Positions 1 to 64,000 of a stretch of 64,000 nucleotides of DNA are shown here, piece by piece. The notes beneath the pieces were generated by a model that was not told the origin of the DNA, did not search any database, and saw nothing but the letters and a program-made list of their open reading frames with translations. Each line of letters begins with the position of its first letter. Positions within the stretch are counted from its first letter, which is position 1. A program made the position numbers and the translations under genes. Source of the stretch: Candidatus Taylorbacteria bacterium RIFCSPHIGHO2_12_FULL_45_16 (GTDB taxonomy: Bacteria > Patescibacteriota > Minisyncoccia > Phycocordibacterales > PALSA-1337); the NCBI GenBank assembly GCA_001821055.1, contig MHRT01000007.1, positions 7,931 through 71,930 of the forward strand, read 5' to 3'.

Positions 1-1071
1 GGCCATGATGTCGCCGTGGCTCTTGGTGGTGACGGAACATTGCGTCTCAAACTGGAGGCCGCAGGAATTTATACCCATGCCATAACCACGCTCAGACGAG
101 ACATCTCTACCGGAAAAGACATCAACTCATTGAAGGAAATAATCTCCATCATTCGTCATCGCCGACCGGACATTCTCCATGTCCATAGCCCCAAAGCGGC
201 CGGCTTGGGTTCGGTGGCAGGAAGACTGCTTCGGGTAAAATCAATCATCCAAACGGTCCACGGTTGGCCCTTCAACGAAGATCGCCCCATTCATCAACGA
301 CTCACCATCGTATTTTTCTCATGGCTGACTATGTTGTTTTGCCACACAACCATCCTCCTGTCCGAGCGGGAATACGGGCAAGCCCTCAATTTTCCCTGGG
401 TCAAAGAAAAACTAAAATTAATACCCCTCGGCATCAAAACTCCGACCTTCCTTTCGGTTGATGGAGCCAAGCAGTCCATCGCCAAGCATATCGCCATGAA
501 TATTCCTGATTTCAATAAAAAAATCATTATCGGGACCATCGTCGAACTACATCCGAACAAAGGTCTGTCGTATCTTATAAACGCCTTCTCCTTGGTTGTC
601 ATGGAGTATCCACAAGCGACACTGATCATTATCGGTGGTGGCCAAGATCAAGCGACCATGCATATGCTCATCAAGGAAAAGAAGCTTGAGCAGTCGGTAT
701 TTCTGGCCGGTTACATGGATCAGGCAGCTGAATTCCTCAAAGCATTCACCATCTTCGTACTCCCTTCTCTCAAGGAAGGACTGCCGTACGCCATCCTTGA
801 AGCCGGATCAGCTTCACTCCCAGTCGTGGCCACCACTGTCGGCGGTATTCCGGAAATTATTGAAGACATGAAATCCGGTCTGCTGGTCCAGTCCAAAAAC
901 ATTCGTGAATTGGCCCACGCCATCTCTTTCATGATTGAGCATCCCGATGAACGCAGGAGATATGGGGCAACCCTGAAGGAGAAAGTTTTGAGGTATTTTC
1001 CGGTGGAGAGGATGGTGAAGGAGGTAGAGGAATTGTACTTGAAGGAAGAAATCAAACCTTCTCACGTTTGA
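1..1071 (+). CDS. Glycosyltransferase family 1 (GT4), 5'-partial (frame is open to window start)
   Basis: C-terminal GT1 motif EGLPYAILEAGSASLPVVATTVGGIPEII. The reading frame continues upstream of the first Met at 16. Confidence 0.8.
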   Translation, partial: GHDVAVALGGDGTLRLKLEAAGIYTHAITTLRRDISTGKDINSLKEIISIIRHRRPDILHVHSPKAAGLGSVAGRLLRVKSIIQTVHGWPFNEDRPIHQRLTIVFFSWLTMLFCHTTILLSEREYGQALNFPWVKEKLKLIPLGIKTPTFLSVDGAKQSIAKHIAMNIPDFNKKIIIGTIVELHPNKGLSYLINAFSLVVMEYPQATLIIIGGGQDQATMHMLIKEKKLEQSVFLAGYMDQAAEFLKAFTIFVLPSLKEGLPYAILEAGSASLPVVATTVGGIPEIIEDMKSGLLVQSKNIRELAHAISFMIEHPDERRRYGATLKEKVLRYFPVERMVKEVEELYLKEEIKPSHV

Positions 1072-1369
1072 TGTAGATATAATCAAGCAGAAAATGCAGT
1101 AACAAACCAACGCCGAGAAACATTACCGGCCGAACAAAAAATAAAATAAAACTGAGGGCAATCATGTACATCCACTTCTTATGAAGAAAATGCGTCTTGA
1201 ATGGATTCCTTTTCGGGTGATAAATTGGCCGCGAGAATAAGTGGTCAAGATCAACCAGATTGGAAGAGATTATCAAAGCTAGGTCGTAATAGTTCGCTTC
1301 AATTCCAGGTATATTTGATAAAATCAAAAACACTGCTAGATTCGTCGCAATATGTATTGGAATCGTCAT
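1052..1369 (-). CDS. Small hypothetical membrane protein
   Basis: 105-aa ORF with hydrophobic segments and no recognisable motif. Confidence 0.3.
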   Translation of the reverse strand: MTIPIHIATNLAVFLILSNIPGIEANYYDLALIISSNLVDLDHLFSRPIYHPKRNPFKTHFLHKKWMYMIALSFILFFVRPVMFLGVGLLLHFLLDYIYIKREKV

Positions 1370-1371
1370 AA

Positions 1372-1399
1372 ATAGTTCCTTTGTAGAATTGTTTAATTT
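1372..1399 (+). repeat. Solo copy of the 'tagttcctttgtagaattg' motif (the terminal repeat of the four-helix-bundle cassette)
   Basis: Sequence atagttcctttgtagaattgtttaattt matches the motifs at 10932-10962 and 29533-29560 / 29941-29980. Confidence 0.6.
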
Positions 1400-1404
1400 T
1401 TCTC

Positions 1405-2568
1405 CTACTGCGGCCCAATAAACTCATTTTTGACCGCGTCTTTGTGCGCCGGGCGTGAATAGCGACGCATGGCCACGACCACTCCGAGAGCCAGAAATTC
1501 CGTCAGAATATGCGTTCCGCCATAGCTCATAAATGGCAGGGGGGTGCCGGTCACCGGCAACAAATGAACATTCATGCCCACATTGATGACAATATGCACA
1601 ATGAAAAAAACCGCCACGCCGGCCCCGAATAATATTTCGAAATTGGTAGCGCCATTCAGAGAGTTTTTGACGATGCGCCAAATGATAACCCCGTAAAGAG
1701 AGAACAAAATGAGTACGCCGACAAATCCCCATTCTTCAGCAAAAGCCGCGAAGATAAAGTCAGTCTGATATTCAGGCAGAAATTTTAAACGTGACTGCGT
1801 GCCATATCCCAGACCTTTACCCCAAATTTGACCGGAACCGACCGCAATCGTAGATTGGTAGGCGTTATAACCGGCGCCATGAATGTCAGCCAGGGGATCA
1901 ATGAAACTGCGAATGCGATCCTTTTGATATTCTTTGAAGCCAAAGCTCCACAAAAGACCAAATATCAGAAGACTGACGCCAATCATAGCGAATAAGTGCT
2001 TCTTGGAAATACCCGAAACCATAACCATACCCAGCCAGATAAAAAATATGATCATGGCCGAACCAAGATCTGGACTTCCTAAAACCAAAGCGAATAATAC
2101 AAAAGCATAGAGACCGGAGACAAGTATGTGGCGGACATTGGCAATCTCTATGTGCCGCCGCGAAAAATATTTCGCTAAAATGACTATGACAACCAGCTTT
2201 GCCAGATCAGATGGCTGGAATGAGAAACTTCCAAGGTCAAACCAGGAACGCGAACCGTTGGTTATGGTGCCAAAGGCAAAAAGACCGCCAAGTAATAACG
2301 CGGAAACAACAAAGGCAGAGACCGACACCCAGGTTGATCGCAGAAAACGCACGTCTATAAAGCTGACCCCAAAAAAGAAGGCCATGCCGATCATGATCCA
2401 AATAAATTGATGACTGGCAAAAGCATTATTGCCCGTAAAAGAAAACATCGTCATCAACCCCGCCGCAAGTATCGGTAATGTGGCCCCAAAAAGCCACCAG
2501 TCCATGTCACGCCGATGATTGGCGCTTAAGTTATAGAATGATTCAGTCTTTGATGGCAACGAGTCCAT
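1405..2568 (-). CDS. FtsW/RodA/SpoVE (SEDS) family cell-wall polymerase
   Basis: Polytopic membrane protein with the SEDS motif region YQSTIAVGSGQIWGKGLGYGTQSRLKFLPEYQTDFIFAAFAEEWGF. Confidence 0.85.
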   Translation of the reverse strand: MDSLPSKTESFYNLSANHRRDMDWWLFGATLPILAAGLMTMFSFTGNNAFASHQFIWIMIGMAFFFGVSFIDVRFLRSTWVSVSAFVVSALLLGGLFAFGTITNGSRSWFDLGSFSFQPSDLAKLVVIVILAKYFSRRHIEIANVRHILVSGLYAFVLFALVLGSPDLGSAMIIFFIWLGMVMVSGISKKHLFAMIGVSLLIFGLLWSFGFKEYQKDRIRSFIDPLADIHGAGYNAYQSTIAVGSGQIWGKGLGYGTQSRLKFLPEYQTDFIFAAFAEEWGFVGVLILFSLYGVIIWRIVKNSLNGATNFEILFGAGVAVFFIVHIVINVGMNVHLLPVTGTPLPFMSYGGTHILTEFLALGVVVAMRRYSRPAHKDAVKNEFIGPQ

Positions 2569-2658
2569 GTCTGTATGTTAGCAGAGAAGCTCTCCCGTGG
2601 CACACGTGTATTTTTGTGTACCGAGAATATCTGAGCAAGCTGAAAGTGGTTCTAATTT

Positions 2659-3414
2659 TTACTCCGCGACCGGCAAAATTTCAATGGAAATGACGGCACC
2701 CTTGCGATTGACCGGCCAGGTAAATGGCGCCAGAGAACTTCCCTGCGCAGGTATTTCATCAAGCAATGTCTTAGAAAACCCCAAAGCATTACCGTCTTTG
2801 TCATATAAAATCGCATAAACTCCTATATCTGACAACGGATAAACGCTTGTATTTTTCATAACCACTGTCAACGATGAACCCAACTCGTCTTCAAGATATT
2901 TTTTTTCTCCAACGGCAATAGCGGACAAGCCATCTTTCTTTTTGTACCAATCCGGCGGTGAAGTAAATTCAAACAGTGCTTTTACTGGAACGCGTTTGTC
3001 CACATCGATGGCCCCCTGAAAAGCAAGCGTATTGCGATGTGGGGGCAGAGTCACTGTCCCATAGGCGTCGGTAATGAGCACGCCACGATCGTCATATAAT
3101 GAAACATGATATGGCACATTCAACGCTTCGGCATCAATGTTCGGGTTGACAATATACGCGGCAATATTATATAGACCGGGAGCAATCTGTTCAATTCTAG
3201 TCCAGGCCAAAGATGGGGCCAAAAATGAAGTCTGACACAACTTTTGACAGGATCCGCCACAATCAACCCCCTGTTCATTACCATTCCTAATACCATCAGT
3301 ACAAGTCGGAGCTTTGTAGAAAAAATAGAAAACTGGTATGCCGATCACAACTATGGCGAGGACCAGAACTACGAGAGCGTATAACGATTTACGACGTTTT
3401 GACCAGGAGGACAT
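2659..3414 (-). CDS. Hypothetical membrane-anchored extracellular protein (N-terminal TM, Cys-rich segment)
   Basis: Single N-terminal TM helix and a CTDG...CGGSCQKLC segment. Confidence 0.5.
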   Translation of the reverse strand: MSSWSKRRKSLYALVVLVLAIVVIGIPVFYFFYKAPTCTDGIRNGNEQGVDCGGSCQKLCQTSFLAPSLAWTRIEQIAPGLYNIAAYIVNPNIDAEALNVPYHVSLYDDRGVLITDAYGTVTLPPHRNTLAFQGAIDVDKRVPVKALFEFTSPPDWYKKKDGLSAIAVGEKKYLEDELGSSLTVVMKNTSVYPLSDIGVYAILYDKDGNALGFSKTLLDEIPAQGSSLAPFTWPVNRKGAVISIEILPVAE

Positions 3415-3435
3415 AAGGATTTTAGGTTCTAATGA

Positions 3436-4506
3436 TTATTGAGTCGTGGTGTTAGTTTGGCCTTGTTGAATAGTTTCGAGGTTTACCGCATCGATTTGAC
3501 GTTGTACATCAGCCATTGAATTCTGAACATTTTGATTTGTCTGCACGGCTTTGGAGCGAGCAATGTTCACGGCCCAAAAAGAAATCATAATCGGTATAGT
3601 GATCATCACAACAACTCCAACACAAATAAAAGCTATCAGCCAATTTTTGAATGTTTTTGTCTCTATATTCGCAGAACGTGTGGCTTTTAGTGATTCATAT
3701 AACTTGTAGGTATATCCCATACCAATTGGGGCAAGGATGCATGTTCCAATTAGGTTTAGAATTGCGGAGATAGTGAACATGACAATTGAACCAGAAGCTA
3801 CCGGATTTACTGAATTGGTCAATGAGAAAAGATGAATACCAAATATTGCTGCGACGCCGGAGATTATTGCCCACAAAACTAACCATGCAACCATCATCAC
3901 AACGCCCAATAAAACAATCCTGCCCAAGACTGGCCACCAACGTTCGCGGATCAGACTGTAACTCTCAGTTAGAGCCGAGAATCCTTTTTTACCATCAACC
4001 GTAAGCGTAAACAAATACATAGAAGCATAAACCCAGACAACAATCCCTGGAATGACAAAGAGTACAAATGAACCCATTTGGGCAAATGTGAAAATTATTC
4101 CGACTAGGATAAAAGACCAGAAATACTTGAAGCCAAATTTGTATTGCTCTTTTGTGTTTATTACTGCTGTTGAATCTGTGGAAACTCTTCGAATTGCATC
4201 GATAACAGCCGGAACCATTGCCACAGAAAAGACCGCACCAACAATAGAGATAAGCACCCCGATAAAGACGAGGACCCCAACGTGAGTGATTCCAAGCAAA
4301 CTACCGATATAACTAATAATCGATGGCAAAATGAGAATTGGTACTAGAGTCTTCCAATGATTGATCAATAATCTCCAACCAAACTTTAGCAAAGTCATCG
4401 GACCATCAATCTCACGACCAAATGAAGATTGGGACGTTGAAGTTGGTGCGGGTGGCGTTTGGGAAAAAGGACTCGGACTCGAAGAAGCAAATGTATTTGG
4501 TTCCAT
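3436..4506 (-). CDS. Hypothetical polytopic membrane protein
   Basis: 356-aa ORF with multiple predicted TM helices and a low-complexity Ser/Pro/Thr N-terminus. Confidence 0.5.
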   Translation of the reverse strand: MEPNTFASSSPSPFSQTPPAPTSTSQSSFGREIDGPMTLLKFGWRLLINHWKTLVPILILPSIISYIGSLLGITHVGVLVFIGVLISIVGAVFSVAMVPAVIDAIRRVSTDSTAVINTKEQYKFGFKYFWSFILVGIIFTFAQMGSFVLFVIPGIVVWVYASMYLFTLTVDGKKGFSALTESYSLIRERWWPVLGRIVLLGVVMMVAWLVLWAIISGVAAIFGIHLFSLTNSVNPVASGSIVMFTISAILNLIGTCILAPIGMGYTYKLYESLKATRSANIETKTFKNWLIAFICVGVVVMITIPIMISFWAVNIARSKAVQTNQNVQNSMADVQRQIDAVNLETIQQGQTNTTTQ

Positions 4507-4672
4507 AAAATTATAATAAACTAATAAATAATGATAACTTACCGTCTATTATTCCATAAAAACAACTTGGCTACAATGTCACATTTCTTTAGAAGAATCG
4601 ACCAGTTTGGCCTGTGCATTTATCAAAAAACATCCTGAATTCCGAGATTTTTAATGATTTTGATTGAATACT

Positions 4673-4790
4673 CTGTTCCGGCGGCAAGCTACTTTCGCCC
4701 CGTGGGACTATCATCGCCGCAACTACGTTTCACTGCCGTGTTCGGAATGGGAACGGGTGTTGCCATAGCGCCAAACCACCAGAACAGAAG
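4673..4790 (-). rRNA. rrf: 5S rRNA
   Basis: Minus-strand sequence ...GTTCCCATTCCGAACACGGCAGTGAAACGTAGTTGCGGCGATGATAGTCCCACGGGG... matches the 5S consensus. The 5' CTGTTCTGGTGG pairs with the 3' CCGCCGGAACAG. Confidence 0.8.
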
Positions 4791-5231
4791 ATTCAATGGA
4801 ATCTCTATCACATATCTCAAATATAAGGCCATGTAATCTATCAAACAAGCAATATCCGCCTCACTCCTCGACAAGCTCGGAGCTACGGCGTGGCACCCTC
4901 CTTCGCGTAAAGCTACGGAAGGGTTTAAGCGATTTTCAAATTTCCTAATAGGATCGACGGATTAGTACTTCACGGCTCAACACCTTACGGCGCGTACACC
5001 TAAAGCCTATCAACGTGATCATCTCTCACGGGTCTTTAACGATACCTAATCTTGGGGCCGGCTTCCCGCTTATATGCTTTCAGCGGTTATCCGATCCGAA
5101 CATAGCTACCCTGCGTTGCTCTTGGCAGAACAGCAGGTAGACCAGAGGTTCGTTCAACTCGGTCCTCTCGTACTAGAGTCAAATCCCCTCAAGTATCAAC
5201 GCCTGCAGTAGATAGGAGACCAACCTGTCTC

Positions 5232-5590
5232 ACGCATGTTATAAATCCTGACGACTTTTATGTCGGAAGGATTATCAATGATTACTCATTGCATTGGACT
5301 ATAGCTTCCTTCAATTTCTTGAAGTGTCGATGTTTAGTCTCTACGGGCGATTATGAATTTCATAAACTTCCCTCGGTATTGCCCTGAGAAAATATGTAAT
5401 ATTTTCGAAGGGTTCCACCGATATAAATCGACTTGTTCCTACTACGCTCTTTCAGAGCTTCGTAGGACCGCCGTGGTTGATTGACCTACTTCCTAACTGT
5501 TACAACACAAAGCTTAAAATGACTTTGTGTGCTATTAAACAAAAAATATTCTCGAAGTGATTCAGACTGTCCTGAGGCAATCTTTATTGC
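5232..5590 (-). mobile_element. Group I intron, ORF-less, in 23S near the E. coli ~2590s site (approximate boundaries)
   Basis: The insertion breaks GCGAGCTGGGTTCAGA | ... | CGTGAGACAGG. It contains R-like (CGTAGAGACTAAA) and S-like (AAGCTATAGTCCA) group I core elements. Confidence 0.6.
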
Positions 5591-5595
5591 CGAAG

Positions 5596-5628
<33 letters not shown>

Positions 5629-5957
5629 TTGGCGAACAGCCAAACCTTTGGGAGCTTCTCCACCCCCAGGATGTGGTGAGCCGACATCGAGGTGCCGAAC
5701 TCCGCCGTCGATATGAACTCTTAGGCGGAACTAGCCTGTTATCCCTAGAGTAGCTTTTGTCCGATAATCTTCCGCCGCATCTAATGCGAACGGTCGGTTC
5801 ACTTGGCTCCGCTTTCGCGTCTGCTCGACACGTACGTCTTGCAGTCAAGCCAGCTTGTGCCCATACACTATCGCCACGGTTTCCATTCGCGGCTAGCTGA
5901 CCTTTAGGCTCCTCCGTTACTGTTTAGGCATTTGTGTTACTTTGTTTGTAATTTTTT

Positions 5958-6478
5958 ACAAAGGATAAGTATTTCTACTTACCTCTTCATGTCGCCATGA
6001 AGATCGGACTATAATTTCATTCGCTTTTGGCGAACGATTAGCGTTTAGTCTCTGAGGATCCTGAAATACCTGAAGGAAGAGGGTAGTACCAAACTACCCC
6101 TGTGTGTGGTTCTTACAATCCCCACACCGAATAAGCATTATCGTAACCAGGACCACGGTTATAGGTACCATCTTCTACTGACCGTTCCACGGCTCGCTGA
6201 TGCTCAAGAATATCATGCAGTTCGGCCACACTTGTTGTTGGGAATGCGCGAACGTGTAAACTTACATGCTTAATTTTCGTCTTTGATTTTTTCTTTTTCA
6301 TATTCTTTTCCTCCTTCAGATATTTCAGTTTCCTGCTGATTGTCCGCACCAAACAGATTTTCACTCTGCAAATTTAATTGCCGAGTACTGTTGGATACAA
6401 CCGGATTTTCCAGCATATAGCTAATCACCTATTCAATTTCTTGAATACCCCCTAAATTTATTTATTTGAAGAGATTAA
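5958..6478 (-). mobile_element. Group I intron in 23S (near E. coli ~2256) carrying a small ORF
   Basis: Breaks GGGGCGCTATCC | ... | CCTAAACAGTAACGGAGG. Contains P/Q-like (TATGCTGGAAAATCCGG), R-like (CCTCAGAGACTAAA) and S-like (AATTATAGTCCGATC) elements. Confidence 0.65.
6113..6364 (-). CDS. Intron-encoded small ORF (83 aa), possibly a degenerate homing-endonuclease remnant
   Basis: ORF lies entirely inside the group I intron at 5958-6478, is Lys-rich, and has no clear motif. Confidence 0.25.
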   Translation of the reverse strand: MKICLVRTISRKLKYLKEEKNMKKKKSKTKIKHVSLHVRAFPTTSVAELHDILEHQRAVERSVEDGTYNRGPGYDNAYSVWGL

Positions 6479-6899
6479 ACTTCTGGTGGCGCTATAGTAA
6501 GGCCGAACTATTCATTTGAATGAATAACACGGCCAAGGATAGCGCCCCACTAAAACTGTCCATCATATACTGTCTCCCGGTGGTTGTGCCACTGAGGTTA
6601 GAATATACATTTTTAAAGATTGGTGTTTCATCGACGGATCCACGCCCCCCGAGAGGAACGCTTCAAATCCTACCAACTACGCTACGCATCAAAAACGTAT
6701 AGTCAATATAAAATTACAGTAAAGCTTCTAGGGTCTTTTCGTCTAACTGCAGGTAACCGGCATCTTCACCGGTACTGTATTTTCACCGAGCAAGTCTCCG
6801 AGACAGTTCTCCAGTCATTACACTATTCAACGCGTCAGAACTTACCTGACACAAACTGTTACTTTTGTCCGAGATGGACATGACTTGCAAAAATTTATA

Positions 6900-7928
6900 T
6901 AAATAAAATCTTGCAAGCGGTGTGACGCGAATCACACTCTGCATGTCGCCATGCAGTTCAGACTATATCACATTCTCTAAAACCACTGGTTTCAGAGATC
7001 TTGGCGTGTAGTCGTTGAGGAGCTGTTGAAGTAACATCAATCTCTTTCTTTGTCGTTCGTGATGTAATGGATATTGATTGAGAAACATCTTGCATACTTT
7101 TTTGAGTATGATCCGACTGTTTATTTCAAGATGGTAAACACCATCTTTTCTCAATCTGACATTTCCATAATTCACAAACTTATTTATCAATTCAATTATC
7201 TTTTTATCTTTCATTGCAATCATGAAGAATGGTTCTTGGACAAGCCCTGAAGACTTATATCCAAAAGAACCTTCTCCATCAATCACTCCCGCTATAAAAT
7301 AACCGAGAGAATCCTGATCAAGAGGAAGTAAATCAAACTGCTGATCTACGATTCCTCTGGTTTTAACCTCTCGTAATTTTCTTCGTAATTCTTCAATTTC
7401 TATAGTTTTCTCCTTTTGAAATCTATGTGCCCTGTGACTTTCTAGGTACACAAGAACAGTTTTCAAAAGAAGAATGCGATTTTTTGCGAGATCGCCTATA
7501 GGAATTGGGTACATTTCCAGAAAATTAAGTGCCGTTCGCACTTTACTTTTGCCTCGAGCTGAAAGATTATACGCACCCTTAACCGGGGATATGACTCCTC
7601 GATTATTCATTACCACGCGGTTAACTTCATTAAGAAGTTTTCGATCTGCGTTCGTAACTGTCAGAACGACCATGTAGTAATAATCATTGGGCTTTTTATT
7701 TGTTGTTTTAATAATTGAACATGACATTTCGGCGGCAATGAGCCCCGAAAAATAGAAATTGTTTTTCAACATTTCCTGCGGATTGTCCGGCCTTTGATTT
7801 TTACCAAAGTCATTGGAAGCATTTTTACTCATGAAACAATTATCTCATGAGTAGCTCCAAATACAACCGGATTTTCCCGCATATAGCCAAGTTTTCCATA
7901 AAGATCACTCTCTATGGTCCCAGTCTTC
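6900..7928 (-). mobile_element. Group I intron in 23S (about E. coli 1943/1944, downstream of the 12-nt micro-exon AGCGCAATTCCT at 7929-7940), encoding a LAGLIDADG endonuclease
   Basis: Exon resumes TTTGTGTCAGGTAAGTTCTGAC. The P/Q-like and R/S-like elements (CCGGATTTTCCCGCATATAG / CATGTCGCCATGCAGTTCAGACT on plus) are shared with introns 5958-6478 and 7941-8477. Confidence 0.65.
6963..7832 (-). CDS. LAGLIDADG homing endonuclease (double-motif type), intron-encoded
   Basis: Second motif is YFIAGVIDGEGSFGY. The degenerate first motif is NFYFSGLIAAEMSCSI. The ORF is located inside the 23S group I intron. Confidence 0.8.
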   Translation of the reverse strand: MSKNASNDFGKNQRPDNPQEMLKNNFYFSGLIAAEMSCSIIKTTNKKPNDYYYMVVLTVTNADRKLLNEVNRVVMNNRGVISPVKGAYNLSARGKSKVRTALNFLEMYPIPIGDLAKNRILLLKTVLVYLESHRAHRFQKEKTIEIEELRRKLREVKTRGIVDQQFDLLPLDQDSLGYFIAGVIDGEGSFGYKSSGLVQEPFFMIAMKDKKIIELINKFVNYGNVRLRKDGVYHLEINSRIILKKVCKMFLNQYPLHHERQRKRLMLLQQLLNDYTPRSLKPVVLENVI

Positions 7929-7940
7929 TAGGAATTGCGC

Positions 7941-8477
7941 TAATTTTTGTTAACTGCATGTCGCCATGCAGATCGAACTCTATCTTCTTAACTCACTTTG
8001 AATTAAGTCTGACGTTTGGTTTCTGAGGATTCTACAATACCTTAAGGAAGGGGTGAGGACGAATCTCACCCAAGTTCATTTCGGACTTTCGGCCTCTTTT
8101 GGTCTATTAACAGACAGCTCGAAATCCAATTTGCACTTATCCGAACATGTGCTACGAACATTCCAGTTGGGTGAGTTCAGACGATCAATTGGAATTAATT
8201 TTTCGCACATTGCACATCTAGTTGATCTTTTACTTTTCATAATACCTCCTTAAGGTATTGTAGTCTTTCCTGCTGATTGCCCGCACTTTCCGATTGTCAC
8301 CACTTTAACTAGCTAAAGTGGTACGAAAAGATACTCGGACTTCCCAGCATATAGTCAGATATTTTTGGACATCTATTCGTTCAATAGATAGGCAGCGTCT
8401 TAATTTACTGCGTTGTTTGTGTTTCTAAATTGTTTAACATTTCGCCATAACAGTCCTAGTCCTTCTTGGTTCACCTT
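7941..8477 (-). mobile_element. Group I intron in 23S at E. coli position 1931 (after GGTCCTAAGGT), ORF-less
   Basis: Upstream exon ends CGGTCCTAAGGT at plus ~8478. Shares P/Q and R/S-like elements (ACTCGGACTTCCCAGCATATAG / GCATGTCGCCATGCAGATCGAACT) with the other two introns. Confidence 0.6.
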
Positions 8478-8491
8478 GCGGAAAACCAAGA

Positions 8492-8526
<35 letters not shown>

Positions 8527-8699
8527 CAGGGCTTATAACGCTCACCACTATATCTTGCGACATAGCAACGGCATTATTTGACCTTCTGGCATTGGTCAAG
8601 TGTCACCCCCTATACATCCTCTTACGAGTTCGCAGGGAGCTGTGTTTTTGTTAAACAGTTGCCAGAGATACTTTAGCTGCGGCCAAAGTAGGGGTTAGA

Positions 8700-8985
8700 A
8701 GTTAGAAATATATTATGATACAATTATGTACATGGTAACAGACGGACCTTGGACAGTAATACTTATAGTCGACCTGTTTATCTTTTCATTTCTCTTTGGT
8801 GGTGGGCTGTATGTACGATCAACTCATGGAATACTAGCTATTAAAAGAGTGTTCGCCAAAATGCCACCAAAACAAAAACGTAATACAATGGACTATAAAC
8901 TTAGTCTCTTCCTGAAAATAGTTTTTGTTACCACTCTCCTCATAGCTATTGTAAGCATCATCGCACTAATAATTTTTTTCTGATT
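8700..8985 (-). other. AT-rich stem-enclosed intervening sequence in 23S domain IV (between GCCGTAACTTCGG... and ...GATACC/CAGCTAAAG)
   Basis: Flanked by the complementary arms CCAAAGTAGGGATTAGAGTTTAGAAAT and ATTTCTAACTTCTAACCCCTACTTTGG. The insert has no rRNA homology. Confidence 0.55.
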
Positions 8986-9743
8986 TCTAAACTCTAATCC
9001 CTACTTTGGCAAGCCTTATTCCGAAGTTACGGCTGCTTTTTTGCCGAGTTCCTTGGAGACCTCTCACTCGTTCGCCTAGGTCTACTCGACCTGATCACCT
9101 GTGTCGGTTTGCGGTACGGTTTTTACGTGGTTATGCTTAGAAGTTTTTCTTGGAAGCGTGCTTTGATGCATTAGCCTTTTTACAGGCGACTGTGCTTCGC
9201 TTGCGTTCGACATTGAAGTCAGGATCCGGATTTGCCAAGACCCACACTTACGCTACACACATTAAATCCAATTATATGCGCATCATACTACACTCCGTCA
9301 CTCCATCGCACCACGCAAAAGTTATGGAATATTAACCATATGTCCATCGGGTGCGGCGTTCGCCATCCCCTTAGGACCGACTAACCCTTGGCTGATATAC
9401 ATTGCCAAGGAAACCTTGATCTTTCGGCGTGCGGGTATCTCACCCGCATTGCGGTTACTTGTGCCAACATTCTTACTTCGCAACGCTCCAGCATGGGTCA
9501 CCCCTTTGCCTTCAACGCAGATGCGAATACTCTCCTACCGCTTGTGTACTTAATTAAGGGGGCAACTCTCACGCAACATGGTCGATTAAGTTCGACCTGA
9601 CATATTTCCAGGTTCACGCCTACGTTCCCCAAACCTTCTGGTCTAAGATACGGGCAAGAGAAGCAGAAAATGCTGGGAGAGTTACCCAAAGACAAGAAAT
9701 CATTCTTGGTTGCGATTTTTACCTGAAAAATCGACGAAAAAAG

Positions 9744-9816
9744 TGGCTCCCAGGAATGGGCTTGAACCATTAACCTTCGCATCGCTGCGTTGCTCTACCA
9801 ATTGAGCTACCTGGGT
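9744..9816 (-). ncRNA. tRNA-like element 2 inside the helix-45 IVS (73 nt, encoded CCA); anticodon arm replaced by a GNRA-capped hairpin
   Basis: Sequence ACCCAGG-TA-GCTC-AATTGGTA-GAGC-A-[CGCA-GCGA-TGCG]-AAGG-TTAATGG-TTCAAGC-CCATT-CCTGGGA-G-CCA. Confidence 0.4.
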
Positions 9817-9875
9817 AACCGATTCAAATTTACTTACTTCCGTAAAGTGACGACCTTTTCGTCACTCTGAAGAAG

Positions 9876-9951
9876 TGGTGCGAGTGGGGCGGTCTCGAAC
9901 CCCCGACCTCCGCCGTGTTGGGGCGGCGCTCTGCCTCTGAGCTACACTCGC
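9876..9951 (-). ncRNA. tRNA-like element 1 inside the helix-45 IVS (76 nt, encoded CCA); non-canonical anticodon loop
   Basis: Sequence GCGAGTG-TA-GCTC-AGAGGCA-GAGC-G-CCGCC-CCAACAC-GGCGG-AGGTC-GGGGG-TTCGAGA-CCGCC(C)-CACTCGC-A-CCA. The acceptor stem is a perfect 7 bp. Position 33 is C and the anticodon reads AAC. There is one mismatch or an extra nucleotide in the T-arm. Confidence 0.45.
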
Positions 9952-10879
9952 ACAATGATTTAAGTGTGTGGAAGGATGACGCATGCACGTTCCCTTCATC
10001 CCTATGAACAGGACAAGTTACGAACTTGCGGGATTTCCCATTTCCGGATCCGCCATTCCTGTTCTAATTAATACGGATCCATTCAAGAGGTGACTATGAA
10101 AATTGACCAATTTACGCGCATCAAATTCACCATCACCTTATGCGAGAGATCTGCACAATCCCCAGGAACACACAATCGTTGCCTCTATGAGCAGAATTTG
10201 AATCCGAATTCTCCGGAAACAAATTCCGCCCATAGAAGCCAAAGAACAAATTTTCCTTAATAAAGTACACAAGCCCTCAGTTTCGGTACAACATTTTAGC
10301 CCCGATTATCTGCGGCGCGAAATTTCTCGATGAGTGAGCTGTTACGCTATCTTCGAATGATGGCTGCTTCTAAGCCTACATCCTCATTGTTATAGAAATT
10401 TCACTACCTTAAGCGCACTTAATGTTGATTTAGGGACCTTAAATTGAGATCCGGGCTGTTTCCCTTTTGACCAATGGAGCTTAGCCCCCACAGTCTAACT
10501 GCCGGATAATTACCTTACGTATTCGGAGTTTGATAGGTTCAGGGATCTTTCGACCTGTCAGAACCTTCCAGTGCTCTACCCCGTAAGGGTACATCCGACG
10601 CGAACCCAAAAGTTCTTTCGGAGAGAACCAGCTATTACCAGATTCGATTAGCTTATCACTCCTTACCACACGTCATCCGATAGTTTTGCACGGCTAACCG
10701 GTTCGGGCCTCCATCCTCCTTTCGGAGAACTTCACCCTGCGCGTGGCAAGCTCATCTGGCTTCGGGTCTTTAGCAAACTACGAGCGCCCTGTTCAGACTC
10801 GGTTTCCCTGTGACTCCGTCCTCGCGGACTTAGTCGAGCAGCTTGCTAAAACTCGTTGGCTCATTCTTCAATAGGCACG

Positions 10880-10980
10880 CCGTCACGGACAACACAAATT
10901 AAACAATTTAACTATTCAACAATTGAACTATTAATAATTGTTAAATGGTTCCTTTGTAGAATTATTTAATTTGTGTTGTC
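10880..10980 (-). other. Helix-25-region intervening sequence of 23S, an AT-rich hairpin carrying the four-helix-bundle cassette end motifs (ORF-less)
   Basis: Inverted arms GACAACACAAATTAAA / TTTAATTTGTGTTGTC enclose ttcaacaattgaactatt + aattgttaaatggttcctttgtagaatt. Confidence 0.55.
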
Positions 10981-11038
10981 CGCTCCGACTCCTTGTAGGC
11001 ATATGGTTTCAGATCTATTTCACCGCCCTTCCGGGCTG

Positions 11039-11078
<40 letters not shown>

Positions 11079-11494
11079 TAGAAAAATATTTAGACTTGCC
11101 AGTTAGTTCTGGCGGATTCCACCGAGCTTTTCGTGTCCCGGTGTACTTGAGAATCAAGACAAAGAAGATCTTTTATTTTCGCTTATGGGACTATCACCCG
11201 CTAGGGTCGAGCTTTCCAGCTCGTCAAGCTAATAAAAAATTTGATAACTTCTCTGCCAATTCTAAATAAATAGAATAGCACGTCTCAACCTCGCAACCCC
11301 CTACTCCGCTCGTTACTACGTAACGAGCTTCGAAGGGCAAGTTCCTTTATTTAGGGCCTGCCCTTCGTAGCTCATGCGTAGCAATGAGCGAAGTAGGGTT
11401 TAGTCTTCTCCGCGTTCGCTCGCCGCTACTGACGGAATGCATGTTTGTTTATTTTCCACCTGGTACTGAAATGTTTTACTTCCCAGGGTACGCT

Positions 11495-11686
11495 CCTGCT
11501 TAGATTTTTGGGTTCTTGACAAAAAGAATATAATTTGATACTATATCTAGTGAAGATTTACAAGGTTTCTTACCCTAAGACTTTCTGAAGCCTTCCGCTT
11601 CGACAAGTTCTTGGAAGTCACCCTTGAAGTTTTCACTAAGGCCCCCGTGGGCCTTTTTCTTTTTTGAACACAAAAATCTAAGCAGG
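11495..11686 (-). other. Helix-9 intervening sequence of 23S (~150 nt from the 5' end), closed by a 16-bp stem
   Basis: Arms CCTGCTTAGATTTTTG / CAAAAATCTAAGCAGG. The insert has no rRNA homology. Confidence 0.55.
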
Positions 11687-12240
11687 TCTCCAGGTTTTAC
11701 CTGAAGGGGTTTCCCCATTCGGACATCTTCGGATCAAAGGTTGCTCGGCACCTCCCCGAAGCGTATCGCCGCCACGCCACGTCCTTCATCGCTTTTTCTA
11801 GCCAAGGCATCCACCATACGCCCTTTAAATTTCCTATTAGGAAATTTAAAAACCGTTTTCACCCTTCGAAGCTCCTTTTTAGGAGCGAAGTAGGGTTTGT
11901 CACGCCATAGCCATTTTTCAATGGCGACGGCGGACTATTACTTATTTACCTACATGGTATCTGTCATATGCTCGACCCGAGCACATAACAAACCGGTTCG
12001 AAATGATTCTACTCGAATCACCTGAACCCCTTATAATTTGAGATATGTAATTTTCAAGATTCATTCGTCCTGCATTGTCCTCCGAAGCTTTCCTGACCTC
12101 CGAAGCTTTAGCGTAGGAGGTAGCGAAGGAGGAAAAGAAAAAACCGCTTCGGCGGTTACAAGCTAAGCTCTATTACTAGAGTTTGGCTATGGCCGCTTTA
12201 ATATTCGGTTAATCTTTGTATTCATATCTGAGTACAAGTA

Positions 12241-12269
12241 AGTATACGGATGGCCAAGAATATGTCAAG
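12241..12269 (-). promoter_or_regulatory. Sigma70-like promoter for the 23S-5S operon (TTGACA-17-TATACT), about 395 nt upstream of the mature 23S 5' end
   Basis: -35 element is RC of plus 12264-12269 and -10 is RC of plus 12241-12246. It sits immediately downstream of the terminator of the upstream gene. Confidence 0.55.
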
Positions 12270-12293
12270 GGTTTTGCCGAGGTGTAACCTCGA

Positions 12294-12323
12294 CAAAAAG
12301 CGGTCAATTTGACCGCTTTTTGT
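12294..12323 (-). terminator. Rho-independent terminator (AAAAAGCGGTCAA-TTGACCGCTTTTT)
   Basis: Perfect hairpin flanked by A/T runs, directly after the stop of the 12349-13035 gene. Confidence 0.7.
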
Positions 12324-12348
12324 GAAATAATAAATGTCGTGGAAACCA

Positions 12349-13035
12349 CTAGTCCTTTTCTTCAACGGCCCGAATAGTCTTGTCAATAATCTTGGCAGCC
12401 GCATCCTTACCACCGAGACCAAATGCCAATCCGGCAGCCAATGCGGCACCAGCAAAAATGGCGACAATGATAGTCTGGATCCAAGGAGCAATACCGAGAT
12501 TGAAGAGAGCGGTCAGGATAGCAAATATCCAGATGGCCCACTTGGTAACACGGCCTAGGAGCTCTGCCATCTTGACATGGGCAGCGCGTGCACTGGCAGC
12601 GACAATCCTTTGCATGGCACTACCGACAATAACGGCCGCCATAAGAATGAGAATCGCAACAATAACTTGTGGAAGATAATTGACCACATCCCGAAGGAAG
12701 TTGTTGACCTGAGTCAAACCAAGCACATCAAAAGATGCGATCAAAAAGACGACGATGACAAACCATTTGACGACGGCCCCAACGAACATGCCAGAATTAA
12801 GATTGTGGCCGGCACGTTTGACGACATCCTCAAGACCGGCGCTCTTCAAAGCGGCGTCAATCTTGAGAGATCTGAAAATAGTCTCAACAAGCTTTTCGAT
12901 GAGCGCAGCGAGCACCCAACCGATAGCAAATATAATAAGAGCGATGACGAGGTTCGGTATAAAACCGGCAACACCGTACCATACGCTCTGGAGAGAACGG
13001 GCAAATACATCGCCCCACGACTCAATAAACATCAT
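12349..13035 (-). CDS. Membrane protein with conserved-TM-helix repeats (MscS-associated TM_helix-like)
   Basis: Two repeated TM modules plus a C-terminal segment LAAGLAFGLGGKDAAAKIID. Confidence 0.55.
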   Translation of the reverse strand: MMFIESWGDVFARSLQSVWYGVAGFIPNLVIALIIFAIGWVLAALIEKLVETIFRSLKIDAALKSAGLEDVVKRAGHNLNSGMFVGAVVKWFVIVVFLIASFDVLGLTQVNNFLRDVVNYLPQVIVAILILMAAVIVGSAMQRIVAASARAAHVKMAELLGRVTKWAIWIFAILTALFNLGIAPWIQTIIVAIFAGAALAAGLAFGLGGKDAAAKIIDKTIRAVEEKD

Positions 13036-13131
13036 ATGATTATAATTAAAATAATAAATTTCTTTCTAATATCTCTATTATACCATGTATAAACCTCGTA
13101 CAGAGGAGGGTGGGGACAACCTGGTAACTAG

Positions 13132-13761
13132 TTACTGGTTCATCTCAACCCCCAACCTATCCAAAAGAGTAATATGAGGATAATCGAGTATATCCCGAAC
13201 CAAACGGTCATGTATGCCAAGTCTGTATTCAAAATCTTGCACCTCAAACGCCGAATAGGCTATCTCCTTTCCTATCTCCGACTCAATGGCCTTGATGACC
13301 GTCTCAATCTTGTTGAGATTAAGCTCTTCGCCGACAATGAGAAGATCAACTCGTGAATCCCAATTTTGAATGAAGACTCCGGCGGCGACAAAAAGTTTTA
13401 TGCGCCCGGCATTGGTAAACCTCCTAGCCAAAGACTCATCGGCATGCAGGCTCGCGACCGTAAGCAGATTCTTGAGAGGTTCCAGATATGGAAACTTATC
13501 ATCAAGGATGTATCCTTCACCACGAAGTTTCTTGAAGATGATTTTGTCTCCCTGTCGCGCTTCAATACTCTTCAGGACCTGCTTGCGTTTGATAATGCCG
13601 GCTTTCGCCAAGACACCCAATTCTTTGCGCACTGCCGTTGGCGCGGATTTGCTCCTATAGGCAAGCTCTCTCGGCAAGAACGGTGTTGATCCATTGAACA
13701 AAAATTGGCGAAGCAATTTGACCTTCGTCTGACTTCCAAAAAGTGCGATGAGAGTTTCCAT
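13132..13761 (-). CDS. Hypothetical protein with an N-terminal winged-helix-like segment (start moved to Met51 of the track ORF)
   Basis: METLIALFGSQTKVKLLRQFLFN...LPRELAYRSKSAPTAVRKELGVLAKAGIIKRK. The longer track ORF would overlap the 27-bp inverted repeat. Confidence 0.4.
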   Translation of the reverse strand: METLIALFGSQTKVKLLRQFLFNGSTPFLPRELAYRSKSAPTAVRKELGVLAKAGIIKRKQVLKSIEARQGDKIIFKKLRGEGYILDDKFPYLEPLKNLLTVASLHADESLARRFTNAGRIKLFVAAGVFIQNWDSRVDLLIVGEELNLNKIETVIKAIESEIGKEIAYSAFEVQDFEYRLGIHDRLVRDILDYPHITLLDRLGVEMNQ

Positions 13762-13830
13762 GATGGTAAATCGTATTGTAGCAGAAATTGGCGCGAAAGG
13801 AAGCGCCTGACAACACAGGACTTCAGTCGA

Positions 13831-13933
13831 ACCAGCGCACAGCAAAAAACATGTGGGATTCGGATACGCGCGTTCGGCCGAGAGCGGCCTGCGCAATGTA
13901 TCCTCACCCACATGTTTTTTGCTGTGCGCTGGT
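13831..13933 (-). promoter_or_regulatory. Long perfect inverted repeat (27-bp arms, 49-nt loop) 8 nt downstream of the rplL stop
   Basis: Arms accagcgcacagcaaaaaacatgtggg / cccacatgttttttgctgtgcgctggt. The loop itself contains GGCCGCTCTCGGCC. Confidence 0.6.
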
Positions 13934-13940
13934 TCGGTGA

Positions 13941-14327
13941 TTATTTGAACTCAACCTTTCCGCCTGCAGCTTCAATCTGTTTCTTAAAGGCTTCAGCGTC
14001 TTCTTTCTTCATGCCATCCTTGAGAAGGGTCGGAGCCGCGTCAACCAAATCCTTTGCCTCTTTGAGACCGAGAGCCAGGACTTCTTTGACGACTTTGATA
14101 ACGGCTATCTTCGTCCCACCGGCGGCCGCGAGATGAACCGCGACTGTTGATTTTTCGTCAGCCACGGCGACGACCGGAGCAGCAGCAACGGCTACGGCTT
14201 GGGCCGAAACACCGAATCTCTTTTCGAGCAACTTGACCAATTCGTTAAGGTCAAGAACAGGCATTTTTTCGATTGATTCCACCAAGGCTTTGAACTTTGA
14301 GGGAATCTCTACTGGAGTATTTTCCAT
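13941..14327 (-). CDS. rplL: Ribosomal protein L7/L12
   Basis: Ala-rich hinge plus a C-terminal domain ending ...[42 protein letters not shown]. Confidence 0.9.
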
Positions 14328-14452
14328 GATAAATTTTATTATAATTTAGTAATCTCTAAAATTAGATAAACAAATGACCAAGTTACCGATGATCAATATC
14401 TGTGATTGGACTTGATCACTGAACATTGCATCATTGATTCATTGTCTAATAA

Positions 14453-14944
14453 TTATACTGTCTTCTTTTTACTAATTTCTCCCAACGCCATCACAAATCC
14501 TTGAATTGGGAAATTGATGACATTGAGAAACATGCCTTGAAGGACCGGTAGCGCTGGGATTGAGGCAATATCGATCATTTCTTCCTTCGTCATGTATCTG
14601 CTTTCAAATACACCACCAATGATAGCCACTTGACCTTTCAATTTCTTTTGGAATTCGTAGACGCCGCGGGCTGGGGCCACTAGATCCGTGCCATAGGCGA
14701 AACCAAATTCCCCCACCAACTCAGGCGCTGTGCCTGCGTATTTTTTGCTGGCTAGGGCCAATGAAGTCAAGGACTTTTTGGCGACGAAGAATCCGACCCG
14801 CTCCGCCTTGAGCGTGCGACGCATCTTGGTGGCATCTTCAAGCTTGAGTCCGTGAATATTCACAAAGACAAGTGACTTGGCACCCTCCATGAGTGTCCGC
14901 ACTTTTTCAATGATTTCTTTCTTTTGTGCTTTTGTACGAGCCAT
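14453..14944 (-). CDS. rplJ: Ribosomal protein L10
   Basis: MARTKAQKKEIIEKVRTLMEGAKSLVFVNIHGLKLEDATKMRRTLK..., located upstream of rplL. Confidence 0.85.
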   Translation of the reverse strand: MARTKAQKKEIIEKVRTLMEGAKSLVFVNIHGLKLEDATKMRRTLKAERVGFFVAKKSLTSLALASKKYAGTAPELVGEFGFAYGTDLVAPARGVYEFQKKLKGQVAIIGGVFESRYMTKEEMIDIASIPALPVLQGMFLNVINFPIQGFVMALGEISKKKTV

Positions 14945-15111
14945 TTTTAAATAAGGAAATAAGCAAATATTTTTGCATTTTCCAATGTTATTTTATCGAC
15001 CTTTGCAGGCCTAACAGAGAGTAACCTCGGAAGGTCTTATGCGCTTTGCTACGCCGAAGCGTATGCGGAAGCGAGCCTTCTGTCTTAAGCCGTGCGAAGA
15101 CAATATCATAT

Positions 15112-18006
15112 TTACTCAAATTGGGCAAGAAAAGCGTCTATCATCACCACAATCTGGTCTTTTTCGGCAGCGGATAACAATTTTACTTTCTTATGCTTTA
15201 TTACTTTTTTCAGCTTATCGGCATTGTTGTGAATTTTCTTTAATTTGCCGTCTTTGACAAACCCTTGGAGACGATCAATTCGCCTGATTATATTTTTGGA
15301 ACGATTCGTCAGACCGACAAGCTGTATAATGGTTTTTTCGAGAGATTCCAGAAATAATTTCGGGTCCGGCTTGGTATTGGCTTTGACTGTAATATCCGTT
15401 GAACCATTACCATCTATGTCTACTTTTAAGGCCGGTGTTGAGGAGGCAAGTTTTATCGGAATAACTGTTCCGTCCGTTCGCGGAACCTGCGTACTGATTG
15501 TGGTCGAAGCGGTCATAAGAGGTGTCGCCGGTAATCCCGCGTAAGTTATGCTATCCAAAACATCCCCACCCCGAATCCGCTCCACATTGTAAGTGAATTC
15601 TCCCACCCCGATACCCTGAATGGCTACCGAATATGTCTGACCGCCATCATCCGGCAATGAAATATAAGTTTCCGGCTGGTCCTCGTCGCCATAAATTTCG
15701 AAACTGCTTCCCCTTATATTGTTTTCAACATAAGTATACAGGCCTTCTTCAATTTCTTCATCCGTACCAGCCGGCAGCGGAGCCATGCCGGTATGATTGC
15801 CATCGTCATCATAAACATGAAGCTCGACTGGTGAGTGCGTGCTGACTACCAGAAATGTCGCTTCTTGACTATAATCCGGTTCTCCAATAGTCACTCCGGG
15901 AATCTTGATCAATTCTTCCTCAATTATCTTGGCATTTTGGTTGTGATTATTTGTCATCACCAAATTCTCAATGGCCTTTTGCGTCGCCGTCGCACCCAAA
16001 ATATTTGAATGATATATATCCTTGCCGGCTGACTTGGAAATTAACGGTAAATTGATCGCCGTCGTAGTTCCAGCATTATAGGCCGCGCTTTGTGCTACAA
16101 CCGTGCCGTCACCCATCGAAGTAGTTGTCGCGTTATATTTTCCCAAATCCGTCCCCGAATAGACTACACCCTTTGCTGTTTTATTTCCCCAGCCAACTAT
16201 TGCCCAACGGGCGATGTTAGCCGGCCAAGAAAATGGATCCAAAATTCCGTGGACTATCTCCGCCGCCTTCATTAGCGCCAAATTTGTCCGCGAACCAATA
16301 AATAAATTCTGTTTGAGAGATGAATCTATCGACGTCGTGGTGCCATTCGCATAGGCGATGGTTGGTCCAAAGACTTTCGTAAAATATCCGGCAGAAGGAA
16401 TAAGGGAGTAGGCGCTCGACATATTCAATCCCAATTCCTTGGCCACGCTTTTTTTGAGGATCAATCCGCCGAATATTGACTGATTATCGCCATGCAATAG
16501 ACCGAGTATAGCTTGGGGCGTCCCCAGATATGGCACGGCCACGGAAATAACCGAATCTATCAGGTTTTCTTTACCCATGTCGGTCAGAGTTTTTACCAGA
16601 TATTTCACCACTAGTCCGCCATTACTATGAGCTATCAAAGTCACTTTGCCGGTCCTTGACCTTGAGGCCAATTGCTCAACCGTCTCCAATAATGATCTCG
16701 TGGTCGTCGCCCGTCGCGTCCCTCCTTCTGCTATCTGTTGAACAGGTCGGCGCCAATCATAGCCAAATGATTCCCATTCGGCGATTTTTCCGTCCGCTAG
16801 CAAACCGTCCAAAAAATTCATGAAGGAGCCATAAACATCTTTTAGGCCCAATGCCTTCCCAATTGGGTCGCCAGCATAAACAGCCGAGTCAACGCTCGTC
16901 CCATCCGGATTCAAGAATAATTTCCTGACATCGTCATTTCGGTTAGGTTCCCAGAGTTGGTTGACTGAGGAATCGAAACCTAACAATCCCTGCTCTAGAC
17001 GATACAACCTACTGGCTTCAAATCCCGGTAAAAATACAACGCTTGAACAACAAGATGGCACTTTGGTCTCAAATGGATCATAGACAAGCCATGGGTCATA
17101 CGCAATCGGACCTTTTAGGCCATTGGGCGCAAAAATATCACCAAAAACGGCCGAAGAATCCGCAGGGATAATTCGCGGCCCGTCAACGCTTCCCCACCAA
17201 TTGTGTTCGGCACGCACATCTATCGAAGTGTTATTAACAATCGCCGCTTCTCTATTATTCAATAAACTGGAACCCGTTATAGTCACATACGAGGGACCAA
17301 ATTCAAAAGCATGGGAGATTTTTGCCAACCCGATCTTTGCAAGCGCGTCAAGTATCGGATTCTGTATCTTGTCTCGCGGAGATGATTCGGCGTTATTCCT
17401 TGCGTCAGACAAGAACAATCTGTTGGATTTGACTTGGAAAATTCCACTTGAATCTTTCACGGTAATGCCGTTGCCGTTTCCTTCTATCTTACTGCCTTGA
17501 ATCGTGACCAAACTATTTTCTATGCCAATTCCATCTGAAACAATGCCATCTGCCACATTGGAAATAGTCGTCGTCGAAATATATCCTTCCGCGCCGACGA
17601 AAGTCAGGGTGCCTTTCATGAAAATTGACGCGTAAGAGATGTCCGCGCGACCATGATCTATGGTTATCCCAAAAATATCCACAATACGAATAGGGTCCTG
17701 TTCTGAACCATGAGCCGATAATGTTCCTCCAATGTACATATAGGGTTCATATTCAGAAGCCGGATCGGCTCTGACTTCAACGCCCGGCTCTATAGTCAAT
17801 GTCATGTCAGACGAGACCGTGATTGTGTCACTTAGAATATAGGGACTATGGACTTTGTCCCACACAGTATCTCCCAGTAAAAATCCATCGGTGATAATAG
17901 TTTCCGCCCTAACAGTCGGCAAAAATCCAATGAACGCGATCAAACCCGTAGCCACCCAGTTAAGAGTATGTGAAAGAAGTTTTTCATATGCATTAGAGGT
18001 TAGCAA
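15112..18006 (-). CDS. Secreted protein with an N-terminal right-handed beta-helix region and an LCAT/PGAP1-like alpha/beta-hydrolase (lipase) domain
   Basis: Signal/TM LNWVATGLIAFIGFLPTVRA followed by beta-helix repeats. Lipase features are YDWR and the GxSxG-type motif LIAHSNGG. The start codon is TTG according to the ORF track. Confidence 0.65.
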   Translation of the reverse strand: MLTSNAYEKLLSHTLNWVATGLIAFIGFLPTVRAETIITDGFLLGDTVWDKVHSPYILSDTITVSSDMTLTIEPGVEVRADPASEYEPYMYIGGTLSAHGSEQDPIRIVDIFGITIDHGRADISYASIFMKGTLTFVGAEGYISTTTISNVADGIVSDGIGIENSLVTIQGSKIEGNGNGITVKDSSGIFQVKSNRLFLSDARNNAESSPRDKIQNPILDALAKIGLAKISHAFEFGPSYVTITGSSLLNNREAAIVNNTSIDVRAEHNWWGSVDGPRIIPADSSAVFGDIFAPNGLKGPIAYDPWLVYDPFETKVPSCCSSVVFLPGFEASRLYRLEQGLLGFDSSVNQLWEPNRNDDVRKLFLNPDGTSVDSAVYAGDPIGKALGLKDVYGSFMNFLDGLLADGKIAEWESFGYDWRRPVQQIAEGGTRRATTTRSLLETVEQLASRSRTGKVTLIAHSNGGLVVKYLVKTLTDMGKENLIDSVISVAVPYLGTPQAILGLLHGDNQSIFGGLILKKSVAKELGLNMSSAYSLIPSAGYFTKVFGPTIAYANGTTTSIDSSLKQNLFIGSRTNLALMKAAEIVHGILDPFSWPANIARWAIVGWGNKTAKGVVYSGTDLGKYNATTTSMGDGTVVAQSAAYNAGTTTAINLPLISKSAGKDIYHSNILGATATQKAIENLVMTNNHNQNAKIIEEELIKIPGVTIGEPDYSQEATFLVVSTHSPVELHVYDDDGNHTGMAPLPAGTDEEIEEGLYTYVENNIRGSSFEIYGDEDQPETYISLPDDGGQTYSVAIQGIGVGEFTYNVERIRGGDVLDSITYAGLPATPLMTASTTISTQVPRTDGTVIPIKLASSTPALKVDIDGNGSTDITVKANTKPDPKLFLESLEKTIIQLVGLTNRSKNIIRRIDRLQGFVKDGKLKKIHNNADKLKKVIKHKKVKLLSAAEKDQIVVMIDAFLAQFE

Positions 18007-18037
18007 GCCTAATAATGCACACAGCGTATCAGACAGC

Positions 18038-18080
18038 GATAAAGATTCGCTGAAGAAGTGATAAAGTTTTGCTGAAGTTT
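18038..18080 (+). repeat. Copy 1 of the ~43-nt intergenic repeat (GATAAAGAnnnGCTGAAGAAGTGATAAAGTTTnGCTGAAGTTT), 32 nt upstream of the 15112-18006 start
   Basis: Near-identical to copies at 31427-31480 and 59071-59113. Confidence 0.7.
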
Positions 18081-18276
18081 CGCGTCTCGAGAATAAACCT
18101 CGATAAGAATATCCTACAGAGTTGAGCCGTATCGGCCGACCAAAAATAAAACCGCAAAGCTGGCCATGAGAATAAGCATAAAACCTATTAGAAATCGGAA
18201 GAAACTGCGGTCAAAAGGATTAATCATATTGGAAATAGTATAACATGAACTAGCGAGGTCTACCCTCGCTTACAAC

Positions 18277-18305
18277 CAAAAACCATCCTTTCGGATGGTT
18301 TTTGG
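18277..18305 (-). terminator. Rho-independent terminator (AAAAACCATCC-GAAA-GGATGGTTTTT)
   Basis: Hairpin plus U-run downstream of the stop of 18335-19468. Confidence 0.7.
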
Positions 18306-18334
18306 ACTACATTCATCTAGATGAATCATGCACT

Positions 18335-19468
18335 CTACAAACCAAGCTGATTGAGTCTCATTCTTGTCTTAGGTCCTACTTGTCCATAACCTTCATCTCC
18401 GGGGTTGGCAATGCCATATTTGACTTGGAATTTCTGTACTGCTTGTTCAGTCAAAGATCCGAAATAATCAGTTTCATTACCTGGAGAACCAGTCCCTTCA
18501 GTTGTAATCTGAGTCTCAGGATCTTTGTTAAGTATTTTCTGAAGATTCTTCACATCCTCACCAGAAGTACCTTTAGTTAAGCGCGTGTTAAAGACTACTA
18601 CAGCAGTGGTTGCTGGAGTTACACCTGACAACGGAGTTATAGTCGGCGCAGGAACTGTCGCAGGCACAGCGCCACCAGTTGCCGAAACTTCTACAATCTT
18701 TGCTCGAGTTGCCGGACCAACTCTGCCTACTTGCGATATGCCATACTTTGCCTGAAATCTCTTCACGGCTCGTTCTGTCGCTGGACCAAAAAAACCATTG
18801 GCGATGCCTTCGGGATATATCTCACTAAACCGCGCTAGGAATTTCTGAAGTGTTTCCACATCAGATCCTTCGGTACCGCGGGAAAGGTCACTTGTAAGAA
18901 CAACAGAGGCGGAGAAAGCCGAAGGGATGGGAGTACACGTCACACCTGCTGGACAACCAGGAACCGTGGCTAGAATAACCGCTGGAATGACTACGGGGGC
19001 GGTAACGGCAACTGGTGCAGGTGATCCAAATCCTCCTGGACTGCTACCGCTACTTATGTTACTGCCCGCGGATGCCGTACTACATACGGTAGCTGTAGGA
19101 ATAATCAGCGCCGTAGGTACAGCTTCACTTCCACTAGGAACAGTGATTGTTAAAGTTGAAACACTATCCGAACATGACTGTGTAACATATGCACTAGTAA
19201 CGCCATCAACAGTAAAAACTTTTCTATCGGCTGATGTTACAGTCATAGCAGATCCTGTGGCAATAGTGATTGAAAAATCTGACGAGCCAACTTCTATGGA
19301 TTGTAGAAGTGCCGATGAACCACTTACTGTCAGATTGTAACCCCCGACAGTCAAAACTGTATCAGTTGTCAAAGTCACATCATTATATGCCGCCTGTGCA
19401 GAGATTATTGGTACCAATAGTAATAGTGAAAAAACTATTGTACCAATATGTAATTGGTATTTAGGCAT
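18335..19468 (-). CDS. Secreted protein with two peptidoglycan-binding-domain-like repeats and an S/T-rich N-terminal region
   Basis: Signal peptide MPKYQLHIGTIVFSLLLLVPIISAQA. PG_binding-like repeats ...LQKFLAR...GFFGPATERAVKRFQAKYGI... appear twice. Confidence 0.65.
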   Translation of the reverse strand: MPKYQLHIGTIVFSLLLLVPIISAQAAYNDVTLTTDTVLTVGGYNLTVSGSSALLQSIEVGSSDFSITIATGSAMTVTSADRKVFTVDGVTSAYVTQSCSDSVSTLTITVPSGSEAVPTALIIPTATVCSTASAGSNISSGSSPGGFGSPAPVAVTAPVVIPAVILATVPGCPAGVTCTPIPSAFSASVVLTSDLSRGTEGSDVETLQKFLARFSEIYPEGIANGFFGPATERAVKRFQAKYGISQVGRVGPATRAKIVEVSATGGAVPATVPAPTITPLSGVTPATTAVVVFNTRLTKGTSGEDVKNLQKILNKDPETQITTEGTGSPGNETDYFGSLTEQAVQKFQVKYGIANPGDEGYGQVGPKTRMRLNQLGL

Positions 19469-19478
19469 AGTTAATAAT

Positions 19479-20006
19479 TTAACGAATAATGATATAAGAT
19501 GTGCTTGAACCTACACCAAGAGCTGAAGGAACTGCAGTCGGACCATTATTATAAAGCAAGACTGTAATATATCCCGAAGTTGTAGATGCTTGTGCTCCAA
19601 TAATGTTCCAGTAAGCAGAACCCGCTGTTGTCGTAATAGGTGTTGAAGATGCCAGTTGGGCAATCACCACATCTCCAGATACTACTCCTGTCACAGCACA
19701 ATCATAGGCCTCGGTAGTAGAAGCTGTCTGACTGCCATCCATACTATTTAGACCTGTTCCATTCCACGAAGAACAACTCCCTTTGATAACTTGTGTAAGT
19801 GCTGTTCCACTAGAACCAACGGTGAGTGTACCGCTCGTAGTCACAGCAGCTAGAGAGCTTGCTCCTGAGACAGTAAGCGTCCCTGCTGTATTAATATTTG
19901 TACTAATAGTCGTGGCAGCAGATACTCCGGTGGTGACAATCAAGACACCGAGTATTATTGAAAGTATGACTGTTAAAAAAGGACTTTTTGAATAAAGTTT
20001 TTTCAT
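19479..20006 (-). CDS. Small secreted S/T/G-rich protein
   Basis: Signal peptide MKKLYSKSPFLTVILSIILGVLIVTTGVSA followed by low-complexity sequence. Confidence 0.45.
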   Translation of the reverse strand: MKKLYSKSPFLTVILSIILGVLIVTTGVSAATTISTNINTAGTLTVSGASSLAAVTTSGTLTVGSSGTALTQVIKGSCSSWNGTGLNSMDGSQTASTTEAYDCAVTGVVSGDVVIAQLASSTPITTTAGSAYWNIIGAQASTTSGYITVLLYNNGPTAVPSALGVGSSTSYIIIR

Positions 20007-20116
20007 AATTTAATTATTAATAGTTGGTACTAATAAATAGTACCTGTTAATTTGTGAATTATAAACCCTCATTGAGTTAATAGATAGATAGAGTTGGGGA
20101 TAACTTCCTCAAACAC

Positions 20117-20145
20117 AAAAACCACTCCGAAAGGGGTGGTTTTTG
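20117..20145 (-). terminator. Rho-independent terminator (AAAAACCACCCC-TTTCGG-AGTGGTTTTT)
   Basis: Hairpin plus T-run downstream of the stop of 20227-22167. Confidence 0.7.
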
Positions 20146-20226
20146 TTTCTCTGGACTTCGAAGCTCTGAGCTTGCGAAGAGCGGAGTAGTCCAACATTGT
20201 GACCAGTTGGGAGGAGAGAAGGTTAA

Positions 20227-22167
20227 CTAAATACCGATGTTAACCGCTGGAGTCTGCCATGCCTCAAGTCCGAAATCAATGTTGAACTCATTAAGACCAG
20301 TTGTATCATCATCGAAGTAAACTTTTGTAATGGCGGTCGAGTGGTTTGCACCAGCTGTAGCGGTGTTATCAAGAACACCAGTGTAGAAGAATGATCTTGA
20401 TGTGCCACTTGGGATTATCCATTCGGTAGTTGAATCACCTGATCTCGTACCAGGACTAGCTGTTGTAAGAGCTTGTGTCAGTGTTGATGACGCAGCAGCG
20501 CCTACAGTTGAACTTGTAGCAAAAGCCGTATTTGGGTTCTTGGCTATATACAAGTCAGTAGTACCAAGGTTGTTGAAGGTGAAGTTAAATCCAATAGTAG
20601 CTTGTTTTGCTTTTGAAGTACCATTGTCAACAAGTACCGAAGTTGCAGGCGCGTACCCTGTTACAGGAGTAAGACTTGCAGCTGATGCTAGGAATGTAAG
20701 ATCATTCGCAGTAACAACATTCGCTCCAGAAGCTGTAACGGTTGTGAAGTTGCTGTCAATACCAACAATGTTTGTTGTGCTGACAGTAATAGTCGTAGAA
20801 GCTACTGGAACATTTGTCAAGTCTGTGACTGGCGTAATATCATCCGCATCAGCAATATCTGCCGTAAGAGTAAGGGTCTTCCATACATCTTGCGGAAGAT
20901 CAAATGTCAGATTAGAGAATACAGACGATGTGGCAACAGAATCAACTTGCACTGTCTTGCCTGCTTCGTCGGAGATATACAGCCTCTTGTACAGAGTAGA
21001 GAAGCCAGGTGATGCAAGAGGGGCACCTGTATTGTTCTGCTTCAATGTGAATGTAAGAGTGTTAATCGTAGATGATCGATTTTCTGACTTGAAATCAAAC
21101 TTACCTATGACAACGCCCGAGGTTTCACCATTCGTTGATATCTTAACAAACCCCGCAGAAGGGCTGTTTGGACTGACCCTTGCCACGATATTTGCCGTAG
21201 AACCACTTGCTGACAATGTCATCGTGCGACCAGATGTACCAGATGTGGCGACTGTGCCCAAACCGATAGAATCTGTGTATCCTTTTCCATTAACAGTTCG
21301 GATAGAACTGTTTGGAACAGAGACAATAACTGAAACGTCAGTTCCACTTACTATCTTGTCTGTCGTTGACATGACGCGACCAGAAACAACGAGGGTTCTA
21401 TCTGTCCCAGGAGTAATTACGGCATTGATGCCTTCAAATCTTACAAGGTAGTCAGATCCGACTGTAATTTCAGTTGCATCAGCAGAACCGTTGAGATTCT
21501 TCGTAGCAACAACCACACCATTGCTATCCTTCAATGTAATCACATCAAAGTAAAGCCATGGGCGAGTATTGAAACGAACATCAAAACGAGTAACTGATAC
21601 TGGACCTGCTGTTGCCTGGAGTTTTACGGCAACCATATCCTTTGTCTCACCCTTTTTGATTGTCGTATTACTTGCGTAACTAGACAGGGAAACAGTGACT
21701 GAGCCATCGGTTCCATCCATTGTGATTGGTGTACCTGGATTTGTGACAACCGTCCCAGAATTTGCCGTACATGTATAACCCAATGGGCATACTGGGGCAA
21801 CTACTGCGTTGTTGGACGTACAAGTATAACCTGCTGGACATGTAGCTGATGCTACTGTTCCACCTGCATTAACGATTGCTCTGGTCATAGGACCGAAGAA
21901 ACCGAATGAAGGGAGGTTGACTGTCCTCTGATAAGCGGCGACGGCTGCTTGGGTTTGTGAACCAAAGTAACCTGGGGTTGCGGCACCAGACTGGATAGCT
22001 GGGATGCTGAAACCTTTACTAATTAGCCAATTCTGGAGAACGACAACACTATCACCTGTTGAACCAACTGAAAGATTGGTATTGAATGTATTGTTCAATG
22101 ATTGTGCGGCTACAAACGAGGTGATTGCCAGAACAGCTACACCTGAAGCGATAAGTAACTTTTTCAT
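20227..22167 (-). CDS. Large secreted surface protein with an N-terminal peptidoglycan-binding domain and a long Thr/Ser/Val-rich beta region
   Basis: Signal peptide MKKLLIASGVAVLAITSFVAAQS. PG-binding-like motif LSVGSTGDSVVVLQNWLISKGF...GYFGSQTQAAVAAYQ. Confidence 0.65.
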   Translation of the reverse strand: MKKLLIASGVAVLAITSFVAAQSLNNTFNTNLSVGSTGDSVVVLQNWLISKGFSIPAIQSGAATPGYFGSQTQAAVAAYQRTVNLPSFGFFGPMTRAIVNAGGTVASATCPAGYTCTSNNAVVAPVCPLGYTCTANSGTVVTNPGTPITMDGTDGSVTVSLSSYASNTTIKKGETKDMVAVKLQATAGPVSVTRFDVRFNTRPWLYFDVITLKDSNGVVVATKNLNGSADATEITVGSDYLVRFEGINAVITPGTDRTLVVSGRVMSTTDKIVSGTDVSVIVSVPNSSIRTVNGKGYTDSIGLGTVATSGTSGRTMTLSASGSTANIVARVSPNSPSAGFVKISTNGETSGVVIGKFDFKSENRSSTINTLTFTLKQNNTGAPLASPGFSTLYKRLYISDEAGKTVQVDSVATSSVFSNLTFDLPQDVWKTLTLTADIADADDITPVTDLTNVPVASTTITVSTTNIVGIDSNFTTVTASGANVVTANDLTFLASAASLTPVTGYAPATSVLVDNGTSKAKQATIGFNFTFNNLGTTDLYIAKNPNTAFATSSTVGAAASSTLTQALTTASPGTRSGDSTTEWIIPSGTSRSFFYTGVLDNTATAGANHSTAITKVYFDDDTTGLNEFNIDFGLEAWQTPAVNIGI

Positions 22168-22548
22168 ATTTTATAATTTAACGCAGCTTCCCAATTTTAC
22201 TAATAAAGATGAGGGAATTACCACGGTTTGTAAACTGATTAATAATACGTTTCCACATTTTTCGCCTGCGCTATCGACACGCAAACAAAAAACTTTGTGG
22301 CTAGAACCCCTCTGCACTATAAATTATTATAATGACATTGGGAACGAATGTACAAAAGCAAAGCTTTCACACACTCGTTACAAGGCATTATACATTACAA
22401 TAAAGATCTTTTGCAAATACTATGTGGATAACCCGCACTACTATTACAGTACGGTATAGATTACCTAAAATAGGCCTGAAAGTCAAGGAAAATAGATCAA
22501 GTGTAGTAGATTTATCCCACCCTCGTCCCTCGGGAGTGACATTTTGGA

Positions 22549-23337
22549 CTATTTGAGCGAATATCTACTCCAACGACGTTCCCCTTCCCTTTTAACAACT
22601 CCACGGTCAACCAATTCTATAAGCTCACGTTGTATCGTCTTCTCACTACAGTCCTTTATCACTTTAGAAAAGTCCTTAATAGTTAGATTGGATTGGCTTT
22701 TAAGAACGATAATTATTGAATTTTGTCTTTGAGATTTCTTGGCTTGAATATTTGAATGTCCTTGTGAGAAGCTCGTATCTTTTGATTTTGGATTACTGGT
22801 TATTGGATTTTGTCCATTGGAATTGATGGAATAATTTTGATCTATGGTCTTATTACCCATCTTAAATCCAGAACTAAACAAATCCGGTGTCTTAAAGAAA
22901 CTCTCAGAAAGAACATAGCCAGCGTTTTCCGCGCTCTGCGCCAAACGATCACGCAACATGCCAACAATGTTATCTATCTCCCGCACCAACAGTGAGTGAT
23001 TCATCTCTGTAATAAGGTTGGAAATACGAGCTACATTAAGTAAAGAGATTGTTTCGAGCGCCGCAGTGAAAAGCGATTGGATTATACCACTCTTGTCGCC
23101 CGGAGCGTTACTCGAAGCCATAAAGGACGAAGACATCAACCCCATGCCATGATCACGCAATTCCCATTTCATCGGTTCATCGTCCTTGAGAAGGCCAGAG
23201 ACAAGATAAATGCCAGCAGTTATCTTTTCTGTTTTTTTGAAAATATAAAGCAAATAGTCCTCAGCCGAGAAAAAACCAAGTGATTTCCACTTTAGTGAGT
23301 CATTTACATCACCTTGATTATAATCTTTTTTGTCCAT
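22549..23337 (-). CDS. Hypothetical protein with a C-terminal winged-helix DNA-binding-like segment
   Basis: C-terminus ...KDFSKVIKDCSEKTIQRELIELVDRGVVKREGERRWSRYSLK. Divergent from ftsK. Confidence 0.45.
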   Translation of the reverse strand: MDKKDYNQGDVNDSLKWKSLGFFSAEDYLLYIFKKTEKITAGIYLVSGLLKDDEPMKWELRDHGMGLMSSSFMASSNAPGDKSGIIQSLFTAALETISLLNVARISNLITEMNHSLLVREIDNIVGMLRDRLAQSAENAGYVLSESFFKTPDLFSSGFKMGNKTIDQNYSINSNGQNPITSNPKSKDTSFSQGHSNIQAKKSQRQNSIIIVLKSQSNLTIKDFSKVIKDCSEKTIQRELIELVDRGVVKREGERRWSRYSLK

Positions 23338-23524
23338 ACTTTTTGTCTATAAGAAAGTCCTTAAACTGTCCTCTATAAAAATATCTTGTCTTTTACAAAA
23401 ATCCGTGTTTTCTTGTGTCTTTGATGTGTCCATTATAATCCAAAAGAAAAAGAGCGCAAGGGTATGGCAAATGTACTATGATTTGATTTTAAGTTTTTGG
23501 ACACAAATATGATACAATAAACCT

Positions 23525-25846
23525 ATGTCAAAGAGAAAAAAAGATCTCGGAAAAAAGTCCACTTTTTTGAGTGATATGAAAGATGAAACAATCCGGACAA
23601 TTCTAGCCCTTCTTTCTTTCCTGATAGTGATACTTTCCCTATTGGCGGCATTTGGCAAGGCCGGCTTTGGTAACTATGTCTACACATTCTTTATGCGATT
23701 TTTCGGAGTCGGCTACTATTTGATACCGATCGGTTTTACCATGCTTGGTATCTCGTTTCTCCAGGGTGCCACAAAACGGGTAGAGGGCACCAAGATCGTC
23801 GGGATGATTTTTTTCTTTGCCTCCAGTCTCAGCTTGATTCATATCACCTATGCGGAAGCCGGCGGAGTTGTCGGTCGTTGGATCGCTTCGCCCCTGGTAC
23901 GACTCCTGGATGCTTGGGCGGCGGTGACACTTCTCACAGTGATCTTCATCGTTTCTATTATAATGACTTTCAACTTACATATCACTCTGAAACAACTTAT
24001 GTTTTGGAAATGGTTCAAGAAAGCCGGCAACGCCGACACGGAAGGCTTTTTGCAGAAAAAATCCGGCAAAATGGACAAGACCGAAGAAGGCCGCGTAGAT
24101 GCCGCGTTAGCCTCTATTGGAGAGAACGGACCGATCAGCAATCTCGAGAGAGAAGCGATGGAACGAGCTGCCGCTGAACAAAAAAGACGAGAGGACGAAA
24201 AGACCGTGAAGATGGCTTCACGAAAATCCGGCGACTTATCATTTTCCTATGAAGACGACGCTGGATTCGTCGCTCCCATATCCACCGCGTACCTAAAAGA
24301 TTTTACTCCGCCACCGCTTTCGCTTCTCGAAAAAGACAAAGGCAAGCCGGAAACCGGCGACATAAAAGCCAACGCCAACATCATCAAACGAACTCTGCAA
24401 AACTTCAATATCACAGTAGAAATGGACGAGATTTCCATCGGCCCATCGGTTACCCGTTACGCCTTGAAGCCGGCGGAAGGCGTAAAATTGTCCAGAATCG
24501 TCACGCTCAATAACGACTTGGCTCTCGCTCTTGCTGCTCACCCTATCCGTATCGAGGCACCAATACCTGGAAAATCATTGGTCGGCATTGAAGTTCCGAA
24601 TACCGCCAAGACTATGGTCGGCCTAGCGACTCTACTAAGCGCGCATGAATATCAAGATTCAGAAAAACCCTTACTCATGTCACTCGGCAAAGACATTGCC
24701 GGCAAAGCCCATTTCACCAATCTCGCCAAAGCTCCACATACCCTCATCGCTGGTGCGACCGGTTCGGGTAAGTCCGTGACTATTCACGCCCTCATCACTT
24801 CCCTTCTATACCGCAATTCTCCGGAAGATTTGAAATTCATCATGATTGATCCAAAGCGTGTTGAATTGACTATGTATAACAAGATTCCTCATTTGCTCAC
24901 ACCAGTCATTACCGACCCGAAGAAAGCCATCTTGGCTTTGAAGTGGGCAACAAAAGAAATGAGCCGCCGTTATGATGTACTCGAAAAGAACGGCAGTCGC
25001 GACATTGATTCATACCACAAAAATATCTTGGCGCCGGCGGTAGCAACCTGGAAACTTCAGGGAGGTCGGACCTCAAGGTCCGACCTCCCTGAAACCATGC
25101 CTTATATTGCCATCATCATCGACGAGTTGGCGGACATTATGTCTACTTATCCACGAGAATTGGAATCCGCTATCGTTCGCCTAGCGCAAATGAGTCGCGC
25201 TATTGGCATCCATTTGATTATCTCCACTCAACGCCCAAGCGTAAATGTCATTACGGGCCTCATCAAAGCCAACATTCCCACCCGTATCGCCCTCCAAGTG
25301 GCCTCACAAATCGATTCACGCACCATCCTTGACCAACAGGGCGCCGAAAAACTCCTCGGTGCGGGCGATATGCTTTATCTTGGCGGTGAGATGTCCAAAC
25401 CGGTTCGTCTGCAATCCGCGTTTATCACCGAATCAGAAGTTAAGAAAGTTGTGAAGTATTTGATTGATCAATACAAAGACGAAATCGGCGGTGAAATAAA
25501 TCTTACGCCGATCGAGACAGGTTCGAGTGCCGCGTTTGACGTCATGATGGACGATAATTCTCTTGAAGAGGAAGATGAATTGTACGAAACGGCTCGTGAA
25601 GAAGTCACTTCAAGCGGCAAAGCTTCAACTTCATATCTGCAAAGAAAGTTGGGTGTTGGTTATTCTCGCGCAGCCAAATTGATGGACATGTTGGAGGAGC
25701 ACGGAATCATCGGACCAGCAAATGGATCTAAGCCAAGAGATGTGATAGGGGTTGGTGCGGGAATGGAACGAGAAGTACCGGATGATACTCCACCATCAGA
25801 AGACAATTTATCCGCTGATTCCACAAAGGAACAATCTAACAATTAA
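23525..25846 (+). CDS. ftsK: DNA translocase FtsK/SpoIIIE
   Basis: N-terminal TM helices, Walker A motif AGATGSGKSV, and a C-terminal gamma-like domain ...TSYLQRKLGVGYSRAAKLMDMLEEHGIIGP. Confidence 0.9.
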   Translation: MSKRKKDLGKKSTFLSDMKDETIRTILALLSFLIVILSLLAAFGKAGFGNYVYTFFMRFFGVGYYLIPIGFTMLGISFLQGATKRVEGTKIVGMIFFFASSLSLIHITYAEAGGVVGRWIASPLVRLLDAWAAVTLLTVIFIVSIIMTFNLHITLKQLMFWKWFKKAGNADTEGFLQKKSGKMDKTEEGRVDAALASIGENGPISNLEREAMERAAAEQKRREDEKTVKMASRKSGDLSFSYEDDAGFVAPISTAYLKDFTPPPLSLLEKDKGKPETGDIKANANIIKRTLQNFNITVEMDEISIGPSVTRYALKPAEGVKLSRIVTLNNDLALALAAHPIRIEAPIPGKSLVGIEVPNTAKTMVGLATLLSAHEYQDSEKPLLMSLGKDIAGKAHFTNLAKAPHTLIAGATGSGKSVTIHALITSLLYRNSPEDLKFIMIDPKRVELTMYNKIPHLLTPVITDPKKAILALKWATKEMSRRYDVLEKNGSRDIDSYHKNILAPAVATWKLQGGRTSRSDLPETMPYIAIIIDELADIMSTYPRELESAIVRLAQMSRAIGIHLIISTQRPSVNVITGLIKANIPTRIALQVASQIDSRTILDQQGAEKLLGAGDMLYLGGEMSKPVRLQSAFITESEVKKVVKYLIDQYKDEIGGEINLTPIETGSSAAFDVMMDDNSLEEEDELYETAREEVTSSGKASTSYLQRKLGVGYSRAAKLMDMLEEHGIIGPANGSKPRDVIGVGAGMEREVPDDTPPSEDNLSADSTKEQSNN

Positions 25847-25887
25847 AAATAGCTAGAGTTGTTCAATGGTTTAATAATCAAATTACA

Positions 25888-26244
25888 ATGCCCCTCACTC
25901 GTACCGCTTTCATCCGCGTACTCAAAATCGGATTCGCAATCCTCGTCATGTTTATTATTGCGGCCTATGCCCTGTGGCGTTCATTCGCCTACGCCCGTGG
26001 ACCAAATATCATTATCTTGGGACCAGCCAATTACGCGTCAATAAATTCAACTACGACGAACATCACCGGTCGGATTGAACGCGCCAATATGATCACACTC
26101 AACGGCAAAGCCATCACAATAGATGAACAGGGAAATTTTAATGAAACAATCATTGTTTTTGTCGGTACGAACATTTTGACTCTTGAAGCGCGTGATCAGT
26201 TTGACAGAACAGCGTGGAAACAGATTCAAATAGTACGGCCTTAG
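25888..26244 (+). CDS. Small membrane-anchored hypothetical protein
   Basis: Single TM helix IGFAILVMFIIAAYALW. No motif. Confidence 0.35.
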   Translation: MPLTRTAFIRVLKIGFAILVMFIIAAYALWRSFAYARGPNIIILGPANYASINSTTTNITGRIERANMITLNGKAITIDEQGNFNETIIVFVGTNILTLEARDQFDRTAWKQIQIVRP

Positions 26245-26334
26245 GGAAATGGCGCGAAACGTATAACTCTTGAATTTATAATATGCTACAATTATCCCAC
26301 GCCTGCGATTTATCAGATCTAACAAATTGAATTT

Positions 26335-27453
26335 ATGTCCATAAAGAAAAAAACTGCTTCCGCTCTAGAGGCGAAGCATGGGAAAAATGGCGTGCCCGCG
26401 GAAACCTCTTCCCTATCAGAAGAAAACTCATCAGAAATAGGAAATAAAGCCAGCGACACGGCTGGCGACAAAAAAAGATCTATCGGCATCTCCGACGCCC
26501 TTGATGCTATCCGCACAAAATTCGGCGAGGACAGCATCATGAAGCTTGGTGAAAAACCAAAGGTCAATGTCAACGCCATACCCACCGGTTCGCTCGGACT
26601 TGATTGGGCGCTGGGCATCGGCGGTATGCCTCGTGGCCGCGTCATAGAAATATTCGGCCCGGAATCATCCGGCAAGACCACCCTCGCCCTGCATGTTGTC
26701 GCTGAAGCACAGAAGAAAAATGGTGTTTGCGCATATATAGATGCAGAACACGCCATGGATCCAGAATACGCCACCAAGCTTGGAGTTAAAATCAACGACC
26801 TGTTGATTTCCCAACCCGATACCGGTGAGCAAGCCCTGGAGATCGTAGACAGCCTCATTCGTACAAACAAGATGGATGTCATCGTCATTGACTCGGTGGC
26901 CGCCCTGACTCCGCGCGCAGAGATTGAGGGCGACATGGGCGCGCATCATGTCGGCGCTCAAGCCCGCCTGATGTCCCAAGCTCTGCGCAAACTGACCGCC
27001 ATCGTCGCCAAGTCCAAGACTGTCGTCATATTCATCAACCAGATCCGCATGCAGATCGGAGTCATGTTCGGCAATCCCGAGACTACTCCAGGCGGCAAGG
27101 CCTTGAAGTTCTACGCCTCTGTCCGCCTCGACATCCGTCGCATCGCCCAGATCAAGAAAGGCGAAGAGGTCATGGGCGGTCGCTGTCGCGTAAAGGTCGT
27201 GAAGAACAAAGTCGCCGCACCATTCAAACAGACTGAGTTCGACCTCATGTACAACGAGGGTATTTCCCAGGAAGGTGAGATCATCGCTCTTGGCGAGAAA
27301 TATGGGATTTTATCCAAGTCCGGTTCGTCATACTCATTCGGCGAGGTAAAACTTGGCCGCGGGTATGATGCGACAAGACAATTCCTCAAAGAAAATGTGA
27401 AAGTGAAGAATGATGTGCTGAAAGTGATCAGAGAGAAGTTGGGTCAGCAGTAG
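26335..27453 (+). CDS. recA: Recombinase RecA, with a ~40-aa Lys/Ser-rich N-terminal extension
   Basis: Walker [10 protein letters not shown] plus ...[18 protein letters not shown]...[20 protein letters not shown]. Confidence 0.95.
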
Positions 27454-27519
27454 AAGTAAGTCCGACTATTCGACAAAGAAACTACCGGGCCATTATCAAA
27501 ATAATAACTTGTAAACATC

Positions 27520-27795
27520 ATGAATAGTGATATCATTTTAGGCATGGGAAAGTATACCTATGTCGCGAAAATCGAAGAAGCAGAGGAAGGTGGATATATA
27601 GCTTATTTCCCTTCTTTGCCTGGTTGTCATACCCAAGGCGAAACATTGGAAGAGGTCCTCGCTATGGCAAAAGAGGTTCTTGAACTGTATCTTAGTGTTC
27701 TGAAGGATGATGGCGAAACCATTCCGAAAGAAAAGAAGTCTCTTATTAGAATGGGTCGAAAAATGAACATTCCATTGAGCGTATCTGTCGCTTGA
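27520..27795 (+). CDS. hicB: HicB-family antitoxin
   Basis: YVAKIEEAEEGGYIAYFPSLPGCHTQGETLEEVLAMAKEVLELYL. Confidence 0.7.
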   Translation: MNSDIILGMGKYTYVAKIEEAEEGGYIAYFPSLPGCHTQGETLEEVLAMAKEVLELYLSVLKDDGETIPKEKKSLIRMGRKMNIPLSVSVA

Positions 27796-27808
27796 TGCAA
27801 CTTGTCAA

Positions 27809-28018
27809 ATGATCCCTCCCAAAAGGCTCATTCGAGCCCTGAAGAAGGCCGGCTTCGTAATCATTCGCCAGAAAGGAAGCCATGTAGCAATGAAAAATAT
27901 TGAGAACGGTTTGACTACATCTGTCCCTCAACATCCAGGTAATCTGAAAAAGGGTCTGTTCAAAGCAATTCTGAAGCAAGCCAATATAACAGAAGATGAG
28001 CTCCGGAAATTGCTATAA
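27809..28018 (+). CDS. hicA: HicA-family toxin (YcfA-like mRNA interferase)
   Basis: LIRALKKAGFVIIRQKGSHVAMKN...TTSVPQHPGNLKKGLFKAILKQANIT. Confidence 0.7.
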   Translation: MIPPKRLIRALKKAGFVIIRQKGSHVAMKNIENGLTTSVPQHPGNLKKGLFKAILKQANITEDELRKLL

Positions 28019-28028
28019 AAAGTACTAC

Positions 28029-28053
28029 AAAACTCCGCCTAGGCGGAGTTTTG
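28029..28053 (+). terminator. Bidirectional rho-independent terminator (AAAACTCCGCC-TA-GGCGGAGTTTT)
   Basis: Perfect hairpin flanked by A/T runs after hicA. Confidence 0.7.
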
Positions 28054-28063
28054 TTTGTCGGGA

Positions 28064-28342
28064 TTACCACCCTCTCCAATAACATGTTGGGCATTCCCAA
28101 TATTCAACGTGACCGTAAGGCTTTGGATCCTTTTTCATGACTTGAATTTCCCAATCACCTATCATAGATGTCCGCGTCCCAAATTTCGACACTCTGGCCC
28201 ATTCCTTCTTTGTGATAAGGGGCGCCTCGCCGAAATAGTGACCACCTCTATAGGAATGATCCTTATACATGATTAAGTTTATTTGCTTGCCACAAACAGA
28301 GCATTTCTTTATTGTACGTTTTTTAATATTGATATTAGCCAT
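28064..28342 (-). CDS. Small zinc-ribbon protein (CxxC...CPxC), 92 aa; start moved to MANINIKK
   Basis: CSVCGK...CPTCYW. The longer track ORF (to 28705) overlaps a better-supported plus-strand gene, so its extension is taken as spurious. Confidence 0.45.
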   Translation of the reverse strand: MANINIKKRTIKKCSVCGKQINLIMYKDHSYRGGHYFGEAPLITKKEWARVSKFGTRTSMIGDWEIQVMKKDPKPYGHVEYWECPTCYWRGW

Positions 28343-28538
28343 ATACCCATAGTATACTATAGTTAGCATAAGAAAACGATACAAAAATAAAAAGCGAAGT
28401 TGCGCGCTCTGCCATCCCAACAAAACTAGCCACTGTTGTCGCTGGAAGGAAAAGGATTTGGCACGGTTGAAGGAGTTTGAGCGGGAGAGAATGGCTTTGT
28501 TATGTTGAGAGGGTCTCAAGTCTGAATGGAGTAACTGG

Positions 28539-28567
28539 TTGACTTTATTTGTATGACAAGGTAATTT
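28539..28567 (+). promoter_or_regulatory. Sigma70-like promoter (TTGACT-17-TAATTT) for the 80-aa ORF
   Basis: Followed by the RBS GGAGAAAGG and an ATG at 28602. Confidence 0.45.
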
Positions 28568-28601
28568 TACTTCAAATAAGTAACCAGGAGAAAGGACTAG
28601 A

Positions 28602-28844
28602 ATGTACCCTGACCCAGTTTGTGGTATTGAAAATATTTCGGTTCCAACCGGAACAGTAATTGAGGTTGCAGGCTTCAAACCATTTGTGGTTGAGCATGAC
28701 TCCACAACACATCAAGTTTTGTTGGATTTTTTCAGAAGGCAGCACCCCACATCCGACGCAACAGACGACGTAGTACTCCGTTGTCTTGGCGAGATGGAGA
28801 AAACTCCGGAAAAACGAACATTTTCTCACTCATTCTATTACTGA
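28602..28844 (+). CDS. Small hypothetical protein (80 aa) with its own promoter, RBS and terminator
   Basis: RBS ggagaaagg 8 nt before the ATG. The terminator at 28866-28900 follows. Confidence 0.4.
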   Translation: MYPDPVCGIENISVPTGTVIEVAGFKPFVVEHDSTTHQVLLDFFRRQHPTSDATDDVVLRCLGEMEKTPEKRTFSHSFYY

Positions 28845-28865
28845 TGCCGACGAGGCACAAAACCA

Positions 28866-28900
28866 ACTGAGGGTCCCGAGCTGACCTCAGTTTTTTATTT
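28866..28900 (+). terminator. Rho-independent terminator (CTGAGGGTC...GACCTCAG + T-run)
   Basis: Hairpin followed by TTTTTTATTTTTTT. Confidence 0.65.
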
Positions 28901-28953
28901 TTTTGCATTTTCCCCCAAAACCCTATAGAATGCCAACCTAATCACAAACACCC

Positions 28954-29526
28954 ATGTCCCTCCTCGAATACAGCGAAATTACCGAAAAGAAATTCATCGT
29001 CATGGACGGGGCGCCATTTGAGGTCATTTCGGCCCACGTCTTCCGAAAACAGCAGCGCAAGCCGGTCAATGCCACCAAGCTGAAAAATCTGATCACCGGC
29101 AAGGTCACCGAGTATTCATTCCATGTGTCCGACAAGGTCGAAGAGGCAGAAATCGAGTCCCGCGAGGTCAAATACCTCTATAACGCCAAGGGCGAATGGT
29201 GGTTCTGCGAAGCCGAAGATCCAGCGAAGCGTTTCAAGTTCACCGCTGAGCAAGCCGGTCCTCAAGCCAAATTCCTCAAGCCTAATACCATCGTCGAACA
29301 ACTTCTATTCAATGAGCTCCCTATGGGCTTCAAAATGCCTATTACCGCCGAATTACGCGTTACCGAGGCGCCTCCTGGCATCAAAGGCGACACCGCCACT
29401 GGTGGCCAGAAAGTCATCACCCTCGAAACTGGCGCCACCATCAACGCTCCCCTGTTCGTCAATGAAGGAGAGATCATTCGAATAAATACCGACACCGGCG
29501 AATACCGCGAGCGCGTCGGAAAATAA
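28954..29526 (+). CDS. efp: Translation elongation factor P
   Basis: Three OB-domain architecture ...KLKNLITGKVTEYSF...GEWWFCEAEDPAKRFKFTAEQ...ELRVTEAPPGIKGDTATGGQKVITLETGATINAPLFVNEGEIIRINTDTGEYRERV. Confidence 0.9.
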   Translation: MSLLEYSEITEKKFIVMDGAPFEVISAHVFRKQQRKPVNATKLKNLITGKVTEYSFHVSDKVEEAEIESREVKYLYNAKGEWWFCEAEDPAKRFKFTAEQAGPQAKFLKPNTIVEQLLFNELPMGFKMPITAELRVTEAPPGIKGDTATGGQKVITLETGATINAPLFVNEGEIIRINTDTGEYRERVGK

Positions 29527-29532
29527 TTCAAC

Positions 29533-29980
29533 AATTCTACAAAGGAACTATTGAACTATTTGCTAACGCCTCTCTTCAAAATAAATGACCTGAAATTTGA
29601 AAGCTGAGTTGACACAGTTTCAATCTCATAACGAACCTGGGTCAACTCAGATACAGGCACATGATTATTATCCTCTATGATATATAGAATAGATCTTACC
29701 TCACCAGCTGAACCCTTGGCCACGTTTAGAAAATATGCGAATTCTTTGTTTGTGTCTCTTTCAAATCCTTCCGAGATATTTAACATAATAGAATAGCTGG
29801 CACGTTTCAATTGATCAGACAAAGAAAAATCCCTTCGCAGTTTTTCGTTTCTGCTCAATAAATCGTATATGTCCTTAACTACCCGTCTAGCATCTTGCCA
29901 AACGGGTAGTTCCTCGAATCTCTTATAAACCATTTTGTTTAATTGTTAAATGGTTAAATGGTTCCTTAGTAGAATTGCTG
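29533..29980 (-). mobile_element. ~450-nt cassette bounded by ~25-nt inverted repeats (CAATTCTAC[A/T]AAGGAAC...ATTGAAC) that encloses the four-helix-bundle gene
   Basis: Left end caattctacaaaggaactattgaactatt. Right end aattgttaaatggttaaatggttccttagtagaattg. It lies between convergent efp and rpsR. Confidence 0.55.
29556..29933 (-). CDS. Four-helix-bundle protein (23S rRNA intervening-sequence protein / Avd-like family)
   Basis: ELPVWQDARRVVKDIYDLLSR...FSLSDQLKRASYSIMLNISEGFERDTNKEFAYFLNVAKGSAGEVRSILYII matches the family consensus. Confidence 0.8.
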   Translation of the reverse strand: MVYKRFEELPVWQDARRVVKDIYDLLSRNEKLRRDFSLSDQLKRASYSIMLNISEGFERDTNKEFAYFLNVAKGSAGEVRSILYIIEDNNHVPVSELTQVRYEIETVSTQLSNFRSFILKRGVSK

Positions 29981-30184
29981 TTAACTCGCCACATACGGCA
30001 GCAAACCCATAAACCTGGCGCGTTTGACAGCCATCGCCAACTGACGCTGATACTTGGCGGCGATTCCGGTGCGCTTACGGGAAAGAATACGGCCGTGAGG
30101 ATTCAAGAATTTTTTCAAGACTTCCGTGTCCTTGTAATCAATATGCTTGATATTATGTTGACTGAAATAACACTGCTTTTTCAT
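29981..30184 (-). CDS. rpsR: Ribosomal protein S18
   Basis: [63 protein letters not shown]. Confidence 0.9.
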
Positions 30185-30204
30185 GATTGTTTGGTGGTTA
30201 AATT

Positions 30205-30675
30205 TTAGAATGGTATATCGTCTGGGTTAATTTCCTCGGCCGGATATTCGATCTTGTCCGCCGGAGCATCTGGCTGCTCTGCTCCACCCTTTGTGGCGAC
30301 TGGAGCTGATGACACGCCACTGGATCCTGCGCCAGCTCCGGATCCCATTGGTTTATTGCCAAACTGGACATTGTCCGCAATAATCTCTGTGCGATATCTC
30401 TTCTCTCCATCCTTACCCTCCCAGCTCCTTGTCTGGAGGCGACCTTCAATAAGCACTTGTTGGCCTTTCTTCAGATATTGGGCTGATAGCTCCGCGGTTC
30501 GACCAAAAACGGCTACATTGTGAAATTCCACTGAATCTTGACGATTGCCATCTTTGTCCTTGTAGGAGCGATTGGTGGCCACTCCAAAACTGCAGACCTT
30601 AATGCCAGACGGTAAAGCTTTGAGTTCTGGATCACGGGTAAGATTTCCTATAATGAGTGCTTTGTTTAGATACAT
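30205..30675 (-). CDS. ssb: Single-stranded DNA-binding protein
   Basis: OB fold ...[12 protein letters not shown]...[12 protein letters not shown]... and the C-terminal acidic tip DDIPF. Confidence 0.9.
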
Positions 30676-30750
30676 GGTATTTTAATAGTTAGTTATTGGT
30701 AATTGGTTATTAGCGACACAACTAGTCACTAGTTACCGGTAACTGGTTCT

Positions 30751-31317
30751 CTAGATTCCCTCTTTCACCATATTGTCTATACTCTTGTCCATTTCTTCAA
30801 CGGTTGCCGGAACAATGTCTTTTCTATCGTCAGTCAAGGCGCCTGAAATGGTGGCGGGCGCTATCGGAACAAAAGATACTGGGACTAGAGCCGGCGCGCG
30901 TTTGCCGAGATAGGTATCCTCGCGGACCGTGGAAACTAGAAGCGCGCGTAAAACAGACGGAAGAAGCTCAACGGCCTTCTTGACTGTTTCTATTTTATCG
31001 GAGCCAAGCTCGAATTTGATCCAGCCAAAATAGGCATTATCGTGTCTCTCGTATCCGCCGGATAAGTTCTTTTTGCTGATAGTATAGGCGAGTTGTTCGC
31101 GATGTGGAGTTTCATCCGTGATGACCGTCGCTCCGGCGTCAACAATAATTTTTTTCACTGCGTCCGCCTCTTCCGGAACTTTCTCCTCCGGAATAGCAGA
31201 AACAATGAGGTATCCGATCTCATACACCGACACCTCGTTGTGAGTAGTTGTCATAAGTATTTTTGCGGCCTGTGACCCGCCGGATATTCCTTTGGGACCT
31301 TTCGACAGAAAGGACAT
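30751..31317 (-). CDS. rpsF: Ribosomal protein S6 with a C-terminal extension (true start may be Met22)
   Basis: YEIGYLIVSAIPEE...REQLAYTISKK...GGYERHDNAYFGWIKF, in the conserved rpsF-ssb-rpsR order. Confidence 0.75.
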   Translation of the reverse strand: MSFLSKGPKGISGGSQAAKILMTTTHNEVSVYEIGYLIVSAIPEEKVPEEADAVKKIIVDAGATVITDETPHREQLAYTISKKNLSGGYERHDNAYFGWIKFELGSDKIETVKKAVELLPSVLRALLVSTVREDTYLGKRAPALVPVSFVPIAPATISGALTDDRKDIVPATVEEMDKSIDNMVKEGI

Positions 31318-31426
31318 ACCGCTTTAATTGTAATAAATGACAGGCTATCACAAATCCTACCCCAACGCAAGAACATGCAGCCCGCGCGACGCGTAGCGCG
31401 AAGGCCATGAAAGTGTATCAGAAAGA

Positions 31427-31480
31427 GATAAAGAAATGCTGAAGAAGTGATAAAGTTTTGCTGAAGTTTTGCTTTTACCG
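31427..31480 (+). repeat. Copy 2 of the ~43-nt intergenic repeat, upstream of rpsF
   Basis: gataaagaaatgctgaagaagtgataaagttttgctgaagttttgcttttaccg. Confidence 0.7.
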
Positions 31481-31512
31481 CCAATTATCGTAGTCCAAAC
31501 CTGATAGTCATG

Positions 31513-32049
31513 CTACTGCCTCACCCTTATTGCCCGCTCCACATTACGAGCGCTTGACGATGGTCCACCCGACACGCAGTCTATATTATAGCCACGGGCT
31601 TCAAAGATTTTCCTCAGATTACCGCTGGAGTCATAACCAACCCAAATCTTCAGTAGCGCGCATCCGCTCTGTCCAAATGAAATCGGGATGCCTTTGTTAT
31701 TATTATAAGAGTCTATTGAATAAAATGGCGTGATGAATGTGTCTGAAAACTCGCTTGGAACAAAATCTATTTTTTGAAACAGGTTTCCCGTGACAGTGAA
31801 ACTTCCACATCCAATTGTCGCCGGCGAAGAGGTCGCGCCGTTCCAACCGGAGCCGGAAACAGCGCATTCAATCGCGCTATCGGCATTATAGAACGAATAC
31901 ATTGAATCCCTAGCCGCGGCCGAAAGTATGTATTGCTTCTTGGCGATACCTGTCACGAATGCCGCCACGCCAAGAACAAGCGAGGAGACCAAGACCGCGA
32001 ATAGAAGTGTGTAGCCGGAATGTTTGTTTTTTTTGTTCATAGTAATCAA
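31513..32049 (-). CDS. Pilin-like protein (hydrophobic N-terminal helix; atypical prepilin motif GYTLL)
   Basis: MNKKNKHSGYTLLFAVLVSSLVLGVAAFV. Adjacent to three canonical prepilin-type genes. Confidence 0.45.
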   Translation of the reverse strand: MITMNKKNKHSGYTLLFAVLVSSLVLGVAAFVTGIAKKQYILSAAARDSMYSFYNADSAIECAVSGSGWNGATSSPATIGCGSFTVTGNLFQKIDFVPSEFSDTFITPFYSIDSYNNNKGIPISFGQSGCALLKIWVGYDSSGNLRKIFEARGYNIDCVSGGPSSSARNVERAIRVRQ

Positions 32050-32720
32050 AGCATTGAATCGGTCATTATATTGGTCAACCTTATTTCATTTGGTATGTTC
32101 CCGTCTTTCCATGTGACCACGACTGTGACCTGCACTTCATCTCGCCGGCCATTTATTTCTGTGATATAAAGATAACGAGAAAAGATAGTTGGGCCTTCAA
32201 CGTCCTCATTATAGAATGAACCCTTGTTTACATAACCGGTATTTTTTAGGATTTCAAAGTCATATTTATTATATAGATAACAATCGACAGAAGAACTATT
32301 CGGACCCGAAGATGGATCGCATGACTCGACGACGGTCCTCATGCGTTTTTCTAATCTATCCTCGAGAGTAAGGGTAGGTGTATCAATAATCTTGTAAGTA
32401 ATAAAACAAGGGGTCGTATTTCTACATGTGTCAAAAATAGCGATTACTTCACCTGACGAAAGAGTAAAAAAGAGGTCTTCAAAAGTGTACAAGTTCGGAA
32501 GATTGAATTTGTTATTCTTTGTTTCCTTTATCAATTCCATAGCTTCTTGTGCCAAGAAAGATGCCGTCATTTGGTTTTTTGCATACAAAGCCGCCGTCAG
32601 GCTCTTGTTTGCCGCAACCAAGGGACCGGCAATGGCAATCATGAGCACGGTGATTGCCACCAAAGTCTCAACGATAGTAAAACCTCCGTCTTTGTCCTTG
32701 AATTGTTTATTATTGATCAT
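32046..32720 (-). CDS. Type IV pilin / pseudopilin-like protein (prepilin-type N-terminal methylation domain)
   Basis: GGFTIVETLVAITVLMIAIAGPL. Confidence 0.7.
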   Translation of the reverse strand: MINNKQFKDKDGGFTIVETLVAITVLMIAIAGPLVAANKSLTAALYAKNQMTASFLAQEAMELIKETKNNKFNLPNLYTFEDLFFTLSSGEVIAIFDTCRNTTPCFITYKIIDTPTLTLEDRLEKRMRTVVESCDPSSGPNSSSVDCYLYNKYDFEILKNTGYVNKGSFYNEDVEGPTIFSRYLYITEINGRRDEVQVTVVVTWKDGNIPNEIRLTNIMTDSML

Positions 32721-32748
32721 GATTGATTCTAAATGAGAAGTACTATAA

Positions 32749-33384
32749 CTATTGTTTGACTCTCTGTGTTATGGAAGTCTGCACATCAAAATAAGTCTTT
32801 TCTTTTTCATCCACGCCGGCATAGCCGATCAGACGAACAAGGATACGCGGATAAGGAAGGGCGGTTCCATTTTCTTCTTGAGACATTACAGCAAGACGAT
32901 AGTCGGTAATCACAACATTGGACGAGATAACCGGCAAAAAACCATTCGAATTATTCTGGAGCAAATTTATGTTATCGGCGCACAAGTTTTGTTGAGCCTT
33001 CATAAGTTGATAGCCATCGGTCGGGTCACCATAAAAGCGGTAAGCATAGACCAGACGACATTGGTCACCTGACGCTGGAGTTCTTGATGATTCAAAAAAT
33101 ATACCAGAGTTCCTACCCAAATTACATTTATTTACCGTCAAGCCCGATGAGCCATTATAGTTGAAGTTGCCATCTATGACACAGTGGTAACTGGTCCCGA
33201 CCCTCAATTCACGTGACATTGACTCAAAGGCAAAATTCAGATTGGTAAATGCCTCCTGGATGGCCTGGGCCTTGTGGTTGGCGGAGATGATTCTGACCAA
33301 AGCGCCCAGAGCCACGACCGCCACCACGGAAAATATGCCGAGAGCGACAATCATTTCTATCATAGTAAAACCGCTCTTCCCCAT
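32749..33384 (-). CDS. Type IV pilin / pseudopilin-like protein (start set at MGKSGFTMIE)
   Basis: GFTMIEMIVALGIFSVVAVVALGAL. Confidence 0.7.
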   Translation of the reverse strand: MGKSGFTMIEMIVALGIFSVVAVVALGALVRIISANHKAQAIQEAFTNLNFAFESMSRELRVGTSYHCVIDGNFNYNGSSGLTVNKCNLGRNSGIFFESSRTPASGDQCRLVYAYRFYGDPTDGYQLMKAQQNLCADNINLLQNNSNGFLPVISSNVVITDYRLAVMSQEENGTALPYPRILVRLIGYAGVDEKEKTYFDVQTSITQRVKQ

Positions 33385-33437
33385 GAAAAAACTGGAGCGT
33401 ATCGGTATATGGATCTTTACTTTTTTATTTTTCATTG

Positions 33438-34022
33438 TTAATTCTCCACTGAAATCTGACCATTTTTCCTCACGACAACATGCCTGATGCCATTATCAGG
33501 GGCTTGTAAGAATATTTTCGCGTATGAAGACGACGCGCAGGGACTGCCACTACAAATAATAGCATCCGGATGCGGGCGCTGGAAAGAAACATTCAAATTT
33601 GAAACGGATGAATTTATCATGGAACATGGATCTGTTAGACAAAAACCGGCAACTTTGGCGCCACGTTTGATGGCATATGAATTTATCAACAAGTCACTAC
33701 TACTGTATATCTTGTCTCCATTATTGTCGGCAAAAATCACAATCTTCTGATTGGTCATGCCTGAGACGCAATTGTTTGAACAAAATGCCACCCCGTAAGG
33801 GCTCTGGAACTGCGAGCTCTCTCCTCGCACGCTCAATCCGTATGTTTGGGCCGTGCGCAAAGTCAAAGCGACATCATAGGCAAGATTGGTCAGAAGGACG
33901 CTTTGGTTGAAATTGCCGTATTTTGCCATGAGAAGAGCGGTCATAAAGACAAAAATTGCCACGGACACAAGCAATTCCACTAACGTGAAGGCGCCAATCA
34001 TTTTACCGCGTGGTCTACTCAT
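33438..34022 (-). CDS. Type IV pilin / pseudopilin-like protein
   Basis: GAFTLVELLVSVAIFVFMTALLM. Confidence 0.7.
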   Translation of the reverse strand: MSRPRGKMIGAFTLVELLVSVAIFVFMTALLMAKYGNFNQSVLLTNLAYDVALTLRTAQTYGLSVRGESSQFQSPYGVAFCSNNCVSGMTNQKIVIFADNNGDKIYSSSDLLINSYAIKRGAKVAGFCLTDPCSMINSSVSNLNVSFQRPHPDAIICSGSPCASSSYAKIFLQAPDNGIRHVVVRKNGQISVEN

Positions 34023-34080
34023 GGGTTAATTATAGCTCCATTAAGATTTTTAGTCACTTTTGAGAAGCCTAGAGAAGGAA

Positions 34081-34911
34081 TCAAAAATCAAAAAAACTTC
34101 TAGCGTTCCGCGATAACTGTTCGGTGATGCCGGCAAAGCTCTGACCACTGATTTCAGAGATCTTTCTGATTGTCTCAATAACATGCAACGGCTCGCATCT
34201 CTTCCCTCGGTATGGCAGAGGCGCCACAAATGGGCAATCCGTCTCCGACATTATATTTGTAAGCGGTATTTGTTTGATTACCTCATCGTAATTTCGCGCA
34301 AATGTAATCACACCCGTAAATGACACTGTGTTTCCCATGTTTACTATGTCTCGTGCGTCCTCCAGAGTCCCCGCGAAAAAATGGAAATTGGCTCGGACTT
34401 TGGCGTGTTTCTTGATGATTTCAACAGCTTCCTGATATGCATTGTGCGTAGAAATAGTCTCAATTGATTTCGAACCAGACGAAACAGACTCTAGATTGGT
34501 CTTACCATTCCTTACATGCAACATCAGCGGCTTGTCTACTTCATTGGCAAGCTCGATGTGTCGCAAGAACATTTCTCTCTGCCGTGGAATCTCTTCCGGT
34601 CTTGAGTGAAAGTAATCCAAGCCGCACTCCCCGATGGCCACAACTTTTGATTGCTTCGCCAATTCTTTGACGCCTTCGAACTCTTTTTCAGCAACACTTG
34701 AATGCGTACTTGTCGGATGAATGCCCACAACCGCCCACATATTCTCATGAGTTTCAGCCAAAGAAATGGCTTGTCGAGATGATTCTAAATCCACGCCAAC
34801 AGTAATTATACCCACACCCGCTTCTTGGGCGCGTCTTATGACTTCTTCCCTGTCCGCCTCGTATTCAGGAAAATTTACATGGCCATGAATGTCGATATAT
34901 CGTGGATTCAT
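34081..34911 (-). CDS. tatD: TatD-family metal-dependent hydrolase
   Basis: N-terminal YIDIHGHVNF... and internal His/Asp/Glu metal ligands (...GECGLDY..., ...HVRNG...). Confidence 0.8.
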   Translation of the reverse strand: MNPRYIDIHGHVNFPEYEADREEVIRRAQEAGVGIITVGVDLESSRQAISLAETHENMWAVVGIHPTSTHSSVAEKEFEGVKELAKQSKVVAIGECGLDYFHSRPEEIPRQREMFLRHIELANEVDKPLMLHVRNGKTNLESVSSGSKSIETISTHNAYQEAVEIIKKHAKVRANFHFFAGTLEDARDIVNMGNTVSFTGVITFARNYDEVIKQIPLTNIMSETDCPFVAPLPYRGKRCEPLHVIETIRKISEISGQSFAGITEQLSRNARSFFDF

Positions 34912-34941
34912 ATCATTTTGTTGAGGCCTACTCTCGGATTT

Positions 34942-36384
34942 TCATTTCCTCAAAAAAAGCGGCTGTGCCGGAGATTTATTTTCCGCGACGCACTTTTTTA
35001 TGATCTCAGCGCTTATCGGCAATATCGGCTCGAGAAGTAAAGCGACGTCGGCCAATCCCCTGACTAATTGCTCAATAATCCGTGTCGCGTGATCTTTGGT
35101 GGCAGAATCTTTGGCTTTTTTGAACGGCTCTTCTTTCTGAATCAGAGCATCGAGCTTGCCAATCTTTGACCAAATAATATCCGATGCCGCTTTGACATCG
35201 TACCTGGCCAGCGCCGCGTCATATGATTCCGGAATGACCGGCGTAACCGGAACTTTTTTTATATTCACCTCCGCCATTTTCATAATCCGGCTGGTTAAGT
35301 TGCCGACGCCATTCGCCAAATGCGCGTTGTAAGCTTCTCTGAATTTTTCCATCGTAAAAGGACTGTCTTCAAAAGGACTCAATTCGCGAGCCACATAATA
35401 ACGCAACGCTTCCGTGCCATATTCCTTGACAATATCAAGCGGATCAACGGTATTGCCGAATGACTTTGACATCTTGACGCCTCCATCACCCGTGACAAAG
35501 CCGTCAATGACGATAGCGTGAGTCGGTGGCAACTTCGCGGCCATAAGCATCGCCTGCCACATGGCAGACTGTTGACGAAGATTGTCTTTGCCGCAATATT
35601 GGACCGGAGTCCCGTTTTTCCAAAATGTCTCAAATGTCTTCATGTCTTCCGGCCAGCCAAGCGTAGAGACATAATTGACCAATGCGTCGAACCAAACATA
35701 CATCACATGCTTGTCGTCGCTGGGGACGGAGATACCCCACGGCATTTTGGTCGCCAGACGGGAAATACTAAAATCTTCCAACCCACGCCCAACAAAAGCT
35801 TTTATCTCATTGAACCGGAAATCCGGCACCACCAGCATCGGATTTTCGGCGTAAAGTTCCAATAGCGGCTTTTGGAAGGCGCTGAACTTAAAAAAATAAT
35901 TCTCCTCATCAATCAGAATCAACTCCGTGGTAGGGTGAATGAAACATCTGCCTTGATCGTCAAGCTCGACGTCTGTTTTCTCCAGCTCACAGCCAGGGCA
36001 ATATTTCGTCTTGTAAAGTTTTTTGTATATAAAGCCGTTCTTGTCACACCGGCGCCAAAACTCTTGGGCGGCCGAAACATGATGCGGATCGGTCGTGCGG
36101 ACAAAGTGTATATCATCGCTCAAACCAAGCACGCTCTTGAGCTCTTTAAACTTGGTGGCATATCGATCAACAAATACTTGCGTATTCTCGTTGGAATTGA
36201 AGGCTTTTTGGTAAATTTTAACCCCATGCTCATCGGTCCCTGTATTGAAAAAAACCTCATATCCGGCTATTTTTTTGGCCCTGGCAATGATGTCGGCTCG
36301 GATAATTTCCATGGCAAAGCCGATATGTGGGTCGGAATTGACATATGGAAGCGTGGTGGTGATATAGAAAGGTTTTTTGCTCAT
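34942..36384 (-). CDS. metG: Methionyl-tRNA synthetase
   Basis: Class I HIGH-region YVNSDPHIGFAME, KMSKS, and a C-terminal anticodon-binding domain. Confidence 0.9.
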   Translation of the reverse strand: MSKKPFYITTTLPYVNSDPHIGFAMEIIRADIIARAKKIAGYEVFFNTGTDEHGVKIYQKAFNSNENTQVFVDRYATKFKELKSVLGLSDDIHFVRTTDPHHVSAAQEFWRRCDKNGFIYKKLYKTKYCPGCELEKTDVELDDQGRCFIHPTTELILIDEENYFFKFSAFQKPLLELYAENPMLVVPDFRFNEIKAFVGRGLEDFSISRLATKMPWGISVPSDDKHVMYVWFDALVNYVSTLGWPEDMKTFETFWKNGTPVQYCGKDNLRQQSAMWQAMLMAAKLPPTHAIVIDGFVTGDGGVKMSKSFGNTVDPLDIVKEYGTEALRYYVARELSPFEDSPFTMEKFREAYNAHLANGVGNLTSRIMKMAEVNIKKVPVTPVIPESYDAALARYDVKAASDIIWSKIGKLDALIQKEEPFKKAKDSATKDHATRIIEQLVRGLADVALLLEPILPISAEIIKKCVAENKSPAQPLFLRK

Positions 36385-36509
36385 GTAAAATATAGTCTAG
36401 CGTAAAATTGTAGTTCAGGAAAGCGAACATGCACATATTTTTCTGCACTCGGAGAACTGTTTGAGCGACGATGTGCATGTCCACTTTCCCATTTTGCACT
36501 TTACATTTC

Positions 36510-37610
36510 TCACTTTGCATTATTCCCCACCGTTTCCCTCTCGGCCCGCTCCAACTTTTTGTACTTTTCAATATCGTGAACGTATTCCATAAACGCCGCG
36601 GACAACGGGACGGCTATCAACGCGCCCAGTACGCCGGCCAATTTCGCTCCAATAACAAGGGCAATTATGACCACAATCGGTGATATACCGACGATTTTTT
36701 TGACGACCAGAGGGTAAAACAAATGGTTTTCAAATTGATGAATGATAAGATAAAGACCGACTATCAGAAAGCCGACGCCCGTGCCGCGATTGGTAAACGC
36801 AATCAAGGCGGCCGGCACCGCGGAAACGATGGGGCCAAAAACTGGGATGATCTCCAACGCGGCCGCAAAAACTGCCAACAAAAGCGCGTGCGGTATTCCA
36901 ACCACGATCAATATCAGATAAACAAGCAATCCGACGATGATTCCCAGCAAGACCTGTCCCTGCAACCACAAACCTATCTTGCGCTGTGAGCGTTTCCAAA
37001 GATCCAGAATATAATCATAATGCTTGACAGGCGTGACAATACGAAGAAAATCATCCACACCCTCTTCTTGGGCGGCCAAATAGAAAGACAGGACCAAAAT
37101 TAAGATCAGACTCAACATGCCACCAAAAATCATACTGACGGTCTGAACCGCGCTATTGCTCGATCCTATGAGAAAGTCCTGCAAACCTTTGGCTAAATCA
37201 GACAGTGAGAATAAATGAGACGATACCGATGGGACGCTACCAACTTGGAGACCGGCGTTGCCGGCTGGATTCCAGAGCGAATCAAGCGAAATCGTCTTTG
37301 GCAAAGCATCAAGAAAATTGACCGTGTCGCCAATCACCATCGGCAGAAAAAATACCACAACAGAGACGACCGCGACGGCAATGCAAAGATATATGCAGAC
37401 GACCGCGACGATGCGATGGAAATGATAACGTCTGAGGCGACGCACGATAGGCTCCATGCCTGACGCGAGGACTACAGCGGCTAGAATAACCAGAAGTATA
37501 TCAGACACATAATAGAGTAACGCCAAAACTACCAGCACGCCAAAAAATCTGACAATCGTCCCCGTACTGATATCAAAATGCGTGTCACGTGATGGGAATT
37601 CCATGAACAC
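36510..37610 (-). CDS. AI-2E family transporter (PerM/YhhT-like)
   Basis: 8-TM protein with the family-typical ...LEIIPVFGPIVSAVPAALIAF... Confidence 0.8.
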   Translation of the reverse strand: MFMEFPSRDTHFDISTGTIVRFFGVLVVLALLYYVSDILLVILAAVVLASGMEPIVRRLRRYHFHRIVAVVCIYLCIAVAVVSVVVFFLPMVIGDTVNFLDALPKTISLDSLWNPAGNAGLQVGSVPSVSSHLFSLSDLAKGLQDFLIGSSNSAVQTVSMIFGGMLSLILILVLSFYLAAQEEGVDDFLRIVTPVKHYDYILDLWKRSQRKIGLWLQGQVLLGIIVGLLVYLILIVVGIPHALLLAVFAAALEIIPVFGPIVSAVPAALIAFTNRGTGVGFLIVGLYLIIHQFENHLFYPLVVKKIVGISPIVVIIALVIGAKLAGVLGALIAVPLSAAFMEYVHDIEKYKKLERAERETVGNNAK

Positions 37611-37613
37611 ATC

Positions 37614-38897
37614 TTAGCACAAGAGATCGTTGATCTTGAAGTATTCCTCAAACGCCACTACGTCCTTGTACTTGCCAACGACGGCCATATTGAGATTTTC
37701 GTCGATGAATATCTCTCGCGCCAATTTCAAGATATCATCAACCGTCACTTTATTCATCTTATCTATAATATCTTCCGGCAATTCAATCTTCTTTTTTAAT
37801 ATTTCCTGTAGGCCGGCGTATTCGGCGCGGGACTCGGATGTCTCCAATTCCAATAGGGTTGTCCCGGAAATGTAATCCTTGGCTTTTTTCAATTCGGCGT
37901 CGGAAACCGGTTCGTTTTTGAGTTTTTTGAATTGGACTAATATCTCTTTGACTGCTTCATGAACACGGTTAGTATCAACCCCGACCGAGACAGTGAGATC
38001 ACCATGGTCAGTATTTGGATTGTGCGAAGAACGGATGTAATAACATAAACCCAACTGATCTCGCAGACGCTCGAATAGTCGTGAACTCATTCCTCCACCG
38101 AGTATGGTTGACAAAACTTGCATAGTTGGTATGCGTTTGTCCAAAATTGGAAATGTGCGAAACCCAACGACCAAATGCGTCTGGTCCGTTTCTTTGTATT
38201 TCAGTTTGACAGCCGGGGCAATCTGCGATTCTATGACAGGAATCTTTTCCTTTTTCCCTGACACGGAAATACCGGAAAATGCCTGGGTGATTTTCTGTAT
38301 GACGCTAGTTTGGTCAAAGGAGCCAGAAACCACCACTGTCGTGGCTTTGCTGACATAGTGCTCGGTCCTATATTTTACAAGTTGTTCACGGGTGTATGAA
38401 CGGACATGATTTTCGGTGCCCAGAACATTCCATCCTGCCGGTTGATCTCCAAAGAGAAGTGAGGCAAAGATATCCTGGACATCTCGTTGCGGCAGATCCT
38501 GATACATGCGTATTTCTTCAATAATCACGCCCTTCTCTTTTTCCATATCCTCTGTTTTGAATATGGGATTGACATAAAGGTCGGAAATAATATCAAGCAC
38601 CTGACCAAAACGATCGGCACTGACTTTAGCGTAATATCCTGTGTATTCTTGACTGGTAAAGGCGTTGTAATGAGCCCCCAAACCATCCAATTCGCGTGAA
38701 ATATCCGTGGCATTCGGTCTGCGTGATGTGCCCTTGAACATCATATGCTCCAGAAAATGCGAAATGCCGCTGATTTTCTTAGTCTCGTATTTTGATCCGG
38801 TTTCAACCATGACAAGCACGGTGACCGAAGGATTGTCTGCCATGGGTATGGTGATAACGCGCAAACCGTTCGGGAGAGTGGTTTTGGTGAATTGCAT
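37614..38897 (-). CDS. M16-family (insulinase-like) zinc peptidase
   Basis: Inverted zinc motif GISHFLEHMMFKGT. Confidence 0.85.
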   Translation of the reverse strand: MQFTKTTLPNGLRVITIPMADNPSVTVLVMVETGSKYETKKISGISHFLEHMMFKGTSRRPNATDISRELDGLGAHYNAFTSQEYTGYYAKVSADRFGQVLDIISDLYVNPIFKTEDMEKEKGVIIEEIRMYQDLPQRDVQDIFASLLFGDQPAGWNVLGTENHVRSYTREQLVKYRTEHYVSKATTVVVSGSFDQTSVIQKITQAFSGISVSGKKEKIPVIESQIAPAVKLKYKETDQTHLVVGFRTFPILDKRIPTMQVLSTILGGGMSSRLFERLRDQLGLCYYIRSSHNPNTDHGDLTVSVGVDTNRVHEAVKEILVQFKKLKNEPVSDAELKKAKDYISGTTLLELETSESRAEYAGLQEILKKKIELPEDIIDKMNKVTVDDILKLAREIFIDENLNMAVVGKYKDVVAFEEYFKINDLLC

Positions 38898-39000
38898 GGA
38901 GATAATGTAACAGAAAAATCACGAATGAGCGAATCATTTCGTACCAAATCCGGAAGTCATGACCGCCGGTATATGCACCTACTACGAACTTACAGACGTG

Positions 39001-40404
39001 TCAGACCATACTCACTCTAAGTTTGTCAACCAGCTCCTTCTCTGAAACCCTCTCCTGCCCACCCGTATCCCTATCCCTCACAGTCACCCCTGCGTGTTTT
39101 TCGATAGTCTCAAAATCAACAGTGACACAGAATGGCGTACCGATCTCGTCTTGTCTGCGGTAGCGCTTGCCAATGTTGCCATTGTCATCAAAAACGACCG
39201 CTCCGAATTCTTTTTTGAGTGTGGTGTAAATTTCGCTGGCTTTTTCAACAAGCTGTGGTTTATTTTTCAGCAATGGAAAGACGGCGATTTTCACAGGCGC
39301 CAGCTTCGGCGATAGTCTCAAAACTACTCTAGTTTTTCCTCCAAGCTCGTCCTCGTGGTAAGCATCTGCCATTACTGCGAGAAATACACGGCCTAGTCCC
39401 ATGGATGTTTCGAGTATCCATGGTATATATTTTTCAACAGTCTTTGGATCCGTATAGCGCAAATCTATTCCAGAGAACTTCATGTGCTGTGTTAGGTCAT
39501 AGTCCGTACGATCATGAATGCCTTCAATTTCATCAAAGCCGAATGTTGGAAAATCATATTCAATATCCCATGCATCTTTCGCATAAAATACGAGATGTTC
39601 ATGCTGTTTGAAACGCAACTTCTCTTCATCGATGCCCAACGATAGATACCACTGCCATCGATCCTTCTTTATTGCTTCATATGCTTCTTTGTTCTCATTT
39701 GGGCGGACAAAAAACTGAGTGTCAGCCTGCTCGAACTCGCGTGTTCTGAAAAGGAAGTTACGTGGAGAGATTTCATTTCGGAAGGCCTTACCCATTTGAG
39801 CAACTCCAAATGGAATTGACGGTTGGAGCGTATCAACTATATTCTTGAAATTAAGGTAGATACCCTGACATGCTTCACCGGGCAAATATACAGGCTCACT
39901 GCCTGCTGAAGTGAAATCACCTAGATTGGTCTTTACCAAAAGATTGAAAGCTCGTACTGCAGTAAAATCTTTCTTACCGCAACTAGGACAAACCATTTCG
40001 TTGCGATGCGCATCAAAAAGGTCATTCAGATCCTTTTCTGACATCTTTTCGTCTGCGGCGACGCCAATTTTTGCGAGTTCCTTGTCTACGCGGATACGTG
40101 TGTTGCATTTGCGACATTCAGCCATAGGATCCACAAAGCCTTTTGTATGTCCGCTGGCTTCCCAGACACGAGGATGCTTGAACATGCCCGAATCAAGACC
40201 GTAATAATTTTCCTTATCGTATACGTTCGCTTTCCACCATGACGCTTTGATGTTATTCAAAAGTTCTACTCCCCGTGGACCGAAGTCATAAACGCCAGCT
40301 AGTCCACCATAAATCTCCGAACCCTGATAGACAAACCCTCGCCTCTTGCACAAAGCGATCAGGTTTTCCATGCTGTTTTCTTTCGTTGCTTCCTTTTTAC
40401 TCAT
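39001..40404 (-). CDS. glyQS: Glycyl-tRNA synthetase (alpha2 dimeric type)
   Basis: LIALCKRRGFVYQGSEIYGGLAGVYDFGPRGVELLNNIK... and class II motifs. Confidence 0.9.
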   Translation of the reverse strand: MSKKEATKENSMENLIALCKRRGFVYQGSEIYGGLAGVYDFGPRGVELLNNIKASWWKANVYDKENYYGLDSGMFKHPRVWEASGHTKGFVDPMAECRKCNTRIRVDKELAKIGVAADEKMSEKDLNDLFDAHRNEMVCPSCGKKDFTAVRAFNLLVKTNLGDFTSAGSEPVYLPGEACQGIYLNFKNIVDTLQPSIPFGVAQMGKAFRNEISPRNFLFRTREFEQADTQFFVRPNENKEAYEAIKKDRWQWYLSLGIDEEKLRFKQHEHLVFYAKDAWDIEYDFPTFGFDEIEGIHDRTDYDLTQHMKFSGIDLRYTDPKTVEKYIPWILETSMGLGRVFLAVMADAYHEDELGGKTRVVLRLSPKLAPVKIAVFPLLKNKPQLVEKASEIYTTLKKEFGAVVFDDNGNIGKRYRRQDEIGTPFCVTVDFETIEKHAGVTVRDRDTGGQERVSEKELVDKLRVSMV

Positions 40405-40541
40405 TTTGCTATTCTATATCAAAAACAGCTAACAATCAAAACAGATTTCGTCATGCCTCCTTCTTTGAGGCCAGATACTTCTTGATCTTTCGAACGCCCT
40501 TGGCTTGCAACTTTACGACTCCATGACTTTCTGGCTTTCGA

Positions 40542-42518
40542 CTACTTTGTTACCGTCGCCTGGCCTTCTTGATAATTCGGATCCGTGCTAAATCTTGTCG
40601 TCAAATAATCCTGCCGACTCTGTAACTGCGCACCTGTAAAATTATCCATTGCCGTCAGAGTCGCTTGATTGAGCAGAGTCGGCGACTGATCCACTTGATT
40701 GACGCTCGGCTGGAATGAAATCTGGAAATTGACTTCCCGTCGGCGTGACGAATCGACCGTATAAGTACTGACATTGCCGATGTTCCAGGTGATAAGCCCG
40801 CTATCTTCATCATAGGTCACGACTTCATTGGCTGGACTTGTAGCCTTCAGCCATTTTACATAAGGAGGCAAGGTTGCTGTCACTTGCGCGTCGCCAACAG
40901 CACTCGTCGTATTATCAACTGTCCAAACAATCGTATACGATGTAGGCTGTTCCACTTTTGGCGGAATCGGACCGGTGTTGATGAACGGACCGGTCGTCCG
41001 GACAATACGACCCGTCAATGAGATATTGGATGAGACCCTTGTCGTCCGCGAAACCGCCGCAGAAAGACTCTCTGGAACATTTGACTCTTGTGTGCGATCT
41101 CCCGACACTCCGACGGTCACGACGACGGTCGGATTCACCACCGGGTTTGAAGCCATACTCGTGTCCTTTGGAATCAAACCAAATGAGATGGTACCACTAT
41201 CACCAGCCCTCACAGAAGCAAATTCTGGCGTCGTTTTTTGATTCCAGACAATCTGATTATTGGCGGAATCAAAATATCCTTGATCCGGTTGTATGGCCGT
41301 CTTGTCATACGCCGAACCGCCGAACTTCGCCGTAATGACCATATTTGAGACTGAAGTCGGAAGATTGTTGAACCAAGATATCGTCACGCGCTCGTTTTGG
41401 TTGAATTGACCGATAAAATCATTTGGTGATGTGTCACCGTCAATGCCGATAACCAGAGATATGAACGGTCTTTGTATGGTCATAGTCTGATCGACGGACA
41501 TATATTGCGTGCCGATAATCTTTGGATCAGTCGAACTTTGTGCTCCCGCTGTAAAATGGAAAACGCGGGTTTCACTGTCTTCTCCTTGAATCTTTCCTTT
41601 GATGATTATTGTGCGTTCCGCAGCGGGAGGGATATCACCTATTTTCCATGTCACATTATCATTCAAAGGCCTGATATCTGATGAGATGAAGGTAAATCCG
41701 AACGGATAACTGGCTTTGAGGATGACATTTTTGAGAATGTCTGCAGAGTTCGATTTTAGACTGACTTTAGTTTCGAACTCCTGCCCCGAGGTGATTTCTT
41801 TGAACGAGGAAACCGTCAACAATAACGGCGACGAATTGATCAGTACTTCATATGAGGTTTTTTTGGTAAAGAGCGTGGTCGAGCCTTTTACTTTGTAAGT
41901 CACACTGATGGCAATTTGTTTTTGGAGATTTTCTTCGCCAAACATGATGGCACTCACGGTCTTTTGCGCTGAACCGCCGGCCGGTATGTCACCCAAAAGT
42001 TCACGAAATGTTTTGAGTTCTTGCGTCGAGTCAATAGGGTTTGTCGTCCCCGCTGGAAAATCGACGGCCAAATCCGCGGATTCAAGGTCAACATTATTCT
42101 TGTTGACGACTTGAATATCAAATGAAACCGGCGCTCCCCCGGGGATGGAAATCGGTCCGTTGATGCTTATGGCAATGTTGTTAGCTGAAATCAGATTGGA
42201 ACCATTGAAAAATAGATAGGCACCGATGCCAATGGCGACAACACAAAAAACAAGCGAGGCTATGAGAAACTTTATAAAAAATGACATGGAGTGATCTTCG
42301 TATTGTTTATTGAGAACTGCGACCGGTTGATTGTCTCCGGCTTCGTCTGGATTTTTCCAATCAGTCTGAATTGTGCTTTCGGCCGGAGTGAATCTGAGTT
42401 TGCGTCGCGTCCGCACATCAGGCGCATTCCGCGAATACAGCGACTTTTTCAATTCTTCAATCCGGTTTTTCTCGTCAGAAGGGGGCACAGGAGTAATTAT
42501 ACAATGATCAACGCCCAA
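40542..42518 (-). CDS. Single-pass membrane protein with a large extracellular beta-rich repeat region (hypothetical surface protein)
   Basis: Cytoplasmic N-terminus, TM helix FFIKFLIASLVFCVVAIGIGAYLFF, then ~550 aa of repetitive beta-strand-like sequence. Confidence 0.5.
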   Translation of the reverse strand: MGVDHCIITPVPPSDEKNRIEELKKSLYSRNAPDVRTRRKLRFTPAESTIQTDWKNPDEAGDNQPVAVLNKQYEDHSMSFFIKFLIASLVFCVVAIGIGAYLFFNGSNLISANNIAISINGPISIPGGAPVSFDIQVVNKNNVDLESADLAVDFPAGTTNPIDSTQELKTFRELLGDIPAGGSAQKTVSAIMFGEENLQKQIAISVTYKVKGSTTLFTKKTSYEVLINSSPLLLTVSSFKEITSGQEFETKVSLKSNSADILKNVILKASYPFGFTFISSDIRPLNDNVTWKIGDIPPAAERTIIIKGKIQGEDSETRVFHFTAGAQSSTDPKIIGTQYMSVDQTMTIQRPFISLVIGIDGDTSPNDFIGQFNQNERVTISWFNNLPTSVSNMVITAKFGGSAYDKTAIQPDQGYFDSANNQIVWNQKTTPEFASVRAGDSGTISFGLIPKDTSMASNPVVNPTVVVTVGVSGDRTQESNVPESLSAAVSRTTRVSSNISLTGRIVRTTGPFINTGPIPPKVEQPTSYTIVWTVDNTTSAVGDAQVTATLPPYVKWLKATSPANEVVTYDEDSGLITWNIGNVSTYTVDSSRRREVNFQISFQPSVNQVDQSPTLLNQATLTAMDNFTGAQLQSRQDYLTTRFSTDPNYQEGQATVTK

Positions 42519-42588
42519 TAACCAACTAACTAACTAATTAATTGTCTATGTTAGTCTATTGATCATTGCATTATTGAACATTGGCGAC

Positions 42589-43176
42589 TTACAGATGCGA
42601 CTCCTTCAAGGCCTTATTGATGTGCCGATTCATGTTAGTTCTCTGTTTCATTGCCTCATCAATCAAACTGGTGCTTAGTGGTTCGCCGATAATTCTAGCA
42701 TCAAGTTTTTTATCGGTTCCGATATAGCCAAGCAGATGTAAAATCCTGAAGACGATTATTGATTCTAGAGTTTGCATTTGTTCTGCTGATAGCTTATTGG
42801 AATCGGTTGAATCTTCCAAAAATAGAAAAGACCGTTCGATATGCCCAAATAATTCGACATGAGCCTCCTCCCCATGAAGCAAGCGACATAGAAGAAAAGC
42901 GACGCGTCCAGTGAGGCTAGACCTTGATATATCAAGGTCGGGCCTCACTGAATCAGCATTCGTCAGCCGCCAAAACTCTTTTCCACGCACGAACGAAAAT
43001 TCGCCAAACGAATATTCCTGCGAATGATAGCGCAGTTTTGACTTTTCCAGCCGTATTCCCTGCGCAGTTGCCAAGACCAATCCAAGGTCACGAGTAAAAA
43101 TTGACAGCAATTTTCCCGATTCACCTCTAGGGCGAGATTTAATGATGAATCCTGGAGTGGTGTGGATTATGTGCAT
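42589..43176 (-). CDS. recO: RecO-like DNA repair protein (short form)
   Basis: N-terminal OB fold PGFIIKSRPRGESGKLLSIFTRDLGLVLATAQGIRLEKSKL. Confidence 0.55.
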   Translation of the reverse strand: MHIIHTTPGFIIKSRPRGESGKLLSIFTRDLGLVLATAQGIRLEKSKLRYHSQEYSFGEFSFVRGKEFWRLTNADSVRPDLDISRSSLTGRVAFLLCRLLHGEEAHVELFGHIERSFLFLEDSTDSNKLSAEQMQTLESIIVFRILHLLGYIGTDKKLDARIIGEPLSTSLIDEAMKQRTNMNRHINKALKESHL

Positions 43177-43180
43177 GATA

Positions 43181-43208
43181 GCTTTTACCGAGGTGGAACC
43201 TCAGTAAG
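43181..43208 (+). repeat. Partial copy of the intergenic repeat family (gcttttaccgaggtggaacctc); it supplies the last six codons and stop of ileS
   Basis: Matches the 3' part of copies 2 and 3. The ileS C-terminus TEVPPR* is encoded within it. Confidence 0.55.
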
Positions 43209-46200
43209 AGTTACTTTAAACTCAACATCCCCTGTCACCACTGGTTCTCCAACCACACTCCCAAATCTAACTTCAGAAATAGTGCACGCCGCCTTCACTT
43301 GTTTTTCATTATCCTCAACAAATTTCCGTCCAGCGCCATTGGTATCCAAAATAAGCACAGCTTTGTCATTCATACTCAATCCTTTTTCTTTACGCAGATC
43401 CTGAATGGCACGGATAAGTTCGCGGGTCATACCCTCCTCTTTGAGTGTGGGGGTGATGGTCGTATCCAATTCGACATCTTTCTCGATTGTAACTCCAAAG
43501 ACGACCTCCTTCACATTCACTTCATCCTTGATCAGTCCCACAAAATTATCCGCCAATGACTTTGATTTTTGATTTTTAACTTTTAACTTGCTCAAGGGCT
43601 GTCTGATATTGATCTTGGCCGCCATGCGCGCTTCCAGGCCTTTTGAACAAAGAGTGCGGACCGTCTCCATGTTGGCGATTAGATCCGAGTCAATTTTCTC
43701 CGCCGCCGGCCATGTTTCAAGATGCACACTCTCCAATCCTCCACCGACTTCTTGATACAAATAATCAGCGAAGAATGGTGAAAACGGCGCCATGATTTTT
43801 GCCAAAGTAATAAGCACATATCGCGTGGTCAAAATAGCCATTTCTTTGTCAACTAAATCGCTTCCCTTGAACCGATCACGCGAGCGACGGATATACCATT
43901 GCGACAAATCACCGACAAAGTCCCGAATTGAACGAGTTGGTTCTTGAAATGTGTAAGCATCCAATCCTCTAGTCACAATCTCTGTGATCTGATTGAGTCG
44001 GGTTATTATCCAGCAATCAAGGATATTGACACTAACCTTTATCCCTCCGCTTCTCTGCTTCTTTTCTCCCCCATACATCTTGTAAAACGACAATACATTC
44101 CCCGCTAGATTGAAGACTTTCTTGACTATTTCATCTACTGTTTTCTCCTCAAAATTCTTTGAGTCACCGGGCTGATTGACCGAATACATCCAGTAGCGCA
44201 GGGCGTCAGCTCCATATTTATCCATCATCTCCCAAGGAGAGATGACATTACCAACCGACTTGGACATTTTTTTGCCATGGGCATCTAGGATATGGCCCAA
44301 ACAGATGACATTTTTGAATGCTTTACCCTTGCCCATGAGTATGCCGACTGCGTGCAATGTATAAAACCAACCACGCGTCTGATCTATGGCTTCGGAGATG
44401 AAGTCTGCTGGGTAGGCTAGATCTTGTTTTTCGGAAAAAAAACGGCTGAATGTATTTCCTCCTTTTACAAATGGGTAATGGTCCTGCGCGAACGGCATAG
44501 ATCCAGAATCAAACCAGACGTCCATGACTTCTTTGACACGCGACATCGTGCCGCCACAGGCACAAGACAATTTAACTTCGTCGATATGCGGGCGATGTAG
44601 ATCAAGCTCGTATTCGGCGTTGTGCGGAATCACCGAAAAATCAACCAGACGAATCTCTGAATTGTTTATGTATTGGCTTTTTTCCAATTCGATGGAGCAG
44701 ACGCGGTCAAGACCCTTGGCAGAGGAGAGCAACATCATGGCCGGTGTCGCATGAGTAATGATGAGTATCGTCTTGTTAACATATTTTCCGTCAATTTCAT
44801 AGAGAAAATCCCCGGTGCGTTTTTTGACATCGCCGTATCTTTCGGCGCCAGGTGGTACATGTTCGAAGCGAGACTCAAACGGAAATGTTTCAGACAAATC
44901 CTTGACTTTCTTGCCATCATAGTCGCCAAAATCAAGTTCATTCAGTCGTTCGTCGATAATGACCTTATCATCTGAAAAACCGAGCGCCTCTTGAATAATG
45001 GCCGCAGTCCGGCGCGCTCGCAAAAACGAGGAGTGATAGATGAGATCAATGCCTTTGCCTTTGAGAGAGATAGCTGTTTTATTTACATCTTCTTCGCCGA
45101 CAGAAGTGAGATCAAACAGTTCACGGTCTTGGGAATTTAAGATTCCTTCAGTATTATTTTCCGCTTCCCCGTGGCGCATAATATGATAGGTATTTCGCGA
45201 CTTCTGGGCAATCTCCTGCACCGAACCAACAACTTTACTCTTTTGACAAGTACCACAGATCCAAACAGGCAATGGCGTGCCCCAATATCGTTCGCGGGAA
45301 ATAGCCCAGTCTTTGATCTCACGAAGCCATTCGCCAAATCTGCCATCCTTGATATATGCCGGTTCCCAGTGAATACCTTCGTTTTCTTTGATTAGTTCCT
45401 TTCGTAAAGAAGACATTCTGATGTACCAAGAGTCGCGAGCAAAGTAGATTAGAGAAGTTTTACAGCGCCAACAAAATGGATAGCTATGCTGGTGCTTTTC
45501 TTTGTGAAATAGAAGGCTACCGTCCGGGCGATTGGCTAGATCCTTTATTATCTCAACATCGGTGGCCTCATCTCTGACGAATTTTCCCGCCAAAAACCCA
45601 GCCACCTTTTTGAAAGTTCCATCTTCATTGACCAAATGATATCTTGGCAAACCTACTTTGGTCCCAAGTTCAAAATCGTCCTGACCGTACATGACGGCCG
45701 TGTGTACGATACCAGTGCCGTCCGTAGTTGTGACGAAATCAGCGGCATATACTTTGTAAGCATTCGAAAGTTTTTCCTTTTCAGCACCGGAGATAGAATC
45801 TTGTAGAAAGGAGTAAAGAGGTTCATATTCAAGACCGATAAGTTCTTTCCCTTTTATTGTTTCAAGAATTTTGGCGTCTTTGAATCGTTCCCCAAGGACA
45901 CTTGTGCGATCCTTAGCAAGAACATAGTATTCCAAATCCAAGGTTGGACTTTGCACAGCCACTTGTACGTACTCAATGTTCGGATTCACCGCCAGGGCGA
46001 CATTCCCCGGCAATGTCCACGGTGTGGTTGTCCAAGCCAATAAATACACTTCTTTACTGTCAGATGTTTTCGGAAAAATCTTCTCAATGTTTGTGATTCG
46101 AAACTTCACTGTCACAGCCAAATCTTTCACATCCTGGTAACCCTGCGCCAATTCATGCGAAGACAGCCCCGTTCCGCAACGCGGACACCAAGGCACAACC

Positions 46201-46747
46201 TTGTAATCTTTGTACAAGAGTTTCTTCTCGTCAATCGTCTTCACGATATTCCAGAGAGACTCAATATATGAAGACTTATAAGTGATGTACGGATCCTTTA
46301 AATCAACCCAATATCCCATCCGGTTAGTGAAATCAGCCCACTCATGTACATGTTTCCAGACACTTTCCTTGCATTTTTCGTTGAACGCGCCAATGCCGTA
46401 GGCTTCTATCTCTTTCTTGGATTTCAGGCCCAACTCTTTTTCAACCTGCAACTCAACCGGCAGACCATGAGTATCCCAGCCACCTTTGCGCCTCACATGA
46501 AAACCACACATTGTTTTGTAACGCGGAATAGCATCCTTGAAAGCTCGGGCTTCAAGATGGTGAATGCCCGGAAGTCCATTGGCCGTCGGTGGACCTTCAA
46601 AAAATACGAACTCTTTGCCGCCCTCGGTCTTTTTAAGCGACTTCTCAAAAATCCCTCTCTCTTTCCAGAAAGTCAAGATCTTCTCTTCACGCTCGGCGTG
46701 GGGAGATTTGGTTTGGTTATTTTTTTGTTGATTATTTAATTCAGCCA
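43185..46747 (-). CDS. ileS: Isoleucyl-tRNA synthetase with a nested histidine-phosphatase (PGM/SixA-like) domain (start set at MAELNNQQ)
   Basis: HIGH-like GIHHLEA, CP1 WCPRCGTGLS, WAISRERYWGTPLPVW, zinc knuckle WICGTCQ...SCACGG, DVWFDSGSMPF and KMSKS are all present. A ~200-aa insert sits between the two halves of the zinc knuckle. Confidence 0.9.
44700..45190 (-). other. Histidine phosphatase superfamily (branch 1, PGM/SixA/CobC-like) domain nested in ileS
   Basis: YHIMRHGEAENN (RHG catalytic His), SSFLRARRTAAII, RLNELDFGDYDG, PPGAERYGDVKKR, ILIITHATPAMML (second His). Confidence 0.8.
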
Positions 46748-46783
46748 TAATGTCCACACAAATCAATTGGTTCCAACAGAATA

Positions 46784-48610
46784 TCACATCCTCTTCGGCA
46801 CTTTTATCCCCAACAGCCACAAACCATCCGTCATTGTTATAAGGAATGCTTGCGTCAGATTCAGGCGATATGAAGTCAGCGGATCATTTTCGACAATAAT
46901 CTTATTAGTCGCATAGTAGACGTTGAAAGCCCCGGCCAGAGTGATCAAATAATTGGCGACATGTTGTGGTGCGTATTCCATCCTGGCGTGTTCAACAATA
47001 TCCGGAAATCTTGATATTAATTTTTCTAATAATGTAACCGACTCTGGAAGTATCCCAACAAGGTCGGGCCTTGGGATGATCTGCGCCTGACTTTCAGTTT
47101 GCGAATTTTGATTATTTCCTTCTTTGTTTCTTTGCTTGTCTTTCGATACTTTAGCATAGGAGGACTTTTTTCCTTTTTCCAATACTGCTCCCGCCCTCAC
47201 CGCCGCGTATTGCAAATAAGGCCCGGAATCCCCTTCAAATGAGATAGACGCCGCTGAATCAAAAATAACATCACTGCCGATGGTTTGGCGTAGAATCGTG
47301 TATTTTATCGCCCCGACCGCCACAATATCGGAGATTTCCTCTTTTTCAGCCGGACTCAATTCGCGATCGGAGATTTTATCCATCACCAAAGATTTGATCT
47401 CGCCAAGCAATGATTCAGCTGAAATAACATTGCCTTTCCGCGAAGCCATCTTCCCCGAAGCGAAACGAAGCATGCCGTGTGAAATATGTTTTGTTTTGGT
47501 GAATATGTTTTGGTCAATCAGTGAGAATGCTTTCAAAAGGACTTTGAAATAATCATTTTGTTCATTGGCTGTAATGATTATCGATTCAGTCAGATCGGGA
47601 TATTTTTTGAATTTTTCGATATTCAAACCGATCTCTTTGGCCTCATAGGTGGGCAGTCCCTGCGAAGTGATGAAGACGCGGGTATGCAGTCCATAATCCT
47701 CTCCTTTGAAGATTACGGCTCCTTCACTTTCGGTGAATACGCCTTTCTTGAGAAACTCACGGACGACCTTGATTCCATTGTCAGCAACCTCACTTTCAAA
47801 AAAGAATTCATTGAACTTGGTACCGAGGCTGGCGTAAATAATATCAAAATATTCCAGGCTCCATTTTCTACCCTGGACATATATTTCATTAATATCTTTA
47901 TCCGATTTTTCAAAGATTTTCTTGTTTATCACCGCGATTTCTTTTTGAACCGCCTCATCATCGTCAAATTTTGCCCCAGAAACATACATCTCCCCAAGCC
48001 ATTTGACTTTTTCCGTAACAGAACCGAGATTTTCCCCACGCTTCTCATTTTTGCTTCTTTCCTTTTCTTTTTGTATCGCCCAAATCGTCTTGGCCACATG
48101 CAAACCCACATCACCTTGATAACAGGCGCGGATGACCTCCGCACCGGAGCCTTCAGTCAACCGAGAAATCGACTCGCCGATTGCATTTGACATCAGATGC
48201 CCAATATGAAAAGCCTTGAATGGATTTGGATCAGTATACTCAACCATCACTTTTTTGGAGGTCCGACCTCCAGATCTGTGGATCCGACCCACAGATAGAG
48301 CCGTGGCAACAATCTCTTCCACGAAAACTTTATCCTTGATTTTAAAATTGATAAATCCGGGACCATCAACAGAAATCGATTCGACAAAGCTTAATTTCTC
48401 GCCCAAATATTTTTTTAGTTCGGTAATTATTTTCTCCGCCAGAATTTTCGGTGCCATGTCGAGCTGTTTGGCATAAATCATCGCCACATTGCAGGAAAAA
48501 TCACCATGTGCTGGGTTTTCGGGATATTCCAGCTTGAAAGATGGCATGTCGATGCCCAATCCGACCAAAATCTTATCCACAGCTTGTCCCAGTTCGACTT
48601 TCATATTCAT
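46784..48610 (-). CDS. argS: Arginyl-tRNA synthetase (start set at MNMKV)
   Basis: HIGH motif PFKAFHIGHL, an N-terminal Arg_tRNA_synt_N-like domain, and a C-terminal DALR anticodon-binding region. Confidence 0.9.
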   Translation of the reverse strand: MNMKVELGQAVDKILVGLGIDMPSFKLEYPENPAHGDFSCNVAMIYAKQLDMAPKILAEKIITELKKYLGEKLSFVESISVDGPGFINFKIKDKVFVEEIVATALSVGRIHRSGGRTSKKVMVEYTDPNPFKAFHIGHLMSNAIGESISRLTEGSGAEVIRACYQGDVGLHVAKTIWAIQKEKERSKNEKRGENLGSVTEKVKWLGEMYVSGAKFDDDEAVQKEIAVINKKIFEKSDKDINEIYVQGRKWSLEYFDIIYASLGTKFNEFFFESEVADNGIKVVREFLKKGVFTESEGAVIFKGEDYGLHTRVFITSQGLPTYEAKEIGLNIEKFKKYPDLTESIIITANEQNDYFKVLLKAFSLIDQNIFTKTKHISHGMLRFASGKMASRKGNVISAESLLGEIKSLVMDKISDRELSPAEKEEISDIVAVGAIKYTILRQTIGSDVIFDSAASISFEGDSGPYLQYAAVRAGAVLEKGKKSSYAKVSKDKQRNKEGNNQNSQTESQAQIIPRPDLVGILPESVTLLEKLISRFPDIVEHARMEYAPQHVANYLITLAGAFNVYYATNKIIVENDPLTSYRLNLTQAFLITMTDGLWLLGIKVPKRM

Positions 48611-48646
48611 AGGCCTATTGTAGCAAATCAGGCCACAAATCACGCC

Positions 48647-48674
48647 TTGACAAACATAAAATTGGGGTTATACT
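48647..48674 (+). promoter_or_regulatory. Sigma70-like promoter TTGACA-16-TATACT driving the candidate ncRNA
   Basis: Near-consensus hexamers on the plus strand in the argS/glyA intergenic gap. Confidence 0.5.
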
Positions 48675-48681
48675 ACGACGC

Positions 48682-48972
48682 AGACAAGCAACGCCGGGGA
48701 ATTGGGTGTGTCATTCCCAACCGGACCCTGCTGACGGGAGTGGAATAGCGTCGCCACGATGACGCTCGTCAAAGGTACTCCAACAAATTGCGTTTGGTTC
48801 CTCATGCCGACAAGGCGAAAGGCCAACAACCAAAAGGTTGCTCGTCCCCCGCTCCGCCGAGAGCGTCGTGAACGGTTGAAAACGCGATTGACACGCCTGC
48901 CTTCCTCGCAAAAAACGAGAAGGCACCACCTTTACGGTGCGGTTCGCTTCGAGCGGGCCGCACCCCTTTTAT
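48682..48972 (+). ncRNA. Candidate structured ncRNA of unknown class (~290 nt, GC-rich, many short hairpins) with its own promoter and terminator
   Basis: No plausible ORF. Examples of hairpins are CCGGGGAAT...ATTCCC...CCGG, AGCGTC...GACGCT and CAACCAAAAGGTTG. Ends in GGTGCGG...CCGCACC + CCTTTTATTTAT. Confidence 0.4.
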
Positions 48973-48975
48973 TTA
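48936..48975 (+). terminator. Rho-independent terminator (GGTGCGG-loop-CCGCACC + U-run)
   Basis: 7-bp GC stem followed by CCTTTTATTTAT. Confidence 0.6.
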
Positions 48976-50229
48976 TACTGGGTATGATTGCGCCTCCCTC
49001 AAAATCTCATCGATCTTTTTCGCGATTATCTTGAAATCTTTTTCTCTCTTCCCTCTCGTCGTTTCAGCCGCGGTACCCAGCCGAATCCCCGATGGATCAG
49101 TTGGTGGTCTTGTGTCAAATGGGATGGCGTTTTTATTCACAATAATACCCATCTTTTCAAGCTTGTCACTGGCGATTTTTCCTGGAACGGCTCCGGCGCC
49201 TTTTGAGTTCTTTTGACCACTCATCCAAGTATCAATGAGAATCAGATGGGAATCCGTTCCTCCGGAAATAACCTTCCAGCCCATGTTAGCCAATCCATCA
49301 GCCAAAACTTTCGCGTTTTTATTGATTTGGGCGGCGTATCTTCTGAATGCCGGAGTGGAAGCCTCTTTGAGAGCAACAGCGACCGCCGCAATCTGATTGA
49401 CATGCGGACCGCCTTGCAATCCTGGGAAGACTGCCTTGTCAATTTTCTTGTGCCAATCAAGCAACTTACCCGAAGCGTCTTTTTTGTCAGATCGGACAAA
49501 AATCAAAGCCGCCCGAGGACCACGAAGAGTCTTGTGCACGGTAGTCGTCACGACATCGGCATATTCAAACGGTGAAAGATATGCCCGACCAGCCACCAAT
49601 CCAGCAATGTGGGACATGTCAACCATCAAGATGGCTCCGCAAGCATCGGCAATCTCCCGCATTTTTTTCCAATCTATAATTCTGGGATAGGCGGTATAAC
49701 CCGAGACAATGATGGCCGGTTTCTCGCGCAAAGCAATCTCTTTTAAATTGGCGTAATCCAAAACTTCAGTATCTTTATCAACGCCGTAAGGAACTTGAAT
49801 CCAAAACTTTCCCGTGGCTGAGACTTTGTGACCATGGGTAAGATGCCCACCTTGATCCAGAGACATGCCCATAATCTTCTGTTGGACCAGCCTGCCCTCT
49901 CTGACGATTGGTGGCACAAGAGCCAAATACACAGCGGTGTTGGCTGGTGAGCCAGAAAGTGACTGGACATTGACATGCCATTTTTCCGGCTTGAGACCAA
50001 AGAGTTTAAGCGCCCGAGCCTTGCAAAGATCTTCGATTTTGTCCACATTCTCATTACCACCATAATAACGGAATCTTGAATACCCTTCGGCGTATTTGTT
50101 GGTCAGTTCTGAACCTAATGCCTCAAGCACATCTTTTGAAACATAATTTTCCGAAGCAATCAGATTGATAACTTTTTTCTGGCGTTTCTTTTCGGCTGAA
50201 ATAAGTTTTTTTATTTGAATATCTTTCAT
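48973..50229 (-). CDS. glyA: Serine hydroxymethyltransferase
   Basis: ...LIASENYVS..., the PLP-Lys region VVTTTVHKTLRGPR, and typical length. Confidence 0.9.
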   Translation of the reverse strand: MKDIQIKKLISAEKKRQKKVINLIASENYVSKDVLEALGSELTNKYAEGYSRFRYYGGNENVDKIEDLCKARALKLFGLKPEKWHVNVQSLSGSPANTAVYLALVPPIVREGRLVQQKIMGMSLDQGGHLTHGHKVSATGKFWIQVPYGVDKDTEVLDYANLKEIALREKPAIIVSGYTAYPRIIDWKKMREIADACGAILMVDMSHIAGLVAGRAYLSPFEYADVVTTTVHKTLRGPRAALIFVRSDKKDASGKLLDWHKKIDKAVFPGLQGGPHVNQIAAVAVALKEASTPAFRRYAAQINKNAKVLADGLANMGWKVISGGTDSHLILIDTWMSGQKNSKGAGAVPGKIASDKLEKMGIIVNKNAIPFDTRPPTDPSGIRLGTAAETTRGKREKDFKIIAKKIDEILREAQSYPV

Positions 50230-50282
50230 ATGAATATAGTCATTCTAGCACGAGAAAAAGTAGTCGCAGAAATAAAAAAGGG

Positions 50283-50322
50283 GGCCACACGCACCCACGT
50301 GTGACCCCGTCCACTGACCCGT
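50283..50322 (-). terminator. Strong rho-independent terminator on the minus strand (GGGGTCACACG-TGGGTG-CGTGTGGCCCC + TTTTTATTT), ending the unexplained 50.3-50.9 kb non-coding region
   Basis: 11-bp GC-rich stem and a U-run, located just upstream of the glyA start. Confidence 0.65.
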
Positions 50323-50908
50323 CCCAGTCCTCGAGGAAGACCGAAGTTGTGAAAAAAGCAAACTGAAACTGAAGAAAGTGGAAGCCGGTGGCGGAATCTG
50401 CCAGCCTATACCAACAAAAATCCTTGACCTAAATTACACGCCTAACTATCAAGGACTCCTGAAAGCGGAGGTTGACTAATGTCGGCCCTTAAACCTTTCG
50501 GTGCCGGCTTCGGGGGAATCGTTCTTAAACTCATATGAATTGGGTGATGTCAGGTCTCTTTGCAGAGCGTGCGATTTTGGAATTTCTCCAGACGCTTTGC
50601 TTCTGAGAAACAACCAACACAACCCCCATCCTTATGATCGCCGGACGATTCGATGGAACCCGGAGGGTTCCCAAGTGCCTCTTGTCAAGAGGCTAGGAAA
50701 CGAGCCACAATCCACCTGTCAGGTGGGATCGCGCTTATGTTTCATCTTTGTAGATTGACTGACAAGAAGACCTTTTCAGGTATCTCCTGCAGCCATCGGA
50801 ACCCCTACTAGCATTCCAATTAACGATACTACTCCCCTAGTAAAATTTGTCAAGTAGCCTGTCAAGTACTTATCCCCAGGTTGTTTTTTGAGTGAGGTTT
50901 ACCATCGT

Positions 50909-51562
50909 TCAAATCCTTTTCCTAATCTCCGCGATAAAATCTTTTTTCACCTCTTCCAGCGGCCTATTTGCGTCAATCACGATGTGTGGAACTTTGGCAA
51001 AAAATTTTAAATACCCCTGACGCACTTTTTCGTGAAATTTTATTTCCCTGTTATCAAAATGATCATATTGTTTTCCTTGAAGAAGCGACTGGTTGCGCGA
51101 ATGTGCTCGTCGCACTCCTTCTTTTGAATCAACATCGACGAAAATGTAAAGGTCCGGTTTGATCGCCAGGCGTTCACGGAGATCCCAAAAAATTTTTGCA
51201 AGACTGTCGCCAGATTGCGCCCAAACATTATAGGCATAAGAAGAAGCGTCGTAACGATCGGCGATTACGGGCTTGCCCGTTTCTATGGCTGGTATAATAG
51301 CGTTCTTGGTATTATCAAAACGCGCCGCGAACATCAGACACAGGGTTGTCTCCACGGGCGCGTCTTTGGCTAGTGGATTTTTCAAAGTAGCCTCGCGTAT
51401 CGCTTCCGCGTAAGGAGATCCTCCCGGTTCTCGAGTCGTGAAAATCGCGTCGCCCAACTCGTCTTTGAGCACAATCAGCAATGAAGACTTGCCAGAGCCC
51501 TCTCCGCCTTCAATGACAATGAACGGCGGTCTTTTCTTTTTTGAAATAAATGGGGAAATCAT
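50909..51562 (-). CDS. tmk: Thymidylate kinase
   Basis: P-loop IEGGEGSGKSS, DRY-like motif, and a lid region. Confidence 0.9.
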   Translation of the reverse strand: MISPFISKKKRPPFIVIEGGEGSGKSSLLIVLKDELGDAIFTTREPGGSPYAEAIREATLKNPLAKDAPVETTLCLMFAARFDNTKNAIIPAIETGKPVIADRYDASSYAYNVWAQSGDSLAKIFWDLRERLAIKPDLYIFVDVDSKEGVRRAHSRNQSLLQGKQYDHFDNREIKFHEKVRQGYLKFFAKVPHIVIDANRPLEEVKKDFIAEIRKRI

Positions 51563-51661
51563 GTTGGTCTTGTAATGCGTAGGCCTATCCTACGCGGATT
51601 ATTACTTTCCAGTACTGCCGAAACCTCATTCCTCTGGAAGTATCTGTCAGCTCGCTTATCG

Positions 51662-52162
51662 TTATTTGTGCGAATCTGTACCAGCCCCTCTCTGAAACTG
51701 TCCTTTCGCCCCTTCAACCAAGTATACATCCTTTATCCCAGCCACGATCATGGCATCCCAGCAAGACTTGCAACACCACCAGTGCCCCCAATGATACAGA
51801 TCCGCGCCTGTAATGTCACCGTAAGCTTTTTGGGCCGCTTTAATGGCACGAGGTTCTGAGTGCAATCTTGGAGAAGCACAGCCTCGACAGATCCAGTACT
51901 TCTGTCCAGTCGGAATTTTGAGGAATCTGCGAACGCAAAAAACTTCCCGGTGAAATTTCATCAATCTCTTGCTCTTCAGAGCCGATTGATTGGCCGCTGA
52001 GCCGATAATTTTTCCACTCACGACAATAACGGCACCCGTTGGCCAAAGCCTATCTGTCGACCCCTCCAACGCCATCCTTTTGGCCGCCGCCATAAAAAAA
52101 TTCGCGATCGGCACATAAATAAATTTTCTCCCCTCTGGAATATATGGATAGTCATTTAGCAT
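51662..52162 (-). CDS. dCMP deaminase-like (cytidine/deoxycytidylate deaminase fold) with an extra Cys cluster
   Basis: HSE...CCKSC zinc motif, additional CVRR...CRGC cluster, divergent from thyA. Confidence 0.6.
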   Translation of the reverse strand: MLNDYPYIPEGRKFIYVPIANFFMAAAKRMALEGSTDRLWPTGAVIVVSGKIIGSAANQSALKSKRLMKFHREVFCVRRFLKIPTGQKYWICRGCASPRLHSEPRAIKAAQKAYGDITGADLYHWGHWWCCKSCWDAMIVAGIKDVYLVEGAKGQFQRGAGTDSHK

Positions 52163-52230
52163 TTGCGTATGTCAATTGGCAAACCGCAAGGTTGTCCAAT
52201 CGTCTGTTGATTATATATAATAAAGAGACT

Positions 52231-53091
52231 ATGACCAAGTTTGACGAGATATACCAGAACATGATCAAAAAAATCATGACGGAAGGGATCGATGAACTCA
52301 ACAAAAGCAAACAAGCTGGAAGTGAGCGTGCAACATATTATACAAGGGCAATGCCTGGGATACATTTTTCCACTGACATAGAAAATGACGGTTTCCCTCT
52401 CTTGACTTTACGAAAAATTCCAATCAAAGCGCCGGTCGCCGAACAGGCTTGGTTCATTTTGGGGTTGAGAAAACCAGAAGATTTCCTAAGGAACTACACA
52501 AAAATTTGGGATGACTTCACAAATCCTGGCGATGTAGTCACAGTAGCTTATGGATATAGGTGGAGAAAACATTTTGGTCGCGACCAGCTTCAACTTTTGA
52601 TTGATTTGCTAAAAAATGAGCCCGGATCAAGACATGGAGTGGTTGTCGCTTGGGATCCATCCCAAGATGGTCTGTCTTTACAAAAAAAGAAGAATGTCCC
52701 ATGTCCATATACTTTCACGGCCAACATCATAGGTGGCAGGCTTCATCTGCATCTCATGATTCGTTCAAATGATGTTATTCTCGGTTTGCCTTTTGATGTT
52801 CTGGGTTTTGCCCTCCTCCAATGTCTTCTTGCCCAAGAATTAGGAGTTAAGCCCGGAATATACAGCCACTCTATTTCCAATGCCCATATATATGACTCCC
52901 ATTACCGGGCGGCGGAAGAATTGACCAAGAGACAAAACGACCACAAGAAAATTGTCTTGAATCTACCTGAAAATGCCTTCCGAAAAATAGAGCAAAGAAA
53001 ATACGAGGTTGTGGACGCCATAATAAATAACCTCACGGAACAGTATCATCCATCGGAAGCTATTACAGGTATCAAGATTGTCCCCTATTAA
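52231..53091 (+). CDS. thyA: Thymidylate synthase (ThyA) family enzyme with Asp at the E. coli-Asn177 position (start at ATG 52231)
   Basis: ...EQAWFILG..., SRHGVVVAWDP, catalytic Cys in NVPCPY, MIRSNDVILGLPFDV, HSISNAHIY. It aligns with E. coli [16 protein letters not shown]. Confidence 0.8.
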   Translation: MTKFDEIYQNMIKKIMTEGIDELNKSKQAGSERATYYTRAMPGIHFSTDIENDGFPLLTLRKIPIKAPVAEQAWFILGLRKPEDFLRNYTKIWDDFTNPGDVVTVAYGYRWRKHFGRDQLQLLIDLLKNEPGSRHGVVVAWDPSQDGLSLQKKKNVPCPYTFTANIIGGRLHLHLMIRSNDVILGLPFDVLGFALLQCLLAQELGVKPGIYSHSISNAHIYDSHYRAAEELTKRQNDHKKIVLNLPENAFRKIEQRKYEVVDAIINNLTEQYHPSEAITGIKIVPY

Positions 53092-53178
53092 TTAATGCTA
53101 TACTAATCTATAATTGTTCAGTCGCGCCATTTCTTTTTTCTTAATTTCATCTCAATCTTTTAACAGTTAGGCCCCGAA

Positions 53179-53820
53179 TTGTTCAACTACATGTCCATCA
53201 TCACCAAAAAAGACATACTTGGACGCGTCCAATCCGGATCGCTTTCTTTCAAACCAGTCCTTGATCAATTCCAGCTTCAGGAACATTCGGTAGACTTGCG
53301 TCTCGGTTTTACCTTCATGATTCCCAAAATGTGGCATGTGACTCCACGCGGGCGTGAATCTCTGGACATTACCCACTTCGACAAACGCAATCATGAGTAT
53401 TTTGAGGTTATTGAGCTTGAACAAGGACAGTATTTCGAGCTTTTGCCGCAAGAATATATCCTCGTCTCAACTCTTGAATCCATAAAAATGCCAACCGATC
53501 TGATGGGCGTGCTATATCCGCGTTCATCAACAAATCGCAAAGGACTATCTTTGGACCTGACCGGAATTATTGACGCCGGATATGAAGGTCAGCTCGTCCT
53601 TCCCATTCGCAACAACACCCGTTCACAAGCGATACGCCTTTATCCCGGTGAACGACTCTGCCAGGTTGTGTTTGAGGAGCTCAAATCAGAAGTCACGCCA
53701 CGTCCCAGCAAGTACCATCAAAAAGACATCATAGAGGGTGTATTGCCAGAGAAAAAGACTGAGGTTGATTTGATTGCCCGCGGAGACATCAAAAGTCTTA
53801 AAGAAAATTTCAAGATTTAG
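53179..53820 (+). CDS. dcd: dCTP deaminase (dUTPase superfamily)
   Basis: ...GIIDAGYEGQLVLPIRNNTRSQAIRLYPGERLCQVVFEEL. Confidence 0.85.
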   Translation: MFNYMSIITKKDILGRVQSGSLSFKPVLDQFQLQEHSVDLRLGFTFMIPKMWHVTPRGRESLDITHFDKRNHEYFEVIELEQGQYFELLPQEYILVSTLESIKMPTDLMGVLYPRSSTNRKGLSLDLTGIIDAGYEGQLVLPIRNNTRSQAIRLYPGERLCQVVFEELKSEVTPRPSKYHQKDIIEGVLPEKKTEVDLIARGDIKSLKENFKI

Positions 53821-53896
53821 AATATCAAATTGTGTACCGGTGGTTTACGAACCCGCTCTTGATGGTTCAATTATCAAACGGCCGAATTAAATTTTT

Positions 53897-54409
53897 ATGA
53901 CCAAATGTTTCATCATCGCCGCCATGACGGCCGACGGTTACATAGCCAAAGAAGTCAAGCATGCGGCTTTTTGGACCAGTAAGGAAGACAAAAAGCGTTT
54001 CGTGGAACTGACCAAGCAGGCCGGGGTGGTGATTATGGGTCTGAATACTTTTCATACTCTTCCTCGTCCGTTAAAAGAGCGCATCAATATCGTCTATTCA
54101 CCGGATAAAATAGAGGGCATTGAGACTACGGCCAAGGAACCAAAAGAACTACTTGACGAGTTAGACGGCCGAGGTATAAAGGAGGTCGCGATATGTGGAG
54201 GATCACAAATTTACACTATGTTCATGAAGGCCGGAGTCGTCGACCGGCTGTATTTGACAATTGAACCACTGATCTTCGGCAACGGTCTCCGTCTTTTTAG
54301 GGAAGATATGCACTACCATCTGGAATTGAAAAGCGTTGTCCAAGCGGAACACGGCGCTTTACTCTTGGAATACAAAGTTGATTATTCAGGAAGTATGAAG
54401 CTCAATTGA
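53897..54409 (+). CDS. folA: Dihydrofolate reductase family protein
   Basis: MTKCFIIAAMTADGYIAKE...VIMGLNTF...IVYS, of DHFR-like length and motifs. Confidence 0.75.
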   Translation: MTKCFIIAAMTADGYIAKEVKHAAFWTSKEDKKRFVELTKQAGVVIMGLNTFHTLPRPLKERINIVYSPDKIEGIETTAKEPKELLDELDGRGIKEVAICGGSQIYTMFMKAGVVDRLYLTIEPLIFGNGLRLFREDMHYHLELKSVVQAEHGALLLEYKVDYSGSMKLN

Positions 54410-54457
54410 AATTGGACATTCGACGATGCGTTGTTTTGCGCCGAGTCTCTTGGCTGT

Positions 54458-54880
54458 TTATTTCACTTCAACTCCCATTGATCGTGCGGTCCCGGCGATG
54501 ATCCTTGAAGCCGCGTCCGCGTCTCCGGCATTGAGATCCTGCATTTTTTTGACGGCAATATCCTTGATTTGCGACTTGGTAATCGTGCCAACCTTAACTG
54601 TGTTCGGTTTGCCTGAACCCTTCTCTTTACCAATGACTTTCAAAATCAAACTTGATGCCGGTGGAGTCTTGAGCACAAAATCATACGAGCGATCCTCGTA
54701 AACCGTTATAACCACTGGAATCATATCCCCCATCATGCTCTTGGTGGCCTCATTGAACTTCTTGGTAAAATCACCGATATTGACACCAGCCTGTCCCAGT
54801 GTCGGCCCGAGCGGTGGAGCAGGAGTGGCTTTGCCCGCCGGAGCAATAACTTTTACTTTTTTTACAATCTTTTTTGCCAT
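54458..54880 (-). CDS. rplK: Ribosomal protein L11
   Basis: [38 protein letters not shown]. Confidence 0.9.
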
Positions 54881-54970
54881 AGAATTAGTTTGGGTATCCT
54901 ACTATAGTTAACATTAATAATCAAACATCAATTCAATGACCTAATCGGTTATTGGTATTTGATTATTTTC

Positions 54971-55516
54971 TTACATTTTCTTGATTTGCAAGAAATCCAG
55001 CTCCACGGGAGTATCACGGCCAAACATCGACACAAGAACTTTGACCTTCCCGCGCTCTGTATCCACTTCGGAAACTTTGCCTTCAAAATCCTTGAACGGA
55101 CCGTCGGCAACTTTTATTAGGTCTCCCACCGAAAGATCAATGGAGTGCTGCGTATTGCCTTGTTGCATGCGCATGAACAGAGTCTCCACCTCTTTTGGTT
55201 CAAGTGGAACCGGAGACACTCCGGCGCCGACGAAACCGGTCACACGGGGCGTATTGCGCACGACATACCATGAATCATCAGTGACAATCATGTCTACCAG
55301 CACATAGCCGGGATATATTTTCTCTTCTTCTTCCACGCGTTTGCCACCTTTAATCTTGATCTTTTTTTCGGTCGGAACAATTACCGCAAAAATTTTATCC
55401 TCCATGCCGAGCGACTCAATGCGTTGCTTCAGATTGCGAGCGACAGCATTCTCATATCCGGCGTAAGTATGGATAGCATACCAGTTGCGTTCGCCAGTGG
55501 TTTGTTGTTTGGACAT
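54971..55516 (-). CDS. nusG: Transcription antitermination factor NusG
   Basis: NGN domain WYAIHTYAGYEN and KOW domain ...GDLIKVADGPFKDFEGKVSEVD. Confidence 0.9.
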   Translation of the reverse strand: MSKQQTTGERNWYAIHTYAGYENAVARNLKQRIESLGMEDKIFAVIVPTEKKIKIKGGKRVEEEEKIYPGYVLVDMIVTDDSWYVVRNTPRVTGFVGAGVSPVPLEPKEVETLFMRMQQGNTQHSIDLSVGDLIKVADGPFKDFEGKVSEVDTERGKVKVLVSMFGRDTPVELDFLQIKKM

Positions 55517-55522
55517 ATGAAT

Positions 55523-55702
55523 TTATTAAAAAAGTAGCGTAAGTAGCTTCGAAAAAACAAAATCGGACAAACCAAGCAAAGCCGCAACAACTAGAGAAAC
55601 AATGATTACCATCAAGGTAAAGCGTATCGTCTGTTCACGGGTCGGCCAATTGACATGGGTCATCTCCGCGCGCGTTTCTTTGACATATTCAGTGAATTTC
55701 AT
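55523..55702 (-). CDS. secE: Preprotein translocase subunit SecE (59 aa; below the ORF-track length cutoff)
   Basis: Manual translation gives MKFTEYVKETRAEMTHVNWPTREQTIRFTLMVIIVSLVVAALLGLSDFVFSKLLTLLF. It lies immediately upstream of nusG. Confidence 0.7.
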
Positions 55703-55718
55703 AAATGATTCGATTGTG

Positions 55719-55779
55719 TATTAAAAAATCCCGCTGGGGATTACCCTGGTATAATATAGCATAAGTAAAACAAAGTCAA
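55719..55779 (-). promoter_or_regulatory. Promoter (TTGACT-17-TATTAT) followed by a short hairpin + U-run (ATCCCCAGCGGGAT-TTTTTT) in the secE 5' region
   Basis: -35 is RC of plus 55774-55779 and -10 is RC of plus 55751-55756. The hairpin is at plus 55726-55739. Confidence 0.4.
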
Positions 55780-55824
55780 TGCTTTTAGGCGCATTCAGAA
55801 AAATCTTGCCTGTGTATTCTCCAA

Positions 55825-56616
55825 TTATTTTATCTCGTAAGTAATAGTCACATTGCTCGTCACTTTGTCTTCTCCAACGGGAATTTGCGGGGGCATAGGC
55901 GCAGATGACTTTATTGACATTACATCGGAAACCATTCCTTCGCCACGACCATAATACATCGGCTGATCTGTTGAATCGTAGAAGCTCGTAATTTTGATTA
56001 TGCGGACTTCTAGTTGTTTCGCCAATTCCTTGGCTTTGGTTTTGGCATCTGTGATAGCTTTTGAACGAGCCTCCGCTTTCACCTTTTCAATATCATCAAT
56101 TGAAAATGAAAGTCCATTGACATCTTGCACATCAAGGGCGCCAATAGATGTAAAGATGGCTCCGGCCTTCGAAAGATCACGGATTTTGATCTCAACTGAT
56201 TGACTTACATCATAACCAGTAAGAACTGACTTGCCTGGTTTGCAATATCCGGTAGTGCATACGCTGTCTTGGTAATCATAATGCGGATTGATGGAATATG
56301 ACGTCGTCTTGATATCTTTTTCCGCCACGCCAGCGTCTTTTACCGCTTTGAGGGCAGCATTGGTCTTGTTGGTGGCTTGAGCTTGAGCTTCGGCAACAGT
56401 CTTCGCGGTTTCAGTCACACCAAATGAGAATGTCGCGACATCAGGGATTGAGACTACTTCCCCTTTTCCGTTTACGGAAATAGTGTTATAGACAGGACTG
56501 TCTTTGCCGATATAGCCAATTGATTTGATTTCTTTGATTGAAACAACCACGAGAAAAATCGTCAGGGCCCCGACCGCTCCAATAAGAATTTTCCAAAAAT
56601 TTGATGGGATATTCAT
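55825..56616 (-). CDS. SIMPL-domain (DUF541/YggE-like) periplasmic protein
   Basis: N-terminal TM anchor plus the SIMPL-like ...TFSFGVTETAKTVAEAQAQATNKTNAALKAVKDAGV... Confidence 0.75.
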   Translation of the reverse strand: MNIPSNFWKILIGAVGALTIFLVVVSIKEIKSIGYIGKDSPVYNTISVNGKGEVVSIPDVATFSFGVTETAKTVAEAQAQATNKTNAALKAVKDAGVAEKDIKTTSYSINPHYDYQDSVCTTGYCKPGKSVLTGYDVSQSVEIKIRDLSKAGAIFTSIGALDVQDVNGLSFSIDDIEKVKAEARSKAITDAKTKAKELAKQLEVRIIKITSFYDSTDQPMYYGRGEGMVSDVMSIKSSAPMPPQIPVGEDKVTSNVTITYEIK

Positions 56617-56716
56617 GATATTTCTTTTATATAATTATTAATCATCTTTATGTGGATATAATATCTCCTCTGCCATAGTAAATGCAAGTGTGGACTACGC
56701 GAATAATCACGATGCA

Positions 56717-57550
56717 TCAGAGAGACGCGTCAATGATATTTTCAAATAAACCGAGAACCGTCATCGGACCGACGCCGCCTGGCACTGGACTAATCGCCGA
56801 AGCTATATCCTTTACGGCCTCAAAATCAACATCCCCTTTTAAACTGGCGTCGGGCATTTTGGATATGCCGATATCTATGACTATGGCACCTTTTTTGATA
56901 TGATCCGCGCCGATCAACCCCGGTTTGCCGACGGCCACAATGACAATATCGGCTTTTTTCGTTTCATCGGCCAGATTGACTGTCTTGCTGTGACAAACCA
57001 TCACTTCAGCTCCGTCATTTCTACACAATACGGCTATTGGAGCCCCAACCAATCTGGAACGACCGACGACTGCCACTCTTTTCCCTTTGAGGGAAATCAG
57101 ATAATACGCGAGTAGTTCTTTCACCCCGCGCGCCGTTGCTGGAACTATGGCAAAGGTATCGCCTGACAGTAATTTATCGTAATTGGTTGAAGTCAATCCA
57201 TCAACATCCTTCGTTGGATCAATAGCTTCTATGATTGTCGCCCGATCAATATCGGCCGGTAGAGGCAACTGGATGATGATGCCTTGAATGGAATGATCCA
57301 CGTTGAGGTTTTTAACTGCAGCAAGAACTTCCGGTTGTGAAATTGTCTCTTTGAAATTAGTGTATTTTATATCCACGCCAATTTTTTTTGCAAAGGCCAT
57401 TTTAGCCTTGATATAGGCCGTAGAATCGGATCTATCGCCAATTTGTATGATGGCGAGCTGCGGAATATAAGAAAGTTTTTTGACTTTTTCAACAAGTCTG
57501 GACACGCGCGCGGCGCGGGCGACAAGACCTGAAAGAATAGTTGCTGACAT
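56717..57550 (-). CDS. folD: Bifunctional methylene-THF dehydrogenase / methenyl-THF cyclohydrolase
   Basis: ...IQLPLP..., GRSRLVGAPIAVLC, PGGVGPMTVLGLFENI. Confidence 0.9.
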   Translation of the reverse strand: MSATILSGLVARAARVSRLVEKVKKLSYIPQLAIIQIGDRSDSTAYIKAKMAFAKKIGVDIKYTNFKETISQPEVLAAVKNLNVDHSIQGIIIQLPLPADIDRATIIEAIDPTKDVDGLTSTNYDKLLSGDTFAIVPATARGVKELLAYYLISLKGKRVAVVGRSRLVGAPIAVLCRNDGAEVMVCHSKTVNLADETKKADIVIVAVGKPGLIGADHIKKGAIVIDIGISKMPDASLKGDVDFEAVKDIASAISPVPGGVGPMTVLGLFENIIDASL

Positions 57551-57640
57551 AGGAAGAGCATAGCATACCTGCGCTTACAAATTAATCACGAAAATATCAA
57601 TATTTACAGCCGCATTTTTTACATGACAACAAACATTTCC

Positions 57641-59047
57641 CTAAAATAGAAGAAGCTTTCTGCTCCAAAAAAGACCAGTGAACAACACATAAAATCCAAC
57701 CACCCACCAACCGGAAAAAGCTGGCAATGTCACCGAGGCAAACGGAATATTGGCGAACAATTCAACCAGATACAACTCATAAGTAAGCAACAAATGCGCT
57801 ATCCAACCAAAAATATGAGCGCAGACCATGGATAAAAAGCCGCTTGCACCAGTCAAAAACACGACCAACATGGTAATTGGAATTATCGGCAACACCAAAA
57901 TATTCACAACTAGACCGATGATGGAAATCTGACCCATCATATAGAGGATAAAGGGTGAGACAAATATTTGCGTGGCAATGGTGGAGGCCACGATGCCGCG
58001 CAAGCCAAATTTTTCTGGAATAAATGACAGTTTACTTTCAATGGGACTCGCGAGGAGAATCAAACCAAGCGTCGCCAAAAATGAAAGTTGAAACGATGGA
58101 TCGTGCAACAAGATCATCGGATTTTGAATAAGCATTATTAGACCGGCAAAAACAAGTGCGCGAGTCACATCATAATCACGACGAATAAGGTCGGCCGACA
58201 GAGCGATACCGGCCATAAAACACGAGCGCACGACCGTAGCTCCACCGCCAACCATGATTCCAAATAAACCGATGCCAATACCGCCGACTGTAATGCCCCA
58301 AACGCGTGGCATAAACGAAAATAACCGGCGCATGGCATCGCCGACGATGGTAATATTGAAACCTGATAAAACAACGATGTGGATCAGGCCGACAACGCGA
58401 AAATCATCAAGCAAATCCGCGCCAAGAGCGTTCTTTTCACCGACGACAAGACCAGCGGCCAAAGCGGCATGCGGTTCTCCAAGCACTTCTTCCAAATGAG
58501 AGACAAATCTCCGCTTCAAATGGAAAAGTGCGCCAAGAATATAGTGGTTTGCCCGCACCGTAGACATGACATTTTCCATGCTTTCAGCCGGAGAACCAAT
58601 CGGGAGATTTTCAACTTTCGCACTTTTTATTTCATAAAAAATATTGTCTTTAGCCAAATATCCGATATAATCAAACACGCGCCCGGCATCACTCCTAAAA
58701 TTATAGGGCTCTGAAACTTTTCCGGAAAATGAAATCCTGTCGTCAAACACAAAACGTGGATGAAGTCTGGTCTTCATCCGAATCAAGACTGAGGATATGC
58801 AAGGACTATTCATGGACGCAGTGATAGCGCCTGTACTGGTTGTCGCCAAGAATAATTCATCCACTAACACCGAGAGTATCTGTCCGCCCTCTTTCCTTTC
58901 CGGCTCTTGAACAACCGTCCCGACACCCGTGACTAGTTGCCTATCGCACGCTCCGATGTCCTTCGCGTCTTGTTGTAGCGAAAATAACACGCGTATCACC
59001 GCCAATCCAATAAATAATGACCAAAAAATGGCAACTCCCCGTTTCAT
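57641..59047 (-). CDS. comEC: ComEC/Rec2-family DNA-uptake channel protein
   Basis: Polytopic membrane protein with a competence domain ...VVGLIHIVVLSGFNITIVGDA... Confidence 0.8.
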   Translation of the reverse strand: MKRGVAIFWSLFIGLAVIRVLFSLQQDAKDIGACDRQLVTGVGTVVQEPERKEGGQILSVLVDELFLATTSTGAITASMNSPCISSVLIRMKTRLHPRFVFDDRISFSGKVSEPYNFRSDAGRVFDYIGYLAKDNIFYEIKSAKVENLPIGSPAESMENVMSTVRANHYILGALFHLKRRFVSHLEEVLGEPHAALAAGLVVGEKNALGADLLDDFRVVGLIHIVVLSGFNITIVGDAMRRLFSFMPRVWGITVGGIGIGLFGIMVGGGATVVRSCFMAGIALSADLIRRDYDVTRALVFAGLIMLIQNPMILLHDPSFQLSFLATLGLILLASPIESKLSFIPEKFGLRGIVASTIATQIFVSPFILYMMGQISIIGLVVNILVLPIIPITMLVVFLTGASGFLSMVCAHIFGWIAHLLLTYELYLVELFANIPFASVTLPAFSGWWVVGFYVLFTGLFWSRKLLLF

Positions 59048-59070
59048 TTGGGATCATTGTAATCGATCGC

Positions 59071-59150
59071 GATAAAGAAATGCTGAAGAAGTGATAAAGT
59101 TTCGCTGAAGTTTACCGAGGTGGAACCTCGGTACCGAGGTTCCACCTCGG
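59071..59150 (+). repeat. Copy 3 of the ~43-nt intergenic repeat (59071-59113) plus an adjacent 37-nt perfect palindrome (ACCGAGGTGGAACCTCGG-T-ACCGAGGTTCCACCTCGG)
   Basis: Lies in the divergent comEC/sod promoter region, 24 nt upstream of the comEC start. Confidence 0.7.
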
Positions 59151-59174
59151 TATCACCCATGCTACAATCAACCC

Positions 59175-59768
59175 ATGAAACAATTCATCCCAAAAATATT
59201 TGACATCCCTCCACTCACCGGCATATCAACGAAGACTATCGAGGAACATCTCAAGCTATATGTCGGCTATGTGAAGAACAGCAACCTTATTCTTGAAAAA
59301 ATACCAGAGCTAAAGGCTAACATTGAAAAAAACGCCTATGCGCTCGGCGAAATCAATCGTCGTTTTGGCTTTGAGTACAACGGTATGCGAAACCATGAGA
59401 TATATTTCGCGTCCCTAGGTGGCGGCGCGCGGGCCTTAATTGATTCAAGTCCGCTCAAACAAACCATCACTGCCGAATGGGGTTCATTTGACGCCTGGCT
59501 TCTAGAATTCAAAGCGATCGCCCTCACTCGCGGCATCGGTTGGGCCATGCTTTATTATGATCGTGCCGACAAACGCCTCTTGAACGCTTGGATTGATGAA
59601 CAGCATCTTGGACAACTTCAAAATTGCGCGCTCATCCTCGGACTTGACATGTGGGAACATTCGTATGTCGCCGATTACCAACCATCAGGCAAAAAGAATT
59701 ATATTGAAGATTTTTTCGTGAACCTCAATTGGAGCGTGGCCGAAGAAAACTTTAAAAAAGCCGTGTAA
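59175..59768 (+). CDS. Fe/Mn superoxide dismutase
   Basis: ...NHEIYFASL..., GSFDAWLLEFKA, LGLDMWEHSYVADYQ. Confidence 0.85.
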   Translation: MKQFIPKIFDIPPLTGISTKTIEEHLKLYVGYVKNSNLILEKIPELKANIEKNAYALGEINRRFGFEYNGMRNHEIYFASLGGGARALIDSSPLKQTITAEWGSFDAWLLEFKAIALTRGIGWAMLYYDRADKRLLNAWIDEQHLGQLQNCALILGLDMWEHSYVADYQPSGKKNYIEDFFVNLNWSVAEENFKKAV

Positions 59769-59769
59769 T

Positions 59770-60783
59770 TTACTTCAAAAACCACCTTGCGAAAATACCA
59801 GCCGGCAACAATCTGACTTCCGTATTTGTTCCTTCCTCTTCAATCGTCAACTCCCCCACCTCAATCTCTCCACTAAATTTTTCCATGAGCGGAAGCAAAA
59901 CATTCTGGTATGACAGCGCCGAATAGCCCGCCGAATAGCCATTTATCAAAAAGAAAAGCGGCTTGTCGGAGAGTAGTTTGAAACAGTTTCCAACCAACGG
60001 TAAAAAATGTTCCTCTATCTTCCAAAGCTCATCGTCAGCCCCGTGACCGAAGGCCGGAGGATCCATGATGACGGCGTCATATTTTCTGCCACGCTTGATC
60101 TCGCGCTCCACGAACACGCGAGCGTCTTCAACAATCCAGCGGATCGGTTTATCCGTAAGACCGGAAATCTCAGCGTTTTCGCGCGCCCAAGCAACCGCCG
60201 TCTTTGAACTATCTATATGGACCACTTTCGCCCCAGCTTGAGCGCAAGCAAGCGTCGCCCCGCCCGTGTAGCCGAATAAATTGAGAACTTCGATTTGTGA
60301 GTCGGCGAAGAAAAGAGGGTTTGAGGGACGCTTCGGGGCGAGTGAAAGCGAGCGAGAACCAGCCGCAACTTCACCAGAGGTTGACGGCGTGTCCCGAGAA
60401 ACCTTGTTTTCCTGAGCAGATTTTCCCCTCTTCCATTCTTCAATTTGTTTTTTAACCCACCCCCAATTCGTTGCTTGCTCCGGAAATAATCCCGTGTGTT
60501 TGAAGGCCGTCAGCTTTATCCAAAACTTTAGACCACTAAAAGAAACCGCCCATTTTGCCGGAAGGCCTGATTTGAGCGACCATTTACCGCCGCTTTCTTC
60601 ATGAACAAAATGTCCATCGACTTTTTTCCATTCCGCCGGAGAAAGTTTTTTTGTCCACAAGGCTTGAGGGTCAGGACGCGACAAAACTACTTTGCCGAAC
60701 CGCTCCAGCTTCTCACCATCGCCGGAATCTAAAAGGGCGTAATCGGCGGTTGATTTAGTTACAAGAATTTTTGAAGTGGTCAT
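59770..60783 (-). CDS. Class I SAM-dependent methyltransferase (RlmI/RlmK-like rRNA methyltransferase fold)
   Basis: VLNLFGYTGGATLA (motif I) and AVIMDPPAFG (motif IV, DPPxF). Confidence 0.7.
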   Translation of the reverse strand: MTTSKILVTKSTADYALLDSGDGEKLERFGKVVLSRPDPQALWTKKLSPAEWKKVDGHFVHEESGGKWSLKSGLPAKWAVSFSGLKFWIKLTAFKHTGLFPEQATNWGWVKKQIEEWKRGKSAQENKVSRDTPSTSGEVAAGSRSLSLAPKRPSNPLFFADSQIEVLNLFGYTGGATLACAQAGAKVVHIDSSKTAVAWARENAEISGLTDKPIRWIVEDARVFVEREIKRGRKYDAVIMDPPAFGHGADDELWKIEEHFLPLVGNCFKLLSDKPLFFLINGYSAGYSALSYQNVLLPLMEKFSGEIEVGELTIEEEGTNTEVRLLPAGIFARWFLK

Positions 60784-60791
60784 TGTCGTTT

Positions 60792-61340
60792 TTAGATTGA
60801 TTGAGGCAATTCCGGCGGGAGAGCAGAATCATTCCTCATATGTTCCGTCTGTTTTATCGAACTGTGACGAAGCATGACAATGGCAGTGATGAACAATATC
60901 GTCGAAGTCAAAGCCGACCCTATGCAGTATGTACAGATAGAATGTAAAACAAACAGCTGAATATAAACAAACCACAAGGACATGCCGAAACCGAAGACTG
61001 TGATGATCAGCGTCCATTTCAATATGGACGAATGATGGGTGGCAATTTCACCTTTGCCGTGTTTGGATTCCAAATATATGAAAGCTCCCAAGGAAACCAA
61101 CAAATAATAAAGCGCGCCGAGCAATGATACCGGTACGCCGAACAAAACAGAATAAGGACTAGTAAGAACAATCTCACAGCCCTTTATAATCGAGCATGGA
61201 GGAATGACTCCACGATAGTGTTCAATCGTGAGATATGTGGCATCGGCAAAACCAAGCATGGCCACGATTAATAAAATAATCACGGCGACGCTACTAGCTT
61301 CAGCGAATGGCAGAGTCAATGATCGCTTTAAATGCTTCAT
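60792..61340 (-). CDS. Vitamin K epoxide reductase (VKOR)-family membrane protein
   Basis: 4-TM core with the Cys pairs CSIIKGC and CTYC. Confidence 0.7.
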   Translation of the reverse strand: MKHLKRSLTLPFAEASSVAVIILLIVAMLGFADATYLTIEHYRGVIPPCSIIKGCEIVLTSPYSVLFGVPVSLLGALYYLLVSLGAFIYLESKHGKGEIATHHSSILKWTLIITVFGFGMSLWFVYIQLFVLHSICTYCIGSALTSTILFITAIVMLRHSSIKQTEHMRNDSALPPELPQSI

Positions 61341-61947
61341 AGCCGTTTGGATTAACTATCGCTTTGCCATTGACGAAAAATGTTGGAGTGGAGTTGATTC
61401 CGAGAGTCCTGGCTTCATCCCAATCTTTTTGTACCCGGGCCTTGACTACGTCGGAAACAACGTCTTTCTTGTATGTCTCAACATCCAAACCAATACGCTC
61501 GGCATATGTTTCAAAGATGGTGCCGGCCGTGCTGGATGTTTCCCATAATTTCTGATTATCAAATAAAATATCATGCATCTCCCAGAACTTGCCTTGCAGA
61601 GCCGCGGCTTCGGAAGCCTCTGAGGCCATAAGAGCATTTTTATGTGGCACCGGATACAAAGGAAAATGACGATAGACAAAACGTACCGTCGTTGAAGACT
61701 CATTTAACAAGCGTTCGGCCAACGGATAATAAGTCGCACAGGCCGGACACTGGAAATCGCTGTACTCGATGATCGTGACGGACGCATCGGCGGAGCCTCG
61801 GGCATGGTCAGTGGAACTAACATCAGCTGGAGTGCCAAGCGTAGGTGTTGTATCTAGCGGTTTGTTCATAGCCACAAACAGACCCCAAATGATAAGTCCC
61901 AAGATAATGATAAAACTGGCCCAAAAAATAAGGCGTTTTGTATTCAT
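61300..61947 (-). CDS. DsbA-like thioredoxin-fold protein (likely the VKOR partner)
   Basis: Signal anchor plus the CPAC active site (YSDFQCPACATYYP). Overlaps the VKOR start by 41 nt. Confidence 0.8.
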   Translation of the reverse strand: MNTKRLIFWASFIIILGLIIWGLFVAMNKPLDTTPTLGTPADVSSTDHARGSADASVTIIEYSDFQCPACATYYPLAERLLNESSTTVRFVYRHFPLYPVPHKNALMASEASEAAALQGKFWEMHDILFDNQKLWETSSTAGTIFETYAERIGLDVETYKKDVVSDVVKARVQKDWDEARTLGINSTPTFFVNGKAIVNPNGYEAFKAIIDSAIR

Positions 61948-62012
61948 GGAAGATAGTATTACACAAAGTAGAGGTATTTTCTACTCTGGGAACATAATAT
62001 GTTCGCGGCACT

Positions 62013-62567
62013 TTATAGTATTGACACTAGACGCGCAAGCAGATATATGCCAAGAGCGTTCATGACAAATGAGATTGGTACCAAGAAAGCAAGACGTGTT
62101 TTTGACAATCCCAGGAGCGTGAGTCCAAGCTCATCCGGCAATGGTGAAGCGATGACGACGGCTCCCAGAATCGGCGCCAACCATTTTAAGAACCCAAAAT
62201 GAAATGACCGGGCAATATGTCTGACAAATGAGGGTTTCAGGGAATTCTTGAGATCATCGGCAAACCGATCTCGTATAAAAAAGAAGAGAATGATGTCACC
62301 AGACAAGGCACCGAGTGCTCCCCATAATATGACCGTGAACATTGGCGTTGTTTCTATGAGATGTACTAGGGCGACCGAAGACGGCGCAATCGTGAACGCA
62401 GATGTAAAAAAGACACCGGCGATAAAGCTGGCGAACACTCCATTACCGAGATTATCCAGAATCAAATCAAAAAATCCGCTCCAGGAAAGAACTATGGCGA
62501 TGCATATGCCAAAAATGACATAAAAAAGATCTCTGGTCAGCTGATGGCGAGCTTGTCTGCAACGCAT
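62013..62567 (-). CDS. Hypothetical small polytopic membrane protein
   Basis: Four or five predicted TM helices. No motif. Confidence 0.4.
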   Translation of the reverse strand: MRCRQARHQLTRDLFYVIFGICIAIVLSWSGFFDLILDNLGNGVFASFIAGVFFTSAFTIAPSSVALVHLIETTPMFTVILWGALGALSGDIILFFFIRDRFADDLKNSLKPSFVRHIARSFHFGFLKWLAPILGAVVIASPLPDELGLTLLGLSKTRLAFLVPISFVMNALGIYLLARLVSIL

Positions 62568-62893
62568 GGGTGTATTATAACCTACTTATTGATCCACAAT
62601 AGGCAAAAACTTATTTCATAAATACAAACTTCAGGAGTCGCGACAGGTATGTATTTATGACGGTCCTTTGCGACCACGAATATTTGTGCGGGGTACGAGA
62701 AAAAATAAGGCTTATTCAGCAGTTTCAGAGGGATGAAAAAGCGGTTGCGGTTTGAGCAGAAAAATGCCAGATTTTGCACTTGGCGCCGGTGACTGCGAAA
62801 TTTGCACCGACTGCCACCTGATTCACAGGCGATTGACAATATCCTGAAAACGACTAGTCTTTAATTCCAGACAACGAAAGGAAAAATTGATCT

Positions 62894-64000
62894 ATGAAAA
62901 CAATGAAAACTGCGTTGATCTCGGTGTACCACAAAGACGGTATCACTGATTTCGCGCTCGAACTCGTAAAATTCGGATTCACCATATATGCTTCTGGCGG
63001 CACCGCCAAGCATCTCACAAAAGCCGGCATCAAGGTCCTCGACGTCGCGACCCTAGTCGGCGGCGAAGCAATTCTCGGGCACCGGGTTGTTACCCTCTCC
63101 CGTGAAGTGCACGCCGGACTTTTAGCCCGCTATGATGTCCCGGAAGACATGGCTGAGCTTGAACGCCTTAATATTCCGTGCATCGACCTCGTGTGCGTTG
63201 ACCTCTATCCGCTCGAACAGGAGATCGCCAAACCGGACAGCACAGAATCGTCAGTCATCGAAATGACCGACATCGGCGGACCGACCATGATCCGTTTGGC
63301 GGCAAAAGGCTGCCGCGTCATCGTCTGTGATCCAGCAGACCGCCTGCCTGTAATCGAGTGGCTGAAATCAGATGGGCAAAAAGACCCAGGCCTGCTTGGC
63401 AGATTGTGTGCAAAGGCTGAATTCGTCGTCGCAAACTATTGCATGGCATCCGCTACATACCGTAGTGCGGGATGGTACCGTGGCCTTTCCGGCGAGAGTG
63501 TCGCTGAATGTAAATACGGCGAGAACGCCCACCAAACACCGGCAGCGTTGTTCTCTTCGGGGATCGACGATCCGCTGGGGCTCGATAAATTCACTGTGGT
63601 TGAAGGTACGCCTCCCAGCTACAACAACTACTGCGACTTGGACCGGCTGTTACAGACGATGACACATATTGCGATCGCCTTTCGCAACATGAGCGGAAGA
63701 AAAGACAGCAAAATTGCGATCGGAGGAAAACACGGCAATGCATGTGGCGCATGTACCAGTTACAACGATGAAGATGCGCTGCGTTGTGCAATGAATGGTG
63801 ATCCGCTGGCCATCTTCGGAGGACTGGTGATGACGAACTTCCCGATAGATGAGAGGCTCGCTGAATCTCTCTCCGGTAAGATGCTCGACGGTATCATCGC
63901 CCCCGGTTTCTCCGTAGAGTCCATCGCTAAGCTCCGGCGCCGAGGCGATAAATGCCGGTTCATCGAGAACAAAGCTCTGTCATCCGAGATAGGGCTGGAC
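62894..64000 (+). CDS. purH: Bifunctional AICAR transformylase / IMP cyclohydrolase PurH, 3'-truncated by the window end (absent from the ORF track for lack of a stop)
   Basis: Manual translation gives MKTMKTALISVYHKDGITDFALELVKFGFTIYASGGTAKHLTKAGIKVLDVATLVGGEAILGHRVVTLSREVHAGLLAR...IDLVCVDLYPL (MGS-like IMPCH domain). There is no stop before position 64000. Confidence 0.85.
   Translation, partial: MKTMKTALISVYHKDGITDFALELVKFGFTIYASGGTAKHLTKAGIKVLDVATLVGGEAILGHRVVTLSREVHAGLLARYDVPEDMAELERLNIPCIDLVCVDLYPLEQEIAKPDSTESSVIEMTDIGGPTMIRLAAKGCRVIVCDPADRLPVIEWLKSDGQKDPGLLGRLCAKAEFVVANYCMASATYRSAGWYRGLSGESVAECKYGENAHQTPAALFSSGIDDPLGLDKFTVVEGTPPSYNNYCDLDRLLQTMTHIAIAFRNMSGRKDSKIAIGGKHGNACGACTSYNDEDALRCAMNGDPLAIFGGLVMTNFPIDERLAESLSGKMLDGIIAPGFSVESIAKLRRRGDKCRFIENKALSSEIGLD

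Follow-up and report, generated by a model that had tools for sequence, protein, structure and literature searches.

Two tRNA-like modules within a helix 45 insert of the 23S rRNA gene in a Candidatus Taylorbacteria bacterium

The 23S rRNA gene and its helix 45 insert

The window, i.e., the whole stretch of DNA that was analyzed (64,000 nt), derives from an uncultured groundwater bacterium of Candidatus Taylorbacteria (CPR/Patescibacteria) and carries a 23S rRNA gene followed by the 5S rRNA gene (Table 1). The 16S rRNA gene is not linked to this 23S rRNA gene within the window, hence there is no 16S-23S spacer in which tRNAs could be encoded. It is the sole 23S rRNA gene seen in the Candidatus Taylorbacteria population, and its interruptions consist of group I introns (four Rfam matches, one above and three below the gathering score) as well as an insert in H25 and another in helix 45 (H45), the two classical sites of intervening sequences (IVSs). 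The H25 insert is closed by a perfect 24-bp stem and is free of tRNAs. Among the ~50 open reading frames (ORFs) of the window that were scanned, no genes for RNase III (rnc), RNase P or RNase Z were found, nor any nearby gene for a candidate partner protein of tRNA-like RNAs, and the window contains no tRNA-Val gene apart from the tRNA-like element described below.

Table 1. Window coordinates of the rRNA genes, the H45 insert and the structural parts of the insert.
Feature	Coordinates	Strand	Basis and remarks
23S rRNA gene	~4954-11837	minus	Rfam LSU_rRNA_bacteria, two matches jointly spanning model positions 1-2925
5S rRNA	4676-4783	minus	Rfam match; downstream of 23S
Native helix 45 stem, 5' strand GCUUGUGUACUU	10263-10274	minus	Minimum-energy fold; base-paired to 9540-9551
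Native helix 45 stem, 3' strand AAGUACACAAGC	9540-9551	minus	Minimum-energy fold
Intervening sequence, 711 nt, in place of the H45 tetraloop	9552-10262	minus	LSU model alignment and fold
Terminal 7-bp insert helix, AUUAAGG / CCUUAAU	10255-10261 with 9553-9559	minus	Fold
Long hairpin, 20 bp + 6 bp, 5' part of the insert	10181-10239	minus	Fold; also weak "miRNA precursor" matches
Element 1, 76-nt Val-type tRNA-like cloverleaf	9876-9951	minus	Rfam tRNA, ARAGORN
Hairpin between elements 1 and 2, 6 bp + 10 bp	9836-9876	minus	Fold
Element 2, 73-nt anticodon-less tRNA-like cloverleaf	9744-9816	minus	Rfam tRNA; no ARAGORN call
3' insert domain, hairpins inside an 11-bp helix (9687-9677 with 9570-9560)	9560-9733	minus	Fold

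In the alignment to the Rfam bacterial LSU model, the insert shows up as a single long insertion within the loop of the hairpin after the conserved ACCGAA..GAGG, which is helix 45, and the alignment to a gammaproteobacterial 23S rRNA record from the E. coli collection places it at ~1165-1170. This agrees with an earlier note on this DNA, in which an insert had been recognized at the H45 tip (E. coli ~1170) and described as ~690 nt long (9566-10256), closed by a perfectly complementary stem of ~20 bp. The insert exists and its stem is indeed extended, yet both the limits and the perfect pairing had to be revised: the insert proper spans 9552-10262, and the closing helix comprises the 12-bp native H45 stem (10274-10263 with 9551-9540), a U.U mismatch and 7 bp (10261-10255 with 9559-9553), the terminal helix thus lengthening H45 to 19 bp around the mismatch. 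Both the location at the H45 tip and the complementary ends that prolong the native helix are hallmarks of classical RNase III-type 23S IVSs, by analogy with which the 19-bp closing helix is a candidate RNase III site (PMC8708148). Whereas classical IVSs are single extra stems of ~100-200 nt (PMC8708148), the H45 insert is a multi-domain structure of 711 nt with two tRNA-shaped modules.

The whole insert, a succession of stable hairpins, folds into a structure far more stable than expected from shuffled sequence (z = -14.5). In its minimum-energy fold the 3' acceptor strand of the second module (element 2) is engaged in a 12-bp helix with 10158-10169, and the cloverleaf of this element may not always be formed within the whole insert. 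Intron_gpI gave no match inside 9552-10262 at E <= 10, despite the four matches elsewhere in the gene, and a group I intron was rejected as an identity for the insert, which shows neither an intron signature nor such a match. The other Rfam families with matches in the insert (E <= 10) were limited to hairpin-type miRNA noise, YrlA and a tymovirus tRNA-like element (19 bits). The YrlA model covers parts of both tRNA-like elements with 20 bits (E = 0.32) vs. a gathering score of 69, and an identity as YrlA or bacterial Y RNA was rejected on these grounds. A 94-aa ORF on record that covers the 3' portion of the insert is spurious and lacks homologues in a set of 5.8 billion proteins. No internal promoter or terminator beyond shuffled expectation was predicted in the insert, and no repeats or MITE-like copies of it were found elsewhere in the window.

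Structure of the two tRNA-like modules

Likeness to tRNA was assessed with the Rfam covariance model RF00005 (gathering score 29 bits). The earlier note had proposed two cloverleaf-like sequences with encoded CCA ends and had made their tRNA-likeness depend on covariance-model scoring; with 50.8 bits (element 1) and 45.9 bits (element 2), both lie above the tRNA threshold. As for the programs suggested there, Rfam recovers both elements, while ARAGORN calls only element 1, as tRNA-Val(aac) at 9876-9951.

The Rfam match to element 1 (9879-9951, minus strand, E = 1.3e-9) scores slightly under the range of the bona fide tRNAs scored here (52-74 bits). Its 7-bp acceptor stem is perfect and its anticodon loop (CCAACAC) reads C33 and A34-A35-C36, just as described before, but its T stem also bears, on the 3' strand, a bulged G that had been overlooked. 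The 3' end is ACCA, with A73 and an encoded CCA, and the 15:48 pair is G:C. Element 1 has A35, C36 and A73, the valine identity nucleotides. Two features of a functional tRNA are missing: U33, which is near-universal in tRNAs, is replaced by C33, and the 5-bp T stem is interrupted by the bulged G. The cloverleaf of element 1 has a predicted energy of -30.8 kcal/mol vs. -34.1 for the minimum-energy fold, and its RNase P site is predicted between 9952 and 9951.

Element 2 (Rfam match 9747-9816, minus strand, E = 2.9e-8) has its anticodon arm replaced by CGCA-GCGA-UGCG, i.e., four base pairs capped by a tetraloop of the GNRA type (GCGA), and in the Rfam alignment these 4 nt stand opposite a 7-nt loop of the model. 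This arm is as previously reported. The D arm is GCUC-AAUUGGUA-GAGC, the T arm is AAUGG-UUCAAGC-CCAUU, and the acceptor stem forms only six of its seven pairs, with an A1.A72 mismatch; the element thus lacks two attributes of functional tRNAs, the 7-nt anticodon loop and the 7-bp acceptor stem. It ends in G73 followed by CCA (GCCA) and its 15:48 pair is A:U. Folded alone, its minimum-energy structure is exactly the cloverleaf (-22.6 kcal/mol), and the RNase P site is predicted between 9817 and 9816.

Both modules retain the nucleotides of the tertiary tRNA fold (U8, A14, G18, G19, A21, G53, U54, U55, C56, A58, and C61) together with the determinants of the L shape, namely the acceptor/T-arm stack, the contact between G18G19 and the T loop, the 15:48 pair and a 3' RCCA. 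They are almost certainly non-decoding, element 1 because of C33, A34 and the bulged T stem and element 2 because a GNRA tetraloop replaces the anticodon loop. Each is therefore a tRNA-like fold with no functional anticodon embedded in a longer sequence, as is typical of tRNA-like processing elements. An encoded CCA is an anti-determinant for bacterial RNase Z, and the participation of this enzyme is unlikely since both elements encode it.

Occurrence of the insert in contigs, relatives and databases

Ten contigs, drawn from 11 samples and three assembly kinds (JGI, MEGAHIT-style (k141) and ANAN16 scaffold assemblies, of different samples), carry the insert in identical form. Seven of these contigs show 0 differences over the 751 nt compared, and the three others match the window with no difference within the insert, one of them ending at 9492, 48 nt past it. 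The insert is genuine and no assembly artefact; a chimera, which the earlier note had named as one of two grounds for refuting its reading, is excluded because the same sequence recurs in all of these contigs, samples and assembly kinds. As strain variants bring no substitutions into the insert across the 10 contigs, they carry no covariation signal.

The comparison with related 23S rRNA genes that had been suggested earlier was carried out on six relatives whose gene order is the same, none of which has the 711-nt insert. Across the seven lineages that share the gene order, H45 is a plain hairpin in four (28 nt, UUCG loop), holds an unrelated insert of ~117 nt in two and the 711-nt insert in one. 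The H45 stem of the relatives lies at the same place, has 12 positions of which 10 to 12 are paired, and bears the UUCG loop; the flanking motif GGUAGGAGAG beside the 3' strand of H45 is conserved in all of them. Such sporadic presence among close relatives is characteristic of classical IVSs, whereas the conservation at the same place that would be expected of tRNA-like processing elements is not seen across the six related lineages. [quoted passage not shown] The contigs of the closest relatives (91-93% MscS identity; JGI 3300045330/3300045333 and GCA_964619985.1) end at the 23S start. On the downstream side, the next match to the DUF7847 protein has ~55-59% identity and lies on 1.5-kb contigs; this protein evolves too fast to recover the locus of the closest relatives. 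Scaffold L236 has a foreign-looking 5' junction at the 23S start.

In addition, GTDB genomes were scanned with a degenerate pattern for tRNA shapes with a shortened anticodon arm, and a GNRA-specific pattern was scanned against JGI metagenome contigs and IMG/VR. Among the matches listed for GTDB, there was neither a 23S context nor any likeness to the insert beyond the tRNA core. The JGI and IMG/VR scans gave many matches, none of them in 23S or resembling the insert outside the tRNA core; the JGI collection evidently does not contain the source contigs. Together, these pattern scans are weak evidence that the insert has no homologues elsewhere. Among the matches listed, tRNA shapes whose anticodon loop is replaced by a tetraloop were widespread and often situated inside tRNA gene arrays, phage contigs included. 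The viral matches to the D arm of element 1 turned out to be ordinary phage tRNAs of various isotypes, and were rejected as uninformative on origin.

Proposed origin and possible processing of the insert

Several known systems bring tRNAs or tRNA mimics close to rRNA or into longer transcripts. Spacer tRNAs (tRNA-Ile/Ala between 16S and 23S, as well as distal tRNAs) are co-transcribed with rRNA, and the cuts made by RNase P separate the flanking pieces; these tRNAs lie between genes and are working, whereas the H45 modules lie inside the 23S rRNA gene and are apparently non-decoding. In the mitochondria of Tetrahymena, where the order is LSU alpha, tRNA-Leu, LSU beta, a tRNA stands between the LSU pieces and its processing sets their ends (cf. 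the tRNA punctuation model). That tRNA is functional and the split is at another position, whereas the present modules are disabled and occupy H45 in a free bacterial lineage. Plant mitochondrial t-elements and the MALAT1 mascRNA are non-decoding tRNA mimics in longer transcripts, at which tRNA end-processing enzymes make RNA ends. In Haloferax volcanii, a tRNA-like structure 5' of the 5S rRNA is cut by tRNase Z (PMC3296008). The latter three examples are conserved and their cleavage was shown, in contrast to the H45 modules, whose cleavage is predicted, which are missing in relatives and whose CCA ends speak against RNase Z.

Element 2 shares its design with the tetraloop-for-anticodon elements of tRNA arrays, which combine normal acceptor, D and T arms with a stem of 4-6 bp and a 4-nt loop. 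Among the matches listed, those elements lie in bacterial and phage-contig tRNA arrays and never in 23S, and they share no homology with element 2 beyond the tRNA core; we know of no family name for them. As a whole, the insert is closest to the classical H25/H45 IVSs of Salmonella, Yersinia, Campylobacter, Rhodobacter and others, which RNase III excises, in having the same H45-tip site, complementary ends, patchy presence and no expected religation, and it occurs in a gene that also bears an H25-type insert. No report of tRNA or tRNA-like elements in a bacterial 23S IVS was found in full-text literature searches, and a survey of CPR insertions that includes 348 23S rRNA genes (PMC11270868) does not mention tRNAs, which supports the view that the arrangement is unusual for an rRNA IVS; tRNA-shaped modules inside a 23S insert were not found described before.

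The reading that we favor, with confidence and doubt about evenly balanced, is that of a lineage-specific IVS that has captured a piece of a tRNA array, and whose modules would be cut by RNase P alongside RNase III, with fragmentation of the 23S rRNA as the outcome. The tandem pair of modules most likely derives from a captured fragment of such an array of tRNA genes, an origin made plausible by the wide distribution of tetraloop-for-anticodon tRNA shapes and their frequent location within such arrays. The insert would be transcribed within the pre-23S rRNA, RNase P would generate the 5' ends of both modules (by cuts between 9952 and 9951 and between 9817 and 9816), and the 3' ends would be trimmed to the encoded CCA. 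RNase III would cleave the 19-bp closing helix, and the insert would be removed without religation, leaving a mature 23S rRNA in two pieces that pairing in the H45 stem would keep together. The modules would thereby act as de facto cleavage sites, i.e., as tRNA punctuation inside rRNA. Of the earlier note's account, the site, the extended stem and the cloverleaves stand, while its choice between tRNA-like processing signals and captured, decayed tRNA genes is inseparable by sequence; the two are not mutually exclusive, because one concerns the origin and the other the effect.

Rather unlikely, in our estimate, is that the cloverleaves are passive cargo, i.e., decaying tRNA pseudogenes in an IVS excised by RNase III, with the excised RNA degraded. 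In its favor are the 19-bp closing helix, located where classical IVSs are excised by RNase III (PMC8708148), the H25 insert of the same gene, with its perfect 24-bp stem and no tRNA shape, the absence of the H45 insert from six relatives, which makes it evolutionarily young or dispensable, and the three defects of element 1. However, the defects cluster in the anticodon loops while stems and tertiary-contact nucleotides are retained, which random decay should strike too (although intact tertiary nucleotides could simply reflect recent capture), and the chance that a 4-nt loop fits GNRA is ~1/32. Moreover, by established knowledge, RNase P should in any case accept as a substrate an RNA that has a tRNA fold and ends in RCCA.

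It is unlikely that, conversely, the modules are kept because tRNA-processing enzymes cut them, which would provide an excision route independent of RNase III as well as stable tRNA-mimic RNAs, one of them perhaps charged by ValRS without decoding. Nothing in the DNA itself points to a selection of the tRNA shapes for a processing role, and two observations count against a dedicated one, the lack of the insert in six relatives and the tRNA-free H25 insert of the same 23S rRNA gene, which suggests that tRNA shapes are not needed for the handling of inserts here.

Quite improbable is a function for the released modules as tRNA-like small RNAs (decoys, binding partners of tRNA-handling proteins or a valylatable mimic), with the rRNA operon as their strong promoter. 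Both modules preserve the full set of L-shape determinants and RCCA while decoding is disabled, the tetraloop design seen in element 2 turns up widely on stems of very different sequence, which suggests that it was selected, and PMC3399842 describes a non-translating pseudo-tRNA of Bacillus cereus that has a role in the cell. The occurrence in one lineage only, the lack of a nearby partner protein gene in the window and the low YrlA score (20 bits vs. a gathering score of 69) argue against it.

We consider it still more doubtful that element 1 is a working tRNA-Val whose AAC anticodon is deaminated to IAC and which the rRNA operon expresses like the spacer tRNAs of other bacteria. The ARAGORN call, a score slightly under those of bona fide tRNAs, the set of A35, C36 and A73, and the unlinked 16S rRNA gene, which leaves no 16S-23S spacer for tRNAs in the window, are in its favor. 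They are opposed by C33 in place of U33, the bulged G in the T stem, the lack of a tRNA at this place in relatives and the adjacent element 2, which is wholly unable to decode. A34 is a further obstacle, given that I34 formation by bacterial TadA is reported solely for tRNA-Arg and tRNA-Leu (PMC8266599).

Very unlikely is a retained expansion segment, in which the insert would stay on the ribosome surface with its tRNA-shaped domains displayed. Ribosomes of E. coli cope with an H45 IVS that has not been processed, according to the summary of Gregory et al. 1996 in PMC8708148, and the predicted structure of the insert is very pronounced (z = -14.5), but CPR rRNA insertions were absent from mature rRNA by transcript comparison, according to Brown et al. 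2015 as cited in PMC9297842, and good RNase P substrates within transcripts are, by established knowledge, normally cut. Finally, an assembly chimera of an rRNA gene and a tRNA locus has a practically negligible probability, for although rRNA genes are often misassembled in metagenomes and the 5' junction of L236 looks foreign, the insert and both its junctions are identical in 10 contigs of three assembly kinds and different samples, and a chimeric join would not yield complementary ends that prolong the native H45 stem.

The rRNA genes of CPR/Patescibacteria are rich in insertions, which include short ones at classical RNase III IVS sites and many long (500-1000 bp), ORF-less, non-intron ones that are unexplained (PMC11270868). 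The H45 case suggests both a source of such inserts, i.e., fragments of tRNA arrays, and a route for their removal, i.e., the machinery of tRNA processing, which is universal. Should no products accumulate and no relative ever share the insert, it would be an evolutionary accident of limited consequence. If the cleavage by RNase P is true, it would represent tRNA punctuation within a bacterial rRNA, a principle otherwise known, to our knowledge, from organelles and a single 5S leader in an archaeon.

The helix 45 insert and its setting in the 23S rRNA gene

The LSU model alignment shows one long insertion at helix 45 (H45) of the 23S rRNA gene, within the loop of the hairpin after the conserved ACCGAA..GAGG segment, and alignment to a gammaproteobacterial 23S record from the E. 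coli collection placed it at about 1165-1170, so the site named in an earlier note (helix-45 tip, E. coli ~1170) is right. The native 12-bp stem is retained (relatives have a stem of equal length with a UUCG cap) and 711 nt (9552-10262) stand in place of its loop. The insert termini contribute a U.U mismatch and 7 extra pairs; the extended closing stem described earlier is therefore real but not perfectly complementary, with 19 pairs across 20 positions. The insert fold (-290 kcal/mol, z = -14.5) is far more stable than that of shuffled sequence and consists of hairpin domains and two tRNA-like elements. It contains no ORF with homologues, no intron signature in Rfam scans, and no internal promoter or terminator exceeding chance, and no repeat of it was found elsewhere in the window.

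Seven independently assembled contigs were identical in the insert and both junctions across the 751 nt compared, and three more had 0 differences within the insert and few mismatches elsewhere in the 23S (one of these, L236, stops at window position 9492, 48 nt past the insert's 3' end), so that ten contigs, drawn from 11 samples and assembled in three styles, carry it unchanged. Just upstream of the 23S, an MscS-like gene (12349-13035) encodes a protein that occurs without any difference in Candidatus Taylorbacteria bacterium RIFCSPHIGHO2_01_FULL, whose CPR/Patescibacteria genome came from the Rifle aquifer.

The minus strand of the window carries a 23S-5S rRNA unit (Rfam bacterial LSU model). 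As the model matched in two separate pieces, the 23S gene spans ~6.9 kb, heavily interrupted by four group I intron matches (Rfam), all in its 3' half (4954-8411, minus strand), and several other inserts, including one without any tRNA-like part at helix 25 (H25). Intron and homing-endonuclease content varies among contigs with an identical MscS protein and an identical H45 insert (compared with contig L007, L008 has three additional LAGLIDADG ORFs and L010 a 199-aa ORF elsewhere in position), which indicates strain-level intron polymorphism. The 64-kb window has the 23S-5S unit alone and no 16S rRNA, so 16S and 23S appear unlinked. Upstream of the 23S (region 11838-12349), a terminator-like hairpin (12142-12157) precedes a promoter-like site with a near-consensus TTGACA-16-TATACT (12241-12268, minus strand).

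Coordinates of rRNA features in the window and of comparable elements in other contigs
Feature	Position	Strand	Remarks
23S rRNA pieces	8386-11837 and 4954-6776	minus	Rfam bacterial LSU model
5S rRNA	4676-4783	minus	
Group I intron match	7954-8411	minus	Rfam, under gathering score (28.6-37.1 range)
Group I intron match	6939-7195	minus	Rfam, under gathering score (28.6-37.1 range)
Group I intron match	5985-6478	minus	Rfam, 51.6 vs gathering score 50; only one reaching threshold
Group I intron match	5275-5551	minus	Rfam, under gathering score (28.6-37.1 range)
289-aa ORF in 23S 3' half	6963-7832	minus	annotated LAGLIDADG_1 in source contigs
H25 insert	10885-10983	minus	AT-rich hairpin, ~100 nt, perfect 24-bp stem, z = -8.1
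Native H45 stem	10274-10263 with 9551-9540	minus	12 bp retained
H45 insert, part 1 (5' end)	10239-10181	minus	hairpin, 20+6 bp
H45 insert, part 2	between 20+6-bp hairpin and element 1		branched hairpin domain
H45 insert, part 3	9951-9876	minus	element 1
H45 insert, part 4	9876-9836	minus	hairpin, 6+10 bp
H45 insert, part 5	9816-9744	minus	element 2
H45 insert, part 6 (3' end)	9733-9560	minus	hairpin domain
Y-shaped H45 insert, relative L019	7630-7745		
Y-shaped H45 insert, relative L239/L240	about 12632-12749		
Anticodon-shortened tRNA shapes	loci L020-L233		examples L195/L198/L203/L213 (IMG/VR phage contigs), L146, L154, L167, L033, L051, L035

Two tRNA-like elements and their anticodon arms

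Both elements are tRNA-like beyond chance: against the Rfam tRNA model (gathering score 29), element 1 scored 50.8 bits (E = 1.3e-9) and element 2 45.9 bits (E = 2.9e-8), which bears out the two cloverleaf-like sequences of the earlier note, and the encoded CCA ends it described are present as RCCA in both (ACCA in element 1, GCCA in element 2). U8, A14, G18, G19, A21, G53, U54, U55, C56, A58, and C61 (standard tRNA numbering) occur in both, and the 15:48 pairing is standard in each (element 1 G:C, element 2 A:U). The suggested ARAGORN check succeeded for element 1, called as tRNA-Val(aac), and missed element 2. Folded alone, element 2 takes the cloverleaf form at minimum energy; for element 1, the cloverleaf is 3.3 kcal/mol less stable than the best structure. 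When the whole insert is folded, the minimum-energy structure can instead join the 3' acceptor strand of element 2 to 10158-10169; this 12-bp pairing, GUUCCUGGGGAU with AUUCCUGGGAGC (10158-10169 and 9746-9757, minus strand), competes with the acceptor stem. The two segments have the direct repeat UUCCUGGG in common.

The anticodon arms are as previously described: the loop of element 1 reads CCAACAC, with C33 replacing U33 and with A34, and a 4-bp stem with the GNRA tetraloop GCGA takes the place of the arm in element 2. In addition, element 1 has a bulged G in the T stem and element 2 an A1.A72 mismatch. A34 is not a feature of bacterial Val tRNAs; I34 formation by bacterial TadA is reported in tRNA-Arg and tRNA-Leu (PMC8266599). 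Judged by these sequences, neither element appears decoding-competent; covariance scores place them in the tRNA family, yet they lack the defining features of a decoding tRNA. Group I intron identity (no match in Rfam scans) and YrlA-type Y RNA identity (20 bits vs 69 required, Rfam) were rejected for the elements.

Two other genes of the window deserve mention. A 166-aa cytidine/deoxycytidylate-type deaminase (51662-52162, minus strand), which also matches the MafB19-like deaminase family and has no NCBIfam assignment, is probably not TadA but a dCMP deaminase, given the neighbouring genes for thymidylate kinase, ThyA, dCTP deaminase, and DHFR. In the isoleucyl-tRNA synthetase (1211 aa, 43185-46820, minus strand), an inserted histidine-phosphatase/phosphoglycerate-mutase-like domain splits the synthetase match in two at ~residues 545-705.

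Distribution among relatives and similar tRNA shapes

Paceibacteria share the gene order L10, L7/L12, hypothetical, MscS, 23S-5S, and by following it the 23S of six further lineages (MscS identity 75-85%) could be retrieved for the orthologue comparison that had been proposed. In four of the six (L004, L237/L238, L241, L244), H45 is a plain hairpin of 28 nt closed by a UUCG loop, and two (L019, L239/L240) have an unrelated Y-shaped insert of 116-118 nt; no tRNA match was found in any of these 23S sequences (Rfam on all six, E <= 0.1 or lower; ARAGORN on five, with L244 covered by Rfam only). The two Y-shaped inserts are homologous, their hosts (MscS 85% and 76% identical to that of the window) are not each other's nearest relatives, and the lineages between them have the plain hairpin, which suggests a second IVS family with loss and gain, or transfer. 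With a plain hairpin, a Y-shaped insert, and a tRNA-bearing insert among the lineages, the H45 tip is a hot spot that exists in at least three states, a sporadic pattern typical of classical IVSs. Of the seven lineages compared, a single one has the tRNA-bearing insert; contigs of the nearest kin (91-93% MscS identity) end at the 23S start.

Degenerate element 2 patterns were scanned in GTDB genomes, JGI metagenomes, and IMG/VR, and an element 1 pattern in IMG/VR; among the matches listed (GTDB, JGI metagenomes without source contigs, IMG/VR) there was neither a copy of the H45 insert nor a match beside 23S sequence. tRNA shapes with a reduced anticodon loop occur widely across bacterial genomes, metagenomes, and phage contigs, at least 87 distinct sequences having an intact acceptor stem. 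Frequently, a GNRA or UUCG tetraloop caps a 4-6 bp stem, the stem sequences being very diverse. Such shapes reach only weak tRNA scores in Rfam (32-46 bits), appear in ARAGORN as tRNA-??? with a 2-nt 'anticodon', and many lie within tRNA gene arrays (e.g., Pro-Thr-[tRNA-like]-Thr-Gln-Gly-Trp-Ser in gut phage contigs). Given how widespread they are, element 2 is one instance of a recurrent design and not an isolated product of decay, and the pair of an odd and an anticodon-less tRNA looks like a fragment of such a tRNA array. Two adjoining odd tRNA-like genes, one of 90 nt with a 4-nt 'anticodon' (ttca) and one anticodon-shortened, were also seen in another CPR genome (Candidatus Saccharibacteria contig L053, 2692-2870, plus strand).

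Proposed processing and alternative readings

Classical H25/H45 IVSs are excised by RNase III from an extended stem without religation, leaving the 23S fragmented but functional (PMC8708148), and CPR rRNA genes have short inserts at these sites as well as unexplained ORF-less inserts of 500-1000 bp (PMC11270868). The H45 insert resembles classical IVSs in position, closing stem, and distribution, but is outside their usual size and architecture; its 19-bp closing helix fits the RNase III route. The canonical bacterial RNase P substrate combines a 3' RCCA and an intact elbow with a 12-bp stack of acceptor and T arm, and since both modules match it, RNase P should cut them upon folding, between 9952 and 9951 and between 9817 and 9816, and these cuts alone would sever the pre-23S at H45. 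CCA is an anti-determinant for RNase Z, and because it is encoded here, 3' maturation would proceed by trimming instead.

In Tetrahymena mitochondria, a tRNA separates two LSU rRNA pieces. The elements may work similarly to this tRNA, to the spacer tRNAs of rRNA operons, and to the tRNA-like element that tRNase Z cuts ahead of 5S rRNA in Haloferax (PMC3296008), although, unlike these, they are not conserved and their role is predicted from sequence. In full-text literature searches, no tRNA or tRNA-like element turned up within a bacterial 23S IVS, and a dedicated CPR insertion survey does not mention tRNA (PMC11270868), in agreement with the earlier view that they would be unusual for an rRNA IVS.

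The insert could also be passive cargo removed by RNase III alone, a possible but rather improbable reading, with which the closing helix and the H25 insert fit, while simple decay would not be expected to leave the tertiary nucleotides intact. The release of tRNA-mimic small RNAs with a role of their own, suggested by an L-shape kept while decoding is lost, is unlikely given the presence in one lineage only. We doubt even more strongly that element 1, for all its Val-type call, is a working tRNA-Val, considering C33, A34, and the T-stem bulge, and retention of the insert as a surface expansion segment is very unlikely, as good RNase P substrates are normally cut. An assembly chimera, the earlier note's own counter-explanation, is excluded by the ten identical contigs and by the mutually complementary insert ends, which lengthen the native helix.

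No claim is made that the tRNA shapes were selected for processing, because the H25 insert of the same gene is tRNA-free and has a perfect stem, the relatives lack the H45 insert, and the element 2 acceptor strand has its alternative partner in the global fold. Since the closing helix fits the RNase III route and the modules have the form of canonical RNase P substrates, we chose, at about even chances, the reading of a lineage-specific IVS with tRNA-array-derived, non-decoding cargo that would be cut out by RNase P alongside RNase III.

Follow-up and report, generated by a model that had tools for sequence, protein, structure and literature searches.

Intervening sequences (IVSs) of bacterial rRNA have been known since 1990, and a conserved open reading frame (ORF) in them since 1993. 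RNase III-type processing has been demonstrated for the IVSs of Coxiella and Leptospira. Where IVSs come from, and what the ORF does, is still described as unclear (PMC4990558). In the Coxiella IVS, the ORF occupies the loop of a 28-bp terminal stem and is preceded by tandem heptamers, and RNase III cleaves this IVS in vitro (PMC4990558). In the rRNA of CPR bacteria, both 23S_rRNA_IVP ORFs and short insertions at the helix-25 and helix-45 sites have been reported (PMC11270868). We analyzed a 64-kb stretch of a Candidatus Taylorbacteria (CPR) genome, referred to here as the window, in which a gene of the IVS protein family is located outside rRNA.

The four-helix-bundle gene and its inverted arms

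An ORF of 125 amino acids on the minus strand (29556–29933) matched the profiles of the "23S rRNA IVS protein" (S23p) family, with E = 1.4e-29 and 102.9 bits (cutoff, 33.8) for PF05635 (23S_rRNA_IVP), positions 1–105 of whose 106 were covered, and with 95.8 bits (cutoff, 24) for TIGR02436 ("four helix bundle protein"). Given that both scores exceed the curated cutoffs, the four-helix-bundle (4HB) assignment made in a sequence-only reading of this DNA is upheld. The motif GxxRxxxSxxxNxxE is conserved in the family (PMC3936711) and is present in the 4HB protein as R44-S48-N52-E55 within LKRASYSIMLNISEG. These four residues were invariant or nearly so in an alignment of homologues, and the first G of the motif corresponds to Q41 in this clade.

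A monomer model of the 4HB protein obtained with AlphaFold2 (pLDDT of 95.6) contained helices at residues 10–34, 36–57, 62–88, and 94–120. The best Foldseek matches of this model were Xcc0516 (2GSC; TM of 0.83–0.92) and BT_0352 (2RLD; TM of 0.76–0.88), with the TM for Avd (4DWL, 8UBE) being about 0.74. Sequence identity was 28% to Xcc0516 versus 10% to Avd, and the predicted fold is nearer to that of Xcc0516 and BT_0352 than to that of Avd. The fold shared with Avd, together with the inclusion of Avd-like proteins in PF05635 (PMC10053308), would fit an origin as the avd accessory gene in a diversity-generating retroelement (DGR), or as a remnant thereof. We consider this origin exceedingly unlikely, however, in view of the low identity to Avd and of a conserved context that is a ribosomal-protein operon. 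Reverse transcriptase was found in none of the 10 ORFs scanned in the window (263–1211 amino acids, all unannotated mid-sized ones included), and no direct repeat pair resembling TR/VR was present in the 64 kb, so that the sequence-only reading was right to regard a DGR role as unsupported.

The inverted repeat around the 4HB ORF has arms of 33 nt (29529–29561 and 29948–29980) that are 85% complementary and 386 nt apart; repeats of ~25 nt had been proposed at these ends. As had also been recognized, the cassette lies between the convergent genes efp (28954–29526, plus strand) and rpsR (29981–30184, minus strand). The latter is the last gene of the host operon (29981–31317, minus strand), which also comprises rpsF (30751–31317) and ssb (30205–30675) and which immediately precedes the 4HB gene in the same direction. 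The spacer between rpsR and the 4HB gene (29934–29980, minus strand) contains the A-rich 5' arm (29948–29980) and reads CAGCAATTCTACTAAGGAACCATTTAACCATTTAACAATTAAACAAA-ATG in the sense of the gene. The 5' arm is made up of 8-nt units (period-8 signal of 0.79), and no promoter-like or terminator-like site was detected between rpsR and the 4HB ORF. The 3' arm, T-rich in the sense of the gene and located at 29527–29561 (minus strand), overlaps the stop codon of the 4HB gene (29556–29558) and occupies the entire 29-nt spacer up to the stop codon of efp, which abuts it. In the MFE fold of the 481-nt cassette transcript, the arm stem closes the ORF (z = −5.1), with a core of 19 bp and imperfect pairing outside the core. 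The region 29527–29980 has the anatomy of an ORF-bearing IVS, with a PF05635 ORF in host sense in the loop of terminal inverted repeats; its host transcript is an mRNA operon, outside rRNA.

Copies of the arm motif in 23S rRNA and in spacers

With the 17-mer GTTCCTTTGTAGAATTG as query and up to 3 mismatches allowed, we found 6 copies of the arm motif in the 64-kb window, compared with 0.29 expected; none of 100 shuffles gave as many. In every copy in the window, the motif runs in the sense of local transcription.

Rfam LSU alignment, folding, and motif matches revealed an ORF-less, IVS-type hairpin in place of the helix-25 loop of the 23S gene, which is on the minus strand (hairpin at 10886–10982). 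Relative to the Rfam LSU model, the hairpin is inserted at positions ~583/584; it has a basal stem of 24 bp and folds with −46.7 kcal/mol (z = −9.1). The extended stem-loop by which an IVS takes the place of the loop of 23S helix 9, 25, or 45 is represented by this hairpin and not by the ORF cassette, which lies outside rRNA. Its 5' half is the motif of the 5' arm of the cassette, and its 3' half resembles an arm variant of a relative (L007). The hairpin matched the cassette 5' arm over 24 nt (96% identity, E = 5e-6) and a solo copy at 1369–1399 over 31 nt (94%, E = 9e-8). The sequence-only reading had noticed both the ORF-less recurrence of the cassette ends in helix 25 and a solo copy near 1372–1399, and these observations are confirmed by the matches. 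The solo copy (1369–1408, minus strand) is located between the stop codon of ftsW and the ATG of a gene for a DUF6122 protein (1052–1369) and has the same sense as the local genes; its segment 1371–1408 matched 29515–29552 at the cassette end over 38 nt (89%). One relative (L109) has neither the DUF6122 gene nor the motif at the position downstream of ftsW.

A weaker, degenerate mini-hairpin copy, absent from the earlier reading, is present at the very end of ftsK (25816–25870, plus strand), where it encodes the final codons (TKEQSNN-stop); its fold was no better than that of shuffled sequences. This copy is possibly a 43-nt insertion, a reading that shifts with alignment register, the alignment to relatives being ambiguous, and we did not adopt it. 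The other 23S insertions in the window, at the helix-63 and helix-45 sites, have nothing in common with the 4HB flanks. A 36-nt stem flanks the 23S gene (4918–4953 and 11832–11867) and, to judge from its sequence, is a processing stem of the RNase III type existing in this organism. A tblastn search for the RNase III gene (rnc) in the 64-kb window yielded no match.

The fillings of helix 25 differ among relatives (L109/L110 and L114) between identical flanks, GAGCGG...CCGTGAC. The filling in L114, GATTCAAGATTCATGATTCATGAATCAAGATTC, found matches solely in the flanks of the 4HB genes of L089, L066, and L070 (34 nt, 91%, E = 2e-6); this insertion is composed of arm units of another cassette type. 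Covariation of arm type, helix-25 filling, and ftsW spacer was examined in one relative (L109/L110/L115), which has no 4HB gene at the rpsR-efp site; its ORF-less hairpin there resembles neither its own helix-25 filling nor its ftsW spacer. A scan of genome contigs with the 4HB protein yielded 14 loci. None of the 80 closest homologues of the 4HB protein is located inside a 23S gene, and a blastn search with the window 23S found none among 104 loci. This counts against derivation of the helix-25 hairpin from an IVS that carried an ORF, of which no direct case was seen.

The rpsR-efp site in relatives and the family-wide hairpin

The gene order rpsF-ssb-rpsR followed by 4HB, convergent with efp, is present in at least 10 related lineages (L003, L007, L008, L010, L027, L044, L046, L061, L067, and L086). 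Within cassette type 1, identity of the 4HB protein is 75–83%, comparable to that of EF-P and S18, and type 1 orthologues show saturated dS with dN of 0.13–0.21, values indicating that the gene is under purifying selection. Synteny in at least 10 lineages and this selection together argue that the cassette is not a recent insertion. Although synonymous divergence is saturated, the 3' arm has remained almost unchanged in L003 and L008.

The site is polymorphic, with three cassette types whose arms are unrelated between types yet self-complementary within each. The unrelated arms of type 2 cassettes still pair, perfectly over 33 nt in L044, and show compensatory double changes in 9 of 40 pairs. 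Type 1 arms have retained their primary sequence, with only 2 compensatory pairs, which points to sequence-specific recognition in addition to pairing. At the same site, L115 has a hairpin of 138 nt that contains no ORF and whose 33-bp stem is perfect, and L117, the closest relative, has canonical terminators and no cassette. The nearest cassette-bearing locus by neighboring genes, L061, has a different cassette type, which is incongruent with those genes. A recent swap of the cassette in L061, considered because its S18 is 98.5% identical, was rejected, given that the DNA is only 67–83% identical and that no visible junctions can be claimed.

The terminators of L117 bear on the possibility that the stem is mainly a translational or stability switch of the 4HB mRNA, either as a hok-type fold-back or as a 3'-end protection that replaces a terminator, with the likeness to rRNA being secondary. 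No intrinsic terminator is present between rpsR, the ORF, and efp, as would suit such a switch; the sole Shine-Dalgarno-like words (AAGGAAC; AAGAAGGAAAG in type 2) lie in the 5' arm and are paired with the 3' arm; and a conserved hairpin with a GNRA loop before the ATG of type 2 cassettes competes for the end of the 5' arm. Many arm types elsewhere (GATTCAAGATT and similar) are, however, without Shine-Dalgarno-like words, and a switch leaves the ORF-less hairpins in rRNA and spacers unexplained. We regard it as rather unlikely to be the main function.

For the family at large, we scored the "bracket" of a gene as the ungapped inverted repeat between the 100 nt upstream and the 100 nt downstream, with a threshold of ≥14. 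This score replaced raw RNAduplex energy, which was subject to composition effects and did not separate 4HB flanks from those of control ORFs. Among 79 homologues, which came from CPR, Bacteroidota, Planctomycetota, Verrucomicrobia, Ignavibacteria, and other phyla, 62% reached the threshold. The corresponding figures were 0.8% for 256 control ORFs from these loci (p = 7e-26) and 3.4% for flank pairs that were not cognate. Arms of bracketed loci had a median length of 28 nt, and in 53% of these loci the 3' arm started at most 10 nt from the stop codon. Periodic arms had period 8 in 24 of 37 cases (p = 1.7e-15 versus control upstream regions). In 53 of 58 cases, the homologue follows a gene of the same orientation, the median spacer being 64 nt. 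Two features escaped the sequence-only reading: judged from these statistics, a hairpin bracket is a general gene architecture of the PF05635 family, and much of what had been taken for an end sequence is an intergenic dialect with a period of 8 nt.

Such a dialect could by itself account for the locus, if the motif were A-rich, 8-nt-periodic intergenic sequence, the inverted repeat arose from two convergent units each ending with it, and the rRNA match were convergence or chance. Operon spacers of relatives are indeed full of words like AATTNAAC, the window copies all follow the sense of the local genes, and the solo copy supplies the ribosome-binding region of the DUF6122 gene. A bracket of convergent units is nevertheless difficult to reconcile with its similar frequency whether the downstream gene is co-directional (56%) or convergent (65%), a frequency thus independent of gene direction, or with the far better pairing of cognate than of non-cognate flanks. 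The excess of the 17-mer over expectation and the absence of the motif from syntenic spacers of the closest relatives also argue against chance, and we judge this account very unlikely.

Mismatches in the arms were G-U in 89 cases and A-C in 83; the asymmetry expected for selection on sense RNA is absent, so that an RNA-level stem is not distinguishable in this way from a DNA-level inverted repeat. The cassette could then be a DNA-level mobile element resembling a REPtron or a MITE, whose arms are recognized in DNA as terminal inverted repeats (double-stranded, or single-stranded and hairpinned) and which is mobilized or maintained by the 4HB protein or an unlinked enzyme; the hairpins of helix 25, the solo site, and L115 would be non-autonomous copies. 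As for a transposable element or MITE, terminal inverted repeats and several copies are present in the 64-kb window, and the gene sits between inverted copies of a genome-dispersed sequence, like RAYT between REP copies. Extra motif copies of the own type occur near the cassette in L003, L007, L010, L046, and L048, and the motif is missing from ~100 kb of syntenic DNA, including spacers, of the closest relatives without this cassette type. Presence or absence and type replacement at one site, the missing G-U/A-C asymmetry, arm sequence kept beyond the needs of pairing, and the possible 43-nt insertion at the ftsK end can be added.

We nonetheless consider a DNA element unlikely. The 4HB protein showed no match to a nuclease or recombinase family in the profile searches or with PADLOC, which returned no match. 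A target-site duplication was sought, and no direct repeat was found at the arm ends of the cassette; nor was a transposase or integrase found among the ORFs scanned in the 64-kb window. The cassette has been stable at one site across saturated synonymous divergence, the ftsK-end insertion depends on the alignment, and the copies in the window all keep the sense of transcription, a constraint that a DNA transposon need not obey. Comparison of related genomes gave no clean junction between a filled and an empty site: site states differ, and the ftsK-end alignment is ambiguous. The mobile element family of the sequence-only reading can accordingly be retained on evolutionary time scales, to which the site states, the helix-25 fillings, and the absence of the motif from relatives attest, but not in the sense of a recent insertion with a target-site duplication and a transposase.

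A proposed gene-in-a-hairpin module and its relation to known systems

The explanation we favor, with confidence slightly better than even, is an IVS-type module, an ORF in an RNase III-type stem, that rides in host transcripts and has ORF-less derivatives in rRNA and spacers. In this view, the 4HB gene, which lies from its start codon through its stop codon within a long stem whose two inverted arms consist of short, ~8-nt tandem units, would represent free-standing kin of the ORF-bearing 23S IVSs, oriented in sense in the tail of the rpsF-ssb-rpsR transcript. The stem of ~20–30 bp in the transcript may serve as a double-stranded processing site of the RNase III type, cleavage of which would cut the ORF-bearing RNA from the host RNA. 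Excision of this kind would render the module harmless inside essential transcripts, be it in rRNA helices 25 and 45, at operon ends, or in spacers. Cassettes may have given rise, by deletion or copying, to the ORF-less hairpins of helix 25, the solo sites, and L115, with rare spread or exchange of copies by recombination or by some trans-acting activity.

Avd is part of the DGR ribonucleoprotein, and by analogy the 4HB protein may plausibly bind RNA of its own arm repeats. A stronger version, to which we assign only a small probability, makes the protein the trans-acting partner of its own arms, with a putative pentameric ring on four to five ~8-nt units of RNA or single-stranded DNA; gene and arms would be autonomous, and ORF-less hairpins would colonize rRNA helices 25 and 45 and operon spacers. 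If this were true, the factor long sought behind the making, maintenance, or processing of bacterial IVSs would be the "23S rRNA IVS proteins", and arm type and IVS filling would covary genome by genome.

At this locus the IVS module is found outside rRNA, as a conserved gene under selection that closes a ribosomal-protein operon, and the insertion in the rRNA of this genome consists of the arm sequence of the 4HB cassette. Together with the family-wide bracket statistics, it would recast the IVS as one habitat of a general gene-in-a-hairpin cassette in essential transcripts. Genes of the PF05635 type are interspersed in cas operons (PMC3936711), and the gene-in-a-hairpin view would explain such small 4HB genes inside unrelated operons. 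It predicts that RNase III cuts the stems, that the protein binds 8-nt arrays, and that arm type covaries with IVS filling.

The helix-45 IVSs of Coxiella burnetii and Leptospira resemble the cassette in protein family, in an ORF in the loop of a terminal-repeat stem of ~28–30 bp, in short tandem repeats before the start codon, in the sense orientation of the ORF in an abundant host transcript, and in sporadic occurrence among relatives (PMC4990558). The ORF-bearing copy in the window differs in being located at the 3' end of a ribosomal-protein operon and not in rRNA, and its gene is maintained by purifying selection instead of decaying. The copy in the 23S rRNA of the window is in helix 25, not 45, and its ORF was lost or never present; RNase III cleavage of the stems is in this case suggested by their sequence. 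With the ORF-less IVSs at helices 25 and 45 of Salmonella, Yersinia, Campylobacter, and Proteus, and with the short insertions found at these sites in the 23S rRNA of CPR bacteria (PMC11270868), the rRNA copy shares an extended hairpin in place of the helix-25 loop, a filling that varies between close relatives, and perfectly conserved rRNA flanks. Whereas no genomic source sequence is reported for those IVSs in the literature consulted, the fillings in the window and in L114 are arm repeats of 4HB cassettes.

REP sequences with RAYT genes (REPtrons) are likewise a gene framed by a short palindromic repeat in inverted copies, with further copies scattered between genes of the same genome and repeat types that differ among lineages. 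The protein enclosed here is, however, a four-helix bundle and not a Y1 (HUH) transposase, the window shows only a handful of dispersed copies, and copies also occur inside rRNA. Avd of Bordetella phage BPP-1 (PDB 4DWL, 8UBE) has the same fold and, being part of an RNA-protein complex, provides a precedent for nucleic acid binding, whereas the 4HB protein is only 10% identical to it and the window contains no reverse transcriptase, TR, or VR. The closest matches in both sequence and fold are the free-standing 4HB proteins Xcc0516, a homopentamer (PDB 2GSC), and BT_0352 (PDB 2RLD), with which the protein described here shares the motif RxxxSxxxNxxE.

The 4HB gene, its arms and their neighborhood

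The sequence-only reading assigned a 125-amino-acid ORF to the four-helix-bundle (4HB) family of "23S rRNA IVS proteins." A profile search of this ORF (29556–29933, minus strand) yielded matches to PF05635 (E = 1.4e-29) and TIGR02436, both well over the cutoffs. The inverted repeats described around the ORF were found as two arms of 33 nt each (29529–29561 and 29948–29980) that are 85% complementary, and the placement of this cassette between convergent efp and rpsR was likewise borne out. In the predicted fold of a 481-nt transcript (z = -5.1), the entire ORF lies in the loop formed by pairing of the arms. The housekeeping genes of the window include an rpsF-ssb-rpsR operon, which is followed by the 4HB ORF, with efp convergent. 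No promoter-like or terminator-like site was detected in the spacers that separate the ORF from rpsR and from efp, and the 4HB gene is likely cotranscribed with the operon. A second 4HB gene is absent from the window. A 61-nt repeat (79–89% identical) is present at 18023–18083, 31412–31472 and 59056–59116, upstream (in the minus-strand sense) of an LCAT-like gene, rpsF and a comEC-like gene. This repeat is a candidate for a promoter or leader common to the three genes, and the rpsF-ssb-rpsR-4HB transcript may begin at it. The window also encodes an isoleucyl-tRNA-synthetase-like protein of 1211 amino acids (43185–46820, minus strand) with a histidine-phosphatase domain (His_Phos_1, residues 547–705) inserted in its catalytic domain.

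An identical 125-amino-acid protein, annotated as hypothetical, is encoded in another Candidatus Taylorbacteria genome (RIFCSPHIGHO2_01_FULL, CPR/Parcubacteria; GCA_001822495.1, contig MHRD01000010.1). AlphaFold2 modeled the protein confidently as a four-helix bundle (pLDDT 95.6), and the nearest solved structures were Xcc0516 (2GSC; 28% identity, TM 0.83–0.92), which is a homopentamer (PMC4990558), and BT_0352 (2RLD). Avd of diversity-generating retroelements (DGRs), including DGR ribonucleoprotein entries, ranked after these structures with 10% identity. None of the ten window ORFs scanned is a reverse transcriptase and the window contains no TR/VR-like repeats, in agreement with the earlier view that a DGR role is not supported. 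PADLOC returned no match.

The rpsR-efp site among relatives

The closest homologues (75–83% identity) all lie in the order rpsF-ssb-rpsR-4HB with convergent efp, and a metagenome scan revealed six further loci with this arrangement. Among loci designated type 1 (the window and comparison loci L003, L007, L008 and L010), 4HB identities (75–83%) are on a par with those of EF-P (79–87%) and S18 (77–89%). Synonymous sites of the type-1 4HB gene are saturated, with dN being only 0.13–0.21. Despite this saturation the arms are almost unchanged, with AATAGTTCCTTTGTAGAATTGTTGAATTATT, for example, common to the window and L003, so that constraint acts on their sequence and not on pairing alone. The sequence-only reading had proposed an element that moves between sites. 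The state of the site does vary among relatives, but synteny and saturated synonymous sites indicate that the 4HB gene of the window is an old resident under selection rather than a fresh insertion.

Exactly the same site is occupied by a type-2 4HB gene in L044, L046, L061, L067 and L086 (truncated in L086) and by a type-3 gene in L027. The type-2 and type-3 proteins of these relatives are only 54–66% identical, and their arms are unrelated in sequence, yet again complementary (perfect over 33 nt in L044; ATACAAAGAGGTAAGATCTAAGAAGGAAAGAT and ATCTTTCCATCTTAGATCTTACCTCTTTGTAT in L046). Alignment of type-2 arms revealed compensatory double changes in 9 of 40 pairs, with most pairs being invariant in the type-1 alignment. 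The five type-2 cassettes also share a hairpin with a GNRA-type loop directly before the 4HB start codon (CGG-GAAG-CCG, CGG-GAGA-CCG or CAG-GGATA-CTG). Such a conserved hairpin is an RNA-type feature, and the correspondence of its 5' strand to the end of the long 5' arm suggests alternative pairing.

Of the relatives with a cassette, L061 is nearest to the window in each of the four neighbor genes that were fully covered and compared (TatD 61%, S6 65%, SSB 80%, S18 98.5%), yet it carries a type-2 4HB (60%). The host most distant from the window, L003 (49, 49, 61 and 79% for the same genes), carries a type-1 4HB (80%). Cassette type thus does not track the host. Recombination junctions are not visible in L061, the DNA of which is too divergent from that of the window. 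The 4HB gene is missing at the site in two relatives. The contig of L110 and L115 (EF-P 86%) has instead a 138-nt ORF-less hairpin in the rpsR-efp spacer (L115, 15083–15220), the 33-bp stem of which is perfect (-74 kcal/mol). In L105/L117, the closest relative found (EF-P 92%, S18 96%, MscS-like 91%), the site lacks a cassette and holds an NlpC/P60 gene along with ordinary intrinsic terminators. The relatives compared therefore exhibit an ORF within a hairpin of three types, a hairpin alone, or no cassette.

The hairpin bracket across the gene family

Of 12 homologues in other phyla that were inspected initially, nearly all are surrounded by long inverted repeats composed of short tandem units. 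We then scored 79 nonredundant homologues (36–100% identity) from CPR, Bacteroidota, Planctomycetota, Verrucomicrobia, Elusimicrobia, Ignavibacteria and others by the best inverted repeat without gaps that the 100 nt ahead of the start codon form with the 100 nt behind the stop codon. A score of at least 14 was obtained for 62% of the homologues, as against 0.8% among 256 control ORFs taken from these loci (Mann-Whitney p = 7e-26). When each 5' flank was matched with 3' flanks from different loci, only 3.4% of the pairs attained this score; composition alone is therefore no explanation, and the arms covary locus by locus. That the repeat is a mere product of two converging transcripts was ruled out by its frequency with a codirectional downstream gene (56%) as well as a convergent one (65%).

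The ungapped arms have a median length of 28 nt. In half of the cases the 3' arm begins no more than 10 nt from the stop codon, and in half the 5' arm ends no more than 15 nt from the start. On the sense strand, the 5' arm is rich in A (48%). Short-period tandem structure is far more common in the upstream flanks than in controls (p = 1.7e-15), the period in the 37 periodic flanks being 8 in 24, 7 in 8 and 9 in 5. Codirectional placement behind another gene was found for 53 of 58 homologues, with a median spacer of 64 nt. In these sequence comparisons, the hairpin bracket is the general architecture of the 4HB gene family.

Arm sequences in 23S rRNA and relation to known IVSs

The 17-mer core of the arm motif occurs six times in the window (0.29 expected), and alignment of all copies gave the consensus AAnAATTCAACAATTCTACAAAGGAACCATTTAACAATTA, with 8-nt units ending in AAC or TAC. 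A hairpin at 10886–10982 (-46.7 kcal/mol, z = -9.1, 24-bp basal stem) was placed by the 23S model in the loop of helix 25, as previously proposed. This insertion shares 24 nt (96%) with the 5' arm and 31 nt (94%) with the solo copy located after ftsW, which upholds the sequence sharing noted earlier. The latter copy is the leader of a DUF6122 membrane-protein gene (1052–1369, minus strand) between ftsW and a glycosyltransferase gene; this gene is missing at that position in L109. A degenerate extra copy lies at the end of ftsK (25816–25870), and the recA stop codon is directly followed, in sense orientation, by a weak motif-like 17-mer with three mismatches (27466–27482, plus strand), which could be a decayed copy or a coincidence. 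The spacer between rplL and the next gene holds 30-nt inverted repeats (13828–13857 and 13907–13936) that match perfectly around a 49-nt loop. Extra copies of their own type occur near the cassettes of L003, L007, L010, L046 and L048. With up to three mismatches of 17, the motif was not found in syntenic DNA of L105 plus L117, L115, L107, L111 or L114, which have no type-1 cassette; L109, also without one, has a single chance-like match.

The helix-25 filling of the window is lineage specific, the fillings being different in two relatives whose 23S flanks are 88–99% identical, with the same borders (GAGCGG...CCGTGAC). The type-1 5' arm makes up the 5' half of the window filling, the 3' half of which matches the arm variant of L007 (39 nt, 90%). 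The filling of L114, one of these relatives, has the core GATTCAAGATTCATGATTCATGAATCAAGATTC. In a search of ~0.5 Mb of collected loci, its matches with E ≤ 1e-3 were all in a tandem array upstream of the L089 4HB gene (34 nt, 91%, E = 2e-6), and weaker ones were mostly in the 4HB flanks of L066 and L070, of another arm type. Two independent helix-25 insertions are therefore built of 4HB-arm units. The helix-63-site and helix-45-site insertions of the window share nothing with such units, and none of the 80 closest 4HB homologues lies inside a 23S gene.

The 23S gene (minus strand; 5' part 8386–11837, 3' part 4954–6776), which is accompanied by a 5S gene in the window, contains several insertions. 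That at the helix-45 site (9542–10264, minus strand) is ORF-less and ~720 nt long, the corresponding lengths being 15 nt in L109 and ~117 nt in L114. Within it, on the rRNA strand, lies a GC-rich element resembling a tRNA (9876–9951, minus strand; 50.8 bits with Rfam tRNA, called "Val aac" by ARAGORN), the anticodon loop of which is noncanonical; this element may be an RNase P/Z-type processing signal within the rRNA. A 303-nt ORF-less insertion in a 23S hairpin (8682–9010, minus strand; Rfam model position ~1764) is bounded by 28-nt inverted repeats containing GTTAGAA tandem units; comparison with 4HB flanks revealed no similarity. In the stretch 4954–8400, the gene is broken near model position 2045 by large insertions, one of which encodes a LAGLIDADG endonuclease (6963–7832, minus strand). 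Repeated 30–34-nt segments (at 5985, 6939 and 7954; and at 6395, 7861 and 8329) suggest several related introns. The whole split gene is flanked by a 36-nt, 86% complementary stem (4918–4953 and 11832–11867), a classical RNase III-type processing stem.

Directly observed are the anatomy of the cassette, its generality, arm covariation, selection on the gene, site polymorphism and the sequence shared with rRNA insertions. With regard to mechanism, the arm stem may well be a double-stranded RNA processing site at which the ORF-bearing RNA is freed from the host transcript, given that in experimentally studied IVSs RNase III cuts midway along the terminal stem (PMC4990558) and that this 23S gene is flanked by the 36-nt stem. 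Such release would allow the module to sit in rRNA helices and operons without harm. Because G-U pairs are not enriched among the sense-strand mismatches of the arms (89 vs 83), the mismatch spectrum does not distinguish an RNA-level from a DNA-level role. Conservation of type-1 arms beyond pairing suggests a sequence-specific partner, for which the 4HB protein itself is the obvious candidate.

The protein family, helix-25 and helix-45 insertions (also in CPR) and the stem-plus-ORF anatomy of rRNA-borne IVSs were known before. Scattering of 4HB-family genes among unrelated operons has been described (PMC3936711), as have PF05635 ORFs inside CPR 16S and 23S insertions and short nonintron insertions at classical IVS sites of CPR rRNA (PMC11270868). 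Our literature search found no report of a hairpin bracket with ~8-nt periodic arms as a general architecture of free-standing family members, of a direct sequence link between arms and ORF-less rRNA insertions in two genomes, or of one chromosomal site with ORF-bearing, ORF-less and empty states. The old question of the nature of IVSs and the purpose of their ORF is now open to specific experiments. In the Coxiella IVS, tandem heptamers precede the start of an ORF that lies in the loop of a 28-bp terminal stem (PMC4990558), and the 4HB cassettes resemble this IVS in having a terminal stem, an ORF in the loop and short tandem repeats ahead of the start.

Follow-up and report, generated by a model that had tools for sequence, protein, structure and literature searches.

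The window analyzed here, a stretch of 64,000 nucleotides from Candidatus Taylorbacteria bacterium RIFCSPHIGHO2_12_FULL_45_16, encodes an isoleucyl-tRNA synthetase (IleRS) with a phosphatase domain nested inside it. Our analyses show that the host is an ordinary housekeeping type 2 IleRS with all of its domains intact. The guest, which occupies the CP3 zinc ribbon at its tip, is a compact histidine phosphatase resembling PhoE, PspA, GpgP, and CobC (Table 1). At the level of comparative genomics, the insert is shown to originate from the neighboring free gene for this phosphatase (hp). The nesting of a phosphatase in IleRS, and the repeated welding of this phosphatase to synthetases by related bacteria, seem not to have been described before.

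Table 1. Features of the ileS::hp locus (window positions; residue numbers refer to the 1187-aa protein)
Feature	Residues	Position	Strand	Basis
ileS::hp, type 2 IleRS with nested histidine phosphatase domain	1-1187	43185..46748, stop codon included	-	one 1187-aa ORF from MAELNN
Class I signature, swapped form GIHH (PGIHH 60-64)	61-64	46557..46568	-	sequence; conservation in 118 homologs
CP1 editing domain, WTTTPWTLPGN and GTGxVHxAxxYGxDD motifs	~201-420	45489..46148	-	conservation, alignment
WAISRERYWG	481-490			motif position in IleRS
CP3 zinc knuckle, first half, C498-x-x-C501 (WICGTCQ 496-502)	498-501	45246..45257	-	Cys conservation
His_Phos_1 insert (193 aa)	516-708	44625..45203	-	boundaries from 8C8W alignment; Pfam
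R525-H526 of RHG motif, H526 predicted nucleophile (RHGEAENN 525-532)	525-526	45171..45176	-	invariant in 120/120
R577, phosphate-binding arginine (SSFLRARRTA 573-582)	577	45018..45020	-	invariant in 120/120
E604, predicted general acid/base (RLNELDFGDYDG 601-612)	604	44937..44939	-	invariant in 120/120
PGAERYGD	633-640			motif position in insert
H666, second catalytic histidine (ITHA 664-667)	666	44751..44753	-	invariant in 120/120
CP3 zinc knuckle, second half, C729-x-C731 (SCACGG 728-733)	729-731	44556..44564	-	Cys conservation
DVWFDSG, Rossmann fold resumes after CP3	743-749	44502..44522	-	motif position
KMSKS loop	827-831	44256..44270	-	motif position
Anticodon-binding helical domain	911-1054	43587..44018	-	Pfam Anticodon_1, E=2.7e-28
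Type 2 C-terminal domain DUF5915	1092-1180	43209..43475	-	Pfam, E=7e-15
argS, directly upstream of ileS::hp		46784..48643	-	Pfam Arg_tRNA_synt_N, tRNA-synt_1d, DALR_1
recO-like gene, conserved downstream neighbor		42589..43176	-	Pfam RecO_N

The synthetase host and its nested domain

An earlier note, made from the sequence of the window, had proposed a continuous 1187-aa IleRS ORF that carries a complete branch-1 histidine phosphatase domain in its zinc-knuckle loop. The ORF is indeed continuous (window 43185-46748 on the minus strand, within an uninterrupted reading frame at 43185..46820), and every IleRS and phosphatase motif that the note quoted was found where it had placed it. The motif that it called HIGH-like is present, and its identity can be refined to the swapped GXHH signature, a known functional variant in a subset of IleRS2 (PMC10485003). 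Among 118 homologs, G61, I62, and H63 of this signature are nearly invariant, and H64 is invariant. Invariant positions across 118 homologs also include W239-N249, G344, T345, G346, H349, and D358 of the CP1 domain; D743, V744, W745, D747, S748, and G749 of DVWFDSG; and K827, M828, and K830 of KMSKS, in which S829 and S831 are nearly so. The CP1 region aligns with the isolated IleRS editing-domain structures 1WK8 and 1UE0, and each of the zinc-knuckle cysteines (C498, C501, C729, and C731) is found in 119 of 120 homologs. The zinc-knuckle loop itself can be assigned more precisely to the CP3 subdomain, where Thermus thermophilus IleRS has its zinc motif and whose topology varies among IleRSs (PMC7191050).

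Several comparisons place the host among type 2 enzymes. The protein has DUF5915 and is without a C-terminal zinc-binding domain, its nearest relatives are IleRS2, and the top matches among solved structures are the enzymes of Priestia megaterium (PmIleRS2, 8C8U/V/W; phmmer E=3e-237) and T. thermophilus (1ILE; 1e-231), far above the IleRS1 structures 8C9E and 1FFY. The insert splits the Pfam tRNA-synt_1 match into residues 24-519 and about 739-885; despite an equally split match, the NCBIfam model for ileS (TIGR00392) scores 872.4 bits against a cut-off of 621.4. A full-length AlphaFold model (mean pLDDT 88.3, pTM 0.80) superimposes on 8C8V with a TM-score of 0.82 and on 1ILE with 0.91 (target-normalised). 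The window protein has all the domains of PmIleRS2 and T. thermophilus IleRS in identical order, and the CP3 zinc motif is shared with the latter; the difference is that the window protein has a 193-aa enzyme domain in place of about 3 residues at the CP3 tip. To our knowledge, no solved or described IleRS has an enzyme domain at this site. From the conservation outside the insert, where mean identity is 74%, we infer that the protein would charge tRNA-Ile with isoleucine.

Alignment to 8C8W locates the insertion point, with residue 515 of the query corresponding to residue 476 of the chain and residue 709 to residue 480, which puts the insert after the CxxC half of the zinc knuckle and before its CxC half. 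The two cysteine pairs clamp the base of the insertion. They are 228 aa apart, compared with the roughly 40 aa of an insert-free enzyme that the note had anticipated, and their spacing is constant at 225-240 aa across all homologs. The region 44600-45230 named in the note correctly brackets the insert (44625-45203), and the profile, alignment, and modeling checks that it had suggested all support a complete, in-frame branch-1 domain. Pfam His_Phos_1 (PF00300) matches residues 523-681 with E=5.1e-30 and 105 bits (gathering threshold 21.7), or 109.5 bits when a 228-aa excerpt around the insert is scored. AlphaFold predicts residues 510-715 with a pLDDT of 97.1 and a pTM of 0.93, and in the full-length model the 10-residue blocks from 491 to 740 average 93-98, such that the short linkers are also modeled with high confidence.

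The fold of the insert is that of small branch-1 histidine phosphatases. Foldseek returned PhoE (1H2E), GpgP (4QIH/6S2Q), and PspA (4IJ6) as the best matches (TM 0.76-0.79, E about 1e-13), and the wider set of PhoE/YhfR from Geobacillus stearothermophilus (1H2E, 1EBB), PspA (4IJ5), mycobacterial GpgP Rv2419c (4QIH), and CobC (6E4B), all of ~200 aa, shares its fold with TM-scores of 0.74-0.79. The sequences of PhoE/YhfR and PspA align with the insert over the RHG, Arg, Glu, and His motifs, although identity to the small branch-1 phosphatases is only 19-24%, and these proteins are free whereas the window domain is nested in a synthetase. The best NCBIfam matches were archaeal dPGM, CobC, and PspA, but the insert falls far below every NCBIfam equivalog cut-off tested, and its free relatives likewise fail those for CobC and PspA. 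Specific identities were rejected for dPGM (NF038349, 81-85 bits versus 225; TIGR01258, 24.8 versus 81.7), CobC α-ribazole phosphatase (TIGR03162, 71-76 versus 162.9), PspA phosphoserine phosphatase (NF045917, 47-52 versus 350), and SixA (TIGR00249, 32.7-36.5 versus 74.5, with the match limited to the N-terminal 70 residues). In true dPGMs the second His is followed by an HGN motif, and the protein ends in a C-terminal tail; in the window protein H666 is followed by A-T-P, the next residue across the family is E, G, D, or A, and the domain stops about 40 aa past H666. The description PGM/SixA-like in the note can be refined, the insert being closer to PhoE, PspA, CobC, and GpgP than to SixA or to true mutases.

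Known multidomain enzymes resemble this arrangement in part. In the bifunctional RNase H/acid phosphatase PRK07238, which we take to be of the Rv2228c type, a CobC/PhoE-like histidine phosphatase is joined end-to-end to a nucleic acid enzyme; its phosphatase half matches the insert (E=1.8e-20, 73.6 bits versus a cut-off of 326), whereas the window insert is nested and has another partner. The CP1 editing domain of Ile-, Val-, and LeuRS is likewise an extra catalytic domain inside a class I synthetase, but it is universal and ancient, whereas the window insert is clade-specific with a traceable donor gene, lies at another site (CP3), and is predicted to catalyze other chemistry (phosphomonoester hydrolysis). 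An extra catalytic domain in a class I synthetase also characterizes NF040702 (isoleucine--tRNA ligase, N-acetyltransferase domain-containing); the window protein, without a GNAT domain, does not belong to that family (307 bits versus 1999).

Distribution, donor gene, and repeated joining to synthetases

Analysis of related sequences showed that the architecture is widespread. Each of the best 120 full-length homologs contains both PF00133 and PF00300, and a relative is encoded by 439 stretches in a collection of genomes at species level; of these 439 loci, the 80 best bear Patescibacteria-group names or unclassified labels. The 90%-identity cluster of the window protein includes Candidatus Taylorbacteria entries. 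The search for the same insertion in related Patescibacteria that the note had proposed is thus positive, and its guess that the organism belongs to this group was also right. A full-text literature search found no paper describing a synthetase or IleRS combined with a histidine phosphatase, and recent papers on IleRS phylogeny and structure mention neither phosphatase nor Patescibacteria; the architecture itself, however, is not rare, being shared by hundreds of public sequences.

The gene order around ileS::hp points to the donor. In 54 of the 80 genome loci, an ArgRS gene precedes ileS::hp by no more than 3 called ORFs, and recO is the downstream gene in 48 of the 80. In sister lineages, the phosphatase is a separate gene of ~190 aa between argS and an insert-less ileS. 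When five close stand-alone sequences were used as queries to retrieve 80 metagenome loci of free hp, argS was immediately upstream in 57 of 70 and an insert-less ileS immediately downstream in 50 of 77. The insert-less IleRS proteins beside free hp align to the query at residues 19-517 and from 716/718 to the end, and two more stand-alone hp groups have matching argS/ileS neighbors. Unlike PhoE, PspA, GpgP, and CobC, the free relatives of the insert make up a subfamily in Patescibacteria whose genes are linked to argS and ileS. At the 80 genome loci, no free hp gene was present closer than 6 kb to ileS::hp, and the 64-kb window has none. The neighborhood also holds the pyrimidine-metabolism genes pyrH, tmk, and glyA, along with sequences that, judged by eye, presumably correspond to thyA and dut.

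By this comparison of genomes, the ancestral state is a same-strand, three-gene order argS-hp-ileS in which hp encodes a free phosphatase of ~190 aa. In the clade of the window protein, the CP3 loop of the neighboring ileS took up the hp coding sequence, and no separate hp gene was left.

The same phosphatase is also found joined to synthetases in other ways. Independent contigs encode ArgRS proteins with a C-terminal phosphatase (P0378/P0382 and P0383), and in a neighbor-joining tree of phosphatase domains, the deep nodes of which are poorly resolved and which was used only to place the ArgRS-fused copies, these two sets each nest in a stand-alone clade of their own. Among the ~200-aa representatives counted as "stand-alone," some that cluster with the inserts in this tree are probably fragments of fusions. 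By this placement, two independent fusions have joined hp to argS at its 3' end. In another IleRS (P0344; its 90%-identity cluster has six 1419-aa members on contigs of up to 1.06 Mb), CP3 is uninserted and phosphatase domains occupy two other sites, and some IleRS proteins have 2-4 tandem copies. Judged from these sequences, the phosphatase appears at three different IleRS sites in all, in addition to two ArgRS fusions and tandem amplification, and at least five separate genetic events have apparently tied it to class Ia synthetases.

Predicted chemistry and competing explanations

The branch-1 catalytic core of the insert is complete, comprising the nucleophilic His, two phosphate-binding Arg residues, an acidic donor, and the second His; R525, H526, R577, E604, and H666 are each invariant among the best 120 full-length homologs. 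We infer that the nested domain is apparently active. Judging from the residues that are conserved and from how enzymes of this superfamily are known to work, H526 would attack a terminal phosphomonoester held by R525, R577, and H666, E604 would donate a proton to the leaving group, and the resulting phospho-histidine intermediate would then be hydrolyzed.

Loss of catalysis, with the domain retained in IleRS as a module for structure, tRNA binding, or allosteric sensing of a ligand, is on this evidence very improbable. Accessory domains of synthetases are often non-catalytic, and the insert evolves faster than its host (43% versus 74% identity to the query), both of which would fit such a module. 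The invariance of the five catalytic residues in 120 of 120 homologs argues against it, as do the RHG, Arg, and His motifs retained in the P0344 domains and in most tandem copies, the RHG motif and S-H catalytic-histidine context kept by the ArgRS-fused copies, and the invariant R11, H12, R64, and H158 of a group of free paralogs (A1). The proposal that the architecture is an artifact of mis-assembly or frameshift, or an intein-like insertion removed from the mature protein, is effectively refuted. At one genome locus (L046) the gene is in two pieces, and a large number of database entries are fragments whose first residue is the internal M353, M445, or M524, which could point to a split ileS. 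These starts, however, are conserved Met residues, the pattern expected of gene callers on truncated contigs, and a protein starting at MRHGE would be without its first β-strand. Identical architecture occurs in hundreds of independent assemblies (NCBI, JGI, ENA, and Logan), and in 67 of the 80 best genome loci the gene is a single unbroken ORF of 1123-1361 aa, so the frameshift or assembly error that the note had named as a possible refutation does not account for the gene. In addition, Pfam detected no intein, Hint, or homing-endonuclease family in the whole protein, and no composition break was seen across the insert.

A possible, if doubtful, alternative is that the insert is a passenger, an ordinary metabolic enzyme (a nucleotidase, a sugar- or phosphoserine phosphatase, or a small cofactor-dependent mutase) whose gene lay between argS and ileS. 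Its fusions would be neutral accidents, made likelier by adjacency and by the ease with which peripheral loops of synthetases accept insertions, and the enzyme would keep to its customary substrate, unconnected with aminoacylation. Metabolic phosphatases are the closest structures, the best family matches are archaeal dPGM, CobC, and PspA, and pyrH, tmk, glyA, and the thyA/dut-like sequences are neighbors, all of which is consistent with this proposal. PRK07238 offers a precedent, within this family, for fusion to a seemingly unrelated partner, and unrelated in-frame domains occur in other patescibacterial synthetases (a GIY-YIG domain in an ArgRS, and a transposase-like and a GNAT domain in an IleRS). 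The median pI of the inserts is 6.5, with no sign of a nucleic acid-binding surface, although with free proteins ranging from 4.5 to 10.1 this value is uninformative on nucleic acid binding. CP3 is, moreover, a plastic site, with a topology that varies among IleRSs (PMC7191050). An in-frame internal insertion ~1.5 kb into the neighboring gene, in contrast, is not a simple read-through fusion, and a passenger also fits poorly with the use of three IleRS sites, two ArgRS fusions, and tandem amplification, with the loss of the free gene wherever the insert exists, and with short linkers modeled at high confidence.

We lean toward the reading that the window protein is a bifunctional enzyme, an IleRS2 with a histidine phosphatase captured from the adjacent gene, and that coupling to the synthetase was selected. 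Selection for physical coupling is suggested because the same phosphatase has been joined to class Ia synthetases repeatedly. In such an enzyme the phosphatase would act on a phosphomonoester connected with the aminoacylation cycle; candidate substrates are a nucleotide by-product or a 2'/3'-phosphorylated nucleotide or tRNA 3' end. The ligands that the note had put forward (Ap4A, phospho-His, and a cyclic phosphate) are speculative. Ap4A hydrolysis is considered unlikely on general knowledge of ArgRS and phosphatase chemistry: ArgRS forms no aminoacyl-adenylate without tRNA, histidine phosphatases attack terminal phosphomonoesters, and Ap4A is a less attractive substrate because ArgRS is also a fusion partner and the superfamily attacks terminal phosphates.

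Some observations weigh against selected coupling. Adjacency by itself favors fusion of neighbors, so some of the recurrence could be due to opportunity and not to selection. Other, unrelated domains are also tolerated in frame by patescibacterial synthetases, the closest folds belong to phosphatases that act on small molecules in unrelated pathways, and the pyrimidine-metabolism neighbors would fit a plain metabolic role. Coupling to IleRS specifically is dispensable, because at one locus (L081) the phosphatase stays with argS and ileS is absent from the locus.

A stronger version of the coupling reading, which we judge rather unlikely, is that the nested domain gives the synthetase a third catalytic site, one that acts on the aminoacylation cycle and has been hard-wired repeatedly into IleRS and ArgRS. 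Its most interesting form would be end-healing, in which a 2'/3'-phosphate is taken off damaged tRNA 3' ends, or off nucleotide by-products or inhibitors, at the place where tRNA is charged. Alternatively, such a site could reverse an inhibitory phosphorylation of the synthetase.

Implications for synthetases and Patescibacteria

Few enzymes have been studied as thoroughly as aminoacyl-tRNA synthetases, and new biology has come to light time and again from their accessory domains, including editing, signaling, and complex assembly. If an essential synthetase has a conserved and apparently active phosphatase within its catalytic body, this would add new chemistry to the repertoire. We argue that the link between synthetase and phosphatase is not accidental, because it includes independent IleRS captures at three sites, capture by ArgRS, and tandem amplification.

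The locus is also a clean natural case of domain insertion, in which the donor gene, the acceptor gene, and the intermediate states are all observable today. For annotation, these proteins carry only generic database names; at NCBI, they are called "class I tRNA ligase family protein" or "histidine phosphatase family protein, partial."

The nested phosphatase may also provide a concrete, testable handle on a step of translation or nucleotide housekeeping in Patescibacteria, a very large, mostly uncultured group whose reduced genomes often conceal seemingly missing functions in unusual fusions. If the domain does prove to be a third site of the synthetase, it would represent a previously unknown class of synthetase-associated activity.

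The synthetase host and its histidine-phosphatase insert

The minus-strand ileS of the window is an ORF without interruption, and its product (1187 aa from the start MAELNN; residue numbers refer to this protein) scored 872 bits against the NCBIfam IleRS model TIGR00392 (cut-off 621). No break in composition was seen across the region. In Pfam searches, the tRNA-synt_1 match to this protein was broken into two halves with His_Phos_1 (PF00300) between them, followed by Anticodon_1 and DUF5915. The motifs from which the earlier note had read a complete histidine-phosphatase domain inside the zinc-knuckle loop of an IleRS were all found in the sequence at the positions claimed.

The host retains GIHH, KMSKS, and the Thr-rich and GTG..H editing motifs, all of which are conserved in 118 homologs. 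The GXHH form of the class I signature is a variant of a subset of type-2 isoleucyl-tRNA synthetases (IleRS2) that is compatible with catalysis and confers mupirocin hyper-resistance (PMC10485003). GIHH is present in the 118 closest homologs, and canonical HYGH or HFGH is found in more distant insert-bearing IleRSs (P0315, P0327, and P0357). The full-length AlphaFold model (mean pLDDT 88.3, pTM 0.80) superposed on IleRS2 8C8V with a TM score of 0.82 and on 1ILE with a TM score of 0.91, and residues 491-740, including the insert junctions, had pLDDT values of 93-98 averaged per ten-residue block. As every testable defining feature was present in the sequence or the model, the host is identified as a member of IleRS2, and it is intact. 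It scored below the cut-off for the GNAT-containing IleRS family.

Alignment with the Priestia megaterium IleRS2 (8C8W) stops at query residue 515 (chain residue 476) and resumes at 709 (chain residue 480), so the insert comprises residues 516-708 in place of ∼3 residues. It is bracketed by C498/C501 and C729/C731, which bears out its proposed placement between the zinc-knuckle Cys pairs, and by the naming of solved IleRS structures the site is the CP3 subdomain. In Thermus thermophilus IleRS the zinc motif lies in CP3, the topology of which varies among IleRSs (PMC7191050). The spacing of the Cys pairs varies only between 225 and 240 residues in full-length homologs.

Both the profile search and the modelling suggested in the earlier note supported a phosphatase domain. 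His_Phos_1 matched residues 523-681 (E=5.1e-30, 105 bits; threshold 21.7), and residues 510-715, modelled alone with 61 sequences, gave a confident fold (pLDDT 97.1, pTM 0.93). The top solved-structure matches are compact phosphatases (PhoE/YhfR, mycobacterial glucosyl-3-phosphoglycerate phosphatase, PspA, a riboflavin-pathway phosphatase, CobC, and TIGAR; TM 0.74-0.79), and the top PDB sequence matches are PhoE/YhfR (1H2E, E=2.6e-11; 1EBB, E=3.9e-11) and PspA (4IJ5, E=1.1e-10). Assignment of the insert to dPGM, SixA, CobC, or PspA was rejected, since neither the insert nor its free relatives reached the NCBIfam equivalog cut-offs for these families or for GpmB; the subfamily is therefore uncharacterised.

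Residues R525, H526, R577, E604, and H666 are invariant in 120/120 full-length homologs, and mean identity to the query is 43% over the insert versus 74% over the remainder of the protein. A catalytic core that is frozen, a surface that evolves fast, and a fixed size are together the pattern expected of an enzyme domain kept active by purifying selection. From these results, we conclude that the guest belongs to Pfam His_Phos_1, with all testable defining features present, and that the domain is complete and confidently folded with an invariant catalytic core.

Distribution of the architecture and source of the insert

The same insertion was sought in related Patescibacteria, as the earlier note had proposed. 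Each of the 120 top-ranking full-length homologs in the database (60-71% identity, 1115-1242 aa) contains both PF00133 and PF00300, and among the names they carry are Taylorbacteria, Parcubacteria, and Paceibacterota. A search with the junction region alone recovered additional fragments at 31-48% identity. Across a collection with one genome per species, a relative is encoded in 439 stretches, and the best 80 of these carry Patescibacteria-group or unclassified labels (Taylor-, Nomura-, Campbell-, and Yonathbacteria, Paceibacterota, and Minisyncoccia), the labels being coarse for many of the assemblies compared. A single intact ORF of 1123-1361 aa was present in 67 of these 80 loci; the others have shorter ORFs only, many where the contig ends close to the gene. 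Among the best 150 cluster representatives at 50% identity with the insert as query, 97 have IleRS flanks and 40 look like free proteins of ∼190 aa. The 90%-identity cluster of the window protein includes Candidatus Taylorbacteria OHA16317.1 and others. Based on the homologs, intact loci, and cluster membership, the architecture is real, old, and common, and an assembly artefact is excluded by its recurrence in 120/120 homologs and as one intact ORF in 67/80 loci. An intein is also excluded.

For many database entries of this IleRS (P0246, P0286, P0304, P0262, P0264, P0271, P0296, and others), the called gene begins exactly at one of the conserved internal Met residues M353, M445, or M524; these starts are most likely an artefact of gene calling where contigs are truncated, and not a sign of a split synthetase. 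Public annotation of proteins of this type gives only "class I tRNA ligase family protein," and NCBI labels for fusions extend even to "histidine phosphatase family protein, partial."

Free homologs of the phosphatase are 33-40% identical to the insert, equal in length, and have the same C-terminal strand. When their neighbourhoods were scored in 80 metagenome contigs, ArgRS was directly upstream in 57/70 scorable loci (one gene farther in 10 more) and IleRS was directly downstream on the same strand in 50/77 (one gene farther in 10 more). An archaeal-type UMP kinase gene precedes argS in these loci, and the same argS/ileS neighbours surround two other stand-alone phosphatase groups. The IleRS (934-1008 aa) beside the free gene matches the window enzyme at residues 19-517 and from 716/718 to the end, with only 5-13 residues between the two aligned parts; that is, it lacks the insert. 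No free phosphatase gene was found within 6 kb of ileS in 80 insert-bearing loci (0/80), and the 64-kb window holds no second copy. Where the phosphatase is free, the donor gene is next door to ileS. The simplest reading is that the ancestral neighbourhood was argS, phosphatase gene, ileS, and that in the clade of the window the phosphatase coding sequence moved into the CP3 loop of the adjoining ileS. We consider it very probable that the insert was captured from the neighbouring gene and works as a phosphatase.

In eight loci (L094, L122, L124, L127, L140, L142, L151, and L158), the place immediately downstream of the free phosphatase gene that ileS commonly occupies is taken by a small toxin-antitoxin pair: a ribbon-helix-helix protein of 72 aa and a YafQ/ParE-like toxin of 85 aa. 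The pair in L094 has Pfam support, and the other loci have ORFs of equal sizes. In the window, recO and genes for a DUF11 surface protein, an M16 peptidase, and an AI-2E transporter are interleaved with four synthetase genes, an order kept in distant relatives (L081). The window also contains a predicted tRNA-Val with anticodon AAC. A34 is unusual in bacterial tRNAs except Arg-ACG, and this tRNA would imply either A-to-I editing outside tRNA-Arg or decoding by unmodified A34.

Coordinates of the features in the window and in the compared loci
Feature	Location	Strand	Remark
Uninterrupted ileS ORF	window 43185-46820	-	
ileS from start MAELNN	window 43185-46748	-	
Class I signature, swapped GIHH (GXHH form), aa 61-64	window 46557-46568	-	sequence
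Phosphatase insert, aa 516-708	window 44625-45203	-	alignment with 8C8W
metG, class II ProRS/HisRS-type, ileS, argS	window 34942-36384, 39001-40404, 43185-48643	-	four synthetase genes within 14 kb, one strand
Gene order	window		glyA - argS - ileS with insert - recO - surface protein - class II synthetase - M16 peptidase - AI-2E transporter - metG
tRNA-Val (AAC)	window 9876-9951	-	ARAGORN call
ArgRS fusion P0378/P0382	L081, L082 8001-10070		
ArgRS fusion P0383	L083, L084		
P0344	L165 8001-12260		1419-aa IleRS with two phosphatase domains
P0338/P0507	L168 3428-7882		P0507, complete 1484-aa protein

Repeated capture by IleRS and ArgRS

His_Phos_1 is also found at the C terminus of ArgRS, in P0378/P0382 (88% mutual identity) and in P0383 (49% identical to P0378), and the contigs that carry these fusions are independent (ENA, JGI, and Logan). 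In a domain tree that is a rough neighbour-joining sketch only, the two types fall in different stand-alone clades, which argues for two separate fusion events. In L083, ileS directly follows the fused argS; L081 is syntenic with the window, keeps the phosphatase on argS, and lacks ileS between argS and recO.

Within IleRS, other sites are used. P0344, whose 90%-identity cluster has six 1419-aa members on contigs as long as 1.06 Mb, has an intact CP3 zinc knuckle with no insert; its two phosphatase domains occupy other loops, one after DxWFxSG and one separating the KMSKS module from the anticodon-binding bundle. The genes around it (purA, DAHP synthase, POR, and an SLH protein) are unlike the typical Paceibacteria gene set and suggest that it comes from a different lineage. 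Two to four phosphatase domains per IleRS are present in P0353, P0338/P0507, and P0259, and in P0353 and P0338 the copies are in tandem between ISRxRYWG and DxWFxS, the CP3 position. Where motifs were scored, RHG and the second His are kept in most of the extra copies. The extra copies group as a separate old clade in the rough tree. These data demonstrate that phosphatases of one family have been coupled to the class Ia synthetases IleRS and ArgRS independently and repeatedly.

Predicted chemistry and significance of the coupling

If the domain follows the mechanism established for its superfamily, R525, R577, and H666 would bind a terminal phosphomonoester for attack by H526, E604 would serve as the general acid, and the phospho-histidine would be hydrolysed last. 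The invariance of the catalytic residues makes it unlikely that the domain is a dead structural module. The main alternative, judged less likely, is a metabolic phosphatase that merely rides along in the synthetase; it is consistent with the metabolic phosphatases that are the nearest structures of the insert, with the pyrimidine-metabolism genes close by, and with the structural plasticity of CP3 (PMC7191050). It is also in line with the unrelated in-frame domains of other patescibacterial synthetases. The 661-aa ArgRS upstream of ileS in L079 has a GIY-YIG nuclease domain at residues 296-362, inside the catalytic domain (Pfam E=1.6e-14). The partial IleRS P0357 (1066 aa, JGI) carries inside CP1 a REP-associated tyrosine-transposase-like domain (NF047646, 81 bits; cut-off 80), together with a CP3 phosphatase and a GNAT domain that extends from ∼40 residues past DxWFxS up to where the partial sequence stops; the ORF may be a genuine mosaic, a chimera, or pseudogenised. 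Synthetases of this group tolerate, or collect, inserted domains.

Against accident as the source, an internal in-frame insertion would be much less likely to arise by chance than a read-through fusion. Internal insertion nevertheless took place at three sites, besides the ArgRS fusions, and it is therefore more likely than not that physical coupling to the synthetase is selected.

The CP1 editing domain is a known precedent for a class I synthetase that houses an additional catalytic domain. Full-text literature searches, with most subscription journals outside their scope, returned no description of a synthetase-histidine phosphatase combination, and two recent papers on IleRS evolution (PMC10485003 among them) make no mention of a phosphatase-bearing IleRS. 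What is new here is the phosphatase in a synthetase, the CP3 site, and the recurrent capture. The substrate may be linked to aminoacylation, with a nucleotide by-product, a 2'/3'-phosphorylated nucleotide, and the tRNA 3' end as candidates; any tRNA- or synthetase-directed substrate is, at best, a doubtful proposal. On balance, we lean toward a coupling of phosphatase and synthetase that is functional and not neutral.
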